From Eukaryota sp. TZLM1-RC (lineage: Eukaryota > Protista > Metamonada: BaSk clade), in the NCBI GenBank assembly GCA_040285825.1, contig JAUPSS010000003.1, forward strand, positions 992,001 through 1,056,000: a DNA stretch of 64,000 nucleotides, written 5' to 3'. The notes beneath the pieces are model-generated. The model did not search any database and had not been told where the DNA came from. It was given only the letters and a program-made list of their open reading frames with translations. A program made the position numbers and the translations under genes. Shown here piece after piece: positions 1 through 64,000 of the stretch (position 1 is the first letter of the stretch; each line of letters starts with the position of its first letter).

Positions 1-3000
1 ATTCATTTATATAACGGGTTTTGTTTATAAAAATACTACCTAGAATTTTTATTTCATGTTTGTAAGTGGTAAAGCTACACTTGGGTAGGCCCAGGTTAAT
101 TCTAAAACGTTTGACGCGTTCTAGGACCATACCTACTCTGGATAAAAATTCATCCAAAGTTGAAGCTACTATCATAACATCATCGATATATATAAATACA
201 CCTTTGGAATCAAAAATTTCCATCATCATGTTTTGGAAGACTGCAGGAACGTTCTTCAAACCAAAACAAGCCTTTTTAAAACTGATCGACATCTCTGGAA
301 TTAATACGGTAGTTTTATCAATATCCTCTTCTGCAATTTTGAGCTGCCAAAATGCCTTAGGTAAATCTAGAGTTGTTATATAATTAGCTTTACCCAGAAA
401 TTCTAAGAGGTCGCTAATCCTGAGCAAATTTGCCTCTACAGGTTTAGTTAAATCGTTTACTCCACCAATACCACTAAAATCGCCAGTTAATCGTGGTTTC
501 CTGTGATCATGGTAAATCACTAGACAGATGGGACTACTGAATTGAGACTTTGCGGGCACAGCAAGCTCATTACGGATCAATTCGTTAAAAATTTCCTCGG
601 CTACCGGTTGTTTTTCTGGGTTTAACCTTCGAGGTTTCCTTTTGACGTCATAAAATGGAATGGTCATCGGCTGACAATCAATTCCATCCGGGGTAGGTAG
701 CCCACTAAATACATCTTTGTATTTTTTGGATAGCACGACTAGGCGTTCCTCATCCCTGATGTCATCCAGGCATATTCGACAGCCCAACTCATCTAAATCA
801 TGTCTGAATGTGGAGTGCCCAAAATCATTACCTAAGTTTGATTTATTACTCAATTGTTCAATGAATCTAATTGGTTGACAAATTTTATTATCAAACTCAC
901 ATTCAGCATTTAAGACGGTGCGATGTTCGCGATCCAAATTAATATTAAAACCGTGCTTCGTGCGTAGCCCCAAGGTTTGTAATAAGTCTCTTCCGATCAA
1001 AAAATTGTTGGTACCAGGAATGATCTGGAATTCAATCCTCAAAAACACTTGAGTATCCAAGCTATCCACAATGAGAGCCAGAACACCATTTGCACATCCT
1101 AAGGTCGTGGAGCGAATACCATTTGCCGATAGGTATTCGACGGTTTATTGTGTTTGACCGTCATATTACATTTTAGAGCTAATTCCATCGATAATGCTGA
1201 GAATGCAGCTCCATTATCGATTTCGCCTTGTTTTTTTACATTGTTAATTGAGCAGTTCAACCAAAGTTTCCGGCTAGAACTTGTTTGGTCTCATGTCACC
1301 CCGGATAGTCTAACACTGTGGATAGAACGCACATAATTGGATGAATCCCTAAATTTTTTTAATGGATTTTGGTGTCTATAATTTGTATAAACTTTTCTCA
1401 TTTTGTAAATGGTATTGTTCGAATTGTGTGTAAAGTTCAAAGACGTATATTCAACTGATTTATTACTACTACTAAACATTTTTCGTTTGTCACCCGGACC
1501 ACCTCTTCGTTTTTTGTTGATTAGGTCTACCTACTACTGAGAAACATTTGTTTTCAGCGTGTCTATTTGTATTACAGATGCTACACCATTGCCCAGGAGG
1601 AATTTGCCTGGCTTGATGTTTAAGTTTACCACTACCCTTGGAATTTTTAGGGTGCATTCTTGAGGAACCTCTTGACTGGCTTAATCCCCTAAATGAAGGT
1701 TTGTTACCAAATAATATTTTTACATTTGCTAACTCCAGATTTTCAAATTCTTTCAATTTCTGAACAAAGGCTTGTCCAAGAGCATATATGACATCGCCCA
1801 GTTTACCAACGTTCCTGCTACCTTGAAAAAATTCATCAATTCAAATCCCGTAGGTATTTACGAGTTGGTCGTTAGTTTTCTTGTTGATTTCCTCTAAGAT
1901 TCTCCTAGCGGAAAAACCAACAGAAGGCTGCTCATGGGTTCTCGGCATTGCGGTTGACCGTCTTATTTTATATATAAACTGCTTTATAAATGTGTTCCAA
2001 ATCACTTCGACAGATTTTCGACTAATTTTAGAAATACCCAGTCGCGCTCAAGGCTTGATTTACCTCGGAAATGGTTTTATACTGAGTGTTTAATAACAGG
2101 AATTCCCAGATCTCATGGTCACTTGAATTAGTTCCCAAAGGCTCTTCACGACCTCCTAGACGAGTTTGCCATTGTATTAAAACGGTACCTTCGATCATTT
2201 CGCTAACATGAAGAGGGTCAATCTCATAGAACATGGTTCTAACGAAGTCATATTCATGTATAGCTTGCCCATATTTAGTGAAGAATTGAAAGGGTCTAAT
2301 AGTTCCATCGTGGTCTCTTTTAGTCTTTGCCCAGTTGGCGAAATTGACTATAAATTCCAAAATCTTCTTGGAGTCGAATCCATCGTCCAGTTTCTTCAAT
2401 TGTCTTTTTTTTTCCTCGATTTTTTGATTAATTTTTTCCTCATCGGTTACAGGTGTATCATATAACCCTGTGGAAAAGACAAGAGGATCTCTCGGTGCTG
2501 TAGGTGCTAAAGAGCTGCCTGTAGCTACCGGTATAGTTGATGAGATTGATGTATTTTGTCCAAAAGACGGAATCGCTGACATTCTTCTTCCTGGAAATGA
2601 TGCTACAGAAGGAGTTAAATACATATTGTTCGCTTCCTCCGAAGGTAGCGTTTCACTAAAATCCAGAATGTATTTCAATTTACGAGATTCGTCTTGATCT
2701 GGGAGTTTCTGGGTTTCAGGTTTAAATTCAGCACAATCAGGGGCGCTCGTAAACCCTTAAGGAATCCCTTCCACATGGTGTTTATAAAGTAAACAACTAC
2801 CCTTGATCAACACACTGTCGAGATCTCTTGGGTCGGGGTAACTATCTACCCATGCCTTGAGTTTGGCAATCGATGCGTCAGGATACACCAATTTAATCTT
2901 GTTGGGTCCGACTCGTTGTACTTTCAATTCAATGATTTTGGTTCCCTTAGTTCTAACAAAGGTTTCTTTATGATGAAATTAATATAGTATCACCTCTATA

Positions 3001-3961
3001 CGCAAAAAATCGACCTCCCAACAGCAGCAGAACGTCGATCATTCTGTCTTTTGGGTAAACATTTTCAATTAGAAAATGCCTCACCGTTACTCTGAGTAAA
3101 CGACCCTTTTGATGGTGAAAATATATCTTGGCAATCCAAAACAACCTATCCTCATACTCATCACTTCCGCGGATATGATGTTTTCCCGTGCGGAGTCGTT
3201 CATCAGGAATGGCATTCTTGTGCCAAAATGTAGGTTTCTGAGTAGCTGTTTGGTACTTTGCACGCGGTGCGTCAAAGTAACAATTTCCAGGATCTTCAGC
3301 TACAAAACTAACAGAGCTCTCTGAACATTGATCTAATCGATCCAAAAAATCAACATTTTGATCTTGTTGTTCGAGAACTAAGTCGTCCTGCGTGTATCCA
3401 CGTGAACTGCCAAATAAGAAAGGCCAACGTTTTTTTAGAAACTCTTCTCTTTTCTCTACACAAGAAGAATCCTCAATGATATTAGATTCATTCTCGATGG
3501 CAGTTACAAACTCATCATCGCTCCAATCTCTGAAATCATCAGGTGGGTTGGCGATGATGGACTGAAAGAAGTCTTCAACCACATAGGTGACTCTATCCTT
3601 CAATTCTCGACGGTACCACTCTTGAGAAGTGCGGTATTCAGTTTCCGTCCATTCAATATCAGGAGGGTCAGTAGAGGGGTTATCACCATCCCCATCTCCA
3701 GTCCCATCATTCGGGTTAGATGTTCCCGTCTGAGAGGAGGTAACAATTACAGAAGACGAGTTTTCATGAGCTTCTTTAGACGGGAAGGGAGGAGGGTCGT
3801 GTTGGAGGTATAATTTCCATCTCCTTCCGTCATTTAAAAGGGAAGCTGTTGGCTTTTCACACCAAAAGGTAACTTTAACTCATTAGGAAGAATGTTATCC
3901 GGGTCAAAGGTGTAATTTCCCATGTTACTCTCCTTACGAGGAGCATTCTTCACAAGTGAAG

Positions 3962-4108
3962 TGCTTCTCTCCTCAGAGGGAGGACTTCTCTTCCGTGAGG
4001 AAAGACTCTCCTCAGAGGGAGGACTTCTCTTCCGTGAGGAAAGACTCTCCTTAGATGGAGGACTTCTCTTCCGTGAGGAAAGACTCTCCTTAGATGGAGG
4101 AATACTCT
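3962..4108 (-). repeat. 42-bp tandem repeat (~3.5 copies) encoding SKESLSSRKRSPP-type units in the gag N-terminus
   Basis: Repeated gagggaggacttctcttccgtgaggaaagactctcc units on the + strand. Confidence 0.9.
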
Positions 4109-4163
4109 CCGTGATTGGAAAGATGTTACTGCTAACATCATGGTCGTTTAAGCCATTAATTAA

Positions 4164-4359
4164 TGTGGCCTGTGACATAATGGTAACAGCAAAAAGGTAA
4201 GATAACTTTACTAAAATTCACTGGCCCTTATAAAGGCCATCACTAGTGAAGTCTATACTAGATTAATTGTCCACAGTACAACAGGTGATATTTACTGCTA
4301 TTAGATTGTATAATTCCGAGTTGTTGTTGATTCTGTCTCCTCTAATATTGCAAATGACA
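4164..4359 (-). repeat. Putative 5' LTR of element 1 (~196 bp)
   Basis: Starts TGTCATTTGCAATATTAGAG (compare TGTTAGTCTTTACAATATTAGAG of element 3) and ends ...GGCCACA before the palindrome. The partner LTR is not in the window, so boundaries are inferred by analogy. Confidence 0.65.
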
Positions 4360-4726
4360 TTTTGGCTCAAAAAAGAAAACTTAATCCTGTAAATGGTCTT
4401 GAGTACAAAGCGAAATAAAAAAATAGAAAATATGGCAACATTTTATGACACTCACGAATTCTGTTCGCCATAATTAATAGATCTATTCGGTTCTGTCATC
4501 TAAAGAGAGAACCAGTGGTTTGAAAACAAGCTAATCGGGAGTTTCTAGAGGAACTCTTGGTTTAATGAATTTCTTTACCATATCTTTATTGATTTAAAAT
4601 TCTATCTAGTTTTCAAGATCCTCCAAACAAGCGTCACAATTACTAAACCTACTCACAGCATTTTGTTTATATTCTACAACAATAGCTAAAAGAGTTTTAG
4701 AAATCTTTGTTTGAATAGACTTAAAA

Positions 4727-7354
4727 ATGCAAAAAACAATTGTATTTAACCAGAAAGTTGGTTCTTTTTGTCCTCTTTTTGAACAAAATTTCGTAAATAA
4801 TTCCGAAGATTTAACTAATATAGCACCGAGAAATCAGTCATCCGAGAAATTAAGTAAAATTTTTGAAGACAAATGCTTTGACAACAAATGGTCCAAGGCT
4901 TTGTCAGCTTTAAGTCCCGGAGTTAAAGCATCCAACAATGAAAATACATCAGATAAACTAAAAATACTTCATCCTTATGAAGGCCCTATAATGGATCAAA
5001 ATTTTTACGGCACTTACTGGGAAAATTATCCATTGATGCCATCAGAAGTATTTTCGGTGATCAAAAAGAGACCACGCGGTAAGTCTGCCGGACTTTCTGG
5101 TATTACTATTGATCATGTACAAGCCGCCATTATTTCGTCAGAGGATTGTCTTGGTTTATTAACCAAATTTTTCAATAAAATATTGAATGGACAACTCAGA
5201 TATCCAGATGAATTAAGAAGTTCTCGTTTGACTGCACTTGTCAAAAATTCAAAAATGGATGTTCGTCCTATTGCAGTCTCTGAGAGCTTACAGAATATTT
5301 TTTCTGCGTGTTGCTTAAGCAGGTTCAATGAGAAAGCAAAAAAGATTTTATTACCCTTCCAATATGGAATTAATACCACGGATGGAGTCTCTTCAGCGAT
5401 ATTTGCTACTGATGTATTATTTCGCCAAAATGAATCCAATAATTGTATGTCATTGGATTTCAGTAATGCTTTCAATTCACTCAGTCGTCGCAGTATCCAT
5501 GGTGCTCTATTGCAATATATGCCGGAATTAATGCCGTATTTTCAATCAACATATTGCACATATTCTAATTTACATTTTGGTGATAGCATTTTGAGTTCAT
5601 CAAGTGGTGTAAAGCAAGGAGATCCGTTAGGACCTCTTTTGTTTTGTTTGGCCATTCATCCTATTTTACTGCAAATTCAAGAGATGTTTCCTTCGCTAAA
5701 GATGATTGCATATATGGATGATGTTGTGCTAATTGGTGATTTAAATATTGTGAAACAAGCAACTGTATGTTTTAAAGAATTATTTACCAAAATTGGTCTC
5801 CGACTCAATTTACTTAAATGTGTTTTGTTATCGAATTCTCCAGTTTCCACAATAGTTGTTGGTATTGAAATTCAAGCCAAATTATATTCAATTGAAGCTA
5901 TTCGTCATTTGGGTTCGTTTTTAGGAAATAATGATGAAATTACCAAAAAATTGTTTGAAAAGTTGAACTCATTTTCTGACAAAATTGACCGAATGATGAA
6001 TTTAGATATACAAAAACACATCAAATTTACCATTATAAGACTGTGTTTTAGTTCTAAATTTAATCATATATTTCGATCTACAAATCCTCTCGTCACTAGA
6101 CATTTGGCTCAGAAGTTTAATGAGTTACGTGCAAAAGTTCTGTCTCAATTACTGGGATGTAAAATGTTCCAAATTCCAGATCATGCTTACCTTAGTCCAC
6201 ATTATGGCGGTTTAGGGTGGACGAAGGCTTCTATTCTTACCTCGTGTGCTTTTGTTGGAGGATGCAGAAATGCAATCTTTGAGTTTTCCGAAAGATTTGC
6301 AGATTGGGAAGATTTATTGATGACAACGCAAAGTTACACTGTTTTTGCATTAAATGACGAAATTTCAAAAATTGATGTAGAAAAATGGGGTCGATGTTTT
6401 CCCCAATCATTCAATGGCAATATTCCAGAAAAAAATGTTTTAAATTTGAAGTACACTCTTCGAACATTACAGAAACGATTGACTGGAATGTATGAAAAAG
6501 ATCTTTATAATAATATATGCAGCTCGGCTGTTTTAAATCAAGATCTTCACTCATTGTTATTGGAAAAGGGTGTTTGTGAAAACAAGTCGTCAGATTCTTC
6601 ACTTTTTGTAACCATGGTACCACGAAGATTTGGATTGTGTGCCACTAATGAAGCATTTGTAACAAAAATGAGATTATATTTGAATATTCCCATTAATCAA
6701 TTATTATCAAAAGACAAATGTATTTGTTCGAATTCACCTCAACTCACTTTGCGCCATGCTCTGAATTGCTCTAAATTGATAACTTATCGTTCTTCATTAC
6801 ATGATGCTGTTAGAGACACTGTTTTCAATATGGCACAAACTGCAAGAATATCGTGTATCAAAGAGCCCCTGCTGAAGGAAACACTTTTTCTGAATAATTT
6901 TGGTTCTGATGATAGAGGTGATGTATACTGTGATTGGATTGATAATTCTGAAGCTATTGTTGACTTTGTCTCATGTAATGTTGCAAATGATACTTTGCTT
7001 CACAGAAGAAAACTTAATCCTGTGGCTGCTCTGGATTTTAAAGCAAAAGAGAAACATAGAAAATATGAAAAAGATATTGAAGAGGCTAATGCTGATAGAA
7101 ATACACAGCTGGTTTTTATTGCTTTCCCATTTTTGCTAAACGGAAGACTATCAGTAGAAGCAGAAATTTTTTTGAATGACTTCCAAAAAATGGTTCAAGA
7201 AAAAACAATGGAAAGATTCGATATATTTTTATGGCACTCTCGGATTCAATTTGCCATTATCAATAGATTACCTCGGTTTTTCAATCGAATTACAGAAGGT
7301 TTAGCTAGACAGCAAGCACATAAAGATTTTGTAGAGGAAATCTTGGTTCAATGA
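4727..7354 (+). CDS. Reverse transcriptase + restriction-like endonuclease polyprotein of a CRE-like non-LTR retrotransposon (family A)
   Basis: 875-aa ORF with VRPIAV, LDFSNAFN, GVKQGDPLGPLLF, AYMDD, CIC...H...C zinc motif, HDAVRD, EP...RGD...D...KHRKY RLE motifs. Confidence 0.92.
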   Translation: MQKTIVFNQKVGSFCPLFEQNFVNNSEDLTNIAPRNQSSEKLSKIFEDKCFDNKWSKALSALSPGVKASNNENTSDKLKILHPYEGPIMDQNFYGTYWENYPLMPSEVFSVIKKRPRGKSAGLSGITIDHVQAAIISSEDCLGLLTKFFNKILNGQLRYPDELRSSRLTALVKNSKMDVRPIAVSESLQNIFSACCLSRFNEKAKKILLPFQYGINTTDGVSSAIFATDVLFRQNESNNCMSLDFSNAFNSLSRRSIHGALLQYMPELMPYFQSTYCTYSNLHFGDSILSSSSGVKQGDPLGPLLFCLAIHPILLQIQEMFPSLKMIAYMDDVVLIGDLNIVKQATVCFKELFTKIGLRLNLLKCVLLSNSPVSTIVVGIEIQAKLYSIEAIRHLGSFLGNNDEITKKLFEKLNSFSDKIDRMMNLDIQKHIKFTIIRLCFSSKFNHIFRSTNPLVTRHLAQKFNELRAKVLSQLLGCKMFQIPDHAYLSPHYGGLGWTKASILTSCAFVGGCRNAIFEFSERFADWEDLLMTTQSYTVFALNDEISKIDVEKWGRCFPQSFNGNIPEKNVLNLKYTLRTLQKRLTGMYEKDLYNNICSSAVLNQDLHSLLLEKGVCENKSSDSSLFVTMVPRRFGLCATNEAFVTKMRLYLNIPINQLLSKDKCICSNSPQLTLRHALNCSKLITYRSSLHDAVRDTVFNMAQTARISCIKEPLLKETLFLNNFGSDDRGDVYCDWIDNSEAIVDFVSCNVANDTLLHRRKLNPVAALDFKAKEKHRKYEKDIEEANADRNTQLVFIAFPFLLNGRLSVEAEIFLNDFQKMVQEKTMERFDIFLWHSRIQFAIINRLPRFFNRITEGLARQQAHKDFVEEILVQ

Positions 7355-7422
7355 TAGTCGTCCCATTAGTTATGAAATAATTTAATTAAGTGTGCATGTT
7401 TAAATATTTTTTTAAAAAAAAA
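4727..7422 (+). mobile_element. RLE-type non-LTR retrotransposon, family A (5' end not defined)
   Basis: RT-RLE ORF followed by a short 3' UTR and an A-run at ~7414-7422. Confidence 0.85.
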
Positions 7423-7462
7423 CTCACTCAGCAATCTTTTCGACTTGTCGTCATCTTTTTTC

Positions 7463-8501
7463 ATGTCATCTTCTTCGCGCTCTAAACGGATAGGATCATA
7501 TCTCTTAGGTCCTAAACTTGGTGAGGGTACCTTTGGTTGTGTTCGAAAGGCCGTCCATCAACCTACAAATTCTAAAGTAGCCATCAAAGTCTTGGAGAAG
7601 TCCAAGATTGTTGATGAAGCTGATGTGAAAAGGATAACGCGAGAGATACGTATTCTACGCTCTCTCAGCCACTCACATGTAGTACGATTACTTGAAGTTA
7701 TTGACTCTCCTCGCAATCTCTACTTAGTTACAGAATACTGCAGTGGCGGAGAACTGTTTGACTACGTAGCAGCTAACCGTCGTCTCGATGAAGCGGAGGC
7801 ATGTAAAATGTTTCGTCAGTTAGTTGAGGGTGTGGACTACTGTCATCGCAAAAAGGTCTATCACCGAGACTTAAAGTTGGAGTATGTTGCATTATTTCGG
7901 TACTAATCACATAAACATCCTGATGGATTCTGAGAAGAACATTAGGATAATCGACTTTGGTCTTTCCAACAGTATTAACGGTAATGAGATGCTTAAAACT
8001 GCTTGTGGTTCACCTTGCTATGCTAGCCCTGAGATGATTGCCGGATCACGGTATGATGGGAAATCTACTGATATTTGGTCTTGTGGCATCATTCTCTTTA
8101 GTATGTTGTGTGGTTATCTTCCTTTTGAAGATCCTTCCATCCCAAATTTGTATTCTAAGATTCTCTCCGGCACCTTCACAATTCCGTCCTTTGTGTCATC
8201 TGAAGCCAGTGATCTTATTAGGAAACTCTTAACCGTGGACCCTCAACGCCGTTGCACTATTGATGGAATTCGAAATCACCCTTGGTTTAAGAAATTTAAC
8301 CAAGTCTTTGCTCCTCAAGAAGACGATCCTGATGAAGTCTTGGATGAAGATATTCTGAGAGAATTAACCTCAATTGGTATAGACTCTGAACATGTCGTTT
8401 CTTGTCTTGAAAGCAAAAAGTTCAACTCTGCAACTTCTGCCTATATGCTCTTGAGTGCAAAGAAAAGAAAAGGGCAAAGTATATCACTTTCCAAAGTGTA
8501 A
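7463..8501 (+). CDS. AMPK/SNF1-related Ser/Thr kinase with UBA-like tail; exons 7463-7881 and 7913-8501
   Basis: GEGTFG, VAIK, HRDLKLE/N, DFG, TACGSPCYASPE and DIWSCG motifs. The two ORFs join into HRDLKLENILMD only by removing 7882-7912. Confidence 0.93.
7882..7912 (+). other. 31-nt spliceosomal intron, GT...AT boundaries
   Basis: GTATGT...TACTAATCACAT; removal restores the kinase catalytic loop. Confidence 0.8.
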
Positions 8502-8950
8502 TAGATTTTTTAGTATTTGTATTAACCTTTTTTGTTTTGTATATGTGTTGAAATTAAGTTTTTGATAAATTTTGATGGTTTTGTGAACTGGAATTTTTAT
8601 TCAATTTGGATCGACACAGAAATCAGTACATTCAATCTTATAGTTAGAAAACAGTAGGTAATCCCACATTACTTGATAATTGTATTTGGAATAACTGCTG
8701 TGGCAAAATAAAATTCAAATAAATTTAATACCCAAGTTCGATTTCGTTTTTTGGTGTTTTTCAATGCAATTCACGAATGAACCAATTATTCTCACATTCA
8801 AGCTATAACAAGGAAGTAAGCAGAGCAAGCTTTAGTAGACAGGGGCATGTACAAGCATCGAGTCCAACTTTTTGGTATTTGGAGCATTTTTGAAACAATT
8901 TGGAGTTTGAAGAAAAATTTGGTTGGGAAATTTTTGATGCAAAAATGAAG

Positions 8951-9104
8951 TGTTAGTCTTGAATAGTATTTATAGTTAATAGTTTAGTTATTAGTATTCC
9001 GCCTGTTAGCTTAAGAAGAGAGAATACAATTCCTCTTCGTAATAAATTACACTTCTGTTACTCTACATTGTATGTCAAACAATAACCAACAGCCAAGACC
9101 ATCA
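8951..9104 (+). repeat. 5' LTR of element 2
   Basis: Direct repeat of 16193-16346. Confidence 0.97.
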
Positions 9105-10916
9105 ATACGTATTGGGTCGTCCCCGGCTCAGCGTAGGATCCTTGAGGAAGAGACTGGTCCCTCTTCCTCACCACTAACCACAGACCCTGCTTCCGTGCCT
9201 CCTTCTTCGGTTGAAGCTTCTGCGCTTCCTGAAGCAACTCTTCCCGAGAGTTCCACCCCAAAGGAAAATAGTTCCCTTCCTGAGGATTCCGTTCCAATGG
9301 AAGGAAGTTCCCCTCCTCTGGATTCCGTTCCTGTGGAAGGAGACAGCCCTCCTAAGGATTCTATTCCTTCGGAAGGAAGAAGCCCTTCATTAGTCTCCTA
9401 CGACGATGAAGATGCTGAGGACTCCGTTGCTCCTCTTCCTCCTTCACGTTTAAGGGCGTCTGAAGTCCCACCTTGTCCCCTCCCAGAAAGAAGTTCTGAA
9501 GTACCAACTTCACCTTCTATTCAGAACAGAGAGACTGTTCAACCTTCTCTCACGTCAAAGGAAGGATTGGAAGATCAACCCTCTTCCTCCTCTACTAAGG
9601 CCATTGAAGTACCATCTTCATCCCTTTCATCTAGTTCTGAGGTTCCACCCTCTCACTCTCAACAGCTTCTCCCTCCAGTTCCAACTGTTAGGAGAACTAT
9701 CCAAAATCCTGCTGTTCCAACTTCAGGATCTCCTCTAACTTCAACAGTTAGTGGAGTTAATAATCTGTCTGTTTCCCCTCACCCGGCTAGTGATTCCATT
9801 CCTAGCCTTTCGAACCTTCCTTCGTTTCTTTCCGAAGAGCAAAGGAAAAGGTACGAACAAATCTTTTCAGATTTGGTTGAGTACGAGGAACCTCCCAAGG
9901 AATTCTCCCCTCTACATCAACATCAGGTCCCTCCCACGGCACCTTCTTCTGAAATTGACAAAATTCCTGGTGAGGTCTCTAAAGAGTATATAGAGCGTTT
10001 TCTCCAAGAAGAACGAAACTGGGAACACAGAAAAAGATTGGACAAAGAGATTGAAGCTAGAAGAGGAACATCCTCTACACCTGCTCAACTTACCCCTTCT
10101 CAAACTAGCTCCCACGCTAGCTCAAGTGTTCATCATGGTGCTTCCCGTCAGCACAACCCTTACGCTAGATATAGGGACACACGAGTCATTCCAGAGGATC
10201 CAGAAGCCATCCCTCCCACGGAGATGAGCAACAAACGTCCTCCTTTCTACGGTCCCAAAGTCGAGAACGACTTAGGAATATGGATCTCTCCCAGAATTGG
10301 TCCATTTCTTTCCGATGAAAGGATCACCCCAGAAACCTCCAGGAATGACCCTGAACCAACTTATGAACCAAGACCCGGAGTTAGGTTCATGAGAACTACT
10401 CGAGAAGGAGTATTCAGACGCTTCGCTGGAGATGAAGATAACCTCTTCTTAAATGTTTACAACCCTTGCCCATACCCTAGGTTCAGCCCTGGGTACAACG
10501 CATCTCTCGATATCCTTATCGACAGAGATTATAGAACAGGGTGGTGGTTTACCGAAACCACATATGGTGAAAGACTCTTTCTATACGACAGACGTCCTGA
10601 CCATATAGCTTCATATTGTGATCCTGACCACAGAAGATCTGGCAATCTTCAAAGAGCCCTCCAGCTTGTCACCGTTTTCCCTGGATGCATAGAATCCAGG
10701 ATGTTGAAGTGGGTAATGGTAGAAGGTCGTATAGAGAAAACACGCTTGGTTCAACCAGCGATCTCTTCTTACCAAGTTCCAGCCCAGATTGAAGAGATAG
10801 AACCTTCTCCTGAACCTCACCAACGCGAAGTTCCACCTTCCACAGATCAACCTATGGAAACTTCTACAGAACCCTCGCATAATCCTCCATGGAACAAACT
10901 GAGGAGGATGTTGTAG
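9072..10916 (+). CDS. Element 2 gag N-terminal part (Ser/Pro-rich repeats + unknown domain)
   Basis: 614-aa ORF starting inside the 5' LTR; shares PME(T/Q) repeats with the next ORF in the -1 frame. Confidence 0.75.
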   Translation: MSNNNQQPRPSIRIGSSPAQRRILEEETGPSSSPLTTDPASVPPSSVEASALPEATLPESSTPKENSSLPEDSVPMEGSSPPLDSVPVEGDSPPKDSIPSEGRSPSLVSYDDEDAEDSVAPLPPSRLRASEVPPCPLPERSSEVPTSPSIQNRETVQPSLTSKEGLEDQPSSSSTKAIEVPSSSLSSSSEVPPSHSQQLLPPVPTVRRTIQNPAVPTSGSPLTSTVSGVNNLSVSPHPASDSIPSLSNLPSFLSEEQRKRYEQIFSDLVEYEEPPKEFSPLHQHQVPPTAPSSEIDKIPGEVSKEYIERFLQEERNWEHRKRLDKEIEARRGTSSTPAQLTPSQTSSHASSSVHHGASRQHNPYARYRDTRVIPEDPEAIPPTEMSNKRPPFYGPKVENDLGIWISPRIGPFLSDERITPETSRNDPEPTYEPRPGVRFMRTTREGVFRRFAGDEDNLFLNVYNPCPYPRFSPGYNASLDILIDRDYRTGWWFTETTYGERLFLYDRRPDHIASYCDPDHRRSGNLQRALQLVTVFPGCIESRMLKWVMVEGRIEKTRLVQPAISSYQVPAQIEEIEPSPEPHQREVPPSTDQPMETSTEPSHNPPWNKLRRML

Positions 10917-12187
10917 TAGAAGTCAGTGATGAGTCCCCAACTCCAGACTCAATTCCAACTGTGCTAGCACCAATGGAACAAACTCCAGCACCTGTACAGC
11001 CTATGGAACAATCAGTGGTTCCACCCACACCTCCTTCCACTGGTTCAACAAGTTCACAACACACGGCTCAACCAACACCTTCTACGGTTAGTTCTTCACG
11101 TTCTACTTTCTCAGGTACTTATGATAGTAACCTTCTCCGATCTTCCATGGTGGGATCAAGAGATAGAGACAACAGACGCAGAGACCGCCCCAAACGTCCA
11201 ACTCTCGACGCGACTGATTTAAGAGATGTTGATAAACTCCTCAAGTTTGTTAACAAGTTTATCCTCTGGAGTCGTACAGACAGAATTGTAGACGAGGCTC
11301 GAGGCAACATCGAGGATCCTGCCCAAGTTGCTTTAGCCAGCGAAGTTGCTAGACTTCGTGAAGAACTTGAACGAGCTAGATCAGCAGAACTGGCATCTGA
11401 CCAACGGTTCGACAGTGAACCAATTCATGAATGGGATCTTTTCAGATCTGCCATGCGCATTAGTCCTAGAGGCTTAGCTGAATGCGTTACACCTGAAGCT
11501 CTCAACGCTTTAAGGTATCAAGGCACTGGCCTTTCAATTTCCTCCGCCATGGTCCCAACCAGCAGAGACGAACGCAACATTTGGGAACAGATCCTAAGGA
11601 GAACCCAATTCAGCAGACTGGATCAAGCCCTGGACGCACTTCATGCTGTACACATGGATTGGTCTGAGAGAGATTATGGTAACAGATGGATAGACTTCAT
11701 GCTTAATACAGGCAGAGTCTTAACGCGTTCCACCGCTATCCAAGACGTTCGTGGTCTGACTCATCAAATGAGAAACATCACCATCCACGGAAACCCCGTC
11801 GACCGACTCCCCGAATGGGAAATTGCTTCTCACGTCATTGAAAGCATCGGTATTACCATCATCAGGGACAGACTCCTCAGGATCTGGTCCAATCCCTCCC
11901 ATTACTACTCAGATGGCCACACCCTAGGAGAATTTTTCAGTGTCCTCCAAATAGAATACGAAAATTTCTGTAATGCTAGATCTTTTAAGGAGCAGATCAA
12001 TCACGTGGACTTCTTGTATCAAAATAGAATCTCGTTTCAGACTGAGAACCGTCGCAGACAAACGGTACCTTCTCCCCCTGCTATCCCCAAACCAAGAGGT
12101 TCCAGCTCTGGCAGGCGCCCAAAACAACAACGACGAGAAGGAAGCTCTACTCAACCGTCTTCCACTCAGTCTGATGCCAACGTCTAA
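10889..12187 (+). CDS. Element 2 gag C-terminal (capsid-like) part
   Basis: 432-aa ORF homologous to element 1 ORF 2028-2678 (KLLKFVNKFILW / KILEFIVNFANW; PIHEWDL / AIHEYDF; IWEQIL..TQF / IWEFLL..TQY). In frame with the zinc knuckle and pol across a TAA. Confidence 0.75.
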   Translation: MEQTEEDVVVEVSDESPTPDSIPTVLAPMEQTPAPVQPMEQSVVPPTPPSTGSTSSQHTAQPTPSTVSSSRSTFSGTYDSNLLRSSMVGSRDRDNRRRDRPKRPTLDATDLRDVDKLLKFVNKFILWSRTDRIVDEARGNIEDPAQVALASEVARLREELERARSAELASDQRFDSEPIHEWDLFRSAMRISPRGLAECVTPEALNALRYQGTGLSISSAMVPTSRDERNIWEQILRRTQFSRLDQALDALHAVHMDWSERDYGNRWIDFMLNTGRVLTRSTAIQDVRGLTHQMRNITIHGNPVDRLPEWEIASHVIESIGITIIRDRLLRIWSNPSHYYSDGHTLGEFFSVLQIEYENFCNARSFKEQINHVDFLYQNRISFQTENRRRQTVPSPPAIPKPRGSSSGRRPKQQRREGSSTQPSSTQSDANV

Positions 12188-15100
12188 TGCAATTTCTGTA
12201 AACAAATGGGTCATCCGACTGAAAGGTGCCCTAGTGAGGACTGCCAAAGAAGCAAAAAGTGGAGAGAGCAACAAGCTCAACACAAAGCTCGAGGCAGAAG
12301 TTCTAGAGGTTCTGGTTACCGTAGTCGAAGAGGCACTTGCGGCAGAGGCAGAGGCTCTTCATCATATAATAAACGTTCCCGTCACTATTTACACAGTTTT
12401 GAAACCATACCCCCTACAACTACAACACATTTCCACACAGAAAACACAACATGGAAAGATTCCCTAATCAATCCTTTGGCCAACTTGGAACATACCAAGA
12501 CGCATAACATTCAAGCTAATTTCTTCTCAGAACAAGCTCAATATGATTCTGATACATTATTTATGGTACGATCCATAAAGTCCACAACCAACTGCCTTCA
12601 ATTAAACTTCTCGATCAACAATGTCGAGGTTAAAGGCATAATCGACTCTGGCGCAACATGCTCAGTAGTCACGGAAGACGTCATCAGCAATTGTAACATG
12701 GCACGTTCCAACGAAACCATATCCTACAAGATTGCTGATGGATCCACCTCACAGTCCCTCGGTACTGCCTCTGGAACCCTTAGTATTAGACTAGGCTGTG
12801 TTACCCAGATTGTACATGTGAAACACAAGTTCAGCATCGTTCCTGGACACGAGACCATTCTCATTGGTGCCGACTTGCTGAGTCACCTTGGACTGATGAA
12901 CAACAAGGGCATTTATATTAGAATGGACGACGCCTGTCGCACATTACTATTACCTGAAGCTGAATTCGATCATCGAATATCACAAGCTTCGGAAGTCGTC
13001 AACGTTTCCACACGTTGGTTGGAACACATCAACTCATCTGGTTGTACCATCAACCTCGACAACGACCATTTCAAGAAGTCCCTACTTCAAACTTTGAAGG
13101 AGTTCGAAGACGTATTTACCCTCAAGCCTCATGCTGAAGGTATTGATTGCCCTCCCATGGAAATCAACTTCTACAACGAAGACGTCAGAGTTAGAAGACC
13201 CCCCAGGACCCTGAATCCAGCCAGGCTAGAGGTCGCTAACCAAATTTTCGACGAACTCGTAGACTCAGGGTTTGCTGTCCCATCGAACCATGAGTTCAGC
13301 TCCCCTGTCTGTCTAGTGGTCTACCCAGATCACCGTAAGCCCCGCCTTACTGGTGACTATAGTGGCAAGGACGGAGTCAACGCCAACACCATTCCTGTTG
13401 AGCCCAACCTTCCAAGGATCTCCGATGTGCTGGTATTTCTCTCCCAAGCGAACTACATAGGCACCCTTGACCTCCCCAAAGCCTTTTGGCAACTCAAGAT
13501 TGCCGAAAGGATTGGCAGAAAAACAGCCCTGAGCATTCCTGGCAAAAGCATCATGTTCAAACGTGCAGCTTTTGGCCTAAAGAATGTCCCAGCCGTTTTC
13601 CAAAACGTCATGGCTGACATCTTCTCGGGAGACGGTGTCTTCATTTACATAGATGACATCATAATCATAGGTTCAACCTTTGACGAATTCATTGAACGCC
13701 TCCGTCGCGTCCTTGATCAAGCCAGATGCAAAAGAGTTTCCTTGGGACTTCCAAAGTGCCATTTCGTGACTTCCAGACACCCAATCAAGATACTGGGCAG
13801 TGTTTTCCAAAACAAACAGCGGACTATCGATCCCACTCGCGGTGAATCTTTGCTGAATCTACCGAGACCAAAGACAATCAAAGACGTCCGCAGCCTCGTA
13901 GGATCAGTCAACTTCATTAGAGAATGGCCTCCTCAGGTATCTGAGCTCATCGCTCCTATCATCAGATTGACTAAGAAGGATGGAAATAACTCCAAAGTTA
14001 AACCCAAACCCCGCGCGCAACGCCTTCAATGGACCGACATGCACGACGGACTCCTTCAAAAGATCAAAGAACTGATAGCGAAGCACATGCCGCTCAGCTT
14101 ACCTCCGCTGGAAAACCAAATTTTAATTAGTTGCGACGCATCCGACATTGCTGTAGGCGGCGTCATATGGGAACAAATCGAACAAGTCGACGACCCCGGT
14201 ACCCCCCTGATCAACAGGAAATGTAGGCCTATCAGCTTCTTCAGCCGGTTGTTAACCAACTCGCAAAAGAACTGGCCGACAAACCAAAAGGAACTCTATG
14301 CTATCCTAATCATGTTAACTCAAAGTGGTTTTGAAAACTACTTGAAAGGAAGGAAACTGGTTATATTCACAGACCATCAAAACCTTACCTACATGTTCAC
14401 GGGTCCTGAGAAGAACAAAATTGTAACAAGATGGTTACCCATATTCTCTGAATTCTGCTTTGATTTGGTACATACCAAAGGGGAAGATAACTTCTGGGCT
14501 GATATGTTGTCTCGAATAGTTCCGCCTATAGACCATCAAGAGATCAATCATTTGTCCCATCAAATGCCTCCAAATTTTCATCCAATATTTTACATTGATA
14601 AAATTGATGGAACAGAAAATGAAAGATACTACATCGAAGACTTAAACAACTTCGAACGTATCATGGTCATCACAGAACGATGTTCCAACGACCTGCCTAT
14701 TTTCGAGCCATGGCTCTGTAGGATTAGGTCCGAACAGAAGCTTGCCATAGCTTCCAAAGACCCCTCTTTCAACAACTGTGTTCATAACAATCATCTTGAT
14801 TTATATATGACTCACGACAACAAGATAGTGATTCCCAAATCACTCATTAAGGACACCCTTAACTTGTTGCATGGACTTCTGCAAGGAGGTCATCCAAGCA
14901 AAGCTGAAAGCCTGAACAAGCTCAGGAACAGCGATTATTGGTGGCCAAACATGCTCACCGACATGAATAAGCACGTCCAAGAATGCCCCTCCTGTCAGAA
15001 AACAAAGCCAGTTCCCAAACTGCATGTTCCCCCAACCGGTTCATTGTGGGCTGACAGACCTTTTGCTCGCGTCAACGGCGACGTCATTGGTCCTCTTCCA

Positions 15101-16198
15101 GAAGATCAAGAAGGCTACAAATACATCCTCGTATTTATTGACAGCTTCTCTAGGTTCACGATCATCGTGCCTTTAAAAGAGATAAATGCCAATCTTACTG
15201 CAGATGCATTAATTTGGAAAGTCTGTGCCATCTTTGGTATTCCATTTCAAATCCACAGCGATAATGGACCCGAATTTTCCAAGGCTGTCTTTGACGAATT
15301 AAGCAAATTTTTGGGCATAGAGGTGTCAAAGTCAATACCTAGGTTTTCTCCGTCCAACGGCTTGGTAGAGCGCCGACACAGAGACATCCTGCAAAACCTA
15401 CGGAAATTGCTCGTAGACTTCAATGCCTACGATGTGTGGTCTGAATACTTGCCTTATGTGCAATTATTGATCAACTCTTCCAAGAGCTCAATAACCAACC
15501 ACACCCCATACCAAGTGATCTTTGGCTCAGATGTGTCCCCCAGATCAGACCCTGGCAAAATTCTTGAAATCATTGAAAGCTCGACGTCTGAGTCATCTTT
15601 TATTCAAGAAATTCAATCTAAATTTCGAAGATTGAAAGAGAAACAGGAAAAGGCAGCACACCATCAAGCTTCCAAAGCTTCCAAGCTAACTAGATCGTCA
15701 ACTCCAAACCCTTTTGAAGTTGGTCAATTGGTATTGAGAGCATATGGCTCTTCCGCTAAGCTTCATGGAGACTATTTAGGACCCTTCCTAATTACTGAAA
15801 TCGTATCCAATTCGTCTGTGAACATTAAGAATCTCTGCACAGGTACGATTGTCCAAGCTAGCGTCAAACACTTAGCTCCCTGGCACTCCAGCTTGCCCAC
15901 CAACGATGAGTTCCACTCCTGGGTCGCTGCAGGTGATGTCGAAGAACACATCATTGAAAAAGTGCTCAGTCAGGAAGGTGACTTTTGCCAAGTGCAATGG
16001 CCAGGAAAAGAGATCACCACTGAGCATGTGTCTACTGTCCAAAATACTGCCGCGTATAAAGACTTTATCAAGACTTCAAAAGCACGTCGCCGTACTAAAT
16101 CCGCTCCTCCCAAGAAGCGTCATATTTCCATTAGTTCACCTCCTGTGACTAGAGCTTCCAGGGCTCGTCGCTCGAAAGAGAGGAAAAGGCAGTGTTAG
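12188..16198 (+). CDS. Element 2 zinc knuckle + pol (protease, RT, RNase H, integrase, chromodomain-like C-terminus)
   Basis: CNFCKQMGHPTERC, IIDSGAT, FIYIDD, CDASD...KEL...TDH...ADMLSR, H...H...CPSC, D...SDNG...VER, and C-terminal IIEKVL...VQWPG...TTE. Confidence 0.95.
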   Translation, partial: CNFCKQMGHPTERCPSEDCQRSKKWREQQAQHKARGRSSRGSGYRSRRGTCGRGRGSSSYNKRSRHYLHSFETIPPTTTTHFHTENTTWKDSLINPLANLEHTKTHNIQANFFSEQAQYDSDTLFMVRSIKSTTNCLQLNFSINNVEVKGIIDSGATCSVVTEDVISNCNMARSNETISYKIADGSTSQSLGTASGTLSIRLGCVTQIVHVKHKFSIVPGHETILIGADLLSHLGLMNNKGIYIRMDDACRTLLLPEAEFDHRISQASEVVNVSTRWLEHINSSGCTINLDNDHFKKSLLQTLKEFEDVFTLKPHAEGIDCPPMEINFYNEDVRVRRPPRTLNPARLEVANQIFDELVDSGFAVPSNHEFSSPVCLVVYPDHRKPRLTGDYSGKDGVNANTIPVEPNLPRISDVLVFLSQANYIGTLDLPKAFWQLKIAERIGRKTALSIPGKSIMFKRAAFGLKNVPAVFQNVMADIFSGDGVFIYIDDIIIIGSTFDEFIERLRRVLDQARCKRVSLGLPKCHFVTSRHPIKILGSVFQNKQRTIDPTRGESLLNLPRPKTIKDVRSLVGSVNFIREWPPQVSELIAPIIRLTKKDGNNSKVKPKPRAQRLQWTDMHDGLLQKIKELIAKHMPLSLPPLENQILISCDASDIAVGGVIWEQIEQVDDPGTPLINRKCRPISFFSRLLTNSQKNWPTNQKELYAILIMLTQSGFENYLKGRKLVIFTDHQNLTYMFTGPEKNKIVTRWLPIFSEFCFDLVHTKGEDNFWADMLSRIVPPIDHQEINHLSHQMPPNFHPIFYIDKIDGTENERYYIEDLNNFERIMVITERCSNDLPIFEPWLCRIRSEQKLAIASKDPSFNNCVHNNHLDLYMTHDNKIVIPKSLIKDTLNLLHGLLQGGHPSKAESLNKLRNSDYWWPNMLTDMNKHVQECPSCQKTKPVPKLHVPPTGSLWADRPFARVNGDVIGPLPEDQEGYKYILVFIDSFSRFTIIVPLKEINANLTADALIWKVCAIFGIPFQIHSDNGPEFSKAVFDELSKFLGIEVSKSIPRFSPSNGLVERRHRDILQNLRKLLVDFNAYDVWSEYLPYVQLLINSSKSSITNHTPYQVIFGSDVSPRSDPGKILEIIESSTSESSFIQEIQSKFRRLKEKQEKAAHHQASKASKLTRSSTPNPFEVGQLVLRAYGSSAKLHGDYLGPFLITEIVSNSSVNIKNLCTGTIVQASVKHLAPWHSSLPTNDEFHSWVAAGDVEEHIIEKVLSQEGDFCQVQWPGKEITTEHVSTVQNTAAYKDFIKTSKARRRTKSAPPKKRHISISSPPVTRASRARRSKERKRQC

Positions 16199-16346
16199 TC
16201 TTGAATAGTATTTATAGTTAATAGTTTAGTTATTAGTATTCCGCCTGTTAGCTTAAGAAGAGAGAACACAATTCCTCTTCGTAATAAATTACACTTCTGT
16301 TACTCTACATTGTATGTCAAACAATAACCAACAGCCAAGACCATCA
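16193..16346 (+). repeat. 3' LTR of element 2
   Basis: Direct repeat of 8951-9104, preceded by a PPT. Confidence 0.97.
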
Positions 16347-16439
16347 GAAGAAGGAATAGGGTGGCAAAAAGCAGTGGAAAGAGTACTAAAAACAGATAAC
16401 AACACTTGCTCCTTTCTTTGAATTCCTTTGGAATCAGAA

Positions 16440-16635
16440 TTAGATTTAGGTATCACTAGTGAACAGTATCGAGAACAATGGTGGCTATGAGGAAGAGGTT
16501 TCAGTTGTGAAGGTGGAAACCCATTCTTACAGATATTGTCTAAAACAGTGAAATAAGTGTCCTTTTTACACCGATGTAGAGGGACTGAGTTGAGAAGTGC
16601 AAGATTTTCTCCTTGATACCTTTTTCTTTGATTTT
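16440..16635 (-). mobile_element. Remnant of a dispersed repeat with an integrase H2C2-like motif
   Basis: LHRCKKDTYFTVLD...HCSRYCS; nucleotide similarity to 31720-31800 and 54383-54435. Confidence 0.4.
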
Positions 16636-16649
16636 TATGTTGAATACAA

Positions 16650-16724
16650 TTCCCCCAAACATTCCCAATTTCAGTTTTCCCCCAAAACTCCCCCAAAACT
16701 CCCCCAAACAATATACCCCAAACA
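16650..16724. repeat. C4-5/A3-4 repeat tract (tcccccaaaac-like)
   Basis: Several ccccc-aaa(a) units; G-rich on the minus strand. Confidence 0.7.
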
Positions 16725-16793
16725 ATATGCTATTGTGGATATAATCCCATTGCCCAACCTTTTGTTATGTCTCTTTCTGCTAGCCACATCAAT

Positions 16794-16916
16794 TCTGGTG
16801 CTTTGCTTTCTTTTGGATCTGACTATGAGAAAGTTGGAGCTAGTGTTTTTGTTTTGGAAGAGATGGATTTTTTAGATGTTGATTTATAGGTTTTTAATAA
16901 AAAAATTAAAAAAAAT
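16794..16916 (+). mobile_element. 3' tip of non-LTR family B with A-rich tail
   Basis: Matches the end of 52990-53090 (minus): gctttgctttct...gagatggattttttagatgttgatttatag. Confidence 0.8.
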
Positions 16917-17010
16917 ATACACACCTTAAACATGTGGTCTGTGACATATTACAGTATGAATGGAGATGATGTTATGACATCATTGTGACTGATTGAAGTA
17001 GAAGTGAGAA

Positions 17011-17100
17011 AACATAAAACCATAAACCAACCATAAACCAACCATAAAACCATAAACCAACCATAAACCAACCATAAAACCATAAAACAACCATAAACCA
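17011..17100. repeat. 30-bp minisatellite x3 (accataaaaccataaaccaaccataaacca)
   Basis: Directly visible tandem array. Confidence 0.9.
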
Positions 17101-17116
17101 GATCTTGTAAACCAGA

Positions 17117-17626
17117 TCATATGAATGCAGTAGAAGACTCAGAATCCCTGGCAAAGGTTCGAAATAAATCCAGTATTCGATCACCTTTCAGCAATAGATT
17201 TTGAGACAGTAGGGGGGGGGGGTCAGAAAAAGGACGGAAGCAAGTGACGAGGGTAGAGAGACGTTGATAAAGAGAAAGAAGGAAAGGGTGGGGCAGGGTT
17301 GAGGTTGTTAGTTTGTACAAAAGGGAGACAATTAGTTGCCGATCATGATTCCATGATGGGGTGATGAATGATGGTTTAATTGAGCAAAGGAGGATTACTA
17401 TTGCCGAAGCATGGGATAAGTCACAATCAGTGTTGAGTAGTGAAAACCAGTGTTTGGAAAAGTTTTGGAACTGAGGATGAAAACATGAACTTGAGGGAAG
17501 GGACCTATGACAATGTAGTAACAGCTCTGTGTTGATCATTCTACGAAATAAGTGCCCCTGCATAGTAGAGACTTTTATATTTGATTTGATTCCAGAATCA
17601 ATCTTGTATTCATGGTTATATTCCAT
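17117..17626 (-). CDS. Hypothetical protein
   Basis: 169-aa ATG ORF with coding-like composition but no recognised motif; a G homopolymer near 17212 may disturb the 3' end. Confidence 0.35.
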   Translation of the reverse strand: MEYNHEYKIDSGIKSNIKVSTMQGHLFRRMINTELLLHCHRSLPSSSCFHPQFQNFSKHWFSLLNTDCDLSHASAIVILLCSIKPSFITPSWNHDRQLIVSLLYKLTTSTLPHPFLLSLYQRLSTLVTCFRPFSDPPPLLSQNLLLKGDRILDLFRTFARDSESSTAFI

Positions 17627-18026
17627 AGAGGAAGGAAGAAAAAAAAAACTTTACTTAAAATAAAAGTGATTCTCAATTTCCGACATAAAGAGTGGTAGTA
17701 GCTGCAAGCAAGGATTCGTAGGAGAAGATTCGTAGTAGAGTAAGTGATGAAATGTTGTAAGTGATGAAATGAAATTCAATTACGAATCTGGGAATGATGA
17801 CAACCCAACCAAACTCCACTCACCAACTTTTGTAACATGTAGTTCTTGTCTGAAGAAAGGAAAATTTTCAGAAAGTAATCTTGAACGATATGTCTCATTA
17901 ATAAACACTTGTAACTAACTTTACTTTGAATTGACAACTATAAGATTGATTGACTTCAACAAATTTTCCATTTTAGGAAACAAATTTTCAATCATTTCTG
18001 ACTGTTTCCGTTCTGTGTTGACTGCC

Positions 18027-19813
18027 ATGGATAACGTTCTACAAACTACAACTGTGGGAGCGTCTGTCAACCAGTTCTTCGACTCAGAGGCACAAGAAGC
18101 AATGGAACGCCAGTTCCAAGTTCTTGCTAGTATTGGAGCTCATGCTACTCACCTAGCACGACTCTTTGTTCTCCAATACCCAGAACACTCTATGTGGCTT
18201 ACTCAAAGCCAGTTCTGGAGCCTCTGTTTCGACTTTGTTTGCCAAAGTGAGCCTAAACAAAGGAGGCCATTTGAAAACCATCCTTTGGTTTACCAAGCGC
18301 TGCAACACCTTGTTCAGCACTTTTGGCCCTGGCGACCGCTGAATGAAACCACCTCAGCCGACGGTGGTAGATTTTGGTGTCTTTCCACTCTTCTTGGCAG
18401 TCGAGCCATCCAACTGCGAGAAGCCTTTTGTCAGTTGCTTGCTGACGGCCCTGTCGTCTGGAAACGCAATTTTTTCAAAAGCTGTGCTCAGTTTCTAAAT
18501 TGCCCCTGGCCCAAGAAATACGCCGACTGTGTACTTCAAGGGATTCAGCCAGATGAGTCAATTTTACAATGGTATCAAGAAATAAACCAGCATATCTTGG
18601 TCCATTGGCTCAATATGACAGCCAACGCCTATATTGGTGGCGGTCAAAATTTGTTCGAAAATTCAATAAGAAACGAACGGTTTCTCATCAATATGGAGTC
18701 TGCTGCAACAATCGTTCAATCTGGCTTGAACATTTTATCTTTTTTAGAAGATAACTGCCCTGATGTGATGAAAAGGCACTCTCTCTCCACTGTCCAGTTG
18801 GTCTCCATGCTTCTGCAGCTTGACTAAAGAAGCAGAAGCTTATTTCACAAAACTAAATGCAAACAAAGAGCTGATGAACAACCCTTATCGGTTTTTTAAT
18901 AAATCGAAATTTATTAACTATACCATTTTTCGAATGGTGATTCCTTGCGGTTTACGTTTACCCAGAAGGAAAGAAAAACTTATAATAGGCCAAATAAAGC
19001 GGAATTTGAGCCCAGGCGAGCCTCTGGAAATAATGATTTTCATAACTCTGAAAGGAAACGAAAATCCAATGTCCATAGTACAGCAAATCCACAGAGAAGA
19101 CCGCGGTTACCAGTGGAACAACAGCCCAATTACAGAGATCCTGATGAAAATTTGTTTTTTGTAGCCATTGATCCCAACCACAGCAATCTTTGTGGTTGGA
19201 AATCACCCTCCGCCTCTCACTCAAGCAACTCCTAACTTATTCCGCTCAGAGCTTCCAAGAGTATCTGATTGAAATAAGTTTACCTTATGTTCCTGAATCT
19301 GAGGAAGAGCCTGAATATGCTTCAATTATGTCTGGAAATTTGCAGCGTGGTGCAAGAAAAAAGCTGAGAAGAAATAAGTTTGATTTCTTCATACGAAGAC
19401 AAAAGAGACTAACTAGTTTTATTAACAAAATTAAACACTTGTCTGAAGGAAGAAGCACTATAGTTTGGTTCGGCAATGGCGGTGGTGGTCCATCTCGTCA
19501 ATCTGTGAAATCCCCCCGAAAGAGATTTCTCAAACAAATCAAAAAACACTTTGAAAGCCTCAAAGTCGGGGACGAGTTTATGGCCTCAGCAAAAGTGAAT
19601 TGCTGCAAGGTCTTTCATAGAAAGACCTATCATGATGACGGAAGGGTAAATAACGCTAAGTTCGATTGCCCTCGATGTCAGACCAACTGGTCTAGGGACA
19701 TCTCAGCCTCCAGAAACCAGCTGGAGATTGCAATTAGTGAGTATTTCACTGGTACTAGGCCAGAACCATTCAGAAGGCCAAGGCGTGTGAGACGTCTAGG
19801 AAGACAGCAGTAG
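18027..19813 (+). pseudogene. Fanzor (TnpB/Cas12-like RuvC) nuclease, copy 1, frameshifted
   Basis: Pieces give SL-PL...CSLT, (T)NGDSLRF, RuvC-I FFVAIDPN, IVWFGNG, RuvC-II GDEF.AS directly before the zinc finger (CC...CPRC), and RuvC-III SRDISASRN. Frameshifts at ~18787, ~18931 and ~19200-19240. Confidence 0.8.
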
Positions 19814-19940
19814 CTGTTTTAATCAACGTATTTCCAAGGTGTTTAGTGTATACTAACCCTTGGTGCTGAGAAGTTTACACAATTATTAGGGATATTTATT
19901 CAATATTCACTTTGTGTGAAATTCTCAGGCGCATATGCAA
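19814..19940 (+). ncRNA. Candidate omegaRNA scaffold downstream of Fanzor copy 1
   Basis: Hairpin ccaagg/ccttgg + ttagt/actaa (19834-19863). Long hairpin ctgagaa/ttctcag, tttacacaa/ttgtgtgaa, ggatatt/aatattc (19866-19928). Position is typical of OMEGA systems. Confidence 0.5.
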
Positions 19941-20253
19941 ACACAAGAGAGTACTTCCAGTCCTCGACTTCATAGACGTTCAACCCATCTTTCAACTAGA
20001 GCTTGCCTCATCATCCAGGCCATTATTGCCACAACAATCCTCTTCTTCATTATTCTTGTCATTGTTTCAGGGATGAGATCCTAGATTCTTAATGTAGTTT
20101 CTTCTATCCATCCATTCTCTTGCCCAACTTTCCTAGTGTTGTATTCAACATAGAGTTAGGGTTGTTGTGTGTTCACATTATATAAAAGAGCAAAGTAACA
20201 TTAATTTTAAAACTAGAAAAGCTAAATTCGACAAATAAACCTAATTATAATCA

Positions 20254-22332
20254 CTAATTCAAATACTTTCTACAATTGACTGCTTGACAAAAACAAGGTA
20301 ACTTGTTCTCTTCCTCATTAAACTTGTAGTCATAAGTCACTTCCTCTCCTACAGAAATTTCTTTTTTGGCATAGATCACCACCTTCTTCAAGCCCTCAAC
20401 AGTTATAATCTTTGCATAACAATTAGGTTCGCAAGAATGATTAATATACCTTGCAATGCTACCCCTCTTTGTCGCATCAATAACATAATGATCATCTACT
20501 CTGAACAGATATGAATCTCCTATTCCCGAATTATTATACATTGACTCTCTTATGTCAGACACCTTTGTCCTAATCACTTCTCCCACGTATTCACAAACTA
20601 CTTCTTCAGGAGCAATAGGTTCCAAAGCATAAAGACCCCAAGCATGAATTTTGGATTTGTCCAACTGAACTAGTTTAGATCGACGAAACAAAACATTCTT
20701 TGAATTAGTAGAGAAGTTACCCAAACGATCCCTTATTTGCCTTCGTTGAGTTCGATGTGAAGGTTTTTTATCACCTTCCAAAGCACAGATCCGTTGTCTT
20801 AAAGAGAGAAATTCATCAGCACTTGGCAATGCCCTTGTTCGTCCTTCAATCTTGTCAACGTCCTTGAAGGGAAGAAGCCTTGATGAAAAACACGATTGAG
20901 AGCTACAGGGAGGGGTTAGGGTTCTCGAAACACACTGGTAAACATTTAGTTGTCTACTTGAATGACATTGTCCAATCACCAATGAATTCTTGATAGAATC
21001 TTCATTCTCAGAGGTAAGAATGGAAACAAAGGAACCAGCTTGTTGATCAAAAAGACAAGACTTCAAGCGACTTCCGTGTAGTTTGGCGTTTAGAAAGCTA
21101 GTGTCCTTTACAATAATGTTTGAAATATCATCAGCAACAAGACTAAAGCTATCTAATTTTGAACTAGTTTCCTCTTTTTTGACCCTTGTTTGCTTGACTG
21201 GAGTTGACAGAATTCTCAGTACCTCTGCTAATTCAAAGGAAGGAATAAGATTTCCATTTTGAAATAAATCAATGGATATCTCAATCAATTTACTGCTCAA
21301 TTCAGGGAAAAACTCTTTTAAAATAACACTATTCGGACAAGGAAGACCCCCAACACAACTTTGCACACGTTTTCCGGAATCTAAAGGAACGTACCAACTT
21401 CCTGCACCCCCTGAAAATTCCACAATAGAGGAAACCCTTGCCCAATCAATCAAATCAGTTTTTGATCTTGATTGTCTTTTTGGGTTAGATCTAGTAGACC
21501 TCTGGCGTGACTTTCGGGTCTTAGAGGGAACTACAACGTCATCAATGACTGATTGATTACCTTCCTCCTCCGGGGGAATAAATTCTTGCTCAGAATCTTT
21601 TTCCACTTGCCTATCCTGTTCATTTTCTTCTTCCACTATTGTAGGTAATTGAATGTTTGCGCTTATATCTGCCTGAACAGCATCTGCTTGTTCTGCCTCA
21701 ACCTTTACAGAATTAATTTCAAATGACGGAGAAGAAATTGATTTTGGTTCATCATTAGACTTAGACATTTCTATAGGAGGGAAATCAATCTTTTCTTGAT
21801 TGAATGATTTGATTTCTGATGGTGATTGATTGGTTTCCTTAACCTCAGACTCAACTTCTACTTCCACCTTCACCTTCTTGATCACAGGTTCCTTTAAAAG
21901 TTCCTGTCCAGGGGGCACCTCTTCATGGGAACTAAGAGGAGCATCTTCCACTGGTGCAGGCTTGGGAGGAGAGTGTGTAGGTTTTGGAAAGTGGGGAAGA
22001 GATCCATGACGCTTTTGTCCAGCAAGTATGTATTTTTGGACAAGTTGGTTGGTGAGAGCAGGTTTATGAGGCTCAAGCTTTGGTTTTGGAGGGGGAGTTG
22101 CTTCTTTTGGAGGCTGAGGAGGCTGATGACGAGGTTGACTATGGTATATAGGGTTAAGTTGAGGAGTTGGTGGATGTTGAGTCGGAGTTTGTTGTGGAAT
22201 GTATGTATGGATAGGATAAGAGAAATATGGGTTTGGTTGCATGAATGGTACTGGATTAGCTGGGAAGGGCATGTCACGACCACGAGACATCTTGGGCATT
22301 TTAGGATGTGCCCGTTGTGAATTGAAACTCAT
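20254..22332 (-). CDS. SET1: SET1-type histone H3K4 methyltransferase
   Basis: C-terminal SET (SKIHAWGLYA, RYINHSCEPNC, GEEVTYDYKF) and post-SET CFC...CRKYLN. Confidence 0.9.
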   Translation of the reverse strand: MSFNSQRAHPKMPKMSRGRDMPFPANPVPFMQPNPYFSYPIHTYIPQQTPTQHPPTPQLNPIYHSQPRHQPPQPPKEATPPPKPKLEPHKPALTNQLVQKYILAGQKRHGSLPHFPKPTHSPPKPAPVEDAPLSSHEEVPPGQELLKEPVIKKVKVEVEVESEVKETNQSPSEIKSFNQEKIDFPPIEMSKSNDEPKSISSPSFEINSVKVEAEQADAVQADISANIQLPTIVEEENEQDRQVEKDSEQEFIPPEEEGNQSVIDDVVVPSKTRKSRQRSTRSNPKRQSRSKTDLIDWARVSSIVEFSGGAGSWYVPLDSGKRVQSCVGGLPCPNSVILKEFFPELSSKLIEISIDLFQNGNLIPSFELAEVLRILSTPVKQTRVKKEETSSKLDSFSLVADDISNIIVKDTSFLNAKLHGSRLKSCLFDQQAGSFVSILTSENEDSIKNSLVIGQCHSSRQLNVYQCVSRTLTPPCSSQSCFSSRLLPFKDVDKIEGRTRALPSADEFLSLRQRICALEGDKKPSHRTQRRQIRDRLGNFSTNSKNVLFRRSKLVQLDKSKIHAWGLYALEPIAPEEVVCEYVGEVIRTKVSDIRESMYNNSGIGDSYLFRVDDHYVIDATKRGSIARYINHSCEPNCYAKIITVEGLKKVVIYAKKEISVGEEVTYDYKFNEEENKLPCFCQAVNCRKYLN

Positions 22333-22425
22333 GAACGTTGAGGCTTTTACCCAATTAAGCTACCCAATAAACTTTAATGTTAGAACAACTGAAAACTTCT
22401 TTTCGTTTCTTCAACTGTAACACCA

Positions 22426-23682
22426 ATGAACACCCCTTTAGACTATTATGAACGACTTGGTGTCTCTACAACTGCTACAGATGATGAAATTAAGCGGGCC
22501 TACCGTAAACTTTCTCTTAAGTATCACCCTGATAGGTCATTCCAAACAGGTCTTTCTAATGAAGAATCTACACTTATGTTTCGCGAATTAAATGCTGCTT
22601 ACAGTGTACTTTCAGACCCAAACGAACGGGCTTTTTATGACAATAACAAAGATTCTCTACTTCTTGGATTAGATGCAGGAACGTCTACTAATGTTCCAAT
22701 CTTTCAGTACATGTCCCCTTCCTGCTTTTCTGGCTTTGGTGATGATCCAGGTTCCTTTTACTCTGTCTATTCTAAAGTATTTCACGAGCTGGACCGAGAG
22801 GAAAGCTTTTGTCCAAATTATTCACCCCTACCTTCTTTTGGAAACTCTAGGACCTCACATGATGACGTGGCAAAGTTTTACCTGCACTGGGAGTCTTTTG
22901 TTAGTAAAAAAAGTTTTAGTCATGAAGCAGAATATAACCTGCATCATGCACCAAATAGAGAAATTAGAAGACTAATGGATAAAGAGAACAAACACACTCA
23001 ATCAGCAGCGAGGAAGGCCTTTAATGATAAGGTTAGGCTATTGGTGGTCGCGGTCAAACGGAGAGACCCTCGAATAATGGAGCTCAATGCCATTAGGCTG
23101 AGGAAGGAAGAAGAGATGAAAAGACAACAAGAAGAAATGATCCAAGCCAAGAAGGAAGCTAGAAGAAGGGCAAGGGAAGAGAGACAGAGAAGACTGGAAA
23201 TGGAGGCATTGGAGATGGAAGGAGAAGATGAGGTAGAGGTAGAAGTTGATGACAATCAAGTGTTTGTTGACGAGGAGTTTGAGTTGTTAACTGTTTCCGA
23301 AAATAGATCAGAGTCGGACGAGGACAGCTTTTATTGTGAGTTTTGTAAGAAAAAGTTTGGATCAGTAGGACAGTTTAAATCACACGAGAATTCTCGAAAA
23401 CATAAGCAAAATGTTGCCAAACACACGCCTTCAGAGTCAAAGCCACCAAAGGTAAAACAACGTGATTCAAATGTCAAAAATGATGGTTCAGACAATTCAC
23501 AAACACCAGCTATTTCTCATAATAAGAAGAAAAAGAAAAAGAAGCAAGGTTTAGTCTGCGGTGTCTGTAGTGTTGAATTCAGATCCAGAAATGAGCTTTT
23601 CAGTCATTTGGAGGAGTCTGGACATGCTTTATCTCCTGTTGAACTGTCTTCTCAGTCCAAAAAGAAAAGGGGCAAAAGGTGA
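22426..23682 (+). CDS. DNAJC21: J-domain co-chaperone with C2H2 zinc fingers (DNAJC21/JJJ1)
   Basis: HPD J-domain, [26 protein letters not shown], and zinc fingers CEFC...H..SRKH and CGVC...[14 protein letters not shown]. Confidence 0.92.
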
Positions 23683-24151
23683 TCATTTTTTTGTGTTGTG
23701 GTTTAGTTTTTAGTATTTTATTTTAAACAAATTTATAATATTCATTCTGTCCATGTTATGTCCTTTCAAACATAACTTTTTTGTTTTTTGTTCATAAAGT
23801 AAACTTCTTTGAAATAGTTCATAAAAAGGAAGTCTTATAACAGTTGAACTGTTGCGCTTAACTTTTGATTATTCAGGACTCCAAAACAATTTTGGTTGGA
23901 AAAAATGGAGTCTTGTAATCTGTTCAGAGTACTGTATGGCAAAACGTGATCGATTTCCAACATTCAAGATCCATGACAATCTCCAACAAGCATTTCACAT
24001 GATATTTCAATAATTACCTGTTCATAGTGGAGTTTATTGAGAAAATTTGTGAAAAATTGAGTTGCCTGCAACAAGTCTCCACACATACAATTCGATTTGA
24101 ATCTCCAGCTGTACAACTATCGTGATCGTAGGTTATTATCACTCTGCCCTG

Positions 24152-25499
24152 ATGGACCCCGTTGACCTCATATGCCCTGATCGTTGGAAACATCGACAAC
24201 CACTGTTTTTAGGTCAAATAAAAGCAACTTCGTGGAGCAACAAAACTCAAGAACTGTTCTGCTTGGAAGACATCATAGTAACCCTTGATTCCAATGGATC
24301 AGCAGAAGCTTATAGTAGAACAACTCTACAACACCTCTGCTCACTTCGTATCAACGATGACTATATAGTACGATCTCTGTTCACACATACACTGACAAAA
24401 TCGGTGATCACCGTAACAACCCTATCTACCGAGTCGCACTCTGCATTGAGAGTGGTTTCATTCCCTTTAGAGTTTGTTGAACTAACTCACAATCATTAAC
24501 AGCAGTCATATACGCAAAGGTGATGCCCCCAGTACGCCTACTTTCATGTTTACAACAGAAATTTTAAAGTACCCAGGATTCGTGGAGTTTGACTCAAGAG
24601 CTAACCGTGCAATTACTTTCAGTGCTCCAGATCAAGTGTATAGAGTGTGGGACCTCAGTACTTACTGTGGATTTCTCTATTCGTTGTCTGCGTCAGATGT
24701 GCTTGAAGTCAAAATAAAGTATGTAATTTATTATTCAGCATACTAACCTCAGTTACGACAGACTGGTTGTGTTTCACAAACCAGATTCCGAATTCTATCT
24801 CAACATCAAAGTGTATGACCTTCAATATGGAAAATTGTTGTGCACAAGTAGACTTAAGCTTGAGTCTCGAGGCTATCCATTCAATGTAAATCCGACAGTT
24901 CTGTATACCGAAAGTGTTGGTGATTCAATGTTTTGTTACTGTCCAATTGACAATAATAATGGTATTTATATCTCAAAAAAACATCTAACTATAGGATATG
25001 TAAAACTAATTAATATAAGAAAATCAACATCAATTAGAATTCAATTGCAAAGAAACAATCAACCACTGAGTTGTCTTCAAAGTGTGGCTTCATTCATGTA
25101 TCTTCATTCAAATCATCGGTATCGTCATCAACAAATTTCTCTAATCGTATAATAATTGCCTTTGGTCGCAATGGAAATACTCTCTTGTTAGACGATGAAC
25201 TGAATATCGTAGCCAAACTCTCAAGTACAGTACTTGATGGCCGGTTTGATGAACACTCGTGTACGATATTAACCGATGACGAGTCATTGTTGGTGAGTTT
25301 CACTGAGAATAAGGACAAGGAAATAGTTGTTAATTGTGTTGATGCAACGACTGGAAAGCATCAAAGGGAGTATTCGATAGGGAAAGAAATGCAAAAAAGA
25401 AACATTCCAAGAAATGGTACATGTATAGCATACCTAAAAGAAGAAAGAGTGTTTGTGGTAGGACATTTGGATAACTCTGTCTCTATTTGGCGACTTTAG
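24152..25499 (+). CDS. WD40/beta-propeller-like protein (plant/protist family with the LKxPGFVEFD motif), 4 introns; start uncertain
   Basis: IVRSLF...SVITV, HIRKG, LKYPGFVEFD...YRVWDL..Y...LYSLS...V.EVKI. The ORF pieces join through introns 24472-24505, 24719-24752, 24962-24994 and 25119-25150. Confidence 0.8.
24472..24505 (+). other. 34-nt intron GT...AG
   Basis: GTTTGT...CATTAACAGCAG; restores FPLD-HIRKG. An AG 3 nt earlier is also in frame. Confidence 0.8.
24719..24752 (+). other. 34-nt intron GT...AG
   Basis: GTATGT...TACTAACCTCAG; joins the frames of ORFs 24546 and 24769. Confidence 0.88.
24962..24994 (+). other. 33-nt in-frame intron GT...AG
   Basis: GTATTT...ATCTAACTATAG; same architecture, stopless 3n intron. 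Confidence 0.7.
25119..25150 (+). other. 32-nt intron GT...AT
   Basis: GTATCG...CTCTAATCGTAT; restores SNHR-IIAFGRNG. The next downstream AG is out of frame. Confidence 0.72.
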
Positions 25500-25939
25500 A
25501 TAAACAAATAAACCTCTAAGTTAATCGTTTTAGTGACTTTAAAGGTTGAAGAGAAGAGAACGAGTTTGGTCGTTTACGAGTTGCTTTGCTATTCGACTGT
25601 TGGTTAAATGGATCGTACTTGGAAGGAACGAATGATTTGAAGTTAGAGTTCAATAAAACACTAGATGACGAAAGCGAAATGTTGAGAGGAAGTGCTTTGA
25701 CTGATGATAAGTCCATTAATGATGAGGATGAAGTATAAGCAATTCCGGAAAAAAACATTATTTTGAGCTTTATAAATTTCACAAACTCCAAAAATGTGTA
25801 TTTTTGTATGTTTCAGAAGAGTATCCGTATATTGTTCATACTTGTTTTTTTGTGAAAAACTGTAAAATTATTAGCCTATACGGAATGTACTTATAAACTA
25901 AACTATTGTGTTTTTTTCGAATTATATTTATTTATTACA

Positions 25940-27225
25940 AAACTTATAAATCAACATCTAAATAATCCATCTCTCCCAAAACAATACAACTAGATGCAAC
26001 TCTCTCATAGTGATCCCCTTAGAAATAGAAAACACAATTCTATTTTGCCAAAACAATCTGTTGAAATTTCTGTTAGTTTTTCTCTTTACAATCAATTCAA
26101 AATCTGCCGAAAAACGTATAGCCGTTGGAGCAAGTGAACCAAAAGGAGAAAATACAAATGGATACAAATTGTATTTTGCATGCTGTTGACTGGCCAATTT
26201 GGACAAAGGATCATTGTATTTTTTGATTTTGAAATTTTCAGCATTTGAAAGAGGATTGTGAATTTTAGAATTAACAAGCCTTTCATTTGAGGCATTACAA
26301 GGATCAACAGACATTACATCCATTAAAATGAAGCTTCCATCTATTTCAGGTAATATTACATCACCTCTATTGTTCTTATGAAAATCATCTTCAGTATCAG
26401 ACAGATTTGACAACAGAGGTTCCAAAAAGGATTCAATTCTATAAGACTTACACATACAACATAATTGGTTGCTTACAGCATCGTTAACCTTGCTTCTAAA
26501 AGTAATGAAATGTTTACAATTTGACAAATGAGTAATTGTAATTTTCCGAGAACATTTACAAATTAAATTATGAGGTAAATTATCAGGTCAGATACAGGAA
26601 CGAAATCTTATATTCAAAGTCCAGGCAGAATCAGTAAAGAGAGTGCCATAAAGTTGAGGAATTGTTTTTACTAAGGCAGAAGAAGTACTATCACATATGT
26701 CTTGTAAAAGATTTGCAAAAGCGGGATTCTTATTCTTAACCAAACCAAGTCTAACATCAAAATCCAAGCTTTCAAAAAACTTTGACAATTTTTGTTGAAG
26801 CTTTTCACAGCAAAACTGCAAATTAAAAAGAGATTGGTTTGGAATTTCTTGAAATAATTGGAAAAAACATTTGGTCCAATTTTGTGGTGGCAATCTATCG
26901 AGTTCACAAGATAACTCATTCAAATATGCATCCGGGAACTAGCAAATGGGAATCTTCACGAAATCTACGAGACAATTCATAAACAAAATTCTTGCCTCCA
27001 CCCAAAAATGCTGATTGACACAAAATAGAAGATTTAGTAAATCCAATAACACCAAAATTTGCTGCCGAAAGTAAGTGATTTTTCAACATTCCTGGTTCTA
27101 CGTCCATTAAAGCAGCAAGAAATTCTGTTCTCAATGAATTAAAAGAACGAAAAAAATCTAATGCTACGGAAGACGGACAAAATATCAAAATGTGGGTTAT
27201 TTTTTCCAGTAAAGCAAATTTTACG
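25940..27225 (-). mobile_element. 5'-truncated degenerate RLE non-LTR retrotransposon, family B
   Basis: Frameshifted pieces near-identical to 52990-54320 (CKHFITFRSKV, EPLL, RGDVIL, KIKKY). Confidence 0.9.
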
Positions 27226-28057
27226 CATAAAATAATAACAATAATTTAAAGAAGTAAAATAATATTAATTCAAATATAAAACAAAATAATATTAATTCAA
27301 ATGGAAATTCAACTTTCAAAACAATTAATTGTTGGAAGTAATTGGGAAAAGCATCAACAATTCAAAGGGCACTGGAGCACGCTATTTTCAACAGATCAAA
27401 AGAAATTCCAGATGGGCTTGCAGCTTTTCGTTTTGGTAGTTTTTGAGATAGTTTTGGAAACTTCAAATGCAGAAACCGTACTTTCAATCCAAACAAGATA
27501 AACAACAGGCTTGCGTCACTTCAAATTTTCTTGAGGATGCAATGTTGAAGTTCGTATTAAATATCACATTACATACAATTCTTTACTTTTCGAGTTCCCA
27601 CTTAAATTTATCATTATTTATTTCAGAATGTTATCTTTTTTTGTTCTAGCATTTGCAGCTTAACTATAACAGATGTTAGTCTTAAACAATCGTACTTCTA
27701 GATGTTTGATGGTACTTTGGTGGTTGTTTATCATTGAGGAAAAACAGAAACAGTCTTGTTTGATAAACAAATAGTATAAACAACTAATTCCAAACAAATA
27801 ATAAACGGAAAAATAGATCTTCAACATTGTAATATAATATTCTTCTTATATTTTGACTCCATTATTTTTGTTGATATAGACCAATACAAAGATATTTTAA
27901 CCCATAAAGATTTGCCCATAGTATCTGCATTAACTTGGAAAAGTTATAATGCTGTGTTTATAAGTTTAAGTTTTCAACTTTTGCAGCCTTTGAATAATAA
28001 TGATGGTCTAGGCTGTTCCTTAGGGATTGAAATATCCTGAAATGTAATGAGATATTT

Positions 28058-28098
28058 TACTTATTTTACTTATTTTATTTATTTTATTTATTTTATTT
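28058..28098. repeat. AT-rich simple repeat (ttatttta)n
   Basis: Visible tandem units. Confidence 0.8.
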
Positions 28099-28204
28099 CA
28101 CGAGAAGAAATAGAATTCCCTAAACCTGACAGAATTAAGTATCTTTGAATTTTTAATTCAAAGCTATCAACACTATTCAAGACTAACAATCAAAAAAAGT
28201 ATTT

Positions 28205-28770
28205 TAAGGTAAATTCCCTTTTAGATCATTTGCTATCAAAAATTATTCTCGAAACCCCCAATAATGGTAGTATGCGTTATAATAGAGCTCTTGAGGGTCT
28301 GACAAGAGGTGATTTGGTGGTTGCTGGCTTAAATGGATGCTTCACCATCATAGATGCCATGTCCATTGACCCATGTAATTATTCTAACGAACATTACATT
28401 GATTCAGATGTAAATAATACTCTTCTAGCCAGGGAAAAATAAAAAATTGCTAATTGTGCGAAACCTATTTCTTCTGTCAATGAGAATTCTCATGCCCAAT
28501 ATAATTTATGTCCATTTGTTTTTTCTTTGCTTGGATCTCTAGGTAAGGCTGCTATGACTTGCCTTGACGAATTCAATGTAGTTGTAAAGGAAAGAACTGG
28601 AAGAATTTTCAATCGTGTTTACTGGCACAACAGGATAGTATTTTCTATTTTCAAGGAAATGGTGAAGTCAATTTCTGATTCACTCTTCATTTGGGAAATT
28701 TTCTGAATCTTTAGTAATTAAAAGCTTCGATGTAGGAGATGTAGGTTTTGAGGATGTGGAGTTTTAGTTG
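28205..28770 (+). mobile_element. RLE-domain fragment of a family-B-related non-LTR element
   Basis: TRGDLVVAGLNG...DAMSIDPCN...YNLCPFVFSLLGSL...FNRVYWHNRIVFSIF. Confidence 0.82.
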
Positions 28771-28814
28771 TGTATTTGATGATTTTTTTAATCGCTGTTT
28801 GATAAATAAGAATA

Positions 28815-29000
28815 ATCTTTGCTAAAAAGAGTAGCTTCTTCGATATCTTTGTCATATTTTCTATGTTTTTCATTCGATTTGTATTCAAGAGCATTTACAG
28901 GATGAAGTTTTCTTCTTTAAACCTATGTGTTTTTGCAAAATTATAGGAGACCAAATCAACAACAACTTCAGAGTTCTCAATCCAAACACAGTAAATATCA
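28815..29000 (-). mobile_element. Short fragment of non-LTR family A
   Basis: Encodes KLHPVNALEYK...KHRKYDKDIEEA, matching 7010-7090. Confidence 0.75.
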
Positions 29001-29075
29001 AATGGTTGTTGAATCAATAGTAAAAATTGATTAATTGAAAAATAACTTTATTTACACTATACAAAAAACTAGAAA

Positions 29076-31718
29076 CTATACCAATAAACTGCTCAAGTCA
29101 TTCAAGCTTCCCAATTGAGCACAAGATATAGCAGTAGAAAATTCAACTGAATTGGAGGAAACCACATCCCGAAAATCGATAATACTTCTCAAACGAGCCA
29201 TCACGAAAGAAAATTGATTAGACGAAAGTAATGATGCCAGGCTCTCCAAGACTATTTGTTGAAACTCGATATCACTTTTTGGCAGAAGAATCGCAAGAAC
29301 ATCCAGTAACAAATCAAAGGGCAACTCTGAAAGTAAATTCAAATCAGCCGTATCTTTCTGATGTTTCGAATGAATGAAACAAGAGAAAAACAAAACAACA
29401 TGATCAGAAACAAGTCCTGAATCAACTAAACTCGAGGTTAAGTAGACAACATCAGATTGAGTGAAATCTTTGATGAAGGGAAAAAGACAAATGTAGAGAG
29501 AAATGTCAAATTTAAATATATTTGGATGAGGAAAATTAGACGATATTGAGTGGATTAGAGTGACAGTAAACTCTGATGACAAGACAGATTCAAATATTTT
29601 AAACACATCAGACATCAACAGTGAAGAATCTATTTGGTGAAGTTTAAACAATTTAGCAAGAGGAGTATCTAGCGATTCTATATCAAGATTTGAATTAGAA
29701 CACAAGGAAAATAAAAATCCAATACCAGGAGAATAATTGGATTTTTCAAAAACAGGTGATAACTCTTTTAAAAACAATTGTGAAACAAAGGATTTCTTGA
29801 TTGGCGTAACATTTGAATAAAAATTAGCAAACTTATTAAATAATTGCTGGTTAAATTTGGAATCTTGGAAGAAGGGTATAAGGAAATCTGAACCTGAGTT
29901 ATTGTTAATTGAGAGGAAAAACATTGAAATTAAATGATCAGTAGAGAGTTGTTCAAAATTGTCAACATTAATTAAATTGAGTGTAAGGTCTTTGGGTAAA
30001 TCACTCACAAAAAGAATGCTCTGATAAAGATGATCAAATTGAGAATTATGCAAAAAATAGTTTAAAACAAACTTGGTTTGGTCATTAAATTTAAAACAAA
30101 AATAATTCATTGTGGAAAACAGGCTATTGCACAAAGAAGTGATAATTTCTGCAAGAAATACTGAATTATGGACCCTAATTTCAGGGTAATTTACAATAAA
30201 GTGGTAAATAAATTCAAATAAATTAAGTTGTTCTAGTTTTTGATTCAAAAGTTCCATTAAAATCAATGAAAAGGATAATTGTTGGGTTTCATCAAGGTAA
30301 TTAGAATTTAAATATTTACAAATTATTGTAGTTACCTTTGTAGAAAACTCTTCAAAATCCTGCAAAGAATCATCCTTTGAAAATTTCAACAAGACGTCCA
30401 AGAATTTCAATATAGGAACAGAAAATATTTCAAAAGTGTCAAACTCCCCTAAATTTTTGTCAAAAAAGTCACAAACCTGGGAGAAGAGCTCACTCCGTTC
30501 ATTATTAAACAACAAATACAAGCTTTCAGGAATTTCAACAGACAATCCCGTGGCTAAAAGAGGTGAAACAGCAGATAAATTAGGCTTAACTAACAGAAAC
30601 AAGCCAAATCTCAAGCATAGGCCATAGCAAGCCATCAAGTTATGGTGATCAATTGGATGGATAGTGTCAAAATTGACTAGATTAAATAAAAAACTATTTG
30701 GAATGGAGAAAAAAGCCACAAAAGAAGGAGATAATAGAAAGAAAGAATTTGGCAGTAAATTGCCTGCATCAACGAGTTGAGATGACGTCATTTGATTGGA
30801 GATTTGATTGACAGAGGCAAGGTACAATTCCTTAATGGTATTTACCTGACCACATTTAGAAAGAGAAATGCATGTGATAAGAGGTTCACAATCATTGGAA
30901 CAAGTAATCAAAGACACGTGATCTAGGTCAGAATTACCTTGACCAAGAGTCAATAAAGAGGTCAGCTCCTTGACTTTCTTTGATAAAACGTTTAAAATAC
31001 ATAAAGAATGATCAAAGCTTTGCCAGCAAACACTAAGCTCAGAATTTGAAATTATAGATTTAAAAGGACTTATTTTGTACAATAAAACAGATTCCGATAT
31101 ACCGACATAACCAGAGAAAAAAAGAGAACCGCCAATCAATTTGATTGAAATTTCCTTGAAGAAAGAGTCAAAAACTCCCTTCGTGACCGAACCCACTTTC
31201 TTTACCAATGGACAAAGACGTAAAACCAAGAAAGCATTCAATGGGGTGAGAGCTTCAAAGTTTGACTCATCCTTGCTGTAAAAGGTAACTAATCCATTGG
31301 AGTAAGAAACCACTGCGCATTCAGGAAGCCAATGGTCAGAGGGAGGGCAGATGTGAGTGACAAAGACGGCACGTATCTCAGGGTCAGCAGTAACAGGGGG
31401 CGTGAGGACAGCAGAGTAAGGAATAGAAGAAGAGGAAAGTGAGTCGATATTCCAGTAGCAAAGGCATTGTTCAGAAGTGATAACCACTAATGTTTTACCA
31501 TCAGAAAATGCAGATATTTGGGAAATTGGTGTCGGTGTTTTGAAGGTGAGGGAAGGGGTGAGAAAAGAATCAGCAGAATATAAGGATACGGTTTGATCTT
31601 CAAAAGCAACAAAAACTAAATCATCATTGCAAGAACAACAACAGACAGGACGTGATGAAGTAGTGGGGGAGATCTCGTAGCTACTGTGTGTTGTCAGAGT
31701 AAAGTCTTGCATCATCAT
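29076..31718 (-). CDS. Hypothetical protein (possible N-terminal beta-propeller, helical C-terminus)
   Basis: 880-aa uninterrupted ORF; family not recognised. Confidence 0.8.
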   Translation of the reverse strand: MMMQDFTLTTHSSYEISPTTSSRPVCCCSCNDDLVFVAFEDQTVSLYSADSFLTPSLTFKTPTPISQISAFSDGKTLVVITSEQCLCYWNIDSLSSSSIPYSAVLTPPVTADPEIRAVFVTHICPPSDHWLPECAVVSYSNGLVTFYSKDESNFEALTPLNAFLVLRLCPLVKKVGSVTKGVFDSFFKEISIKLIGGSLFFSGYVGISESVLLYKISPFKSIISNSELSVCWQSFDHSLCILNVLSKKVKELTSLLTLGQGNSDLDHVSLITCSNDCEPLITCISLSKCGQVNTIKELYLASVNQISNQMTSSQLVDAGNLLPNSFFLLSPSFVAFFSIPNSFLFNLVNFDTIHPIDHHNLMACYGLCLRFGLFLLVKPNLSAVSPLLATGLSVEIPESLYLLFNNERSELFSQVCDFFDKNLGEFDTFEIFSVPILKFLDVLLKFSKDDSLQDFEEFSTKVTTIICKYLNSNYLDETQQLSFSLILMELLNQKLEQLNLFEFIYHFIVNYPEIRVHNSVFLAEIITSLCNSLFSTMNYFCFKFNDQTKFVLNYFLHNSQFDHLYQSILFVSDLPKDLTLNLINVDNFEQLSTDHLISMFFLSINNNSGSDFLIPFFQDSKFNQQLFNKFANFYSNVTPIKKSFVSQLFLKELSPVFEKSNYSPGIGFLFSLCSNSNLDIESLDTPLAKLFKLHQIDSSLLMSDVFKIFESVLSSEFTVTLIHSISSNFPHPNIFKFDISLYICLFPFIKDFTQSDVVYLTSSLVDSGLVSDHVVLFFSCFIHSKHQKDTADLNLLSELPFDLLLDVLAILLPKSDIEFQQIVLESLASLLSSNQFSFVMARLRSIIDFRDVVSSNSVEFSTAISCAQLGSLNDLSSLLV

Positions 31719-31719
31719 T

Positions 31720-31800
31720 ATATCCTTTTTGCCCTGGATAGAGGATTTGAGTTTTTGTGAAGTGGAAGATTTTCTCCTTGAAACCTCTTTCTTTGAACCT
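31720..31800 (-). repeat. Copy of the dispersed H2C2-like remnant
   Basis: aagattttctccttga...ctttga shared with 16560-16632. Confidence 0.55.
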
Positions 31801-32001
31801 TCATCAATCTTGACTCTTTGAGGTAAACTGGTCTATCTTCACCAGTGGGATATCTTCATCATTTCCATATTTCTCCATCTGTTTGTTTGTGATCACGTTC
31901 TTCTTTGAAAGTGGCCAACCCATCAACATCATCAGATGAACACAATAATTGAAGTTGAGCGGTAAAATATCTAATACTGCTGATTGACAGAAATAAATTA
32001 T

Positions 32002-33885
32002 TTATTTACATTGCTTACATTTCTTTGCCTCAACAACTAAAGATTTCGAATCTATATTAAAATAAGAATGCAACGATTGCCTCTGTTCTGAATAAACTTT
32101 GATCCACTTCTTTTGCCTTTCTCCAAGAACCAATTGTCCAGTGGAGATCATCATTTCGTGAATTAAACGGCCGAGGACAGAGGAGCTTTTGGAAAGTGCC
32201 GGAGACGAATTACATTCTATTAAAAAAACATTAAACAGCTGGTCAATCATAAAATCAAAACCAAACACTTCAAAAACTTTACCTTTTCCCTGCAATTGTT
32301 CAGATGCCGGCAAAATCGTGGCCTTGACAATTTCCTTCATTCTACTCTGAAATTTCTCTACAAGACCCTCTTCACCAGCAAAGTACTCACTAAGCTGATC
32401 CATAGACCAAATAAGATCCTCTGAATCACACATATTACTTGATCCTTGGACTGCAAAGTTGGTTAGGTGGACTAAATTATCTAAATGAAGGTGATCATAA
32501 TCAACACCACAGAGGCGAACATAAAATTCCCCAAACAAATAAATACTGAAAACAGGGTTATTAACGACTAGAACCCACTGACGAATATCAAACTTCTTTC
32601 TATTAATCAACAGAGGCCTTTCCAAATACTTTTGGACTATCCACGAGTCACAACTTCCCTCAATCACCTTCGTCATCTCTTCTAATTCCCTGACAACTTG
32701 AATCCCTCTCCCCCTGGACTTCCCCCCTGGTTTAAGGATGTAGAGAGACTGAGTTGAGATGATTGAGAGTTGAGGGAAGGAAAAGGATAGTCTCTTGAGG
32801 AGGGAATTGACAGTGGAAATGGTGACTTGGTGTTGAGATTGGATAGAAGATTGTGTAAAACAAATAGCATTTGGCTCTGACAAATTCAGAGATTTTAAAA
32901 AACTATCCATTGAAAACTTTCCTTCAAACAAAACGTCCACGTCATGCTGACTCAGCACTTCTAAAGGGAAGGTTGAGTGGGATTCCAATTCAAGAAAATC
33001 ACAATAGCTGGAAATAAAAGCAAAGGCTGTTGAAAGCATAGAATCACACACACTCTCAGAATCCAAAACAAAGGAATTTAAAATTGAGACAGCACGACTT
33101 GACACAAAATCAATAAGAAAAGCATCCACGTCAGCAGGTTCTTTTAAATTAAAGCAGGCTGGAAAGAAATAGCTGCAATGAGATCCAAACCAAAAACTAG
33201 ATTTGAGAGTGTTAATCAGTTCTAGTTTAGTTGTAATGGAGAAGGTATTTGGAAAGTGATTCAAGATTTGCCCATCAACCACAGAGTTAAAGTCGATATC
33301 AATTCTTCTTCCAGTGAAGACAAGATTGGCAGATGATTGATTTTTTGCAGCAATCCATCCAGCAGAGAGAAGGAAAGAGATAAGGTCTGAGTAGTAAGAA
33401 GAGGGATGGACGTAGAAGGACTTCGGTGGAGAATCGGGAGAAGATTTAATGGACGTAAGGAGAGTTGTTTTGGGCTTGCTACGTTTTTTATTAAAAGTTG
33501 ATTGAATAGGGTTTGGTTGTAGAGCTGGTTTAGAGTGGTTTGACCTATCCTTAGCATTTTTTAAACGTGCCTTTTGAAAAAAATGACGACTTGAGGAAAC
33601 ATCATCATGAGCTGAAAGGGCAACACATGTAACCTGTTCAGAACGACGTTGACGAAGAAGGCGACGCTGATAACCCTTTTGAGCAAGTAAGGTGGTTGTT
33701 TGTGCACGTTTGAGATCAATGAGTTTTTGACGTTGAGAGGAACGTTGAGCTTCTGCCTCAGATTGTTGCTTACGATTTAGCTGAAACTGACGTAAAAGGG
33801 AAATATTGCGAGTTATAGCTGATGAAGCCAGTGCAGGTGGCGCTGAGTTCCGTCCACCTTCGAGAAGGGTGTCATTTGAGCTCAT
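32002..33885 (-). CDS. TTLL3: Tubulin-tyrosine-ligase-like protein, glycylase (TTLL3/8) type
   Basis: NHF...ITTK..L, ILKPGGKSRGRGI, WIVQKYLERPLLI..KKFDIRQWVLV, HLTN, GFDFMID, LIECNSSP. Confidence 0.85.
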   Translation of the reverse strand: MSSNDTLLEGGRNSAPPALASSAITRNISLLRQFQLNRKQQSEAEAQRSSQRQKLIDLKRAQTTTLLAQKGYQRRLLRQRRSEQVTCVALSAHDDVSSSRHFFQKARLKNAKDRSNHSKPALQPNPIQSTFNKKRSKPKTTLLTSIKSSPDSPPKSFYVHPSSYYSDLISFLLSAGWIAAKNQSSANLVFTGRRIDIDFNSVVDGQILNHFPNTFSITTKLELINTLKSSFWFGSHCSYFFPACFNLKEPADVDAFLIDFVSSRAVSILNSFVLDSESVCDSMLSTAFAFISSYCDFLELESHSTFPLEVLSQHDVDVLFEGKFSMDSFLKSLNLSEPNAICFTQSSIQSQHQVTISTVNSLLKRLSFSFPQLSIISTQSLYILKPGGKSRGRGIQVVRELEEMTKVIEGSCDSWIVQKYLERPLLINRKKFDIRQWVLVVNNPVFSIYLFGEFYVRLCGVDYDHLHLDNLVHLTNFAVQGSSNMCDSEDLIWSMDQLSEYFAGEEGLVEKFQSRMKEIVKATILPASEQLQGKGKVFEVFGFDFMIDQLFNVFLIECNSSPALSKSSSVLGRLIHEMMISTGQLVLGERQKKWIKVYSEQRQSLHSYFNIDSKSLVVEAKKCKQCK

Positions 33886-33973
33886 TGGTGAACATTGACA
33901 ATTATATTAGATGTAAAAATATCAAAATATTGTTGTTATTAAAGGTTGATTTGTCACGAATCAACCTTTCAAA

Positions 33974-34070
33974 CAATGTTAGAATTCCGAACGCTCGGCC
34001 GAACGTACGCCAAACTAGTTTAGTTCGGCCAAACTAGTTTTTGTTCATTTACACGTGTCAACACAGTTTT
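33974..34070 (+). mobile_element. Putative DNA-transposon terminus (hAT-like CARTGTT end, ccgaac subterminal repeats)
   Basis: caatgttagaattccgaac...actagtttttgttcatt also occurs at 42262-42321 on the minus strand. Confidence 0.5.
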
Positions 34071-34439
34071 GATTTTGAAGATGATTTCCCAAATCCCTCT
34101 TTCAACTACTACAATAGATTTCATTGTTTAAAAATCTGTATTCATACATAAATCCCCTTCTTTACATCAACTTTCTTCAATGCCAAAGCACCCTGTTTAC
34201 AAACTTCAGCTCAATATGCCTTATGTACTCAATTATCCACCATTTCTGTCAAGGATATAAACACTGTCCTAGGTTAATGACCTAGAATTAGATGTTGTAG
34301 AACTTTCTGAATACAAGTTTACTTTGTTGGTTGATAGTGAGTATAATAGTATAAGGAAGGAGGAGATAAACAGCGTTTTGATATTAATGAATCAAAACGA
34401 GATGCCGAACTCAAATCAAAATGAAATCTATTTACTACT

Positions 34440-35935
34440 TCTGATTCTGTTCGATTCTGTTGTCCCTTTTACTAATTATAGTAGTGATGCTTTTAAGTTC
34501 CTTGGTTGTTGGTTAGGAAATGTGCCTCAAATTCAGAATGAATCACAAGTGATTTTGGAGAAAATGAAAATTGAACTTGATTGAATTTCTTCTTTAGATT
34601 TAGAAAAACATATTAAATTTTTCATGCTTAAAATTTGCTATATGGGAAAATAACCCACATTTTGAGATTTTGTGCTCCTTCTACAGCATTAGATTTTGTC
34701 GTTCCTTTAATTCATTGAGAACAGAATTTTTTGCTGTTTCATCGGACGTAGAACCAGGAATGTTGAAAAAATCACTTATTTTTGGCAGCAAATTTTGCTG
34801 GTATTGTATTTACAAAATCTTCTATTTTGTGTCAATCAGCATTTTTGGTTGGATGCAAGAATTTGATTTATGAATTTTCTCGTATATTTCCTGATGATTC
34901 TCATCTGTTAGTTCCCATTTGTAGTCCATATTTGAATGAGTTATCTTGTGAACTTGATAGATTGCCACCACAAATTTGGACCAAATGTTTTCCCCAATCA
35001 AATCAAGAAATTCCAAACCGATCTCTTTTTAATTTGCAGTTTTGCTGTGAAAAGCTTCAATAAAAATTGTCAAAGATTTTTGAAAGCTCGGATTTTGATG
35101 TTAGACTTGGCTTGGCCAAGAAATAGAATCCCGCTTTTGCAAATCTTTTACAAGACATATGTGATAGTACTTCTTCTGCCTAAGTAAGAACAATTCCTCA
35201 TGTTTATGGTACTCTATTAACTGATTCTGCCTGGACTTTGAATATAAGATTTCGTTCCTTTATCTGGCCTGATAATTTACCTCATAATTTAATTTGTAAA
35301 TGTTTTCGGAAAATTACAATTACTCATTTGTTAAATTGTAAACATTTTATTACTTTTAGAAGCAAGGTTCACGAAGCCAATTATAATGTATTTGAAAGTC
35401 TCATAGATTTGAATCCTTTTTGGAACCTCTGTTGTCAAATCTGTTTGATACTGAAGATGATTTTCATAAGAATAATAGAGGTGATGTAATATTACCTGAA
35501 TTAGATGGAAGCTTCATTTTAATGGATGTAATGTCTGTTGATCCTTGTAATGCCTTAAATGAAAGGCTTGTTAATTCTAAAATTCTCAATCCTCTTTCAA
35601 ATGCTGAAAATTTCAAAATCAAAAAATACAATGATCCTTTGTCCAAATTGGCCAGTCAACAGCATGCAAAATACAATTTGTATCCATTTGTATTTTCTCC
35701 TTTTGGTTCACTTGCTCCAACGGCTATACGTTTTTCGGCAGATTTTGAATTGATTGTAAAGAGAAGAACTAACAGAAATTTCAACAGATTGTTTTGGCAA
35801 AATAGAATTGTGTTTTCGATTTCCAAGGAGATGTTGAAAATGGTTTCTGATGCTTTGCTTTCTCTTGGATCTCACCATGAGAAAGTTGCAGCTAGTGTTT
35901 TTGTTTTGGGAGAGATGGCTTATTTAGATCAAGAA
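34440..35935 (+). mobile_element. Degenerate non-LTR family B copy
   Basis: FKFLGCWLG...EKHIKFFMLKICY...RLE motifs with stops and frameshifts. Confidence 0.9.
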
Positions 35936-36039
35936 ATACATCCGTCAAAATTCAGTGAATTTGCCTTCGTTTTCGAAATTTTTGAATCAATTATGTAAGG
36001 GAAAATATGCTATCAATATCTCTGGGAATGTTTTGGTTC

Positions 36040-37262
36040 TTTTTGTGCTCCTTTTGAACACATTTTCGTTGGAAATTCTGTAGATTTAACTAATAATGCA
36101 CCAAGAAAAAAGCCATCTGAGAAATTGAGCAAAATTTTTGAAGATAAGTGCTTTGATAACAAGTGGTCTAGTGCTTTGTCTACTTTAAATCCAGGAGTCA
36201 AAGCTCAAATAATCAACAAACTGTAGATAAACTTCAGATCCTACCCCTTTTGAAAATTGAATAATGGATCAAAATTATTATGGAGATTATTGGGAAAGTC
36301 ATCCATTAATGACAACAGAGGTATTTACAGTAATCAAAAAGTGACCACACGGAAAGTCTGCAGGACTTTCTGGCCATTTTATTGATCATATCAAAGCTGC
36401 GATTATTCTTTAGAAGATTGTCTAATTTTATTAACAAAAATTATTTAATAGAATTTTATCTGGTCAACTCAAATATCCTGAAGAATTACAATGTTCACGT
36501 TTGACTGCACTTGTAAAGAACTCAAAAATGGATGTTCGTCCAATTGCAGTCTCTGAAACTTTACACAAAATTATTTCTGCTTGCTGTTTAAATAGATTCA
36601 ATGAAAAAGCAAAAAAATTGTTACCATTCCAATATGGAATCAATACCACTGAAGAAGTTGCTTCAGCAGTATTTGCTACAGATGTTCTATTTCATCAAAA
36701 TGAATCCAATGTTTGTATGTTGTTGGATTTTAGCAATTCAATCAGTCGTTGCAGTATTCATGGAGTCTTGTTACAATATTTGCCAGAATCAATGCCTTAT
36801 TTTCAAACAACTTATTTCACTAATTCTGATTGCATTTTGGTGATTCTATTTTGAAATCATCAAGTGGTGTTAAGCAAGGAGATCCCTTAAAACCTCTTTT
36901 GTTTTGCTTGGTCATTCATCCTATTCTATTTCTAATTCAAGAGAGGTTTCCTTCGCTAAAAATGATTGCATATATGGATGATGTTGTTCTTATAGGTGGA
37001 TGCAGAAATGCAATATTTGAGTTTTCTGAAAAATTTGCCGATTGGGAAGATTCATTAATTACAACGCAAAGTTCCACTGTTTTTGCATTAAATGACGAAA
37101 TTTTAAAAAATGATGTAGAAAAATGGAGTCCATGCTTTCCCCAATCATTTAATGGCAATATTCCTGAAAAGAATTTTTTAAATTTGAAATTCTCCCTTCG
37201 AACATTACAGAAACGATTGACTGGAATGTATGAAAATGATCTTTACCATAATATATGCAGCA
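36040..37262 (+). mobile_element. Degenerate non-LTR family A copy with an internal deletion
   Basis: Colinear with 4758-6520, but YMDDVVLIG is fused directly to GGCRNAIFEF. Confidence 0.9.
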
Positions 37263-37370
37263 CGACCTCACCTAAAATATGTGCTTGAAGTGCACAATCA
37301 ATTAATTTGTTAATTTACCTTTCATTCACCTTTCCAGCTATATCATAACCTTCTTGAATGGCCCATTCCT

Positions 37371-39656
37371 ATGAACAATGAGACCGATCTTGTTTCTGAA
37401 ATCAACCTCTTACATATGGAGCCCCTTGATGTAGATTTCGGTGGTTCTTCTTCTACACGAAATCATCAGATCTCACCACTACCACTGTCTCGACTACACT
37501 CTCCTGTTAAGGCCATGCGATCCTCCAGTCATTCGGTCAAATCCCCATTGCCAAATGCTGTGGAATTGCCCATATATTCCCCTATTGGTTCACATACACG
37601 TCCTCTAACAGGTAATGGTTCCTGTCCCGGTCCCATATTCACATCCAGTTTCCAACCTGCTACTTTTTTCCCCGAAGCCATTGGCCAACTACCTGTTTCC
37701 CCTCGCTCCTCCTTCTCTTTAGTTAAGGAAGGACCATCTCCACCATCTCCCCCATCTTCATCTCCCCCTTTCTCACCCGTCCAACTCAGTAGAAAAGGCC
37801 CAGTAGACTCTAGCTCTCCTATCTCTAGGCTCAAGTACAAGGACTTTGTAACTCAACTCAAACAACTATCTTCGCTTCCTCTTTCACACTGTCTTTCTGA
37901 AGGTGAGTCCATGGTGACCGATCTCCCCACCAAAGTCCAATGGAAGGCCTACCTTGAGCTAGGAGAAGTGGCCAGAAGGAAGGGTGACCAAGCTTCTGCT
38001 GCTCAGTTTATTGCAATGGCGTGCAGGCTCAACCCTCAAACGCCTCAGCCGTGGTTGGAATTGTGCAGGTTGTATGAAGACTTTGGGGATTATGAGAATG
38101 GTATAATGGTTCTCAATCGGTCTTTATCAAAGGATTGTTGTGGATATTGTGAACCCATAGTTTTGAAGCTAATTAAGTTGAACGAACGGTTTCAGAACTT
38201 TGATCAGGTTAGATTACTTCTTTCTATGCTTAGGAATGAGAGTCCTGGAAAGTCTTGGAGGATTTTGAGCGAGGGAGCCCAATTTGAAGCAAGAAGGGGA
38301 AACATTGGTGTTTGTCGGGCAGTTTTAAAGTTTTTGATCAAGAATGTCCCTCAGCAGGGACCACTCTATCTTGATGCGTTAAGGATTGAACTTCGTCACG
38401 GGCAACTATCACGTATGGTTGATTTGCTGGTGTCCGGTTTAAAACAACTTCCTAGATATGGACCCTTGTGGTTTCAAGCACTTCGAAATGCGGAATTTAT
38501 TTACAATTTCTCTGTGTTTCAGTCCTTTTTAAACTTGGTCAATGGTAGTCTTTCTGAAGTAGTTTTAAAAATTGTTGAATTAGCCAAGATTTCTATTTGT
38601 CCTGAATTAACATGGAAGTTGCTATGTGAGGCAGCTCAGCTCCTTTCACTGCTTGACTGTCCCTCCGATGCAAGATCTCTTCTCGCCCAGGCTGCCTCTT
38701 GCTGCTCTCCCTCTCTACTCTGGAAGGTATGGCATGTGGGTGCCAGGGTTGAGGCTCGGCTTGGTAGAAAAGATTCGGCTGTTTTGCTAATGGAAAGAGC
38801 GCTCAATGAGTCCCCCGCAAGATCCACCACTTCCTTAGTTTTGGACTTGTGTAAAGTTTACGAGTTATTTGGGGAGTATTCAGAATGTGAAAAGTTTTTC
38901 AATGATGATAAACTACTTGAACGAGACTGGAAGATCTCTCTTGACGCAGTTATGTTTCTATTACGGGTAGGCAAGACCTTGGCTGCCTCTCAGCTTGTTG
39001 AATCTTGCCTTTCTCTTCACCCAACTACTGGACGGCTCTGGGCTCTTTACATGCAGCTAAACTTCCATTTGGGAGGCAAGAAGCAGCTTGAGATCTTCTA
39101 CCGTGGAAGGGAAATCGTTCCAAAGAGTGGAGAACTGTGGTGTGATGCAGCGAGGGTGCGTCTCGGCCCCTTGTCTAGCAGGTTTTCTTTATCGTTGGCT
39201 AAAAAGTATTTGATGGTTGCTGCTGAATTTACTCCTCAATACGGAGACACTTTTATTGAGCTGATTAGACTTCGGCTACTGCGAAGGGGTCTTGGAGCGG
39301 ATACTGAAGATATAGAGAAGCTGTGTGTTTCTGCAGATCCTAATTATGGTTTGCTATGGGAGTTTGTAAGAGAAAGTCCTTTAGAGCCTGTGCAATTTGT
39401 TTTCAAAAGAGCAAAAGCATTGATTATTCATGAATTAGTATCAAACTCCCAGCATTACCAACGTGCAATTGTCAATTCTCTATCCGCAACCAGACGTAAT
39501 CAAAATGATTGTGATTTAGGTTCAAATCATCAGTCAAGTAGAGTTATGGGAACAGGATTGGGGGTGTTCAATTCTTTTGTTATTGGGTTTTCTTTGAGGG
39601 TGGATAGTTTGGCAGCGAAATTCAAGGTAATATTTGGGGATTTTGTCTGTCCCTGA
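37371..39656 (+). CDS. TPR/HAT-repeat protein with Ser/Pro-rich N-terminus
   Basis: 761-aa ORF with repeated P..G.LW helical motifs (PRYGPLW, PTTGRLW, PKSGELW, PQYGD, DPNYGLLW), reminiscent of PRP6-like HAT repeats. Confidence 0.82.
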   Translation: MNNETDLVSEINLLHMEPLDVDFGGSSSTRNHQISPLPLSRLHSPVKAMRSSSHSVKSPLPNAVELPIYSPIGSHTRPLTGNGSCPGPIFTSSFQPATFFPEAIGQLPVSPRSSFSLVKEGPSPPSPPSSSPPFSPVQLSRKGPVDSSSPISRLKYKDFVTQLKQLSSLPLSHCLSEGESMVTDLPTKVQWKAYLELGEVARRKGDQASAAQFIAMACRLNPQTPQPWLELCRLYEDFGDYENGIMVLNRSLSKDCCGYCEPIVLKLIKLNERFQNFDQVRLLLSMLRNESPGKSWRILSEGAQFEARRGNIGVCRAVLKFLIKNVPQQGPLYLDALRIELRHGQLSRMVDLLVSGLKQLPRYGPLWFQALRNAEFIYNFSVFQSFLNLVNGSLSEVVLKIVELAKISICPELTWKLLCEAAQLLSLLDCPSDARSLLAQAASCCSPSLLWKVWHVGARVEARLGRKDSAVLLMERALNESPARSTTSLVLDLCKVYELFGEYSECEKFFNDDKLLERDWKISLDAVMFLLRVGKTLAASQLVESCLSLHPTTGRLWALYMQLNFHLGGKKQLEIFYRGREIVPKSGELWCDAARVRLGPLSSRFSLSLAKKYLMVAAEFTPQYGDTFIELIRLRLLRRGLGADTEDIEKLCVSADPNYGLLWEFVRESPLEPVQFVFKRAKALIIHELVSNSQHYQRAIVNSLSATRRNQNDCDLGSNHQSSRVMGTGLGVFNSFVIGFSLRVDSLAAKFKVIFGDFVCP

Positions 39657-40414
39657 TTGTAATTCATATCCAGACAGTTGTTCTATTTTTGTTTAATTTA
39701 TTTCATAAATGTATAGTTAGCTTTCAATAATTAACTATAATTATTAATTAAATTGAATTTGTTGTCTACACCTGACTTTGAAGGAAAATGGTCATAAATA
39801 TTAAACAATACTTTGGAAGACTCAACATTACTCACATCATAGGGATGAGTTTATTTAATCTCTTTCCAACACACAAGAGGTGGCCGAGTTTATCACCCTT
39901 TCCATCCAGGTGATTGGAGAAAGGTTAACAGAGACCACTAGAACTCTCTGGCATTTCTATAGTTGAAGTTAATGATTTTCAATGAATATTATTGATGCTG
40001 ATGTACTTTGAATCAGTGTTGGAAATTAAGCAGATGTTTCAACACTTTCATTCGGTGAAACACTAGATATACCAGGTGCACCAGATGTTTAACCAGGTGA
40101 AATTCAATTCCATCTCTTAATTGTTTTTCCATAAACCCTTGCTATTTTAGAAAGTTGCTAATGACTATGGCTGATGATGAACGATAGTATAACATGTATA
40201 ACAAATAATTTGTTCAATATAGATATTATGTTGGAAAGAATTTGTCACACTAGGAAGATTGAAGATGTGTGTTAAGTATCAACTACTGGGTGGTATCCAA
40301 TGGTTGAAAATTCAAACACTGCTTTTAATTTTCTTATTGAAATTCAATATCATTGATTTTGTCATGTATTCAAAGATTGATATGCTTCTGTTGGACTTAA
40401 CATTTTTATACACA

Positions 40415-41068
40415 CTATCTCGTCGTAAATTTCTTTTCCATAACTACAAACGTTGAATATTTTTCTCCTCCTAACCTAAAAAAAGCAGCATTCGAGTCTC
40501 TCTTTACTATTGAGTAACCATGCCTCATATACAGTTTAATTGCTGGATTTTGTTCGTAAGCTATTAAGACCATCCTGTCTGAATTTGCTGTGTGAATGGG
40601 ATATTTGCGGCTAAGAATCAATTCATTCACCCGATATAATAACATAGAACCTACACCGCATCCGGTCATGTCTCCTCTAACTGAGATCATGGACAATTCT
40701 GGTAATTCTCCTTTGGAATGGGACTTTGTTAGTCGTTCAAGAAGGAGGAGTCCCCTACAAACACAATACACTTGTTTTAAAGTCAATTTGAACAGTAGCC
40801 TGATCAATAAACTGATTAACATCAAGATGGACACATTGTGAGGACCAAGTAAGACGACCCCAATGACATGACCCCTGTCATCTGTTGCTACTAGCTTGGT
40901 ATCAGCGGGGAAAATACGATATCTATAGAGCAAATAGATAACATCTCGTGCCAGTTTAGGGGATTCTATGGTGTTAAAGAGTTTGTCTGAGAAACCATCT
41001 GCGAGACATTGCTGCACACCAAGTTCTTGATCTGTTGTCAACTGAGAAGAGGGTTCAAGGATTCTCAT
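40415..41068 (-). CDS. GNAT-family acetyltransferase
   Basis: LSMISVRGDMTGCGVGSMLL (motif A) and NPAIKLYMRHGY (motif B); first ATG at 41068. Confidence 0.8.
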   Translation of the reverse strand: MRILEPSSQLTTDQELGVQQCLADGFSDKLFNTIESPKLARDVIYLLYRYRIFPADTKLVATDDRGHVIGVVLLGPHNVSILMLISLLIRLLFKLTLKQVYCVCRGLLLLERLTKSHSKGELPELSMISVRGDMTGCGVGSMLLYRVNELILSRKYPIHTANSDRMVLIAYEQNPAIKLYMRHGYSIVKRDSNAAFFRLGGEKYSTFVVMEKKFTTR

Positions 41069-41086
41069 TGTAAACAGACAGGCAGA

Positions 41087-41232
41087 TGCATGAATTTCTA
41101 TCAAAACGCACTTCTGGCTTTTGACCAATTCATGCAATCTTGATAGACGTTAAGCTTACTTTAGTTCTATCAGTATGTTATCACGATCAAATCATAGTTA
41201 AAGCAGCAACATTACAATACATAAATAAACAC
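41087..41232 (-). ncRNA. Candidate omegaRNA scaffold downstream of Fanzor copy 2
   Basis: On the minus strand a 10-bp stem tctatcaaga/ttttgataga interleaves with a perfect 10-bp pairing tgcatgaatt/aattcatgca. Confidence 0.45.
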
Positions 41233-41865
41233 TTATCTACGGGGTCTCCGGAACGCCTCAGGTCTTTCATTGTAGTAGTGCTCACTTATGGCAATCTCCA
41301 GCTGGTTTCTGGAGGCTGAGATGTCCCTCGACCAGAGTGTCTGACATTGAGGGCAAACAAACTTTTCATTGTTCACTCTCCCATCATCGTGATACAACTT
41401 TTGATTGAATACCTTACAGCAATTCGTTTTGGCAGATGTGTAGAATTCATCTCCATTAGGCTTCACATATGTAAAATGTTTCTGAATCTCCTTCAAAAAG
41501 CGCTTCCTTGGGGTTTTCACAGATTGTCTTGATGGCCCATCACCTCCACTGCCAATCCAAATTATGGTTTCTCTTCCATTAGCCATTAGTTTAATTTTTT
41601 CAATAAATCCCATTATTCTTTTTTGCCTTCTTTTAAAAAAATCAAACTTGTTGCGGTGCAGGGCTCGGCGATCTCCATTTATCAGCAGTTGGTCTAATAT
41701 AGTTCTCGGACGGAAGTCGGGATTGCTGATTTCTTCCTGTGTCGGTACCCACATCAAAGGCATTGCTATTTCATTAAGATATTTGTGTAAATTCTTAGCG
41801 AAATAGCAATTTGGTGATGCATGGGTCAGGACCGGGGGGTGAATGATCTTCCTTGCCTTTGGAGA
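41233..41865 (-). pseudogene. Fanzor nuclease copy 2, C-terminal fragment fused to a non-LTR fragment
   Basis: RNKFDFF.RRQKR, IIWIGSG, GDEFYTSAK..CC, CPQC, WSRDISASRNQL; RuvC-I is absent. Confidence 0.85.
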
Positions 41866-42100
41866 GCGCCATAAATAGATATATACTCTTTTCATTGTTT
41901 TTTATTGAACCATTTTTTTGGAAATCATTCAAAAAAATGGGAAAGCAATAAAAACAAGTGGTCTATTTCTATCAGCATTAGCTTCTTCAATATTTTTATC
42001 ATATTTTCTATGTTTTTCGTTTGCTTTAAATTGAAGAGCATCTACAGGATTAAGTTTCCTTCTATGAACCAAAGTGTCGTCTGCAACATTACAGGAGACA
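41866..42100 (-). mobile_element. Fragment of the non-LTR family A RLE region
   Basis: KYDKNIEEANADRNRPLVFIAFPF...KTMKRVYIYLW matches the C-terminus of ORF 4727-7354. Confidence 0.85.
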
Positions 42101-42261
42101 ATGAACTTCTACTAAAACTAGATCATCAACCTATGAATTATCCTATTAGTTGAGGTAAGCAAAAGAGGTTTATGTGTCGCTACAAATTCTTGAACAAATT
42201 GATCTACTACAGTAGTTGTAATTTCCAATAGAAGTTCGAGAACAATGTATTCGAATAAAAC

Positions 42262-42321
42262 TTTGAGACACATGTCAATGAACAAAAACTAGTTCGGCGT
42301 ACGTTCGGAATGCTAACACTG
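42262..42321 (-). mobile_element. Second copy of the hAT-like terminus, truncating Fanzor copy 3
   Basis: cagtgttagcattccgaacgtacgccgaactagtttttgttcatt. Confidence 0.5.
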
Positions 42322-42777
42322 GGCAGATGCCATGAATTCATCTCCAATTTTCACATTGGAACAGTGTCTCTTTATTTAGAAACCTCGTAGTTGGGATGTT
42401 GACGGATTGTCGAGAAGGTCCATTAACACCATTACCAAACCAAATAATAGTTTTCCTGTAATTGGCTAGTGTTTTGATTTTGTTAATAAATTAATCTCTA
42501 TTGTCTTAAAATATAATCATATTTATTTCGTTGCCAATTGCTCTCTGTACTATTGGTCAATGTTCGCAAAACCAAAGAAACTGTTCCCTGCTTGTCATTC
42601 TTACTCTTGAAGCTATTTCCATGAGATACCTGTTAAAGCTCTCAACGAAATAGATGTTGACAGAGGATCGAGTGAGCGGTTTTGGAAAATCAATTACTTT
42701 TACTTTCGGGCTCAGAAGAATTCAAGATTGTTCAACCATTACCCCATTATCTTGTGAAAAATGCCCAGTTGTCCAAC
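42322..42777 (-). pseudogene. Fanzor copy 3, 3' part
   Basis: FINKIKTLANYRKTIIWFGNG..GPSRQSV...VKIGDEFMASA with stops and frameshifts. Confidence 0.8.
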
Positions 42778-42970
42778 TGATGCCTGTGGGCTAGGGTTAG
42801 ACATATGTATAGAGAGAGAGAGTAATAGATTACGACGGGAAATGAGCTATAGTGAATTTCAATACCATCATTAGTGAAGTCTCCATGAACGAACAACAAA
42901 TAAACATTAAGCTAATATCTAAGAATAAATAGATGAGTCTATCTACACTCTAATATTGTAAAGACTAACA
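42778..42970 (-). repeat. 3' LTR of element 3 (193 bp)
   Basis: Direct repeat of 47629-47819. Confidence 0.93.
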
Positions 42971-45900
42971 CTACTTCTTCCCCTCCTTTCGACTGTCTCT
43001 TTTAGCTCTTCTACGAGGTTGCTTGCGAGTAGGTTGGCCAGCAGGGGGTCGCGACTTATTAGTCTGGAGGAAAGCTTGATAGGCCTTAGTGCTCTTAATG
43101 CGGTCGACAGGCTCAGTGCCTCGTACATCTCCAGCATATACAACTTGACACTCGTTACCATCTTGGCTCAGAACTTTTAATAAAAGATGTTCCTCAGTAT
43201 CACCTGAGGCCACGATACGATGAAACTCATCATCAGTGGGTTTATCAGAATGGTACAATTTGCATTGAGAAATGCTAGCCTTAGTTTCGACACCTGTGAT
43301 CAAGTTCTTTATTAATAAAGTTGATTTGCTAGGTTTGTCGATGACCAGATATGGGCCCAGATAATTCCCATGTAATTTGGAGTTACTAAATGATTTGAGG
43401 ATTAAGCATCCAACTTTTTATAGCAGGTTACTCGTGCTTGGCTTCTCCTGCAGCGATTTCGATGTTTGGGTGATTTATGCTTTTTTTCGTTCTTCTTTCA
43501 ATCGATTGAATTTAGATTGGATATCCAGAATGAAAGGAACCTCAGTGGTAGCCTTTTCGATGGTGGAGAAAATTGATAAAGGATCAGCTCTGGGACTGAC
43601 GTCTGACCCAAACATAAGCTCGAATGGACTGAAACCTGTGACAGAGCTGTTCGAAGAATTCGTTAAGAGTTGTACGTAAGGAATGTATTTTGACCAGTTG
43701 TCATAGGCGTTAAAATCGATTAGGAGATTCCTAAGATCTTGTAAGATGACTCTACGACGTCGTTCAACTAGGCCATTTGATTGACCGAAATTTGGAATAC
43801 TGTTCGTCACGTCGATAGGCAAGAATTCGCAGAGTGATTTAAACACGTTGTTGGCGAATTCTGGGCCGTTGTCACTGTGAATGCTGTATGGTATAGCGAA
43901 GATTGCACACACACTCCAAATCAAAGCGTCGTCTGTCAGCCTTGCGTTTAATTCTTTTAGGTGTACGAGGATTGTATACCGAGTAAACTGTCCACAAAAA
44001 CTAAGATGTACTTATTGGTCTCTTGATCTGGAGGGTGAGGGCCAATGGTAATCCACGTTCAACCTCGCGAAGGATTTGTCAGCCCAGAGAGATCCGGTGG
44101 ATGGAGTGATAGATTTGGGGACAGGTGCCGTTTTCTGACATGATGGACAAGAACGCACGTGGTTCTTCATATCATCAGTCATACTGGGCCGGTAGTAGTC
44201 GGTAGAGGATAGCCTGCGTAAACACTCAGACATACACCGCCTGATACATAACCGTGAATGATCAAGAGCGTGTCGTTGATGAGTAATGACGGGATGATTA
44301 TCTTGCCTGATTTGTTAAGGTAGAGGTCAAGATGATTGACGGAACAGTTATTAAATGAACGTTCGTGAGCTGCAACAGCTTGTCTTTGTTCTGAACGGAT
44401 TCTACTCAACCATGGATCGATCATGGGGATTGCAGATGCACATTTCTCTTTTAAAATGAGGATTTGGTGAGTATCCCGAAGGTTGTTTGAATCTGGAAGA
44501 GCAGAGTCGTCTGATGGATTATAGTTTCTGATATAATAAATTGGGTGAAACCGTTCATATGTGATCTCGCTCGCTAAAAAATGAGCGTTGCTTGTGTTTA
44601 TGCGTACAGGATCGGTCGTTGGGACCTGTCTGGATAGTATGTCTGCCCAGTAGTTGTTCTCCCCCGAGGTGTGTACCAACTCGAAGTCGAACTCACTGAG
44701 TATTGGTAACCAACGTGTGACAATTCGATTCTTATCAGGAACTGTTACCAGATATGAGAGGTTCCTGTGATCTGTGAATATCGTTAGCTTCCTACTTTTG
44801 AAATAGCTCTCGATGCATAATTCTGTTAGGATAAGAAGTATAGCGTAAAGCTCTTCTGCATCGTTGACCAATTCTTTTGGGAATCGGAGAGAATCCTGCT
44901 GAAGAAACTGATAGGTCTGATAGGTTGAGAGGAGTGCCATTGTGTTCACAAAGATCATATTCTTCCCAGATCACGCCGCCAATAGCAAAGTCTGATGCGT
45001 CACAACTAATAAGGACACCGTTATCTGCGGGGGGTAAACTCAATGGCATATTCTCTTTTATGAGTTGTTTGATCTTGTTGAAACGGAGTTTATGATCTGA
45101 GGTCCACTCGATACGGTGGGGGTTTCCTCTAGTAAGCTCGATGATAGGAGATATGATTTCGGATATGTATCCGAATTCAGCGAGTCTCTAATGTAGTTGA
45201 TGGATCCTACAAAACTTCTGACGTCTTTCACTGTCTTAAGAGCTGGAAGCTCGACCAATCCAGTTAGTCGTGAGGGATCGATTTGGCGTGTACCATTGAC
45301 GAAGATACTACCGATAATCTTGATTTCATGATCTTTAGACTTGAAATGGAATTTAGGTAGGCCAAGGCTGACCCGTTTTTCTTTAGCGCGGAAGAGGACG
45401 GCTTTGCGCCTGTCGATGAATTCAGGAAGGGTATTAACTATGATAATGACATCGTTTATGTAGATAAAAACGCCTCCGATGCTAAACATGTTGGACATTA
45501 CGTTTTGAAACACTCCGGGGACGTTCTTGAGAAGGAAACATGCCCTGTTGAAGTAGCTAATACTGCCACCTGGAATGCTGAATGTGGTTTTCTCGATGAC
45601 TCTTTCGTTGATCTTGAGTTGCCAAGATGCTTTTGGGAGATCAAGTGTTCAAATGTAATTAGCTTGAGATAAGAACTCTAATACATCAGAGATCTTTGGA
45701 AGGTTTGGAGCGATGGAAATAGTGTTCGCATTGACTCCATTCGGACCATTGAAATCGCCTGTAAGGCGTGGTTTCCGATGATCAGGATAAACTACAAAAA
45801 CAACTGGGGAGCTGAATCTGCCATTGGATTCTGTGGCGAAACCAGATTCGATTAACTCACCAAAGATTTGGTTGGCGATATTTAGTCGTTCAGGGTTTAA

Positions 45901-47628
45901 CCTGCAAGGTGGACGATAAACAACAGTGTCTTCATTGTAGAAATCGATGTCCATGGAGTTGCAGTCGATGCCGTCTTCATGAGGTTTCAACGTGAAAACA
46001 TCTTTGAACTTTTCGAGAGTTGCGAGGAGCTGTTGATTTTCTGATTGTTTGTTGAGCTTTGTTTGACAACCTGACGAGTTGATGTGATCTTCGAATGTTT
46101 TTGACAATTTAAAATCAGATATCTGTAAAATTCTGTGATCAAACTCGGATTCAGGTAACATTAGTGTTCTGTGAAGCTCATCGAGGTGATTGTATACCCT
46201 GTCGTTGTTCATGAGGCGGAGTTCATATAGAATGTCTATTCCTATAATTAAGATGTTGTTGCCTGGAACGATTGGTAACGATTTGGTAAGATGCACAACT
46301 TTGGCAATGCTGCCGACATTGAAGGATAGGACACCTTTGGCATTGCCGTCAGAGTTTGATGGTTCTCCGTTAACACCAATAAATTTGACAGATTTAGAGC
46401 TGTTTTCCATCTTGCATTTTGTGGATAGGTCTCTTGAGATGACAGATATGGATGCTCCACTATCAATGAGACCAGATACCTCTATGTTATTAGTCTGTAA
46501 TTAGAGTTCTATAAACTTGGGACAATTAATTGATTTATTGGCACAAACAGAAGACAAACTAAAAATTCTATTGATATTTGAAAATTCAGTGTGGGGAAAA
46601 GATGTGCTCAATGGATTTATGAGGCGTTTGGAGGGAATTCGTGTGATTGTAGGGAAACAGCGAGAGGGGCTGTCCCTGATGTTGGTGGTGACTCGGATGT
46701 TTTATGCAAGCCAAGAGAGTCGAAATCCACCGCGTTAGATGGAAGAAGGATGGGAGGAGAAGTGTCGAGATCCGAAACGGACATATTTCCAGAGAGGGGT
46801 TTGGGGATGGAGGGATCAGGAGAGAGAACTTGACCCCTGGGTACCCAGAAGACGCATGGGTTACCGTCTTCATCCTCACCATGAACAGCTATCTTTCTTT
46901 TGGCGAGAAGGTATGGGAGTGGTTTCGGGATTAGCTGAAAGGCCTGAAAATAGGAGAGTTTTCCAACGAGTTCCATACTGTCGACAGCTCCTGACCGTAA
47001 GCACTACGAGCGGCGAAAACGTGGCCTGGATTGAATTCGACTGCTGTCTCTATCCAAACGGAATGGATAGAAATCCATGAGGCAATCCGAATCTGGATGA
47101 GTCAAAGGATCATAGGGTTAGGGCATCAGCAAGAACTTAAAGTTGTGTCCATCTTCTTCAACCGAAGGAATCCGAGGAGGAGACTCGTTTAAAAACATTT
47201 GAATCATGAACTGCTCGAAATAACTCCTTAGGAACACGAGTAGCAACCTCTGACTTCAAGGCGAGTAAATCCAGGAAATTTAATAGTGTTAAATCCCTAC
47301 GGAATTTCTCAATGGTATACTGCCACTTGGATGTAGTAGGAGTAGATACCTTGGGAGAAGTAGAGGAGGGACGAACCTGACCAGTAGAATCTGTTGACTC
47401 CTTGGAAGCCGTGGAGGTAGACTCCCCTTTCGAGGTGTCTGCGTTGGCTTCTTCAGGAGAAGAAAAATCCTTGGCAGGAGTGAAGGCGTCCCCCTCTGAG
47501 TCCTGAGGATTGTTGGCGTGATGGGAGGCGAAATCCCTACGGCCGAGATTGGGGTTGGTTTCACCCGAAACTGAGGCAGTATCCAGAGATGCATGTTGTT
47601 CGTTAGCCGATGAACGGCCAATAATTAT

Positions 47629-47819
47629 TGATGCCTGTGGGCTAGGGTTAGGCATATGTACAGAGAGAGAGTAATTTATTACGACAAGAAATGAGCTATA
47701 GTGTATTTCAATACCATCATTAGTGAAGTCTCCATGAATGAACAACAAATAAACATTAAGCTAATATACAAGAATAAATAGATAAGTCTATCTACATCCC
47801 AATAGTGTTAAGACTAACA
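47629..47819 (-). repeat. 5' LTR of element 3 (191 bp)
   Basis: TG...CA; roughly 16 substitutions and one 2-bp indel against the 3' LTR (manual count). Confidence 0.93.
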
Positions 47820-48330
47820 CAACCACATAAATTTGAATAGATTAGATCAACCATGACGGGAACAAGGTCTTCTCTCCTGAGCAAATTCTGAGATTGTAAA
47901 GAGCAGTCTTGAGACTTTCTTGGCATTTTCCTCGGTCGGTTAGCACGCCCATTTATTCTCATATTTCGTCTTCTAGTGGACTCTTGCAAATTTGGACGAT
48001 TCTGATACAATGCTTGCATTTCTGAATTTTGTTTCACCTGTGGTGGGTTTTTTGGGCTTCATCGAAACAGTGAAGCGCGATGAGAGTCCATTAATAGAAA
48101 ATGCGAACGTTTTCAATTTTTTGGAATCAATTTTCTAGATCCGCTTTTCAACAATACATTGATAGACCGGCCTTTTACAGAATGTTCTTAGGTGTAAATA
48201 ACAAAGTACAAGTAATTTCATCCATCAAACATTTCTTGTCAATTCTGATGTACAATTTTTTCAGAGACAGGGCATGAAAGTACAAAATCTCCTCCTCTCC
48301 AAAATACTTATCAATTTTTTAAAAACATCA
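47820..48330 (-). pseudogene. Fanzor copy 3, 5' part (upstream limit approximate)
   Basis: INGLSSRFTV and VPVMVDLIYSNLCG correspond to NGDSLRFTF and FFVAIDPNHSNLCG of copy 1. Confidence 0.7.
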
Positions 48331-49032
48331 TGACCTCCAAATGACAGTCCTAATTTAAATCAATCTTGATTAATCCTCATTTTTGAATATTTTGTTAACA
48401 TGAGGAATATCAAAGTTCAAAATACTAAAACCAATTGATATATTAGGATTTTACGTTTTTGACAGTTGACATTTTTTCCTTCAACTTTACAAACTCAAAT
48501 TCAATCTGTTGTCAAGTAATATGGGGAACAACATTGGAAATTAGCTTCCCTCAAGAGTTAAAGCCAAAAAGTCAAGGTGCACTTGCAGAAATTAATATTA
48601 TTTTGTATCATCTCAAAGTTCAACATTAGATGCAATATTGGGTAAATTGATTGAGTTAAGGGATTCTCGTTACAGAAGCTCGTCTCTTTCTCAGTTGCTG
48701 ATTAAGTTGATTAACTTGATTTTTTTGAGTGACTTTTGTACAAAGAATTTCTTGGTCTCAAAGGATTGTCTTCAATTTCGACACAACTCTGGAAACAACA
48801 TTTGTTCTGATTGACAAGATAATTGCTTTGAGCGGATTTAATTTACTTAGAATTGCTCCAAAACAGAATTTGTTTCAAGACATAAACTAGTCCACATGAA
48901 CCCATTTTTATGGATTTTACTTGCTTTATCTTTCTTGGATGATTTTGTTGAAATTGTAAAACAACGTACAGGAAGAATTTGTTTTAAATAAGAAATTCAT
49001 TTTCAACGCTAACAAAACATTAAACAAAAAAA

Positions 49033-52000
49033 CTAGAACTCAATATCCTCAATACACGCATCGACATCATCAAATCTTTTAAGCGCACGATTTTCATACT
49101 CTATTCCTAATGGTAATAGTGCTTTGGTCCAAATTTCTGGAATTGCTTTAGGAATACTAAAAACAATTCTATTGTGCCAGAAATTGAAGTTCAATTCTTT
49201 TCCTGCTCCTTCTTTTATTAATCTTCTGCAACCTTCGAGAAATTTAATGCCAGATATTTCAATGTTACCAAAAAGAGAAACAGCAAATGGAACCAGCTGA
49301 TACTTGACATGCTCAACACATCCTAGCTGAGATAAGGGTTCATTGTACTTTTTGATTTTGCTCTCTTCAGCAAAGCAAAGTGGAGTTTCATCTTTTTTGG
49401 AAAAATCAATTGCTGAGTCTTTACAAACATCATCAGTGACAACATCAACAACTTTGATCACACCATCAGACCCAGGGGTAATTAAATCAGCACGGCGTTT
49501 CCCAGAAGTATTTTCATCTTCATTTTCAGATGACAACCTTCGCACAAGTGGTTCAACAAAAGCTTCCATGTGATGACTTTTGCACATAGCGTATAGTTGG
49601 TCTCTAACAGCATCGTGAACAACTGAGCGATATGTAAAATTAAATTTGCAATTAAATAAATGATTCAGATTGATGGCTGACCACAACGACAAATCAAATC
49701 ATTTGGCACACTACATGGCCATAGAAAACACCTCATCCTAAAGGCAGTTGTCCATTGATGATCATTTAATAATAAACCATATACATTTGGAATCTGGGAA
49801 ATGAGATAACTTGAGCTACTTTCCTTATGATCAATTGAAAAGTTTGCAAAAGGGATTCTTTTCTTTAGCCAAGCTAAGACGAACAGTAAAATTCAAGTTT
49901 TCAAAAACTTTTAATATTTTTTTCTGTAATTTAGCATATGCAAATTTCAAGGAAATCAAACTCCTGGGTGGAATTTCTTGAATATCAGCAGGAAAGCATT
50001 TGGACCATATGTGAAGAGAGATACATTCAATTTCATTCTGCAAGGACACTAAATAGTCACTAACACAATATTCTATTAAATGTTGGTTTTCAAAAAAACG
50101 TTTCAAAAATTCAAAAACGAAATTTTTGCCTCCACCGATAAATGCAGCTTTACACAAATATTTAGATTTGTGAAAATCCAGGCCTCCCAATTCTGTGCTA
50201 CAAAAAATATGACTGCGTAAATAAGAAGAATCAATGTCAAGCAAATTAACCAAAAATTTTGTTCTTAATTCATTGAAAATTTTGCAAAATTCGAGAGATA
50301 TAGATGGTGACGTTGATCGTAGGATACGAGTAAATTTCCCTGAATAACAAATTCTGAGGAAGAAAAATTTAAGATGTTTTTCAATATTTAAATCTGAAAG
50401 AACCATCAATTCTTCTTCAAAATTATCCAAAAGAGAGGAAAGTTGATTTCGAATATCATCAAAATTGCCTAAATAACAACCTAAAAAACGAAATCCTGAT
50501 TCAAATTAATTGATAAAAGGAACACTTTGATCATCAATAATGAAATCAGCAGGCTCTCTACCAAGCAATAAACATTTGAAAATATTTAGAGAAAGACCAA
50601 TTTGATAATACCGCTGTTGAACAATTTCAGCAATTGTTCTCAATGAATCAATTGGACCAATTAGTGATATGTCATCCATATAAGCAGTTATATGAACATC
50701 TGGAAATTCTTGTTTTAATTCACACATTAAAGGATGGATAGCAAGGCAGAAAAAGAAAGGACCTAATGGATCACCTTGTTTGACACCAGATGATGATATT
50801 AGATTGAATTCCTCATATACAAGAGTCGACTGTGAGCCATAAAAATTGTAAAAGAACGACTCAGCTTCTGGAAAATGAGTTTGAAGCAAGAGCAAGATCG
50901 ACGACCTCTTCACTGCATTGAAAGCGTTTTTAAAATCTAAATTAAAAATATAATTCGAAGTATTTGAATTAAAATAGACATCAGATGAGAGTGCTGCAGA
51001 AGATGCACCATCAATTGTTTTAATTCCAAATTGGAAAGGACTGAAAAAATCTTTAGCTTTTTTACCAATCCTGCCAAAAACAGCTGAAGCAAGAATACGA
51101 GACAAAGATTCACCAATTGCAGTAGGCCTTATTTTTGATTCATTCTTTTTTAAAGCAATTAAGCGTGAAATTGTCATTTCAGATGGAAGCTTGATATTTA
51201 ATGTTAAAATTTTGTTGAAAAAGAAAACCAAATCATCAATGCATTCAGGACATTGGTTCACCGTGGATTTTAACATGTCAAAAGTGATCATTGATGGACT
51301 AGGCGCTTTTCCAGATGGTAAGTGGTTAATCAATTTAAATAGTTCATCATTAGTTAGGGGATTTTGCTCCCAATAACTAACATTATTAGGCTTAGGGCAC
51401 TTAAAATTTCCAACAGGATGGAGACTATTAAGTTGAGCAATAGTATTTTCATTACATTCAGCAAGTTCAGATGAAAACAGGCATTGCTTAGCGGAACCAT
51501 AGCGTCCCTTTCAAGCTAATGTTCGAACAATTTTTCTGTCTTCATGACTGAAGGACGAAATTTTGATTTCGATGACAATAATTTTTTATCTTTAAGGAAA
51601 AAAAATTTCCATAGCGGTGTTACCTCCAATATGCCTTTTTTTAAATTAGTAGTAAATTTTCGAAAACTAATTGAAAAGGGGATACAAGATAGAGGACTTA
51701 TTTGTGATGGAACACGTATTGGAGGCCTCAAGGAATCAACAACTTTACAGGATTCGCAAAAACGTAATGTTCGGCCAGAAGAATTAATGCCCAAATTTTG
51801 AGTACAAAAAATACACTTATTATTCGGAGAATCATTGGATGAATTTACAGGTACTATTGCTGGTATTTCTTGATCAGCATTATCATCATTTATGGGTAAC
51901 GAAGAGAGTGATTGTTTCAAATCAGCAGATGCAGCACGAGCTTTTAATTGTTCTTGTTTTATTTGGGAACATGCTTTAACGTTATGTCTCGGTTGACGAC

Positions 52001-52200
52001 ATTTACCACAACTCTGAGAATGAACTTTTCCAGTTTTCAATGGCATTGGTTTCATTTTTTCAGTCATTTCTATTTTGTCAACTGCTGAGTTAGAAGTAGG
52101 TGTTCTGAATATTTTTCTGTTATTCGAGCCATGATTGTCATTGGCAGTAGTTTTTGCGGTTGTTCGAATTTTAGAAGGTGAAAACAGTTTTGCAGAAACA
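49033..52200 (-). mobile_element. Near full-length degenerate RLE non-LTR retrotransposon, family C
   Basis: N-terminal CGKC...H...C knuckle and CIFC/CESC motifs, RT (LDFKNAFN, GVKQGDPLGP, AYMDD), HDAVRD, EP...RADL...D...KIKKY; frameshifted. Confidence 0.9.
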
Positions 52201-52960
52201 GAGTTGTTGACAGAACGCGCAGCAGAACGTAAGGAACGAAATTGTGGCTTAAAAGGAGTGGAATTGATTTTTTGATTTTTTGATTTTTTGAATTTTTTCA
52301 ATTTTTTGTTGAAAATTTGAAGAGAAAATAGGGTATGTAGGACGATGACATGATGAAAATGAAGTAGGAAGAAGTGAACAGGCAGTATGAAATTCGCATG
52401 TATCATTAGTAATCCTTCGTTCAACAAATTTAGCATCCCAATTAGTGCCATTGTCACTATCTGAACTCATCAAGGAGAGTGCTACAGCTTAAGAAAGAAA
52501 CAGAGATAGATACGAAGTTGAATGGTGAGGTATGAGGGGAAGAATTTTTGACAAAACGTTTTGGCAGAACAGAATTCTATTTTCAATTTTTAAAGGTGTT
52601 GTACCGTTATTGTCTTCTGCTTTCCTATCTTTTGGTCGCTTTTATGAAGGAAAAACTTCCAGTCAATTTTTGTTGGTTGATTTGTTATATGAAGATTTAG
52701 AATTTTAATTTTTGTGTTCAGTTTTTTGAAAGTAATAAATTAAAAAAATTGAAAAGAAATTTTAGGGTTTTTTGTCTTCGTCAAACTGGAGTTCAAAAGA
52801 CCTGTGCTAATCGATTAACATTCCAAAAATATAACACTGAAATTTGTAAAGTCCACATTTTTAATCAACCATTACTAAATTTAGCAATAGCCTGAGGTGC
52901 AAATAGGGGAAATCGTGAAGACGGTGAAGGTTTGAAGCAAAACAAATTTTGCTTCATCTT

Positions 52961-54368
52961 TTTTTTTCAAATTTAATTTTATTCTAAACCTATAAATCAA
53001 CATCTAAAAAATCCATCTCTCCCAAAACAAAAACACTAGATGCAACTCTCTCATAGTGAGATCCAAGAGAAAGCAAAGCATCAGAAACCATCATCAACAT
53101 CCCCTTAAAAATAGAAAACACAATTCTATTTTGCCAATACAATCTGTTGAAATTTCTGCCAGTTCTTCTCTTTACAATCATTTCAAAATCATCCAAAAAA
53201 CGTAAAGCAGTTGGTGCAAGTGAACCAAAAAGGGAAAATACAAATGGATACAAATTGTATTTTGCATGCTGTAGACTTAGCCAATTTGGACAAAGGTTCA
53301 TTGTATTTTTTTGAATTTAAAATTTTCAGCATTTGAAAGGGGATTATGAATTTCAGAATTAACAAGCCTTTCATTTGAGGCATTACAAGGATCAACAGAC
53401 ATTACATCCAATAAAATGAAGCTTCCATCTAATCCAGGTAATATAACATCACCTCTATTATTCTTATGAAAATCATCTTCAGCATCAAACAGATTTGACA
53501 ACAGAGGTTCCAAGAAGGATTCAATTCTATGAGATTTACACATACAATATAACTGGTCTCTTACAGCATCATGAACCTTGCTTCTAAAAGTAATAAAATG
53601 TTTACAATTTAACAAATGAGTAGTTGTAATTACTCGAGAACATTTACAAATTAAATTATGAGGTAAATTATCAGGCCAGATAAAGGAACGAAATCTCATA
53701 TTCAGAGTCCAAGCAGAATCGGATAAGAGAGTACCATAAACTTGTGGAATTGTTGTTACTAAGGCAGAAGATGTACTGACACACATATCTTGTAAAAGAT
53801 TTGCAAAAGCGGGATTCTTTTTCTTGGCCAAGCCAAGTCTAACATCAAAATCCAAGCTTTCAAAAATCTTTGACAATTTTTGTTGAAGCTTTTTACAGCA
53901 AAACTGTAAATTAAATAGAGATCGGTTTGGAATTTCTTGAATTGATTGAGGAAAACATTTGGTCCAAATTTGTGGCGGTAATTTTTCAAGTTCACAAGAT
54001 AACTCATACAAATAGGGACTACAATTGGGGACTAACAGATGAGAATCATCAGGAAATCTACGAGAAAATTCATAAATAAAATTTTTGCCACCACCCAAGA
54101 ATGCTGATTGACACAAAATTGAAGATTTAGTAAAACCAATACCACCCAAATTTGCTGAAGAAAATAAATGGCTTTTCAACATTCCTGGTTCTACATCCAA
54201 TAAATCAGCAAAAAATTCTGTTCTCAATGAATTAAAAGAACGACAAAAATCTAATGCTATGGAAGGAGCACAAGATCTCAAAATGTGGGTTATTCTCCCA
54301 GTGTAGCAAATTTTAAGCATGAAAAATTTAATATGCTTTTCTATATCTAAAGAAGAAATTGAATCAAT
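52961..54368 (-). mobile_element. 5'-truncated non-LTR family B insertion with poly(A) and ~14-bp TSD
   Basis: ttttgcttcatctt at 52947-52960 and 54369-54382; T-run 52959-52967; ORFs 53298-54320 and 52990-53301. Confidence 0.93.
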
Positions 54369-54437
54369 TTTTGCTTCATCTTGACTTGTATTTTGGAGTA
54401 AAGGACACTTATTCCATTGTTATTAGACAATATAGCT

Positions 54438-56519
54438 ATGGATGACCTTCTTGCACCAACTATAGTACCTCTCTCATCCATCACTTCGTTAGATGAGTCA
54501 CTCCGGAATTATGCTATTGAACAACTTCCTCAATCAGCGGATAGTATGGATAAGCTTCTATATCCTCTTCTTAACAAAATGAAGTCTCTATCTCCTTTCG
54601 AATATTTTGCAACGTCCACGAAAATACTGTCTTTCTCACTTCTTTGCTGTCACAAATTGTTATCCAACATACCCCCAGATGATGCCCAGACAGCTGTCCG
54701 TATCTCCACAATCTTCAGCTCTACCCTATCAACCATTCTTTCTCTTTCTCCCCTCCCCTCTCTGCCCTACATCCTCCACTTTCTCAAGACCTCTTCAACT
54801 GCTATATCCTCTTCTCTTATGAACCGTAAACTTTCTGATCAGTATATTCCTGCTCTTATTCTCCCTGCTATTAACTCTGCAATTCACAGACTCTCCCCTG
54901 TCACTGGTTGTGTCGTCCCTTCCCCTCCTATTGACTTGCCTATGGGTGTAGATGAGTTGGGTTCAGAAGAAGGCGTGTTTTCTGGCTTGATTTTCTCCTT
55001 TGGGTTTAATACGTTGAAACACCGAATGTTTCTACCCAGTTCTACATCTGCTCTCCCAGTCACTAGTGATGACGTTATGTGTGACGTGATTGGTTTGACT
55101 GAGGAAGAAATGGAAGGTGATTTACAATTGTCTCTGAATTTGGTTCAATTTGATGACTTGAGTTCTAAATCTCAATCCTTGAAACATTTGTTCCATGTGT
55201 TTTTCCAAGTTGTCAAGTATACGGACACCCTCGAAGAGTTACCTCGGAATTTTCAAGAATGGGGAGTACTACCCAATGTCCAGCTTGTGCTGTCCTTTAT
55301 CTCTCAGTTAATCCCCCGTTTAAACTCAGAAGTTGATCAAATCTTTTCGCCCGAAGTCTTTAAATTGGAACCCGCTCTTTTTCACGAATATTTAAAGTCG
55401 CCTTTGTTTATATTAAGGGTATTAAGTATTTGTTATCTAATTCTTTCGAAAATTAAACCTCAATTAAATTGTGTGAATTTGTTTGAACAAATTGAATCAC
55501 TTTTCAAATTAATTTGTTCAAAATATAAACTAATTCAGGATTTTCCGAAATATTTAAACAGAATTTTTTTTATAGATGAATTTATGAATGATTTATTTCA
55601 AAAACCCCCATTTCAAAAAGAATTTCCCAATGGCCAGGACAATGTAGATCTTATCATTGAACAATCAGGCTTTTATGTTGATCACATTAAACGTGCTAAG
55701 AATCTGTCAGATTTCACTCATTCCACACGGTTTGTTTCAACTCCAGAAAAAGCATTGGATGTTCTAAGGAAAAGAGCTGCAGAAATGCTTTCTCTTCAAC
55801 AGGCAATTGATTTGATAAAGAAACATCCAAATCTTTTGAATAACAACAAATTTAGTTATAGATTGGCTTGTATCGTTGATCGTGAGTCTCCATGGTTATT
55901 GTCCAAATATGTCCAGAATAATCATTCTTGGGATTTCCTAGTCGCACCACCTCAACCTACACCACAAGCAGCAGAAGGAGAGCAGGAGAAAAAGGAAAAA
56001 TCAAGTGAACCACAGAAGGAAGGAAAGGAAATAGACATTTCGCAGCAAGACAAAGTCAAAGAGGGGGAAGAAGACCAGCTTGGCAGCCCAACAGCTGATG
56101 ATGTTCACTCAATGGTGGAAGAAGAGCTTCCACCTGGGGTTTCCCAACCTCCTGTCTTGCAGGAAAAGCCTCAAGAATCCCCTCAACTTGAACAAAAACG
56201 AAAGAAAGCTATTGCTGCTCTTCGTGAGGTAAAGCCAGAGGAGAAGGGAGGTCAATTTCAGCATCACAAGCAAAATGTTTCAAAACCTTCCCCAACCCCA
56301 GTACCTGTTCCCCATGGACATTATACCCCTTCAATTCCTCCTCACTCTAGGCCTGGGCATTGGGGAGCTACAAGACCCATGGAACACAGAGATCCAAATC
56401 CTCCAAGAAGAGCAGGATATGGTTATCCGAGAGGTGGTGGTCAACCCAAACGAGGACCCTATTTTCCTAATGACAGGGAGCCGCGACGAAGAGGACGCTA
56501 CTCAGGCTCTCGTCGTTAA
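54438..56519 (+). CDS. THOC1: Probable THO complex subunit 1-like protein with low-complexity RG-rich tail
   Basis: Long ORF. Segments VFSGLIF..., LEPALFHEYLKSPLF and NNNKFSYRLACIVDRESP resemble THOC1/Hpr1 blocks from memory only; divergent. Confidence 0.5.
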   Translation: MDDLLAPTIVPLSSITSLDESLRNYAIEQLPQSADSMDKLLYPLLNKMKSLSPFEYFATSTKILSFSLLCCHKLLSNIPPDDAQTAVRISTIFSSTLSTILSLSPLPSLPYILHFLKTSSTAISSSLMNRKLSDQYIPALILPAINSAIHRLSPVTGCVVPSPPIDLPMGVDELGSEEGVFSGLIFSFGFNTLKHRMFLPSSTSALPVTSDDVMCDVIGLTEEEMEGDLQLSLNLVQFDDLSSKSQSLKHLFHVFFQVVKYTDTLEELPRNFQEWGVLPNVQLVLSFISQLIPRLNSEVDQIFSPEVFKLEPALFHEYLKSPLFILRVLSICYLILSKIKPQLNCVNLFEQIESLFKLICSKYKLIQDFPKYLNRIFFIDEFMNDLFQKPPFQKEFPNGQDNVDLIIEQSGFYVDHIKRAKNLSDFTHSTRFVSTPEKALDVLRKRAAEMLSLQQAIDLIKKHPNLLNNNKFSYRLACIVDRESPWLLSKYVQNNHSWDFLVAPPQPTPQAAEGEQEKKEKSSEPQKEGKEIDISQQDKVKEGEEDQLGSPTADDVHSMVEEELPPGVSQPPVLQEKPQESPQLEQKRKKAIAALREVKPEEKGGQFQHHKQNVSKPSPTPVPVPHGHYTPSIPPHSRPGHWGATRPMEHRDPNPPRRAGYGYPRGGGQPKRGPYFPNDREPRRRGRYSGSRR

Positions 56520-56743
56520 GTTGATTAAGTGCTTCGGAATTTATTGTATCAAAAGGGTGATGCTTTATGAGCAATTCAGTTTATGTGAATTTTTTTATAA
56601 TTGTCAAAGTTTGGTACTCGATATGATTAGAGAATTTTCTTGTGTAAAAAGTACATTTCTGATTATGTTGATCACTAACATCCAGTGGTGATATTTGATA
56701 AAACTATTTTTTACTTACATAATAAAATCTATATACAATAAAC

Positions 56744-57394
56744 CTATCGAGTCAACATTAAGGAACGTCGTTGAGCAGCCAATTGAAGTTTAAGATCAAT
56801 TAATCTTCTCTTTTCTGCGATTGCAAGAGCAAGTTTACGACGAATCTTAGATAGGCGTTGTGAACTTACCTTAGCCTTTTCAATGACAATTTTTAAACTC
56901 CTTGATTGTTGTTCAGCAGCTTGGCTTAGTCTATTTTGAATTTGTACAAGAGTAACTTTCTGGGGTTTAGTTATTCTTCGAGAAAACAATCTGGCTTTCT
57001 GTTGGCGTTGAGAGAGAAGAAAAGAGCGACGTTCGGCAGCTTCATCAAGTTTATTAGAGATTTGTTTGACTGGTTTGGGTTTGGTCTCTACAAAAGCTTT
57101 TTGTTGTTTTTCAAGCAGATAATGTTGTCCATTTCGGGCAGCCCGTTCTTGTTTTTCTCGAGTAAATGCATCTGTTTCAATCAAGTGTTGACAATGTTGA
57201 GTAATTCTTCTAGAGCGAGCAGCTTCAACCTTTTGGGCTTGTAGAGCAGCTTTCCGAGCAACATTCGAGAGAAAAGCATTTCGATTGCGCTCATAGCGTT
57301 CAAGCTTATCATTAATGACTTGGTGAGAAATGGAACGATCTAGAACAGTGTTTAGCATGATTTCAAAAGGAGACATTCTGTGAGAAAGAATCAT
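56744..57394 (-). CDS. Basic coiled-coil repeat protein
   Basis: Repeated I..KL..A.ERR..L...KA units; ATG at 57394 or 57376. Confidence 0.7.
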   Translation of the reverse strand: MILSHRMSPFEIMLNTVLDRSISHQVINDKLERYERNRNAFLSNVARKAALQAQKVEAARSRRITQHCQHLIETDAFTREKQERAARNGQHYLLEKQQKAFVETKPKPVKQISNKLDEAAERRSFLLSQRQQKARLFSRRITKPQKVTLVQIQNRLSQAAEQQSRSLKIVIEKAKVSSQRLSKIRRKLALAIAEKRRLIDLKLQLAAQRRSLMLTR

Positions 57395-57785
57395 GATAAA
57401 AGAAACTCTATAATCGCTTAAAAGAGGTCGACATGTGACAAGAGAGAATGTAATGACATGACAAAACAAACATGATACCAAAAGTATTGAGTGAGAACTT
57501 AACTAAACAGTACAAGAGGCCATCAGAGAACCAAGTGATGCAACTGCTGTAATAGTCCCATTTATTAGGTTGAAACTCAGTTACCTCATAAACAACAAGA
57601 GTCCTGAGCAGATTGTGTTGTGCTTGTATCTCCATTCCACTACGGGGTTTGTTCAATGGAATGTTGTGACTCATTGAAAGTAGAGCGTCAATGAAATCCA
57701 CCTCAGGAGCGAACTGCGTAAGGTTACCCCAAGAAGTGACCATACAAAACCCTGATTTTAACACCACCAGAATAACAGTTGTTGA

Positions 57786-57924
57786 CATAAAAAAATTACT
57801 GTGACCCACCCCAGTCCAAGTGGAGATGAGGGGGCTGTTCTACCACTGTCTCACCACAGTGCAATGGTGGAGGATAGAACAGAAGTACACATTCATGAGC
57901 GTGTACAAGCCACAAAGGTATGTT
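57786..57924 (-). ncRNA. U1: U1 snRNA
   Basis: 5' AACAUACCU; helix H UGUGGC/GUCACA; SL1 UACAC-GCUCAUGAAU-GUGUA (U1-70K-like loop); SL2 loop AUUGCACU (U1A site, 57858-57865); SL3; Sm-like AAUUUUUUUAUG. 3' end uncertain. Confidence 0.9.
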
Positions 57925-57946
57925 AAAGATTTTTTGATTTATCGAA

Positions 57947-57971
57947 ATTTGAATCCCATCACTAGTGAAGT
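57947..57971 (-). promoter_or_regulatory. PSE-like snRNA promoter element of U1
   Basis: ACTTCACTAGTGATGGGATTCAAAT, 23/25 identical to the element upstream of U2 and at the same spacing. Confidence 0.8.
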
Positions 57972-58287
57972 GTCTATTTAATCACAATTTGCTTGAATAT
58001 GGTTTGATACTTTCTTCTGGTGATATACACTTTAGTATTGTTTTTCCCTGTTTGTCATAAACACTGTAGGATCACAATTCTTCGAACTAAGCACCAAAAC
58101 AGTAATAAAAAACAAGATATTAAATCTTATAAAGATGAAGTTAATTTAATTTATCAAAATTCACATAAGATATAACAATAAAAAAATGTACACATCACAA
58201 ACAACAAACGAATTTTCCAAAAAAAATATTAGTCAATATTCAAACAAGTTTGCCTGCCTATGGCAAACTGAAAGGACAACCATCAAC

Positions 58288-59265
58288 TCACTCATTACAG
58301 ACTTGATCACCAGTGCTCCAAACACAAGTCTCTATTACCTTACCTTCATCTTGAAAAGACCTCTTCAAAACTCGGGAAAGACAGTCTTTGTCATTCTGAC
58401 GAGATGTTTCAAACTCATAAATCAAATAAGAAGGACAATGATTCATGAAGGCCAAAGTGGAACTACCAGAATCACAAACAAGAGTATCTGAGTAAGTAAA
58501 TGGTTTTGAAATTAAAGGTTTATGGGTATGGCCATGAATAACATAGTCAGAAACCAGTTTTGATGAGGAAAACACACCACTTTCATCTTGGCCTGACACG
58601 AACTGCTCAAATGCTGCTTCTTCCAACAAGGCATGCGTTGGCAAAGTCCTACGTGTTGGGGAATGATGTAGACATGTCATTAAAGGAGTTGAATCATCTC
58701 TATTTGCCAGTTGCTTTCTAGCCAATAAACGCTGGTTGTAATCTACTTTTCCCCTTGCTGAAGTGGGTAATATTTGTCCAAATGAGGAGTTTAGCAACAA
58801 AACATCCAAAGGTCCTAATGACAGTACTCTTGGAAACTCTGGGGGCATAAAAGGTCTCATTATCTCATAAGTTTTGTAGGAACTAAAACTATACACAAGG
58901 TCATCATGGTTACCAGGACAACACCATATTTGATTGTTAGATTTCACTGGATAAGGATCATCCTCTATTCTCGGTAGAGGAGTATTATCAACATAAAAAG
59001 GACTTGAAAGAAGAGCATCTCGACACAATGTAAACTCCTCCCTAGTACCTAAACAAGTCAGGTCCCCAGTTATGAGTACATTGTCAGTACCTTCGTTGTG
59101 GGCATCCCTCAGCATGTCAGGAAATAATGCAGTGTCAAAGACTCTGTTGGAAGCAAATTTTCCATTAATTAAGGAAGGTAAGCGCTTGGTGAAGACATCT
59201 ACAACACGAAAGTCCTTACTACTAAAGAAATGAAGGTCAGAGAACTGAGCAACACGGTAAGTCAT
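58288..59265 (-). CDS. Calcineurin-like metallophosphoesterase (CpdA/Icc-like)
   Basis: SDLH, ITGDLT, PGNHD, LHH.P and HGHTH motifs. Confidence 0.9.
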   Translation of the reverse strand: MTYRVAQFSDLHFFSSKDFRVVDVFTKRLPSLINGKFASNRVFDTALFPDMLRDAHNEGTDNVLITGDLTCLGTREEFTLCRDALLSSPFYVDNTPLPRIEDDPYPVKSNNQIWCCPGNHDDLVYSFSSYKTYEIMRPFMPPEFPRVLSLGPLDVLLLNSSFGQILPTSARGKVDYNQRLLARKQLANRDDSTPLMTCLHHSPTRRTLPTHALLEEAAFEQFVSGQDESGVFSSSKLVSDYVIHGHTHKPLISKPFTYSDTLVCDSGSSTLAFMNHCPSYLIYEFETSRQNDKDCLSRVLKRSFQDEGKVIETCVWSTGDQVCNE

Positions 59266-59795
59266 GAAGTTGAAATTAATGAGGTTAATTTTGTATAATT
59301 TAATATTTTGTTCCTATTGCACCAATTGTACTATCATTAGACATTGTTTTGCTTCTTCTCTTGTGGACAAAGAAGTAAGTTCACTGTTCATCAAATCTAC
59401 ATATTGAATTGTTACAGGGAAGGTTGAAGTCTAACTGTTGTCTAGAATACAGATTTAAACAAGTTTTATTTTGTAATCTGGCTTCAATAGTTTTGATTCA
59501 CAGGAAGAGATTTACAACCAATATTGTTCTTTCAAACTTTTTTTTGCTAAAAGGAAAGGAGACAATAACAAATTGGGCACTACATACAACCTACTTTCAA
59601 TAATTTGCTTGACATCTTATTATTTTACTAATCTGCCCGGTTTGACTGCCACCTTTAAAACAATTGTTCCGTTTTAACATTTGAGAAAATATTAAAGCGT
59701 CAAAATTCATTAAATTCAATGAGTCAAGAAGTTAAAAATACTGTATCATTAATTTAGATACTCTATTTCTGATTTTATTATATTCTGATAAATTG

Positions 59796-59820
59796 ACTTC
59801 ACTAGTGAAGGGGTTCAAAT
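59796..59820 (+). promoter_or_regulatory. PSE-like snRNA promoter element of U2
   Basis: ACTTCACTAGTGAAGGGGTTCAAAT, followed by AAATCTTT as in U1. Confidence 0.8.
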
Positions 59821-59843
59821 TGGGAAAGAAATCTTTGTCCTTT

Positions 59844-59996
59844 AGTCTTCGCCTATATGGCTTAGATCAAGTGTAGTATCTGTTCTTATCAGTTTGACAG
59901 CTGATACGTCCTCTTCGGAGGGCTTTCTGTCATCGTATTTGTCTCCACCTTCAATGCTCCCGGCCTTACACCTTTGCTGGGTTGCGTTGTTGGTTC
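59844..59996 (+). ncRNA. U2: U2 snRNA
   Basis: GCC-UAUAU-GGCUUAGAUCAAGUGUAGUAUCUGUUCUUAUCAG...CUGAUACGUCCUC matches the conserved U2 5' domain including GUAGUA; stems IIa, IIb (UUCG), IIc and a 3' stem-loop are present. Confidence 0.96.
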
Positions 59997-60330
59997 TATT
60001 TTAACAACTGTTTGGGTCATCTATGTAGATTTCAACTCACCTTTCCCAATGCAGATATGGTAGTTTATCATTACCTCATTTTCTCTACTAAGATTTCTCT
60101 ATAACGTCTTTGATGGAGTGGACACCCTTCAGTTATATACCTTTATCTCTTTCATATAACAACCCTTTTCAATCTTACGTCTTCAGGCTACCACTTCTTG
60201 TAGTCCACTGACGCAATTAATTACACAACCAAGATACAGCTACTTAACCGAACTCGCCACACTCTTCTTATCAACCATACTAGTAACAAACTGTTCTCAC
60301 CTTAAGGATTAGGAAGATTTACTATCATTT

Positions 60331-60715
60331 TTCTAATAGAGCCCCGTTCTTCTTCAAAAGGATCAATTAGAACAGGGCTCTATTAGAAGAGGGCTGTAAT
60401 GTGAACAAGACTAATAAAAATATTTCATGCTGGTCAAATTGCCAAAACTAAATAAAGAAATCGACAGACTCAAGATCTTCGTCATTAGAGTCATCGTTGA
60501 CAAGCTCATTACCCTCTGCTACAATGGGTACAGCAGAAGGATTGCTTGCTCGGTGTCATCTGGGAACCATGAAGATTAAGGATAATTTTTTACTCAACTC
60601 ATTAAGGACGGACTTTATTCATATGGAAATAATCACCACATGTAGTTTGATCTGCTGAATCACTACATAACAATACTTTCAGCAGGGTTCTATTAGAACA
60701 GGGCCCATTAGAACA
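60331..60715. repeat. Inverted and direct ~17-20-bp repeats (agaacagggctctatt)
   Basis: 19/20 inverted repeat 60331-60350 / 60369-60388, with further direct copies to ~60395 and at 60683-60715. Confidence 0.75.
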
Positions 60716-62721
60716 TCCGGATTTAGTTTTTGATTATTTTGCATTTGAATCATTTCTTAGTGTATTACTGGGCGACGCTCTTGCTCCTTTGCTTTTTTTA
60801 TCATGGATATCATTTCCAACATTCGTATTTTCGAAAGCATTTACAAACTGTCTAAAGGTATTGCCAACAAATAAAGAGAAATTGGATTGGCGTTGAAACC
60901 ATCTAAATGTCATTGGTCTTTATGGAAAAACACACTTTGGCGATAAGTGGTGTAAACATTCAATTTATCAATTGTGATCAAACAACATTTAAGTTTCCTG
61001 GTTCTTGGCATGGTGATTTGGATGAAACTTGGTGGAATTCAAACAATTTATAGAAGATTATAGAAGTTTTGATAAGGTTCTAAGTTTATTGCTGTACGTC
61101 AACTTGAAAAACATATCAAAAACACACCTCCTTAATAGAAGCAGGTCTTGCTTCATCCAATTTTTTTGCTCATTGTCAGACATTTTACCTAGTAACATTG
61201 GTATTTGTTCTACTCTTTCCAGTGATCAGAAAGAATTGTTGTTTATTTTCAATCAAAGGTAGAAGAAATAATTATAGAGAAAAAAGTCTTCATTCTCATT
61301 CGGTGGACATACTGTGTATAACTTTTTTTTCTGTGTATAACAAGCGGAATTCATCAACCGGTTGCAACAATGTTTTAACCTATTGATTTCAATGTGGTTT
61401 TTTGAGTAATCAAATTAGTTCAAACTTGATATCACTCGGTTTATCAACAGCAAACGGAAATGGTAGATCAGTGTTGATTGATCCATTTTTAAACATTGAG
61501 AATCAAGTTCACCAAAATCATAAACGGTGGTTGAAGATTGGGAACATTGTATAGTAATTTGGTTCAAGATCATTATCTTTCATGACAAACTAATTGTTAA
61601 GGTTTATTTTCATTACACAACAAGCATTTCCATGAATCCCGCTTTTTGTGTGGATAAGGGTTCCGTGACATAAGTTGACGTGACATAAGCGGTGCAAAGA
61701 GTTTTCTATGTTGTGGCAGAGGCTTTAGGTAGCAGACCGAAAGATGTGAAAGAAATTGGAGTTTGTTGCTTCCACTTATGATCAACTCGTAATTAGAGAA
61801 TTTCCTATCAAAAAGAGGCCGAAACAAAGCTAAGAAAACAATACAAAAGTGTTGCAGGTATTATTCTTCTGATTTTCTGCAGGCTAAAAATTCCAACGAA
61901 TTACAAAGAAATTGGTAAGTACAAAAAGCTTTCCACTTAAACTGTCAATAAAGTGGTTGGCAATTAGTGAATAATAATTAGTCCAATTTTTCCAACCCCT
62001 GTACAAATCCAAGCAGATATGGTTGACTATTTATTTGTTTATTTTATACGATTCGAAAAATAGGTATGCATTGCGAGCTTAGTGATGTATTCAGAAATTG
62101 CTAAAGATTGTATTTACTGAGCAGAATCCACTCAACAAAAGTGAAGTTTAAACAGATTATTTACGTGCTCGTCAATTCTCTGATTACCATATTTTTCGAG
62201 ATTTAAATCAAAAAATCTCTGGTTGTAGCAAGAACAAGTGGCTCAAAATGCTTGATGAAGTCAACACAGATGAAGAAAAAAGAACTTATAATGATTAACA
62301 ATTATTGGCAAATGGACTGTCAACCTATCAAACAATTTGCGAAAATGAACAGAGAACCAATGTTCATGTTCATTGGCATCTATTTCCTGAAATGGAAGAA
62401 TCAGAACCAGTTTATGTTGAAGTTTATTGATTTAGTGGTATGTGAGTTGCGTAAGCTTCTTGAGACGAGCAATGATTTTGTATCTAGTTTTAAATTTAGT
62501 CAGTCTCTAATTAAAAAAACAAAGAATATCTGTTACCAATATCAGTAAAGCTTACAATCTTTTTTGCTGCTTCTCATCAAAATGATCCAAATTTCTGACA
62601 AATATTAAGTTTTAGCATGTAATTCAATCCATAGACTCAATATTCTTGGCATTTGTATCACTTACTTAATTGCTGATAAATTGTATCGTTCGGTAAAAAA
62701 AATTACAATTTTCAATGTTGA

Positions 62722-63843
62722 CTAATTTTGCCTTACTTTTATTAATTTAGAATTGATTTTAACGTGTGATAGAAAACAACAATTAAAAGTAACGAATGAA
62801 ATAATCTTACTTGGATAATTGGGACAAGTTATTTCTAAATAAGATAAAAATGGTGGTAATTTTAAAAATTCAAAATCATTCTTTATATTCAAACTTAAAG
62901 AGTAAATTAAAGAATCACAAAGATTTTCAATGGAAAAATGGTTCACAAAAATACTTTTCTTGCTTATTTGTTGGAAAAAATGTACTAAAGAAAGCAAAAG
63001 TTCATTAGAACAATAATCAAAGATAAAGCAGTAATTACCATTAGTGGAAATCGCATTTTCTATGTTGAACAAAGGCTTTACCACGATTCCTTCTTGACTA
63101 ATGATGAATTTGATCTTCCTATAGTCAGTGGAACTAAACCTGACAAATTTGATAACATTTAAATTGGGCAAAGATAAATTAAACATAAGATGAAGATGCT
63201 GATCAGAAAGTTCACATAAAATATTCAAATATTTGACACTCGTCAACTGAATGGATGAAGAGCTCACCAATGATGTCAACAAAAAATTACCAATACACAA
63301 TGTTTCGAGACAATGTAGAGAAAGAGTATTTAAAACCCTAATCCCCATTAAAGGACTCGAAGTCATTACATCAGACTCAAACTCCTTTAAACAAACAATT
63401 TGATTTTCAAGCCACAAAACGAACTGCTCAACTTCACCATGAGAAAGAAGGTTAGGGACAAAGAGGACAGTGTTGTGAGGAGAAAGGGAATAATTGAATG
63501 GAGGGTCTGTAGAATAAAAAACGGTAGAGATCTTATGAGCGATTGATCTTGGGGTGAGTGGGTGCTTCATATTAAAGGAAAGGGATGGGAAAAAAGAGGA
63601 TAATGTCAAAAGAGAAGGTATATTGACATTATTAAAAGAAAGGGTGGTTAAGGAACAACAATATGGAAGAATGGCTGATAAGGAAATCAGGGTAGAATTG
63701 TTGAGAGAAGTTAGATTAAGATGATAGAGGTTGGTGAATCGACGTTTGACCAGACGTTTGACTCTATAAGAAATTTCACAACATTTGAGAAGGCTTAGAA
63801 GTGATGAGTAGTTAAAGACACAATCAAGAACAGCTGAAAACAT
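62722..63843 (-). CDS. F-box/LRR-like hypothetical protein
   Basis: 373-aa ORF with an N-terminal VLDCVFNY...L...CEIS pattern and Leu-rich LxxLxL repeats. Confidence 0.6.
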   Translation of the reverse strand: MFSAVLDCVFNYSSLLSLLKCCEISYRVKRLVKRRFTNLYHLNLTSLNNSTLISLSAILPYCCSLTTLSFNNVNIPSLLTLSSFFPSLSFNMKHPLTPRSIAHKISTVFYSTDPPFNYSLSPHNTVLFVPNLLSHGEVEQFVLWLENQIVCLKEFESDVMTSSPLMGIRVLNTLSLHCLETLCIGNFLLTSLVSSSSIQLTSVKYLNILCELSDQHLHLMFNLSLPNLNVIKFVRFSSTDYRKIKFIISQEGIVVKPLFNIENAISTNGNYCFIFDYCSNELLLSLVHFFQQISKKSIFVNHFSIENLCDSLIYSLSLNIKNDFEFLKLPPFLSYLEITCPNYPSKIISFVTFNCCFLSHVKINSKLIKVRQN

Positions 63844-64000
63844 AAGAGAAGTACATTAAAACAAAATAGTTGTTTTGGCAGATTGGTTCAATTGATTGAG
63901 TCTAATTAAAATCATCAAATTACTGATATTTCATATGTTTAAAATTCTTGATTTTGAAGAAATGGACTGTGACAGAAGCTCACAAAATATCGGGTTTGCC

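Follow-up and report, generated by a model that had tools for sequence, protein, structure and literature searches.

Can a spliceosome depend on an intron that ends in AT? The terminal AG of major-class introns is treated as invariant, which is explained structurally by a pair between the first and the last intron base, G(+1).G(-1). The DNA analyzed here (the window, 64,000 nt) comes from contig JAUPSS010000003.1 of Eukaryota sp. TZLM1-RC (GCA_040285825.1) and contains a kinase gene, its exon 100% identical to the deposited P9112_004478, whose catalytic loop is interrupted by 31 nt that begin with GT and end with AT. Skoliomonas litria, a soda-lake metamonad with a free-living habit, has TZLM1-RC as its type isolate (PMC11603281). 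From the genomic sequence, it is quite probable that this intron (7882 to 7912, plus strand) is real and obligatory and that it is removed by a U2-type spliceosome that takes its acceptor at a fixed distance and tolerates U as the last base. We infer that cutting at this site is efficient, that the U2 spliceosome is the agent, and that the acceptor is picked by distance and not by sequence.

The gene encodes an AMPK/SNF1-like Ser/Thr kinase, with AMPK alpha subunits as its named best matches. Exon 1 (7463 to 7881, plus strand) ends in phase 2 inside the codon for E140, and exon 2 (7913 to 8501, plus strand) supplies Asn141, the DFG motif, the activation loop, the C-lobe, and a short tail up to the stop codon. 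With 7882 to 7912 removed, an open frame for a 335-aa kinase runs from the ATG at 7463 to the stop at 8501 and reads HRDLKLENILMD. The interruption falls between HRDLKLE and N, and the peptide across the join is LKLENILMDSEK. The two exons match adjoining parts of PF00069 (profile positions 4 to 125 and 128 to 263), and in the deposited protein the Gly loop, VAIK, the helix-C Glu, HRD-x-K-x-x-N, DFG, (A/S)PE, and DxWSxG are all intact. The protein ends without the C-terminal KA1 region, whereas its relatives in Carpediemonas and Barthelona have 554 to 570 aa and carry PF02149. Upstream lies an intact reverse-transcriptase ORF of 875 aa (4727 to 7354), which ends about 110 bp before the kinase, and downstream lies an LTR retrotransposon (9072 to 16198) with protease, reverse transcriptase, RNase H, and integrase domains.

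Exon 1 closes with TTG GA at 7881, the intron ends in CACAT, and exon 2 opens with A AAC ATC CTG. Within the intron are the 5′ splice site GTATGTT (7882 to 7888), the branch motif TACTAAT (7901 to 7907; its branch A is predicted to be the base at 7906, which is position -7), and the noncanonical acceptor AT (7911 to 7912), all on the plus strand; at the acceptor A(-2) is kept and G(-1) is replaced by T. These coordinates and letters, as given in an earlier note on this DNA, proved exact when the sequence was reread, and its description of the donor and the branch as canonical for U2-type introns also holds, given that the donor pairs with the U1, and TACTAAT with the GUAGUA of the U2, encoded in the window.

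Retention of the intron would place an in-frame stop, TAA at 7904 to 7906, which is supplied by the branch motif itself. The Asn stands at HRD+7 in 208 of 208 kinase homologs and the spacing from HRD to DFG is 20 in 206 of them; from the GT donor at 7882, the sole cut that gives both the Asn and this spacing is 7882 to 7912. The two AGs that come first downstream, at 7934 and 7937, lie out of frame, as had been claimed, and use of the first in-frame AG (7945) would indeed remove the catalytic Asn, at a cost of 11 residues and not the approximately 10 counted before. A split kinase or a frameshift was rejected because the length of the loop is fixed and the 31 nt, if retained, would extend it by about 10 residues, and an AT-AC intron read in antisense was rejected because the coding frame, the donor, and the branch are all on the plus strand.

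The deposited P9112_004478 is exactly the protein obtained by removing 7882 to 7912, and its gene range exceeds the CDS by 31 nt. Gene models of S. litria were guided by transcriptome sequencing (RNA-seq) and then curated manually (genome paper), and the depositors' junction may rest on that curation instead of on reads. In the genome paper, introns are named once, in the methods, and noncanonical introns are not mentioned. The P9112_004478 protein can be reached by just two 31-nt cuts, 7882 to 7912 (GT..AT) and 7883 to 7913 (TA..TA); since these are synonymous, protein evidence alone cannot set the boundary.

The T itself could be an assembly error that conceals a true CAG end, a reading that the nanopore basis of the assembly favors. 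However, the assembly was corrected with Illumina reads (genome paper), and a paralog of the kinase, P9112_012664, was assembled separately on contig JAUPSS010000009.1 (locus L081, 10001 to 11051, with an open frame). The paralog is 88% identical over 1.7 kb, and its intron, also of 31 nt, differs from that in the window at one internal base and ends in CACAT too. The same T in a separately assembled copy makes an error at 7912 unlikely, and a second intron in the window (25119 to 25150) shows the same change of G to T at its end, so that the error is barely credible. The G at 7912 that the earlier note had allowed for is thus not what this indirect comparison finds. Contigs derived from reads (three DNA-like runs of one sample) span 8366 to 8639, a stretch that has 7912 outside it, and are identical to the window there. 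The duplicated block (7221 to 8951 in the window) extends into the retroelement upstream, of which it contains the 3′ end.

Judging from the T common to both copies, the kinase was duplicated after the AT end had arisen. Between the copies, dS is approximately 0.09 and dN/dS is 0.47. Selection was assessed on changes since the duplication in 85 columns at which at least 95% of 100 homologs agree, polarized with distant homologs and with equal branch lengths and no gene conversion assumed; the window kinase has 1 conservative change (I to V) at these columns, versus 8.9 expected if it were neutral (P ~0.001). P9112_012664 has lost four invariant residues (K138N, D154N, Y187H, and D213N, of which D154N turns DFG into NFG) and is a decaying copy or a pseudokinase. 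With the damage one-sided, on the paralog, the kinase gene of the window is probably no pseudogene, a status which the earlier note had kept in view and against which the purifying selection on the window copy argues indirectly. The selected residues flank the intron on both sides, which suggests that the correctly joined protein is made.

These data bear on the alternative that the AT is a damaged acceptor, at which splicing is weak or absent, in a gene that is either hypomorphic or a pseudogene of recent origin and whose task has passed to another kinase. The single GT-AT candidate reported for Giardia is spliced at just 1.3% (PMC10711314), and a kinase of 335 aa without KA1 that sits between retroelements and has a decaying paralog would fit such a history. 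However, the T predates the duplication, yet all of the catalytic motifs have been kept, with 1 change where about 9 would be due, and a second, unrelated conserved gene requires an AT end too. A damaged acceptor is therefore decidedly improbable, and a functional AT acceptor is the reading that we retain.

The second gene (24152 to 25499, plus strand) encodes a WD40-like DUF7899 protein, and removal of its four introns (34, 34, 33, and 32 nt) leaves an open frame of 404 aa. Introns 1 (24472 to 24505), 2 (24719 to 24752), and 3 (24962 to 24994) are GT-AG introns, and intron 4 (25119 to 25150) is a GT-AT intron; all are on the plus strand. Introns 1, 3, and 4 have an A at -7, and intron 2 has the form GTATGT..TACTAAC plus 5 nt, which makes it a canonical twin of the kinase intron, alike in donor, branch motif, length, and spacing. 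The ortholog in TZLM3-RCL, of a sister species, has introns 1 and 2 at the same positions, and introns 3 and 4 are missing in both sister orthologs. Across the junction of intron 4, the protein aligns without gaps to KAL0249395.1 of GEM-RC, which is intronless, and to KAL0217152.1 of TZLM3-RCL. The model with the AT end scores 903 against the GEM-RC ortholog and 593 against that of TZLM3-RCL. A model that runs on to the following AG in frame reaches 798 and 517, respectively, and the deposited model, which skips an exon, 740 and 428.

That deposited model, P9112_004487, has 349 aa and a 230-nt intron ending in AG, in which the real exon at 24995 to 25118 is left out; homology backs 404 aa for the protein. 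As a real exon was skipped in order to reach an AG, AT ends were not accepted throughout the annotation, and gene prediction that forces AG loses real exons in the S. litria genome. A further candidate AT intron in this gene (24368 to 24401), found by motif only, was rejected because it lies inside an open exon that matches homologs. In TZLM3-RCL, the model KAL0217152.1 misses the first exon and a 31-nt GT-AG intron (locus L090, 9948 to 9978); the full frame of this ortholog starts at L090 9607 and encodes 409 aa.

A branch-type A, at a predicted branch position, stands exactly at -7 in 9 of 9 Skoliomonas introns from two species, a small sample made up of the five in the window, that of the paralog, one helicase intron, and two from TZLM3-RCL. 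Six of the nine end in AG and three in AT, with two of the AT introns being copies of one; among the validated introns of the window, the share is two of five. A scan along both contigs yielded one more intron, which ends in AG. The bases between the branch and the end vary among the nine, and a conserved ACACAG-like sequence is missing from them. A strict motif, GTATGT..ACTAAY plus 5 nt (27 to 36 nt in all), occurs twice in the window versus 0.13 times expected (P of at least two occurrences, 0.003), and each of these two is an intron that frame and homology bear out; scans of the window with looser motifs gave many chance matches. The fixed distance from branch to acceptor, which the earlier note does not mention, is the likely reason that AT is tolerated. 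Both AT introns are in phase 2, with T at -6 and A as the first exon base (+1), features that, with two independent cases, are possibly shared by chance.

Relatives of the kinase in metagenomes (55 to 65% identical) are intron-free at the position of 7882 to 7912: the loop is continuous in 67 of 80, and in the remaining 13 the interruption comes ahead of RD. The AMPK gene of Barthelona has no intron and that of Carpediemonas has a single one, at codon 187; no kinase ortholog was found in sister Skoliomonas by word searches, one of them with an overly strict cutoff, or in two sister loci. Because the kinase relatives have no intron at the site and intron 25119 to 25150 has no counterpart in the sisters, both AT introns look like lineage-specific gains, to which loss in the relatives is an alternative. 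Newly gained introns of S. litria may be born with AT ends.

The two AT introns together help to weigh the boundary. A shifted TAT..ATA unit at 7883 to 7913, introner-like or nonspliceosomal, would be synonymous in the kinase, in the paralog, and, as the codons indicate, at the DUF7899 intron (25119 to 25151), and it would have a 5-bp terminal inverted match, TATGT/ACATA, in the kinase. However, the inverted match of the second AT intron is only 3 bp long, without the shift the donor is complementary to U1 and the spacing is the -7 of all of the AG introns, and neither AT intron folds better than its shuffles (z, +1.2 and +0.3). As for other signs of an introner, a copy of the intron occurs only in the gene duplicate in the DNA examined, and no target duplication was seen. 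Editing of U to G before splicing would be another route to the same protein, but documented splice-site editing is A to I, which is unable to repair AT, and we know of no nuclear U-to-G editing. Other boundaries or another route are, taken together, highly improbable, and the GT-AT boundaries are kept in what follows.

The machinery that would act on these boundaries is represented in the window. A U1 small nuclear RNA (snRNA) gene (57758 to 57925, minus strand; 5′ sequence AACAUACCU) has ACAUAC for ACUUAC, which matches the GTATGT donors; it scores 41 bits, which is under the Rfam gathering score of 69.5, with an E value of 6e-7. All 7 bases of the kinase donor GTATGTT pair with the 5′-end AACAUAC of this U1. 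A U2 snRNA gene (59840 to 59996, plus strand; 92.6 bits) has the canonical GUAGUA branch-recognition sequence; past its Sm region, some 33 positions of the model are missing. Between the two genes lies one for a metallophosphoesterase, and all three belong to a unit of about 7.4 kb that is repeated in tandem beyond the end of the window, where further U1/U2 units lie in locus L087 (6460 to 8663 and 13848 to 16086).

In the mechanism that we propose, U1 would pair with GTATGTT and U2 with TACTAAT, with A7906 bulged, and the 3′ cut would be set by distance, six bases past the branch A, where A(-2) would dock on the branch A. The last base would usually be G, and U would be tolerated, probably by means of a weaker non-Watson-Crick pair with G(+1); the -7 spacing would leave little room for another site. 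In the P complex of yeast, the 3′ site is recognized through two pairs, A(-2) with the branch A and G(-1) with G(+1), and at distances from branch to acceptor of less than nine bases Slu7 is dispensable (10.1101/212811). Since A(-2) is kept in the kinase intron, the G(+1).G(-1) pair alone would need replacing. In U12 mutagenesis, according to the summary in PMC4176328, G at the 5′ terminus is spliced to either G or T at the 3′ terminus; on this basis, AT is predicted to rank second among the ends.

Splicing at AT might instead be the work of dedicated variant machinery, such as a divergent U2, U5, or U6 paralog, a changed Prp8 or U2AF, or a U12-like system. U12-type introns are the best-known case of a short fixed branch distance combined with GT-AT tolerance, and the bases that both AT introns have in common, T(-6) and an A that opens the exon, could be marks of such machinery. 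However, the kinase intron is indistinguishable from the AG intron at 24719 to 24752, and in the window and two further loci (L087 and L088), a scope that is not genome-wide, just U1 and U2 were found, with no U11, U12, or U6atac. The consensus of U12-type introns is RTATCCTT at the donor and CCTTAAC at the branch, and the kinase intron, with GTATGTT and TACTAAT, fits neither. It has the U1-complementary donor and the U2-complementary branch of a U2-type intron and departs from that type in its terminal AG. Variant machinery is accordingly an unlikely explanation, and removal by the ordinary U2-type spliceosome is preferred. The idea put forward in the earlier note, that this spliceosome tolerates a non-AG acceptor, thus gains support from indirect genomic evidence, namely, conservation, the deposited model, the paralog, purifying selection, and the second GT-AT intron.

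Noncanonical termini, including GT-AT, are known in U12-type introns and define a subtype of minor introns in animals (PMC3584512; PMC4176328; 10.1101/2022.09.24.509304). The kinase intron resembles this class in having a 3′ site set mostly by distance from a strong branch, with no pyrimidine tract, and a 5′ G that can pair with a 3′ G or T; however, its donor and branch match U1 and U2 rather than U11 and U12, and its end lies 6 nt after the branch A, not 11 to 13 nt. It is comparable, too, with the introns of other metamonads, Giardia, Trichomonas, and Spironucleus, which are also about 30 nt long, with a GTATGT(T) donor, a branch motif at a fixed distance from the end, and no polypyrimidine tract (PMC6679479; PMC10711314). 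In those three genera the branch and the 3′ site are fused, and in Trichomonas vaginalis the spacing is required, as a moved branch abolishes splicing (PMC6679479). Skoliomonas differs in having the A at -7, in contrast to -8 in the Giardia consensus CTRACACACAG, and degenerate bases between branch and end, unlike the Giardia and Trichomonas type; its AT ends would be in obligatory positions, unlike the rarely spliced candidate in Giardia. In Carpediemonas membranifera (locus L086), two GTTTGT..AG introns of 28 to 29 nt have a branch-type A at -6; with -7 in Skoliomonas and -8 in the Giardia consensus, the length of the ruler appears to depend on the lineage. Judged by its sequence, the kinase intron behaves as a Giardia-type ruler intron would, with a terminal tolerance like that of minor introns and is not a member of the U12 class.

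Among major-class introns, 14 of about 60,000 in Drosophila are GT-AT, 11 of these 14 with RNA junction support, which shows that the spliceosome can use such termini (PMC4528330). For each of the 14, a similar canonical splice exists as an alternative, whereas the kinase intron has no usable AG. Introns of the GT-AT kind are frequently miscalled as AT-AC introns of the other strand (PMC4528330). In the tunicate Fritillaria, transposon-derived introner introns have AG/AC and AG/AT ends and U2AF is duplicated (10.1101/2025.08.15.670264). The major spliceosome is at work there, as it would be in Skoliomonas, and the penultimate A is likewise kept, with AT among the frequent 3′ ends; however, the 5′ ends are changed too in Fritillaria, whereas the Skoliomonas donor is canonical and no transposon family is apparent. 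A mention of GT-AT in the Oxytricha genome paper (PMC13185551), where it is called the canonical motif, is probably a typographical error and was set aside. Our search, from which subscription literature was mostly absent, returned no description of obligatory GT-AT major-class introns in Skoliomonas or other metamonads. GT-AT termini are thus known but rare, and obligatory GT-AT major-class introns in a metamonad would be the new part.

A wider reading, to which we give slightly better than even credence on the genomic data, is that the last intron base is largely unconstrained in the major spliceosome of S. litria. A substantial share of the obligatory introns in its conserved genes would then end in AT and be spliced efficiently by measurement from the branch A, possibly with a change in Prp8, U6, or U5 or a loss of U2AF or Slu7. 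If an organism cannot do without introns ending in AT in its conserved genes, it would be a natural test both of the weight of the G(+1).G(-1) pair and of the spliceosomal components by which that pair is enforced, in a setting where the distance from branch to acceptor is fixed near its physical minimum. The Skoliomonas introns would also link the ruler of Giardia and Trichomonas with the terminal tolerance of minor introns. Elsewhere in the window, an ORF at 19190 to 19813 has a weak Cas12f1-like TNB match (E value, 1e-4) and is Fanzor/TnpB-like, and a second Fanzor/TnpB-like ORF lies at 41233 to 41895 on the minus strand.

Follow-up and report, generated by a model that had tools for sequence, protein, structure and literature searches.

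The DNA considered here is a 64,000-nt stretch, hereafter the window, from Eukaryota sp. TZLM1-RC, a Skoliomonas protist (assembly GCA_040285825.1, contig JAUPSS010000003.1, positions 992,001 to 1,056,000 of the forward strand). It contains three LTR retrotransposons, called elements 1, 2 and 3, along with a solo LTR of the element-2 type, and their features are collected in the table below. Element 2 is the most complete: its pol ORF gives Pfam hits in the order protease, RT, RNase H and integrase, i.e., the Ty3/gypsy order. Element 3 has a degenerate internal region with broken ORFs, while element 1 runs off the window start, with its RT fragment at the first bases of the window. Since the 3' LTR of element 1 lies outside the window, its 5' LTR was placed by homology to a second copy at L011:15391-15526, which has the same palindrome (L numbers designate loci with related elements). 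RT identity between the three elements is 64-65%, so they are diverged families.

Features of the three retrotransposons and the solo LTR, with positions counted from the first base of the window
Feature	Position	Strand	Description
Element 2, left target-site duplication (TSD)	8947-8950	+	GAAG; same four bases at 16347-16350
Element 2, 5' LTR	8951-9104	+	154 nt, TGTTAG..CATCA; 98% identical to 16193-16346; AATAAA 64 nt and gag ATG 33 nt before its end
Element 2, palindrome	9103-9114	+	CAATACGTATTG; last two LTR bases, 8-nt core and TG; candidate primer-binding site
Element 2, gag-like ORF	9072-10916	+	614 aa, no Pfam match; starts inside U5 and reads through the palindrome as S-I-R-I-G
Element 2, second ORF	10889-12187	+	432 aa, no Pfam match
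Element 2, pol ORF	12206-16198	+	protease, RT, RNase H, integrase
Element 2, polypurine tract (PPT)	16174-16192	+	GAAAGAGAGGAAAAGGCAG
Element 2, 3' LTR	16193-16346	+	followed by TSD GAAG (16347-16350) and no palindrome
Element 3, 5' LTR	47629-47819	-	191 nt; TSD CAAC (+ strand) at 47820-47823
Element 3, palindrome	47619-47630	-	CAATAATTATTG; across the LTR end
Element 3, 3' LTR	42778-42970	-	90.7% identical to the 5' LTR; TSD CAAC at 42774-42777; PPT at 42971-42990
Element 1, 5' LTR	4164-4283	-	120 nt, TGTTGTAC..GCCACA; placed by homology
Element 1, palindrome	4154-4165	-	CATTAATTAATG; across the inferred LTR end
Solo LTR, element-2 type	28002-28188	-	ends in AGACCATCA; followed by host DNA with no palindrome

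The original prediction was that a self-complementary 12-bp palindrome lies at the 3' edge of each 5' LTR in place of the tRNA primer-binding site (PBS), and this observation holds: all three palindromes are present where they were placed. In elements 2 and 3, for which LTR pairs, 4-bp TSDs and PPTs fix the LTR ends, the LTR ends two bases inside the palindrome, and the solo LTR shows that the right-hand 10 bases of the palindrome are internal sequence and not LTR. Twelve-base palindromes overall are at chance level in the window (19 seen, 19.5 expected), whereas palindromes of the form CA-N8-TG number 5 against 1.4 expected, and three of them sit exactly on LTR ends. The other two, at 52552 and 55505, are not at recognisable LTR ends. 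The gag peptides read across the site differ, as predicted, being SIRIG, SIIIG and TLING.

To extend these data, relatives were fetched from three genomes (TZLM1-RC, TZLM3-RCL and GEM-RC1), and all 13 readable 5' junctions have the palindrome starting at the last two LTR bases, i.e., CA, an 8-nt palindromic core, and TG. Nine of the elements have LTR pairs, 4-bp TSDs and PPTs that fix the boundary. Among the loci left out for want of a usable junction, L004 is 5'-truncated, and L008 and L009 gave no LTR pair at the element. In one element, L010, the 100% identical LTRs end in TA instead of CA (TSD AATG), and the last two bases of the palindrome become TA. Where the base before CA is A, the base after TG is T, giving 14-nt palindromes in L005, L005b, L007 and L011. 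Thus, in Skoliomonas and its relatives, a whole clade of gypsy-type elements carries a perfectly self-complementary sequence of 12-14 nt where a tRNA primer should bind.

There are seven different palindromes among the 13 junctions, and every difference between them is compensatory. In an alignment of 10 junctions, all 60 core pair cells are Watson-Crick, four of the six core pairs change on both sides, and none changes on one side only; sliding the partner by 1-3 columns drops pairing to 23-47%. The covariation score is 0.489 against 0.155 in shuffles, a value reached by 0 of 500 shuffles. On the RT tree, sister elements differ by double changes, for example L003 with ATACGTAT against L012 with GTACGTAC, and distant branches share cores, so that such changes happened more than once. 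However, the 13 junctions are related by descent and are not independent, and the count of independent double changes rests on a tree with several weak nodes. No G-U intermediates, which an RNA-RNA pairing might tolerate, were seen in this small sample.

The palindrome also changes slowly compared with its surroundings. Elements with only 51-67% Pol identity, in two species, keep the identical palindrome while the next 12 bases are unrelated. Among diverged genomic copies aligned to positions 8850-9450, none of the variant rows examined falls in 9095-9121, although variants are dense on both sides. Protein coding does not account for this, as the site lies before the ATG in L010 and in a different frame in L005. 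As for pairing, the 12-mers are predicted to form homodimers with energies of -7 to -18 kcal/mol, and in 110-nt contexts the lowest-energy predicted dimer pairs the palindrome between molecules in 11 of 13 cases, which is a consistency check only.

Three outcomes had been named beforehand as able to overturn the proposal, and two of them were examined and did not occur. No complement of the site, such as the 5' end of a Tf1-type transcript would provide, exists in the LTRs, nor does a second copy: the longest match is 4-6 nt in 8 of 8 elements, no more than shuffled controls give. In addition, no family with a readable junction lacks symmetry (13 of 13). Regarding the remaining one, a tRNA site at the TGG downstream of the LTR, a scan with ARAGORN found no tRNA gene in the window or in nine loci (239 kb in all), and the evidence against such a site comes only from comparing the junctions, discussed below. 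No RNA sequencing run was found to contain the element, while the four runs aligned to it are of DNA contigs (one, of unrecorded kind, gave no alignment) and show no joints or stacked ends at the site.

Relatives outside this clade were also sought. The sister protein in the tree, P0031 (35% identity overall, 41% over RT-RNase H), carries a chromodomain, whereas Pfam finds none in the Skoliomonas proteins. P0031 lies on one 6.1-kb Logan contig with no second LTR and has no close relatives in the protein search; its site, CA followed by GTGATCAC and T, is suggestive only. A metagenome scan with a Pol alignment returned only distant gypsy elements at 23-32% identity, with one short 96-residue match at 42%. 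Six repeat pairs found there were a poor control set: none has a palindrome at the end of its first repeat copy, and one has an ordinary TGG site.

The explanation we favor, with no more than moderate confidence, is that the palindrome is the minus-strand PBS of a clade of compact Ty3/gypsy retrotransposons that no longer uses a host tRNA. The 3' edge of an LTR is set by where the 3' end of the primer sits, and in this view the primer must pair with the 8-nt core that directly follows the terminal CA. Because this core differs between families but is always its own reverse complement, the primer would have to be element-encoded, and the only element sequence complementary to the site is the same site on another RNA copy. 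In the proposed mechanism, two element RNAs, most simply the two genomes packaged together, would pair antiparallel through the 12-14 nt palindrome, one strand would be cut after the 8-nt core, probably by the RT/RNase H of the element as happens in Tf1, and its 3' OH would be extended across CA into U5 and R of the partner. When plus-strand strong-stop DNA later copies the primer, including its CA, it would produce the core and TG, which would explain why positions 11-12 mirror the last two bases of the LTR. A difficulty is that a primer cut from the interior of a genome needs a defined 5' end as well, as otherwise plus-strand strong-stop DNA would run on into the U5 of the primer, and we have no evidence for such a second cut. 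The anatomy, the register and the covariation come directly from the analysis, as does the exclusion of the known alternatives, which for a tRNA site rests on comparison alone; the dimer, the cut site, the enzyme and the priming step itself are inferred from DNA sequence. The interpretation in the original prediction, that two element RNAs (or a short LTR-derived RNA plus the genome) pair through the palindrome and that a 3' end made within it primes synthesis into U5, is therefore supported in part: the palindrome sits where the PBS must be, and symmetry rather than protein sequence is what is kept. The accompanying suggestion that nothing of the kind had been described is not correct, as discussed below for fungal elements.

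Other readings are less likely. The palindrome might be only an RNA dimerisation or packaging signal, with priming done by something else not yet recognised; self-complementary sequences near the 5' end drive genome dimerisation in retroviruses, Ty1 and Ty3 (PMC11381356), and those found here are predicted to pair between molecules. We consider this unlikely, because the palindrome occupies the only place a PBS can be, the LTR edge fixed by TSDs lies inside it so that any primer must pair with the variable core, nothing downstream is conserved, and the covariation of the last two LTR bases with positions 11-12 in L010 ties the site to LTR formation. Less likely still is Tf1-type self-priming, in which the 5' end of a transcript pairs with the site and is cut to give the primer, either by the genomic RNA folding back on itself or by a shorter RNA that begins at the palindrome pairing with the site on a genomic RNA. 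These are Ty3/gypsy elements without a TGG site, as are Tf1 and its relatives, the sister protein P0031 carries a chromodomain, and an RNA starting at the terminal CA would, because of the symmetry, be complementary to the site and need only one cut; however, the longest LTR complement is at or below the shuffled mean, there is no evidence for a transcription start at the LTR end, and Pfam finds no chromodomain in the Skoliomonas proteins.

About equally improbable is that the symmetry serves at the DNA level, as a binding site for a dimeric protein (integrase, Gag or a host factor) or as a structure used during plus-strand transfer. Perfect Watson-Crick symmetry without any G-T pair is what such a site would show, and the cores resemble dimeric factor sites (ACGT, AATT), but seven different sequences with changes at four of six pair positions would need a different protein specificity in each family, and both the fixed register to an edge set by reverse transcription and the variant with TA at both ends fit base pairing better. 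Ordinary tRNA priming at the TGG that begins 8 nt after the CA of the LTR, with integrase trimming the extra bases, is very unlikely. This TGG follows the core in the three window elements and in 8 of 13 junctions overall, but the other five (L005, L005b, L007, L010 and L011) have TGT or TAT, and the bases after TGG differ even between elements that share the same palindrome (GGTCGTCC, GATCACCT and GCCTTCAT). Moreover, the G after TG pairs as a wobble, or covaries, with the base before CA, and removal of 8 bases would be unlike known integrase processing. As for a canonical PBS, TGG lies within 0-5 nt of the LTR end in 0 of 13 junctions, the bases after the LTR being ATA, ATT, TTA or GTA, and the variation of the site by compensatory changes is indirect evidence against complementarity to a host tRNA. 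Chance, or a by-product of a conserved gag N-terminal peptide, is refuted: although 12-base palindromes are at chance frequency in this AT-rich window and the site is translated in most elements, their per-position frequency is about 3 in 10,000, all 13 junctions carry one at a single exact register, and the coding frames and peptides differ as described above.

A bolder possibility, which we regard as somewhat less likely than not, is a previously uncharacterised way of starting reverse transcription, where two co-packaged genomes pair through a palindromic PBS and a cut after the 8-nt core turns one genome, or both, into the primer for the other. The right half of the palindrome would be rewritten each cycle when the plus strand copies the primer, so that symmetry, including that of the TA variant, would be renewed by the mechanism as well as kept by selection. 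As the same layout of CA, 8-nt palindrome and T occurs in fungal GalEa copia elements, and may also occur in the sister lineage represented by L001, this would be a recurrent, convergent solution to doing without tRNA. Every LTR retroelement needs a primer for its first DNA strand, and only two solutions have been worked out experimentally, namely a host tRNA and the fold-back of its own 5' end in Tf1. A site that can pair only with a second copy of itself would tie priming to genome dimerisation and free the element from host tRNAs, and would be a third solution. This clade offers unusually clean comparative evidence, with short LTRs, many young copies and seven covarying variants, one of which changes the LTR terminus itself, and it turns the unexplained GalEa observation into a testable model. 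It also matters for annotation, since LTR finders that require a tRNA-complementary PBS will miss or down-rank these elements.

Among known systems, Tf1 and the sushi group (Tf1, Tf2, Maggy, Skippy and others) are Ty3/gypsy elements that prime from their own RNA instead of a tRNA, through an RNA-RNA duplex of about 11 bp that forms at the PBS and is cut by the RNase H of the element (PMC5445492, PMC6934838). Tf1 pairs the first 11 nt of the transcript with a non-palindromic PBS on the same molecule, while here the site can pair only with a second copy of itself. The dimer initiation sites of retroviruses, Ty1 (PAL) and Ty3 (PAL6) are likewise short self-complementary sequences in the 5' region that pair two genomes, but they are about 6 nt, lie in hairpin loops away from the LTR edge, are separate from the PBS and coexist with tRNA priming (PMC11381356); the site described here is 12-14 nt, lies on the LTR edge, and no other candidate PBS lies next to the LTR. 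Skipper elements of dictyostelids are a chromovirus-type gypsy lineage of protists that lost the TGG site and has no Tf1-type complement, for which a novel form of self-priming was suspected, and their substitute is a polypyrimidine run and not a palindrome (PMC5006619).

The closest parallel is the Conserved Hairpin Site of fungal GalEa (Ty1/copia) retrotransposons (Donnart et al. 2017, PMC5445492). These lack a TGG PBS, and their LTR ends in CA and is followed directly by an 8-nt palindrome (CTGATCAG or CTAATTAG) and then T, so that the symmetry overlaps the LTR end; on comparison with supplementary files 4 and 5 of that work, this layout is found in 13 of 13 junctions here. GalEa variants differ at paired positions (3rd and 6th), no complement is found in U5, and the mechanism was left open. 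On the other hand, GalEa elements have the copia domain order and 5-bp TSDs and occur in Pezizomycotina, whereas those described here have the gypsy order and 4-bp TSDs and occur in metamonads. Most GalEa families have a second, nearly complementary 9-mer (CHSeq2) 6-41 nt downstream that forms a hairpin, although some lack it; here, the best downstream match has 4-6 mismatches in 10, no better than shuffles. Finally, GalEa symmetry reaches one LTR base (10 nt) and there are two main cores, while in the present elements it reaches two or three LTR bases (12-14 nt) and there are seven palindromes in 13 junctions.

Element 2, one of three LTR retrotransposons present in the window of this Skoliomonas-group metamonad, Eukaryota sp. 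TZLM1-RC, is intact, has a length of 7.4 kb, and contains three ORFs, the last of which carries protease, RT, RNase H, and integrase in gypsy order. Element 3 is older, as judged from its more diverged LTRs and its broken ORFs, while element 1 runs off the window start, and its 5' LTR was placed by alignment to a second copy found in L011, one of the loci fetched around Pol relatives. RT identity between the three elements is 64-65%, so they are distinct families. The coordinates of these elements, and of the other features found in the window and in the related loci (all labeled with L and a number), are collected in the following table.

Location and main properties of the features found in the window and in the related loci
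Feature	Location	Strand	Properties
Element 2, LTRs	8951-9104 and 16193-16346	+	98% identical, TGTTAG..CATCA; 4-bp target duplication (TSD) GAAG
Element 2, polypurine tract	16174-16192	+	
Element 2, gag ATG	9072	+	inside U5
Element 3, LTRs	47629-47819 and 42778-42970	-	90.7% identical; TSD CAAC
Element 1, 5' LTR	4164-4283	-	120 nt
Solo LTR of the element-2 type	28002-28188		followed by unrelated DNA
LTR-like start, TGTTAGTCTT	27674-27830	+	converges on the solo LTR at 28002-28188; probably another solo LTR, end not defined
ORF with only an RT domain	4727-7354	+	875 aa; next to the LTR of element 1
Direct repeats flanking this ORF	4283-4434 and 6916-7067		152 nt, 78% identical
Diverged second copy of the RT-only element	36033-37264		31 kb away
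L010, LTRs	6895-6985 and 12286-12376		100% identical, TG..TA termini; TSD AATG
Contig L001, carrying P0031	1-210 and 6100-6119		starts with TGT; CA at 199-200, then GTGATCAC and T; ends in a purine run
Arrays of AACACGTGTT / CAACACGTGTTG palindromic units	L010:14066-14311; L012:20880-21262		near RT genes
Duplicated segment of L004	L004:1-6404 and L004:11123-17525		6.4 kb, 99.6% identical
302-nt repeat of L011	L011:613-913 and four further copies; L011:15089-15390		five times in an upstream tandem gene array; also inserted into the 3' LTR of the element, cutting it at 15083

The observation made in the original prediction holds: the three palindromes are exactly where it placed them, and each of them begins at the last two LTR bases. 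Moreover, the solo LTR of the element-2 type lacks the remainder of the palindrome and every 3' LTR is followed by its TSD, and for this reason the right-hand ten bases of each palindrome are internal sequence. The element with only an RT domain belongs to another retroelement family.

Palindromes of twelve bases, taken as a class, occur in the window at chance frequency, with 19 observed against 19.5 expected, and what is not due to chance is their register. To examine this point, loci around Pol relatives were fetched from three assemblies, namely TZLM1-RC, TZLM3-RCL, and GEM-RC1, and LTR pairs were located in each of them by self-comparison. Together with the elements of the window, this gave 13 readable 5' junctions, nine of which have both LTRs and a 4-bp TSD. 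All 13 read (C/T)A, followed by an 8-nt palindrome and then by T(G/A), and there are seven different palindromes, six of them with distinct 8-nt cores. The palindrome, in the position of the primer-binding site, is thereby confirmed in a related metamonad as well.

Palindrome cores at the 13 readable 5' junctions
Core	Found in
ATACGTAT	element 2, L002, L003
ATAATTAT	element 3, L005b
TTAATTAA	element 1, L011b
ATTATAAT	L005
GTAATTAC	L006, L011
GTACGTAC	L007, L012
ATAATTAT, flanked TA..TA	L010

On an alignment of ten sequences, all 60 core pair cells are Watson-Crick, and four of the six core pairs show changes on both sides, while none shows a one-sided change. Sliding the partner by 1-3 columns leaves 23-47% pairing, and no shuffle out of 500 reaches the observed covariation. 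Two details are especially telling. The young element of L010 has identical LTRs that end in TA rather than CA, so that its integrase apparently tolerates TA at the U5 end, and its palindrome ends in TA rather than TG. In addition, where the base before CA is A, the base after TG is T, which gives palindromes of 14 nt. On an RT tree the elements form one clade (support 90/90), although several inner nodes of the tree are weak; sister elements differ by double changes and distant branches share cores, so compensatory change happened repeatedly. The DNA contigs show only that diverged copies vary densely on both sides of 9095-9121, with no variant inside this interval in the subset of rows inspected.

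Regarding other explanations of the site, a protein constraint is ruled out. In most related loci the gag ATG lies inside U5, 15-46 nt before the LTR end (69 nt in L005b, a 5'-only fragment), and the site is translated; however, in L010 the ATG follows the site, in L005 the frame differs, and the peptides vary. A poly(A) signal lies 43-65 nt before the LTR end, and the LTRs are only 91-191 nt long, so R and U5 must be very short. Nor is the site explained, on comparative grounds, by a tRNA pairing at the downstream TGG, because five of the 13 junctions have TGT or TAT there, and the bases after the palindrome are unrelated even among elements that share the same palindrome and have 51-67% Pol identity; no tRNA gene to compare with the site directly was found in the 239 kb scanned. 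Self-priming of the Tf1 type is likewise excluded, since the longest complement of the site anywhere in the LTR is 4-6 nt, no more than shuffled LTRs give, and so is a hairpin of the GalEa type, since there is no second, nearly complementary copy within 60 nt downstream.

In reverse transcription, the 3' edge of U5, and hence of both LTRs, is set by the position of the primer's 3' end. Here this edge, fixed independently by the TSDs, lies two bases inside the palindrome, and in this view the primer must pair with the 8-nt core. As the core differs between families and is always self-complementary, the primer must be element-encoded and must carry the same sequence, and its simplest source is the second genome in the particle. 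A symmetric RNA duplex of 12-14 bp would form, with a predicted energy of -7 to -18 kcal/mol for the 12-mers alone, and in 110-nt contexts the lowest-energy homodimer pairs the palindrome between molecules in 11 of 13 cases, which is a consistency check and not evidence. For the LTR to end at CA, the primer strand would have to end after the core, at position 10, and the first bases polymerized would then be T and G, opposite A and C. If the primer retains its own CA, plus-strand strong-stop DNA that copies it would end in the core followed by TG, and this end could anneal for the second jump only if the genome also reads TG after the core. This gives a mechanical reason why positions 11-12 mirror the LTR terminus, including the TA..TA variant.

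The palindrome at this position is thus real and general for this clade, whereas the dimer, the position of the cut, the enzyme (by analogy with the RNase H of Tf1), the need for a defined 5' end of the primer, and the priming step itself are all inferred from sequence alone, as no RNA run was found to contain the element. The interpretation put forward in the original prediction is therefore supported only in part: the reading as a tRNA-independent, self-complementary primer site is well supported by comparative evidence, while priming between two genomes is the best available mechanism but remains a hypothesis.

Some further repeats were found in the related loci. The arrays of palindromic units in L010 and L012 may be the termini of another element type, and the duplicated segment of L004 flanks a 5'-truncated element whose 3' LTR ends exactly at the duplication boundary.

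The same layout may exist outside Skoliomonas. P0031, the protein sister of the clade, lies on a single Logan contig (L001) from an unknown organism, in which AATAAA sits 48 nt before the CA that precedes GTGATCAC and T; this looks like the CA, 8-nt palindrome, and T arrangement, but there is no second LTR to prove it. Within a limited literature search, no paper was found describing a palindromic primer site in gypsy elements or a dimer-priming mechanism, and the closest precedent is the Conserved Hairpin Site of fungal GalEa copia elements (PMC5445492). In these elements the LTR ends in CA and is followed by CTGATCAG or CTAATTAG and then by T, there is neither a TGG site nor a U5 complement, variants differ at paired positions, and the mechanism was left open. 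GalEa elements differ from those described here in superfamily, TSD length, and host kingdom, their symmetry reaches only one LTR base, and they usually have a downstream partner that forms a hairpin, which is absent here. Self-priming of the Tf1 type is the nearest characterized mechanism, even though its defining complementarity is lacking in these elements, while the dimer initiation sites of retroviruses, Ty1, and Ty3 are short loop palindromes that coexist with a tRNA site. Finally, the Skipper elements of dictyostelids are another protist gypsy lineage that lost the TGG site, but they replaced it with a polypyrimidine run.

Follow-up and report, generated by a model that had tools for sequence, protein, structure and literature searches.

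Genes and introns of the window

The window analysed here is a stretch of 64,000 nucleotides (JAUPSS010000003.1:992001-1056000, assembly GCA_040285825.1) from Skoliomonas litria TZLM1-RC (Metamonada), an anaerobic, free-living, flagellate metamonad of soda lakes. On its forward strand lie an AMPK/SNF1-like kinase gene with one intron, a DUF7899 (PF25463)/WD-like gene with four introns and a U2 snRNA gene. The sister genomes GEM-RC1 and TZLM3-RCL (RCL) were used for comparison, and homology searches were run exon by exon.

The kinase is encoded by exon 1 (7463..7881, identified by PDB alignment) and exon 2 (7913..8501), which flank a 31-nt intron (7882..7912) of the form GTATGT...ACTAA+TCACAT, that is, with GT-AT termini and an in-frame TAA. 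Exon 1 ends in HRDLKL plus the first two bases of a Glu codon, and exon 2 opens with the third base of that codon followed by NILMD. In the comparison to human AMPK alpha-1 (chain 6c9f_A), the alignment of exon 1 reaches K141 of HRDLK and that of exon 2 (from 7914) begins at N144; the two positions between them are taken up exactly by L142 and by the split codon E143, with no gap. Excising exactly 31 nt (7882-7912) yields HRDLKLENILMD, in which HRDLKLE|NILMD corresponds to AMPK residues 141-144. As read from the genomic DNA, the catalytic loop is restored solely by excision of 7882-7912, and the sole alternative pair of boundaries giving an identical protein is a one-base shift with TA-TA ends. 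The public model P0151 (335 aa) has the identical exon-intron structure, GT-AT intron included. A paralog on another contig, P0152 (L003:10001-11051), shares this intron; its copy differs by a single substitution and likewise ends in AT. The two paralogs differ by a dS of 0.09 with a dN/dS of 0.47, which would indicate mild constraint only. P0152 reads HRDLNLEN and NFG where the window kinase has HRDLKLEN and DFG, with the GT-AT intron still present; given the change of DFG to NFG, this copy may be decaying or encode a pseudokinase.

The DUF7899/WD-like gene was delimited mainly with its GEM-RC1 ortholog P0002 (409 aa), which is encoded without introns. Using tblastn, P0002 gives four blocks on successive frames: residues 13-114 at window 24176-24481, 113-190 at 24510-24737, 175-294 at 24733-25119 and 295-409 at 25152-25496. 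A search for homologous proteins with P0002 returned P0002 itself as the sole match. Exon 1 (24152..24471) covers Pfam profile positions 38-116 and P0002 residues 13-114, and exon 2 (24506..24718) covers profile positions 121-187 with 58% identity to P0002 residues 113-180. Exon 3 (24753..24961) corresponds to P0002 residues 175-249 in tblastn. Exon 4 (24995..25118) comprises 41 codons (...LQSVASFMYLHSNHR) and is treated as intron by the public model, and exon 5 (25151..25499), matching P0002 residues 295-409, reads IIAFGRNG...VSIWRL before the stop.

Intron 1 of this gene (24472..24505, 34 nt, GTTTGT...ATTAA+CAGCAG) accompanies a frame change from 2 to 0 and has a tandem CAG-CAG end, with an ACTAAC further upstream at 24481-24486. 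The public model P0001 reads PLD|HIRK across it; the RCL counterpart (L002:2948-2978) is in the same codon phase, and GEM-RC1 has no intron there. Intron 2 (24719..24752, 34 nt, GTATGT...ACTAA+CCTCAG) also comes with a frame change and is part of P0001. A start one base later, at 24720, would lose the GT. The RCL ortholog of intron 2 (L002:3189-3220) ends in TTAA+CTTTAG. Intron 3 (24962..24994, 33 nt, GTATTT...TCTAA+CTATAG) is in frame and free of stops; it matches the sole internal gap (11 residues) relative to the intron-free GEM-RC1 ortholog and is absent in RCL. Intron 4 (25119..25150, 32 nt, GTATCG...TCTAA+TCGTAT) is the second GT-AT intron of the window: P0002 aligns up to residue 294 at 25119 and resumes with residue 295 at 25152, without a gap. 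At the level of sequence, such gap-free homology demonstrates both the existence and the boundaries of these introns.

The number of introns in this gene is four in S. litria (24152-25499), two in TZLM3-RCL (positions 1 and 2; L002:2619-3899) and none in GEM-RC1 (L001:3001-4230). This difference among three Skoliomonas genomes points to recent gain or loss of the introns. In RCL, the first exon is missing from the public model P0004 (288 aa), although intron 1 there (L002:2948-2978) is GT-AG.

The public model P0001 (349 aa) has a single 230-nt GT-AG intron (24962-25191) in place of the 33-nt intron and the AT-ending intron. Its acceptor is the first AG downstream of intron 4, which is 41 nt away at 25190-25191. 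We compared the frame of exon 4 (24997-25119, ending ...SVASFMYLHSNHR) to the two orthologs. Local alignment scores were 56 (P0002) and 69 (P0004), and none of 2000 shuffles (mean 20, maxima 44 and 39) reached them. A 38-nt GT-AG intron at 25000-25037 that also restores the frame was considered as a rival and rejected, as the frame it discards is the conserved one; the frame it keeps scores 22 and 29 (p 0.34 and 0.07), which is chance level. The 230-nt intron of P0001 costs the protein about 55 conserved residues, and the expectation of an earlier note on this DNA that standard predictors would mis-annotate such genes is borne out in the DUF7899 gene.

Positional pattern of the introns

The same note had described five introns of 31-34 nt whose last base lies exactly 6 nt after the branch A, two of them ending in AT. 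All five are present at these lengths, and each has an A at -7 (6 nt before the last base), the last ten bases being CTAA+TCACAT, TTAA+CAGCAG, CTAA+CCTCAG, CTAA+CTATAG and CTAA+TCGTAT. Both AT ends (2/5) lie in conserved coding genes, with junctions fixed gap-free by homology. Starts of the window introns (GTATGT, GTTTGT, GTATTT and GTATCG) are of the metamonad GT(A/T)(T/G)GT type, and those of the two GT-AT introns (GTATGT at 7882-7912 and GTATCG at 25119-25150) resemble their AG-ending neighbours.

For a wider view we assembled 16 introns: the five of the window, eight from S. litria at L003, L004, L009 (on JAUPSS010000002.1) and L010, two from the RCL ortholog and one from GEM-RC1. In this small sample, several members of which come solely from public gene models so that the counts are indicative, intron length is 26-34 nt and an A stands at -7 in 14 of 16 (background A 0.28; binomial p ~1e-6). 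Position -6 is a pyrimidine in all 16, position -9 is T in 12, and position -2 is A throughout (16/16). The last base is G in 14 introns and T in two, never A or C. All but one start with GT (15/16), the exception being a candidate at L009 whose AT-AG ends come from alignment (see below). The positional pattern is thereby demonstrated at the level of these sequences.

In the larger sample, the exact 6-nt rule that holds for the five window introns is not universal. Intron 1 of the RNase H2A gene (L009:1474-1504) has its sole plausible branch A at -8. The gene at L010:16356-17232 (minus strand) probably carries three introns of the GTATG type in a span of 200 nt. The third of these ends in CTAA+CCTATTAG, which places the branch A 8 nt from the end (-9), shorter in-frame ends being excluded by a stop. 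With 14 of 16 introns at -7 and these exceptions, the 6-nt spacing is a strong mode (sometimes 7-8) and not an absolute ruler. The further proposal that the acceptor is chosen by distance rather than AG scanning is not supported as a rule of distance alone: all 16 introns share the A at -2, and they end only in G or T. As far as sequence can tell, the acceptor pattern is a preferred spacing combined with an invariant -2 A and a last base relaxed to G or T.

Skipping of a nearer AG in intron 1 of the DUF7899 gene had been offered as a sign of a ruler. The nearer AG does exist (24501-24502, 3 nt upstream of the one used), and use of the distal AG agrees gap-free with P0001 and with both orthologs. 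However, it lies merely 3 nt past the presumed branch A, and at such a distance skipping would be expected of any spliceosome. The branch assignment in this intron is also open to an alternative: a perfect ACTAAC is found 20 nt from its end, and the best branch motif of the RCL ortholog is 16 nt from the end. Because a better motif exists upstream in both, the A at -7 may not be the branch in either, and we treat that of intron 1 as a putative branch with a second candidate present. A covariation between a T after the branch A and the AT end was considered but is not supported, as half of the AG introns (7 of 14) also have a T at this place (e.g. CTAA+TACAAG at L010). The multi-intron public models at L010 and L011 gave no unique intron placement from DNA.

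The RNase H2A gene (L009:1438-2339) deserves separate description. Its public model (269 aa, with the start placed at 1469) appears to be in error at two places and lacks the DE and VD catalytic motifs. Translation probably begins at the ATG at 1438 (MASNLVVCGIDE), followed by the 31-nt GT-AG intron 1474-1504 and then AGRGPVLG. Further downstream, 'YVDTLDM' in frame 0 and 'AGKPSFY' in frame 1 both align to residues 139-149 of human RNASEH2A, which requires the removal of exactly 31 nt, with a start within 1838-1847. The segment 1842-1872 (ATATGT...TTTAA+TTGCAG) is the sole option with intron-like ends and is our candidate AT-AG intron.

Other segments of the window were also inspected. At 2968-4178 (minus strand), a public gene model of 383 aa and unknown family calls for the excision of 59 nt; neither GT-AG candidate (3937-3879 or 3879-3821) has the usual 3' motif, and a 35-nt alternative (3862-3828) has TTTAA+6 but a CG end. 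Blind scans of the window for further introns relied on a GT start, on CTAA at set offsets and on the rescue of ORFs; their matches were mostly noise. An AT-ending candidate at 46516-46484 (minus strand) was dropped, as it is inside a degenerate LTR retroelement with RT_RNaseH and rve remnants. On the same strand, the segments 47682-47642 and 42833-42791 are near-identical and intron-like (41-43 nt, GTAAT...CTAA+CCCTAG), with a telomere-repeat-like end; they too sit in a degenerate LTR retroelement, its RT_RNaseH and rve remnants being at 43478-44958.

Splicing machinery and competing explanations

The U2 snRNA gene (59840..59996, forward strand) matches Rfam RF00004 over its full length, scoring 92.6 bits where the gathering score is 46. 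It has the canonical branch-pairing GUAGUA, which fits the motifs CTAAC, CTAAT and TTAAC, and stem-loop III is missing. In the Rfam scan of the 64-kb window this was the single U2, and it is of the major type. No stable fold was found in the introns and their flanks (z-scores -1.3 to +0.8; the two AT introns, flanks included, gave 0.75 and 0.83), and the ends of the AT introns do not pair with each other, which argues against a structure-based excision.

We consider it likely that these are U2-type spliceosomal introns of the fused branch point/3' splice site kind, about 27-34 nt long, in which the identity of the last base is relaxed. With two of the five window introns ending in AT, the last intron base would count less here than in other eukaryotes. 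According to the mechanism that we propose, GUAGUA of the U2 snRNA would pair with a YTNAY branch motif, and after branching solely the nucleotide 6 nt (rarely 7-8) past the branch A would reach the catalytic centre. The 3' site would then be set by the very short tether together with the invariant -2 A. Such tight geometry could relax the identity of the last base, G being usual and U tolerated, and GT-AT introns would hence be spliced accurately and persist in essential-looking genes. Removal from the RNA, the identity of the branch A and the structural cause of the tolerance of U at -1 are what we infer from the sequences.

The AT-ending segments could instead be retained, or spliced to the next downstream AG, with shortened or truncated proteins or pseudogenes as the outcome. 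P0001 with its 230-nt GT-AG intron (24962-25191) is what such a reading would predict, and the missing DFG aspartate of the paralog P0152 would suit a pseudogene. Nevertheless we find it improbable, because the segment dropped by P0001 is an open frame with significant similarity to both orthologs (0/2000 shuffles). In the kinase, retention meets the in-frame TAA, and the next AG (7943-7944) would produce a 63-nt intron that is out of frame. The deposited models P0151 and P0152 themselves contain the GT-AT intron, which would not be the expected output of an ab initio GT-AG predictor. Still less probable is an error of assembly or polishing that turned AG into AT, a reading to which we give almost no credence. 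In its favour, the assembly is Nanopore-based with Illumina polishing (10.1101/2023.05.03.539051); against it, the identical AT occurs in two diverged kinase paralogs on separate contigs (dS 0.09) and in an unrelated gene, and a systematic G-to-T error limited to the last intron base is implausible.

Between these two in probability, and in our view very unlikely, is a reading in which the boundaries lie one base over (TA...TA) or the excision is not by the major spliceosome (U12-type or euglenid-like non-conventional). The base following both AT introns is A, and the split codons tolerate G or A (GAA/GAG, CGA/CGG), so TA-TA boundaries would give the same protein. However, the shift would put the conserved A at -8 instead of -7, and it would forgo the GT that starts 15 of 16 introns and makes both AT-ending introns begin like their AG-ending neighbours. 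U12-type introns have the 5' consensus (A/G)TATCCTT and the branch consensus TCCTTAAC 10-15 nt from the 3' end. The AT introns begin with GTATGTTG and GTATCGTC, which do not match this consensus, and the 6 nt that separate their branch A from the end fall below the U12 range. They do share with the U12-type a 3' site set by branch distance and a tolerance of non-AG termini, and U12-type introns likewise show strict branch-to-3' spacing and variable terminal dinucleotides (PMC6679479); the 5' site and branch consensus differ, and the U12 spacing is far longer. The non-conventional introns of euglenids and diplonemids are no better match, as the ends do not pair, no stable fold is seen, and a GT start and a branch motif are present. 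The U2 in the window is of the major type only.

Comparison with known introns and significance

Major-type splicing with a fused branch point/3' site, as preferred above, has precedents. In Giardia, Trichomonas and Yarrowia the branch motif lies at a fixed distance from the terminal AG (PMC2483917). Branch-to-3' spacing does not vary in Giardia and Spironucleus, and Trichomonas splicing is lost once the branch motif is displaced by 2 or 7 nt (PMC6679479). Yeast can do without Slu7 at a spacing of <=9 nt (PMC10158995). Given the fixed spacing in other metamonads, Skoliomonas would join the organisms with fused branch/3' site introns, with a spacing one base shorter.

The likeness to Giardia, Spironucleus and Trichomonas, whose 3' motif is (A/C)CT(A/G)AC-ACAC-AG, includes membership in Metamonada, an intron-poor genome and short uniform introns, along with a GTATGT-type 5' site, the lack of a polypyrimidine tract and an anchored CTAAC-type branch motif (PMC2483917, PMC6679479). 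The spacing differs, however, being branch A + 6 in Skoliomonas and + 7 in the other three. In Skoliomonas the stretch from the branch motif to YAG is not conserved and has no ACAC, and the branch motif itself (YTNAY) is looser. The terminal AG that belongs to fused introns of metamonads is missing from 2 of the 5 window introns. The earlier note stated that Giardia keeps AG, which is nearly true: a single GT-AT intron, 30 nt long and spliced only rarely, has been reported there. Giardia also has a CT-AG intron (PMC10711314). In contrast to this one GT-AT intron of Giardia, an AT end is found in about one per 6-7 sampled Skoliomonas introns, in conserved coding genes. Yarrowia lipolytica and other hemiascomycetes share with Skoliomonas a constrained spacing, with ACTAAC 2 nt before AG, as a convergent feature of intron-poor genomes (PMC2483917), but they belong to an unrelated lineage, have long introns (median ~200 nt) and keep the terminal AG. 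Fixed branch-to-acceptor spacing is therefore already known from Giardia and Trichomonas; the frequent AT ends in conserved genes, as predicted from sequence, appear to be new, and we did not find them in the literature. The Skoliomonas genome paper, in which gene prediction used RNA-seq hints, makes no mention of intron peculiarities.

A stronger reading, which is a real possibility but in our view falls a little short of an even chance, is that exon ligation by the major spliceosome of Skoliomonas is independent of a terminal guanosine. A minimal loop of 4 nt from the branch A to the invariant -2 A would define the 3' site; AU would then be the end of 15-20% of introns and perhaps the start of a few (candidate at L009:1842-1872).

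GT-AG-only pipelines harm gene models in Skoliomonas genomes, as the predicted structures of the DUF7899 and RNase H2A genes suggest. With gene models damaged in this way, proteome-based claims of absent or truncated proteins in the lineage need a check against non-canonical introns.

Few signals of eukaryotic gene expression are as conserved as the terminal AG of U2-type introns, and in the solved yeast and human spliceosomes the terminal G is read via pairing with the first intron base. If our reading is true, Skoliomonas, as a free-living eukaryote with routine use of AU at a ruler-fixed position, would serve as a natural test of how strict the terminal-G check is under a minimal tether. 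It would also offer a natural system for the checking of the first and last intron bases in step 2, possibly with changes in Prp8, Prp18/Slu7 or U6, and it would extend the trend of intron-poor lineages toward a rigid 3' architecture.
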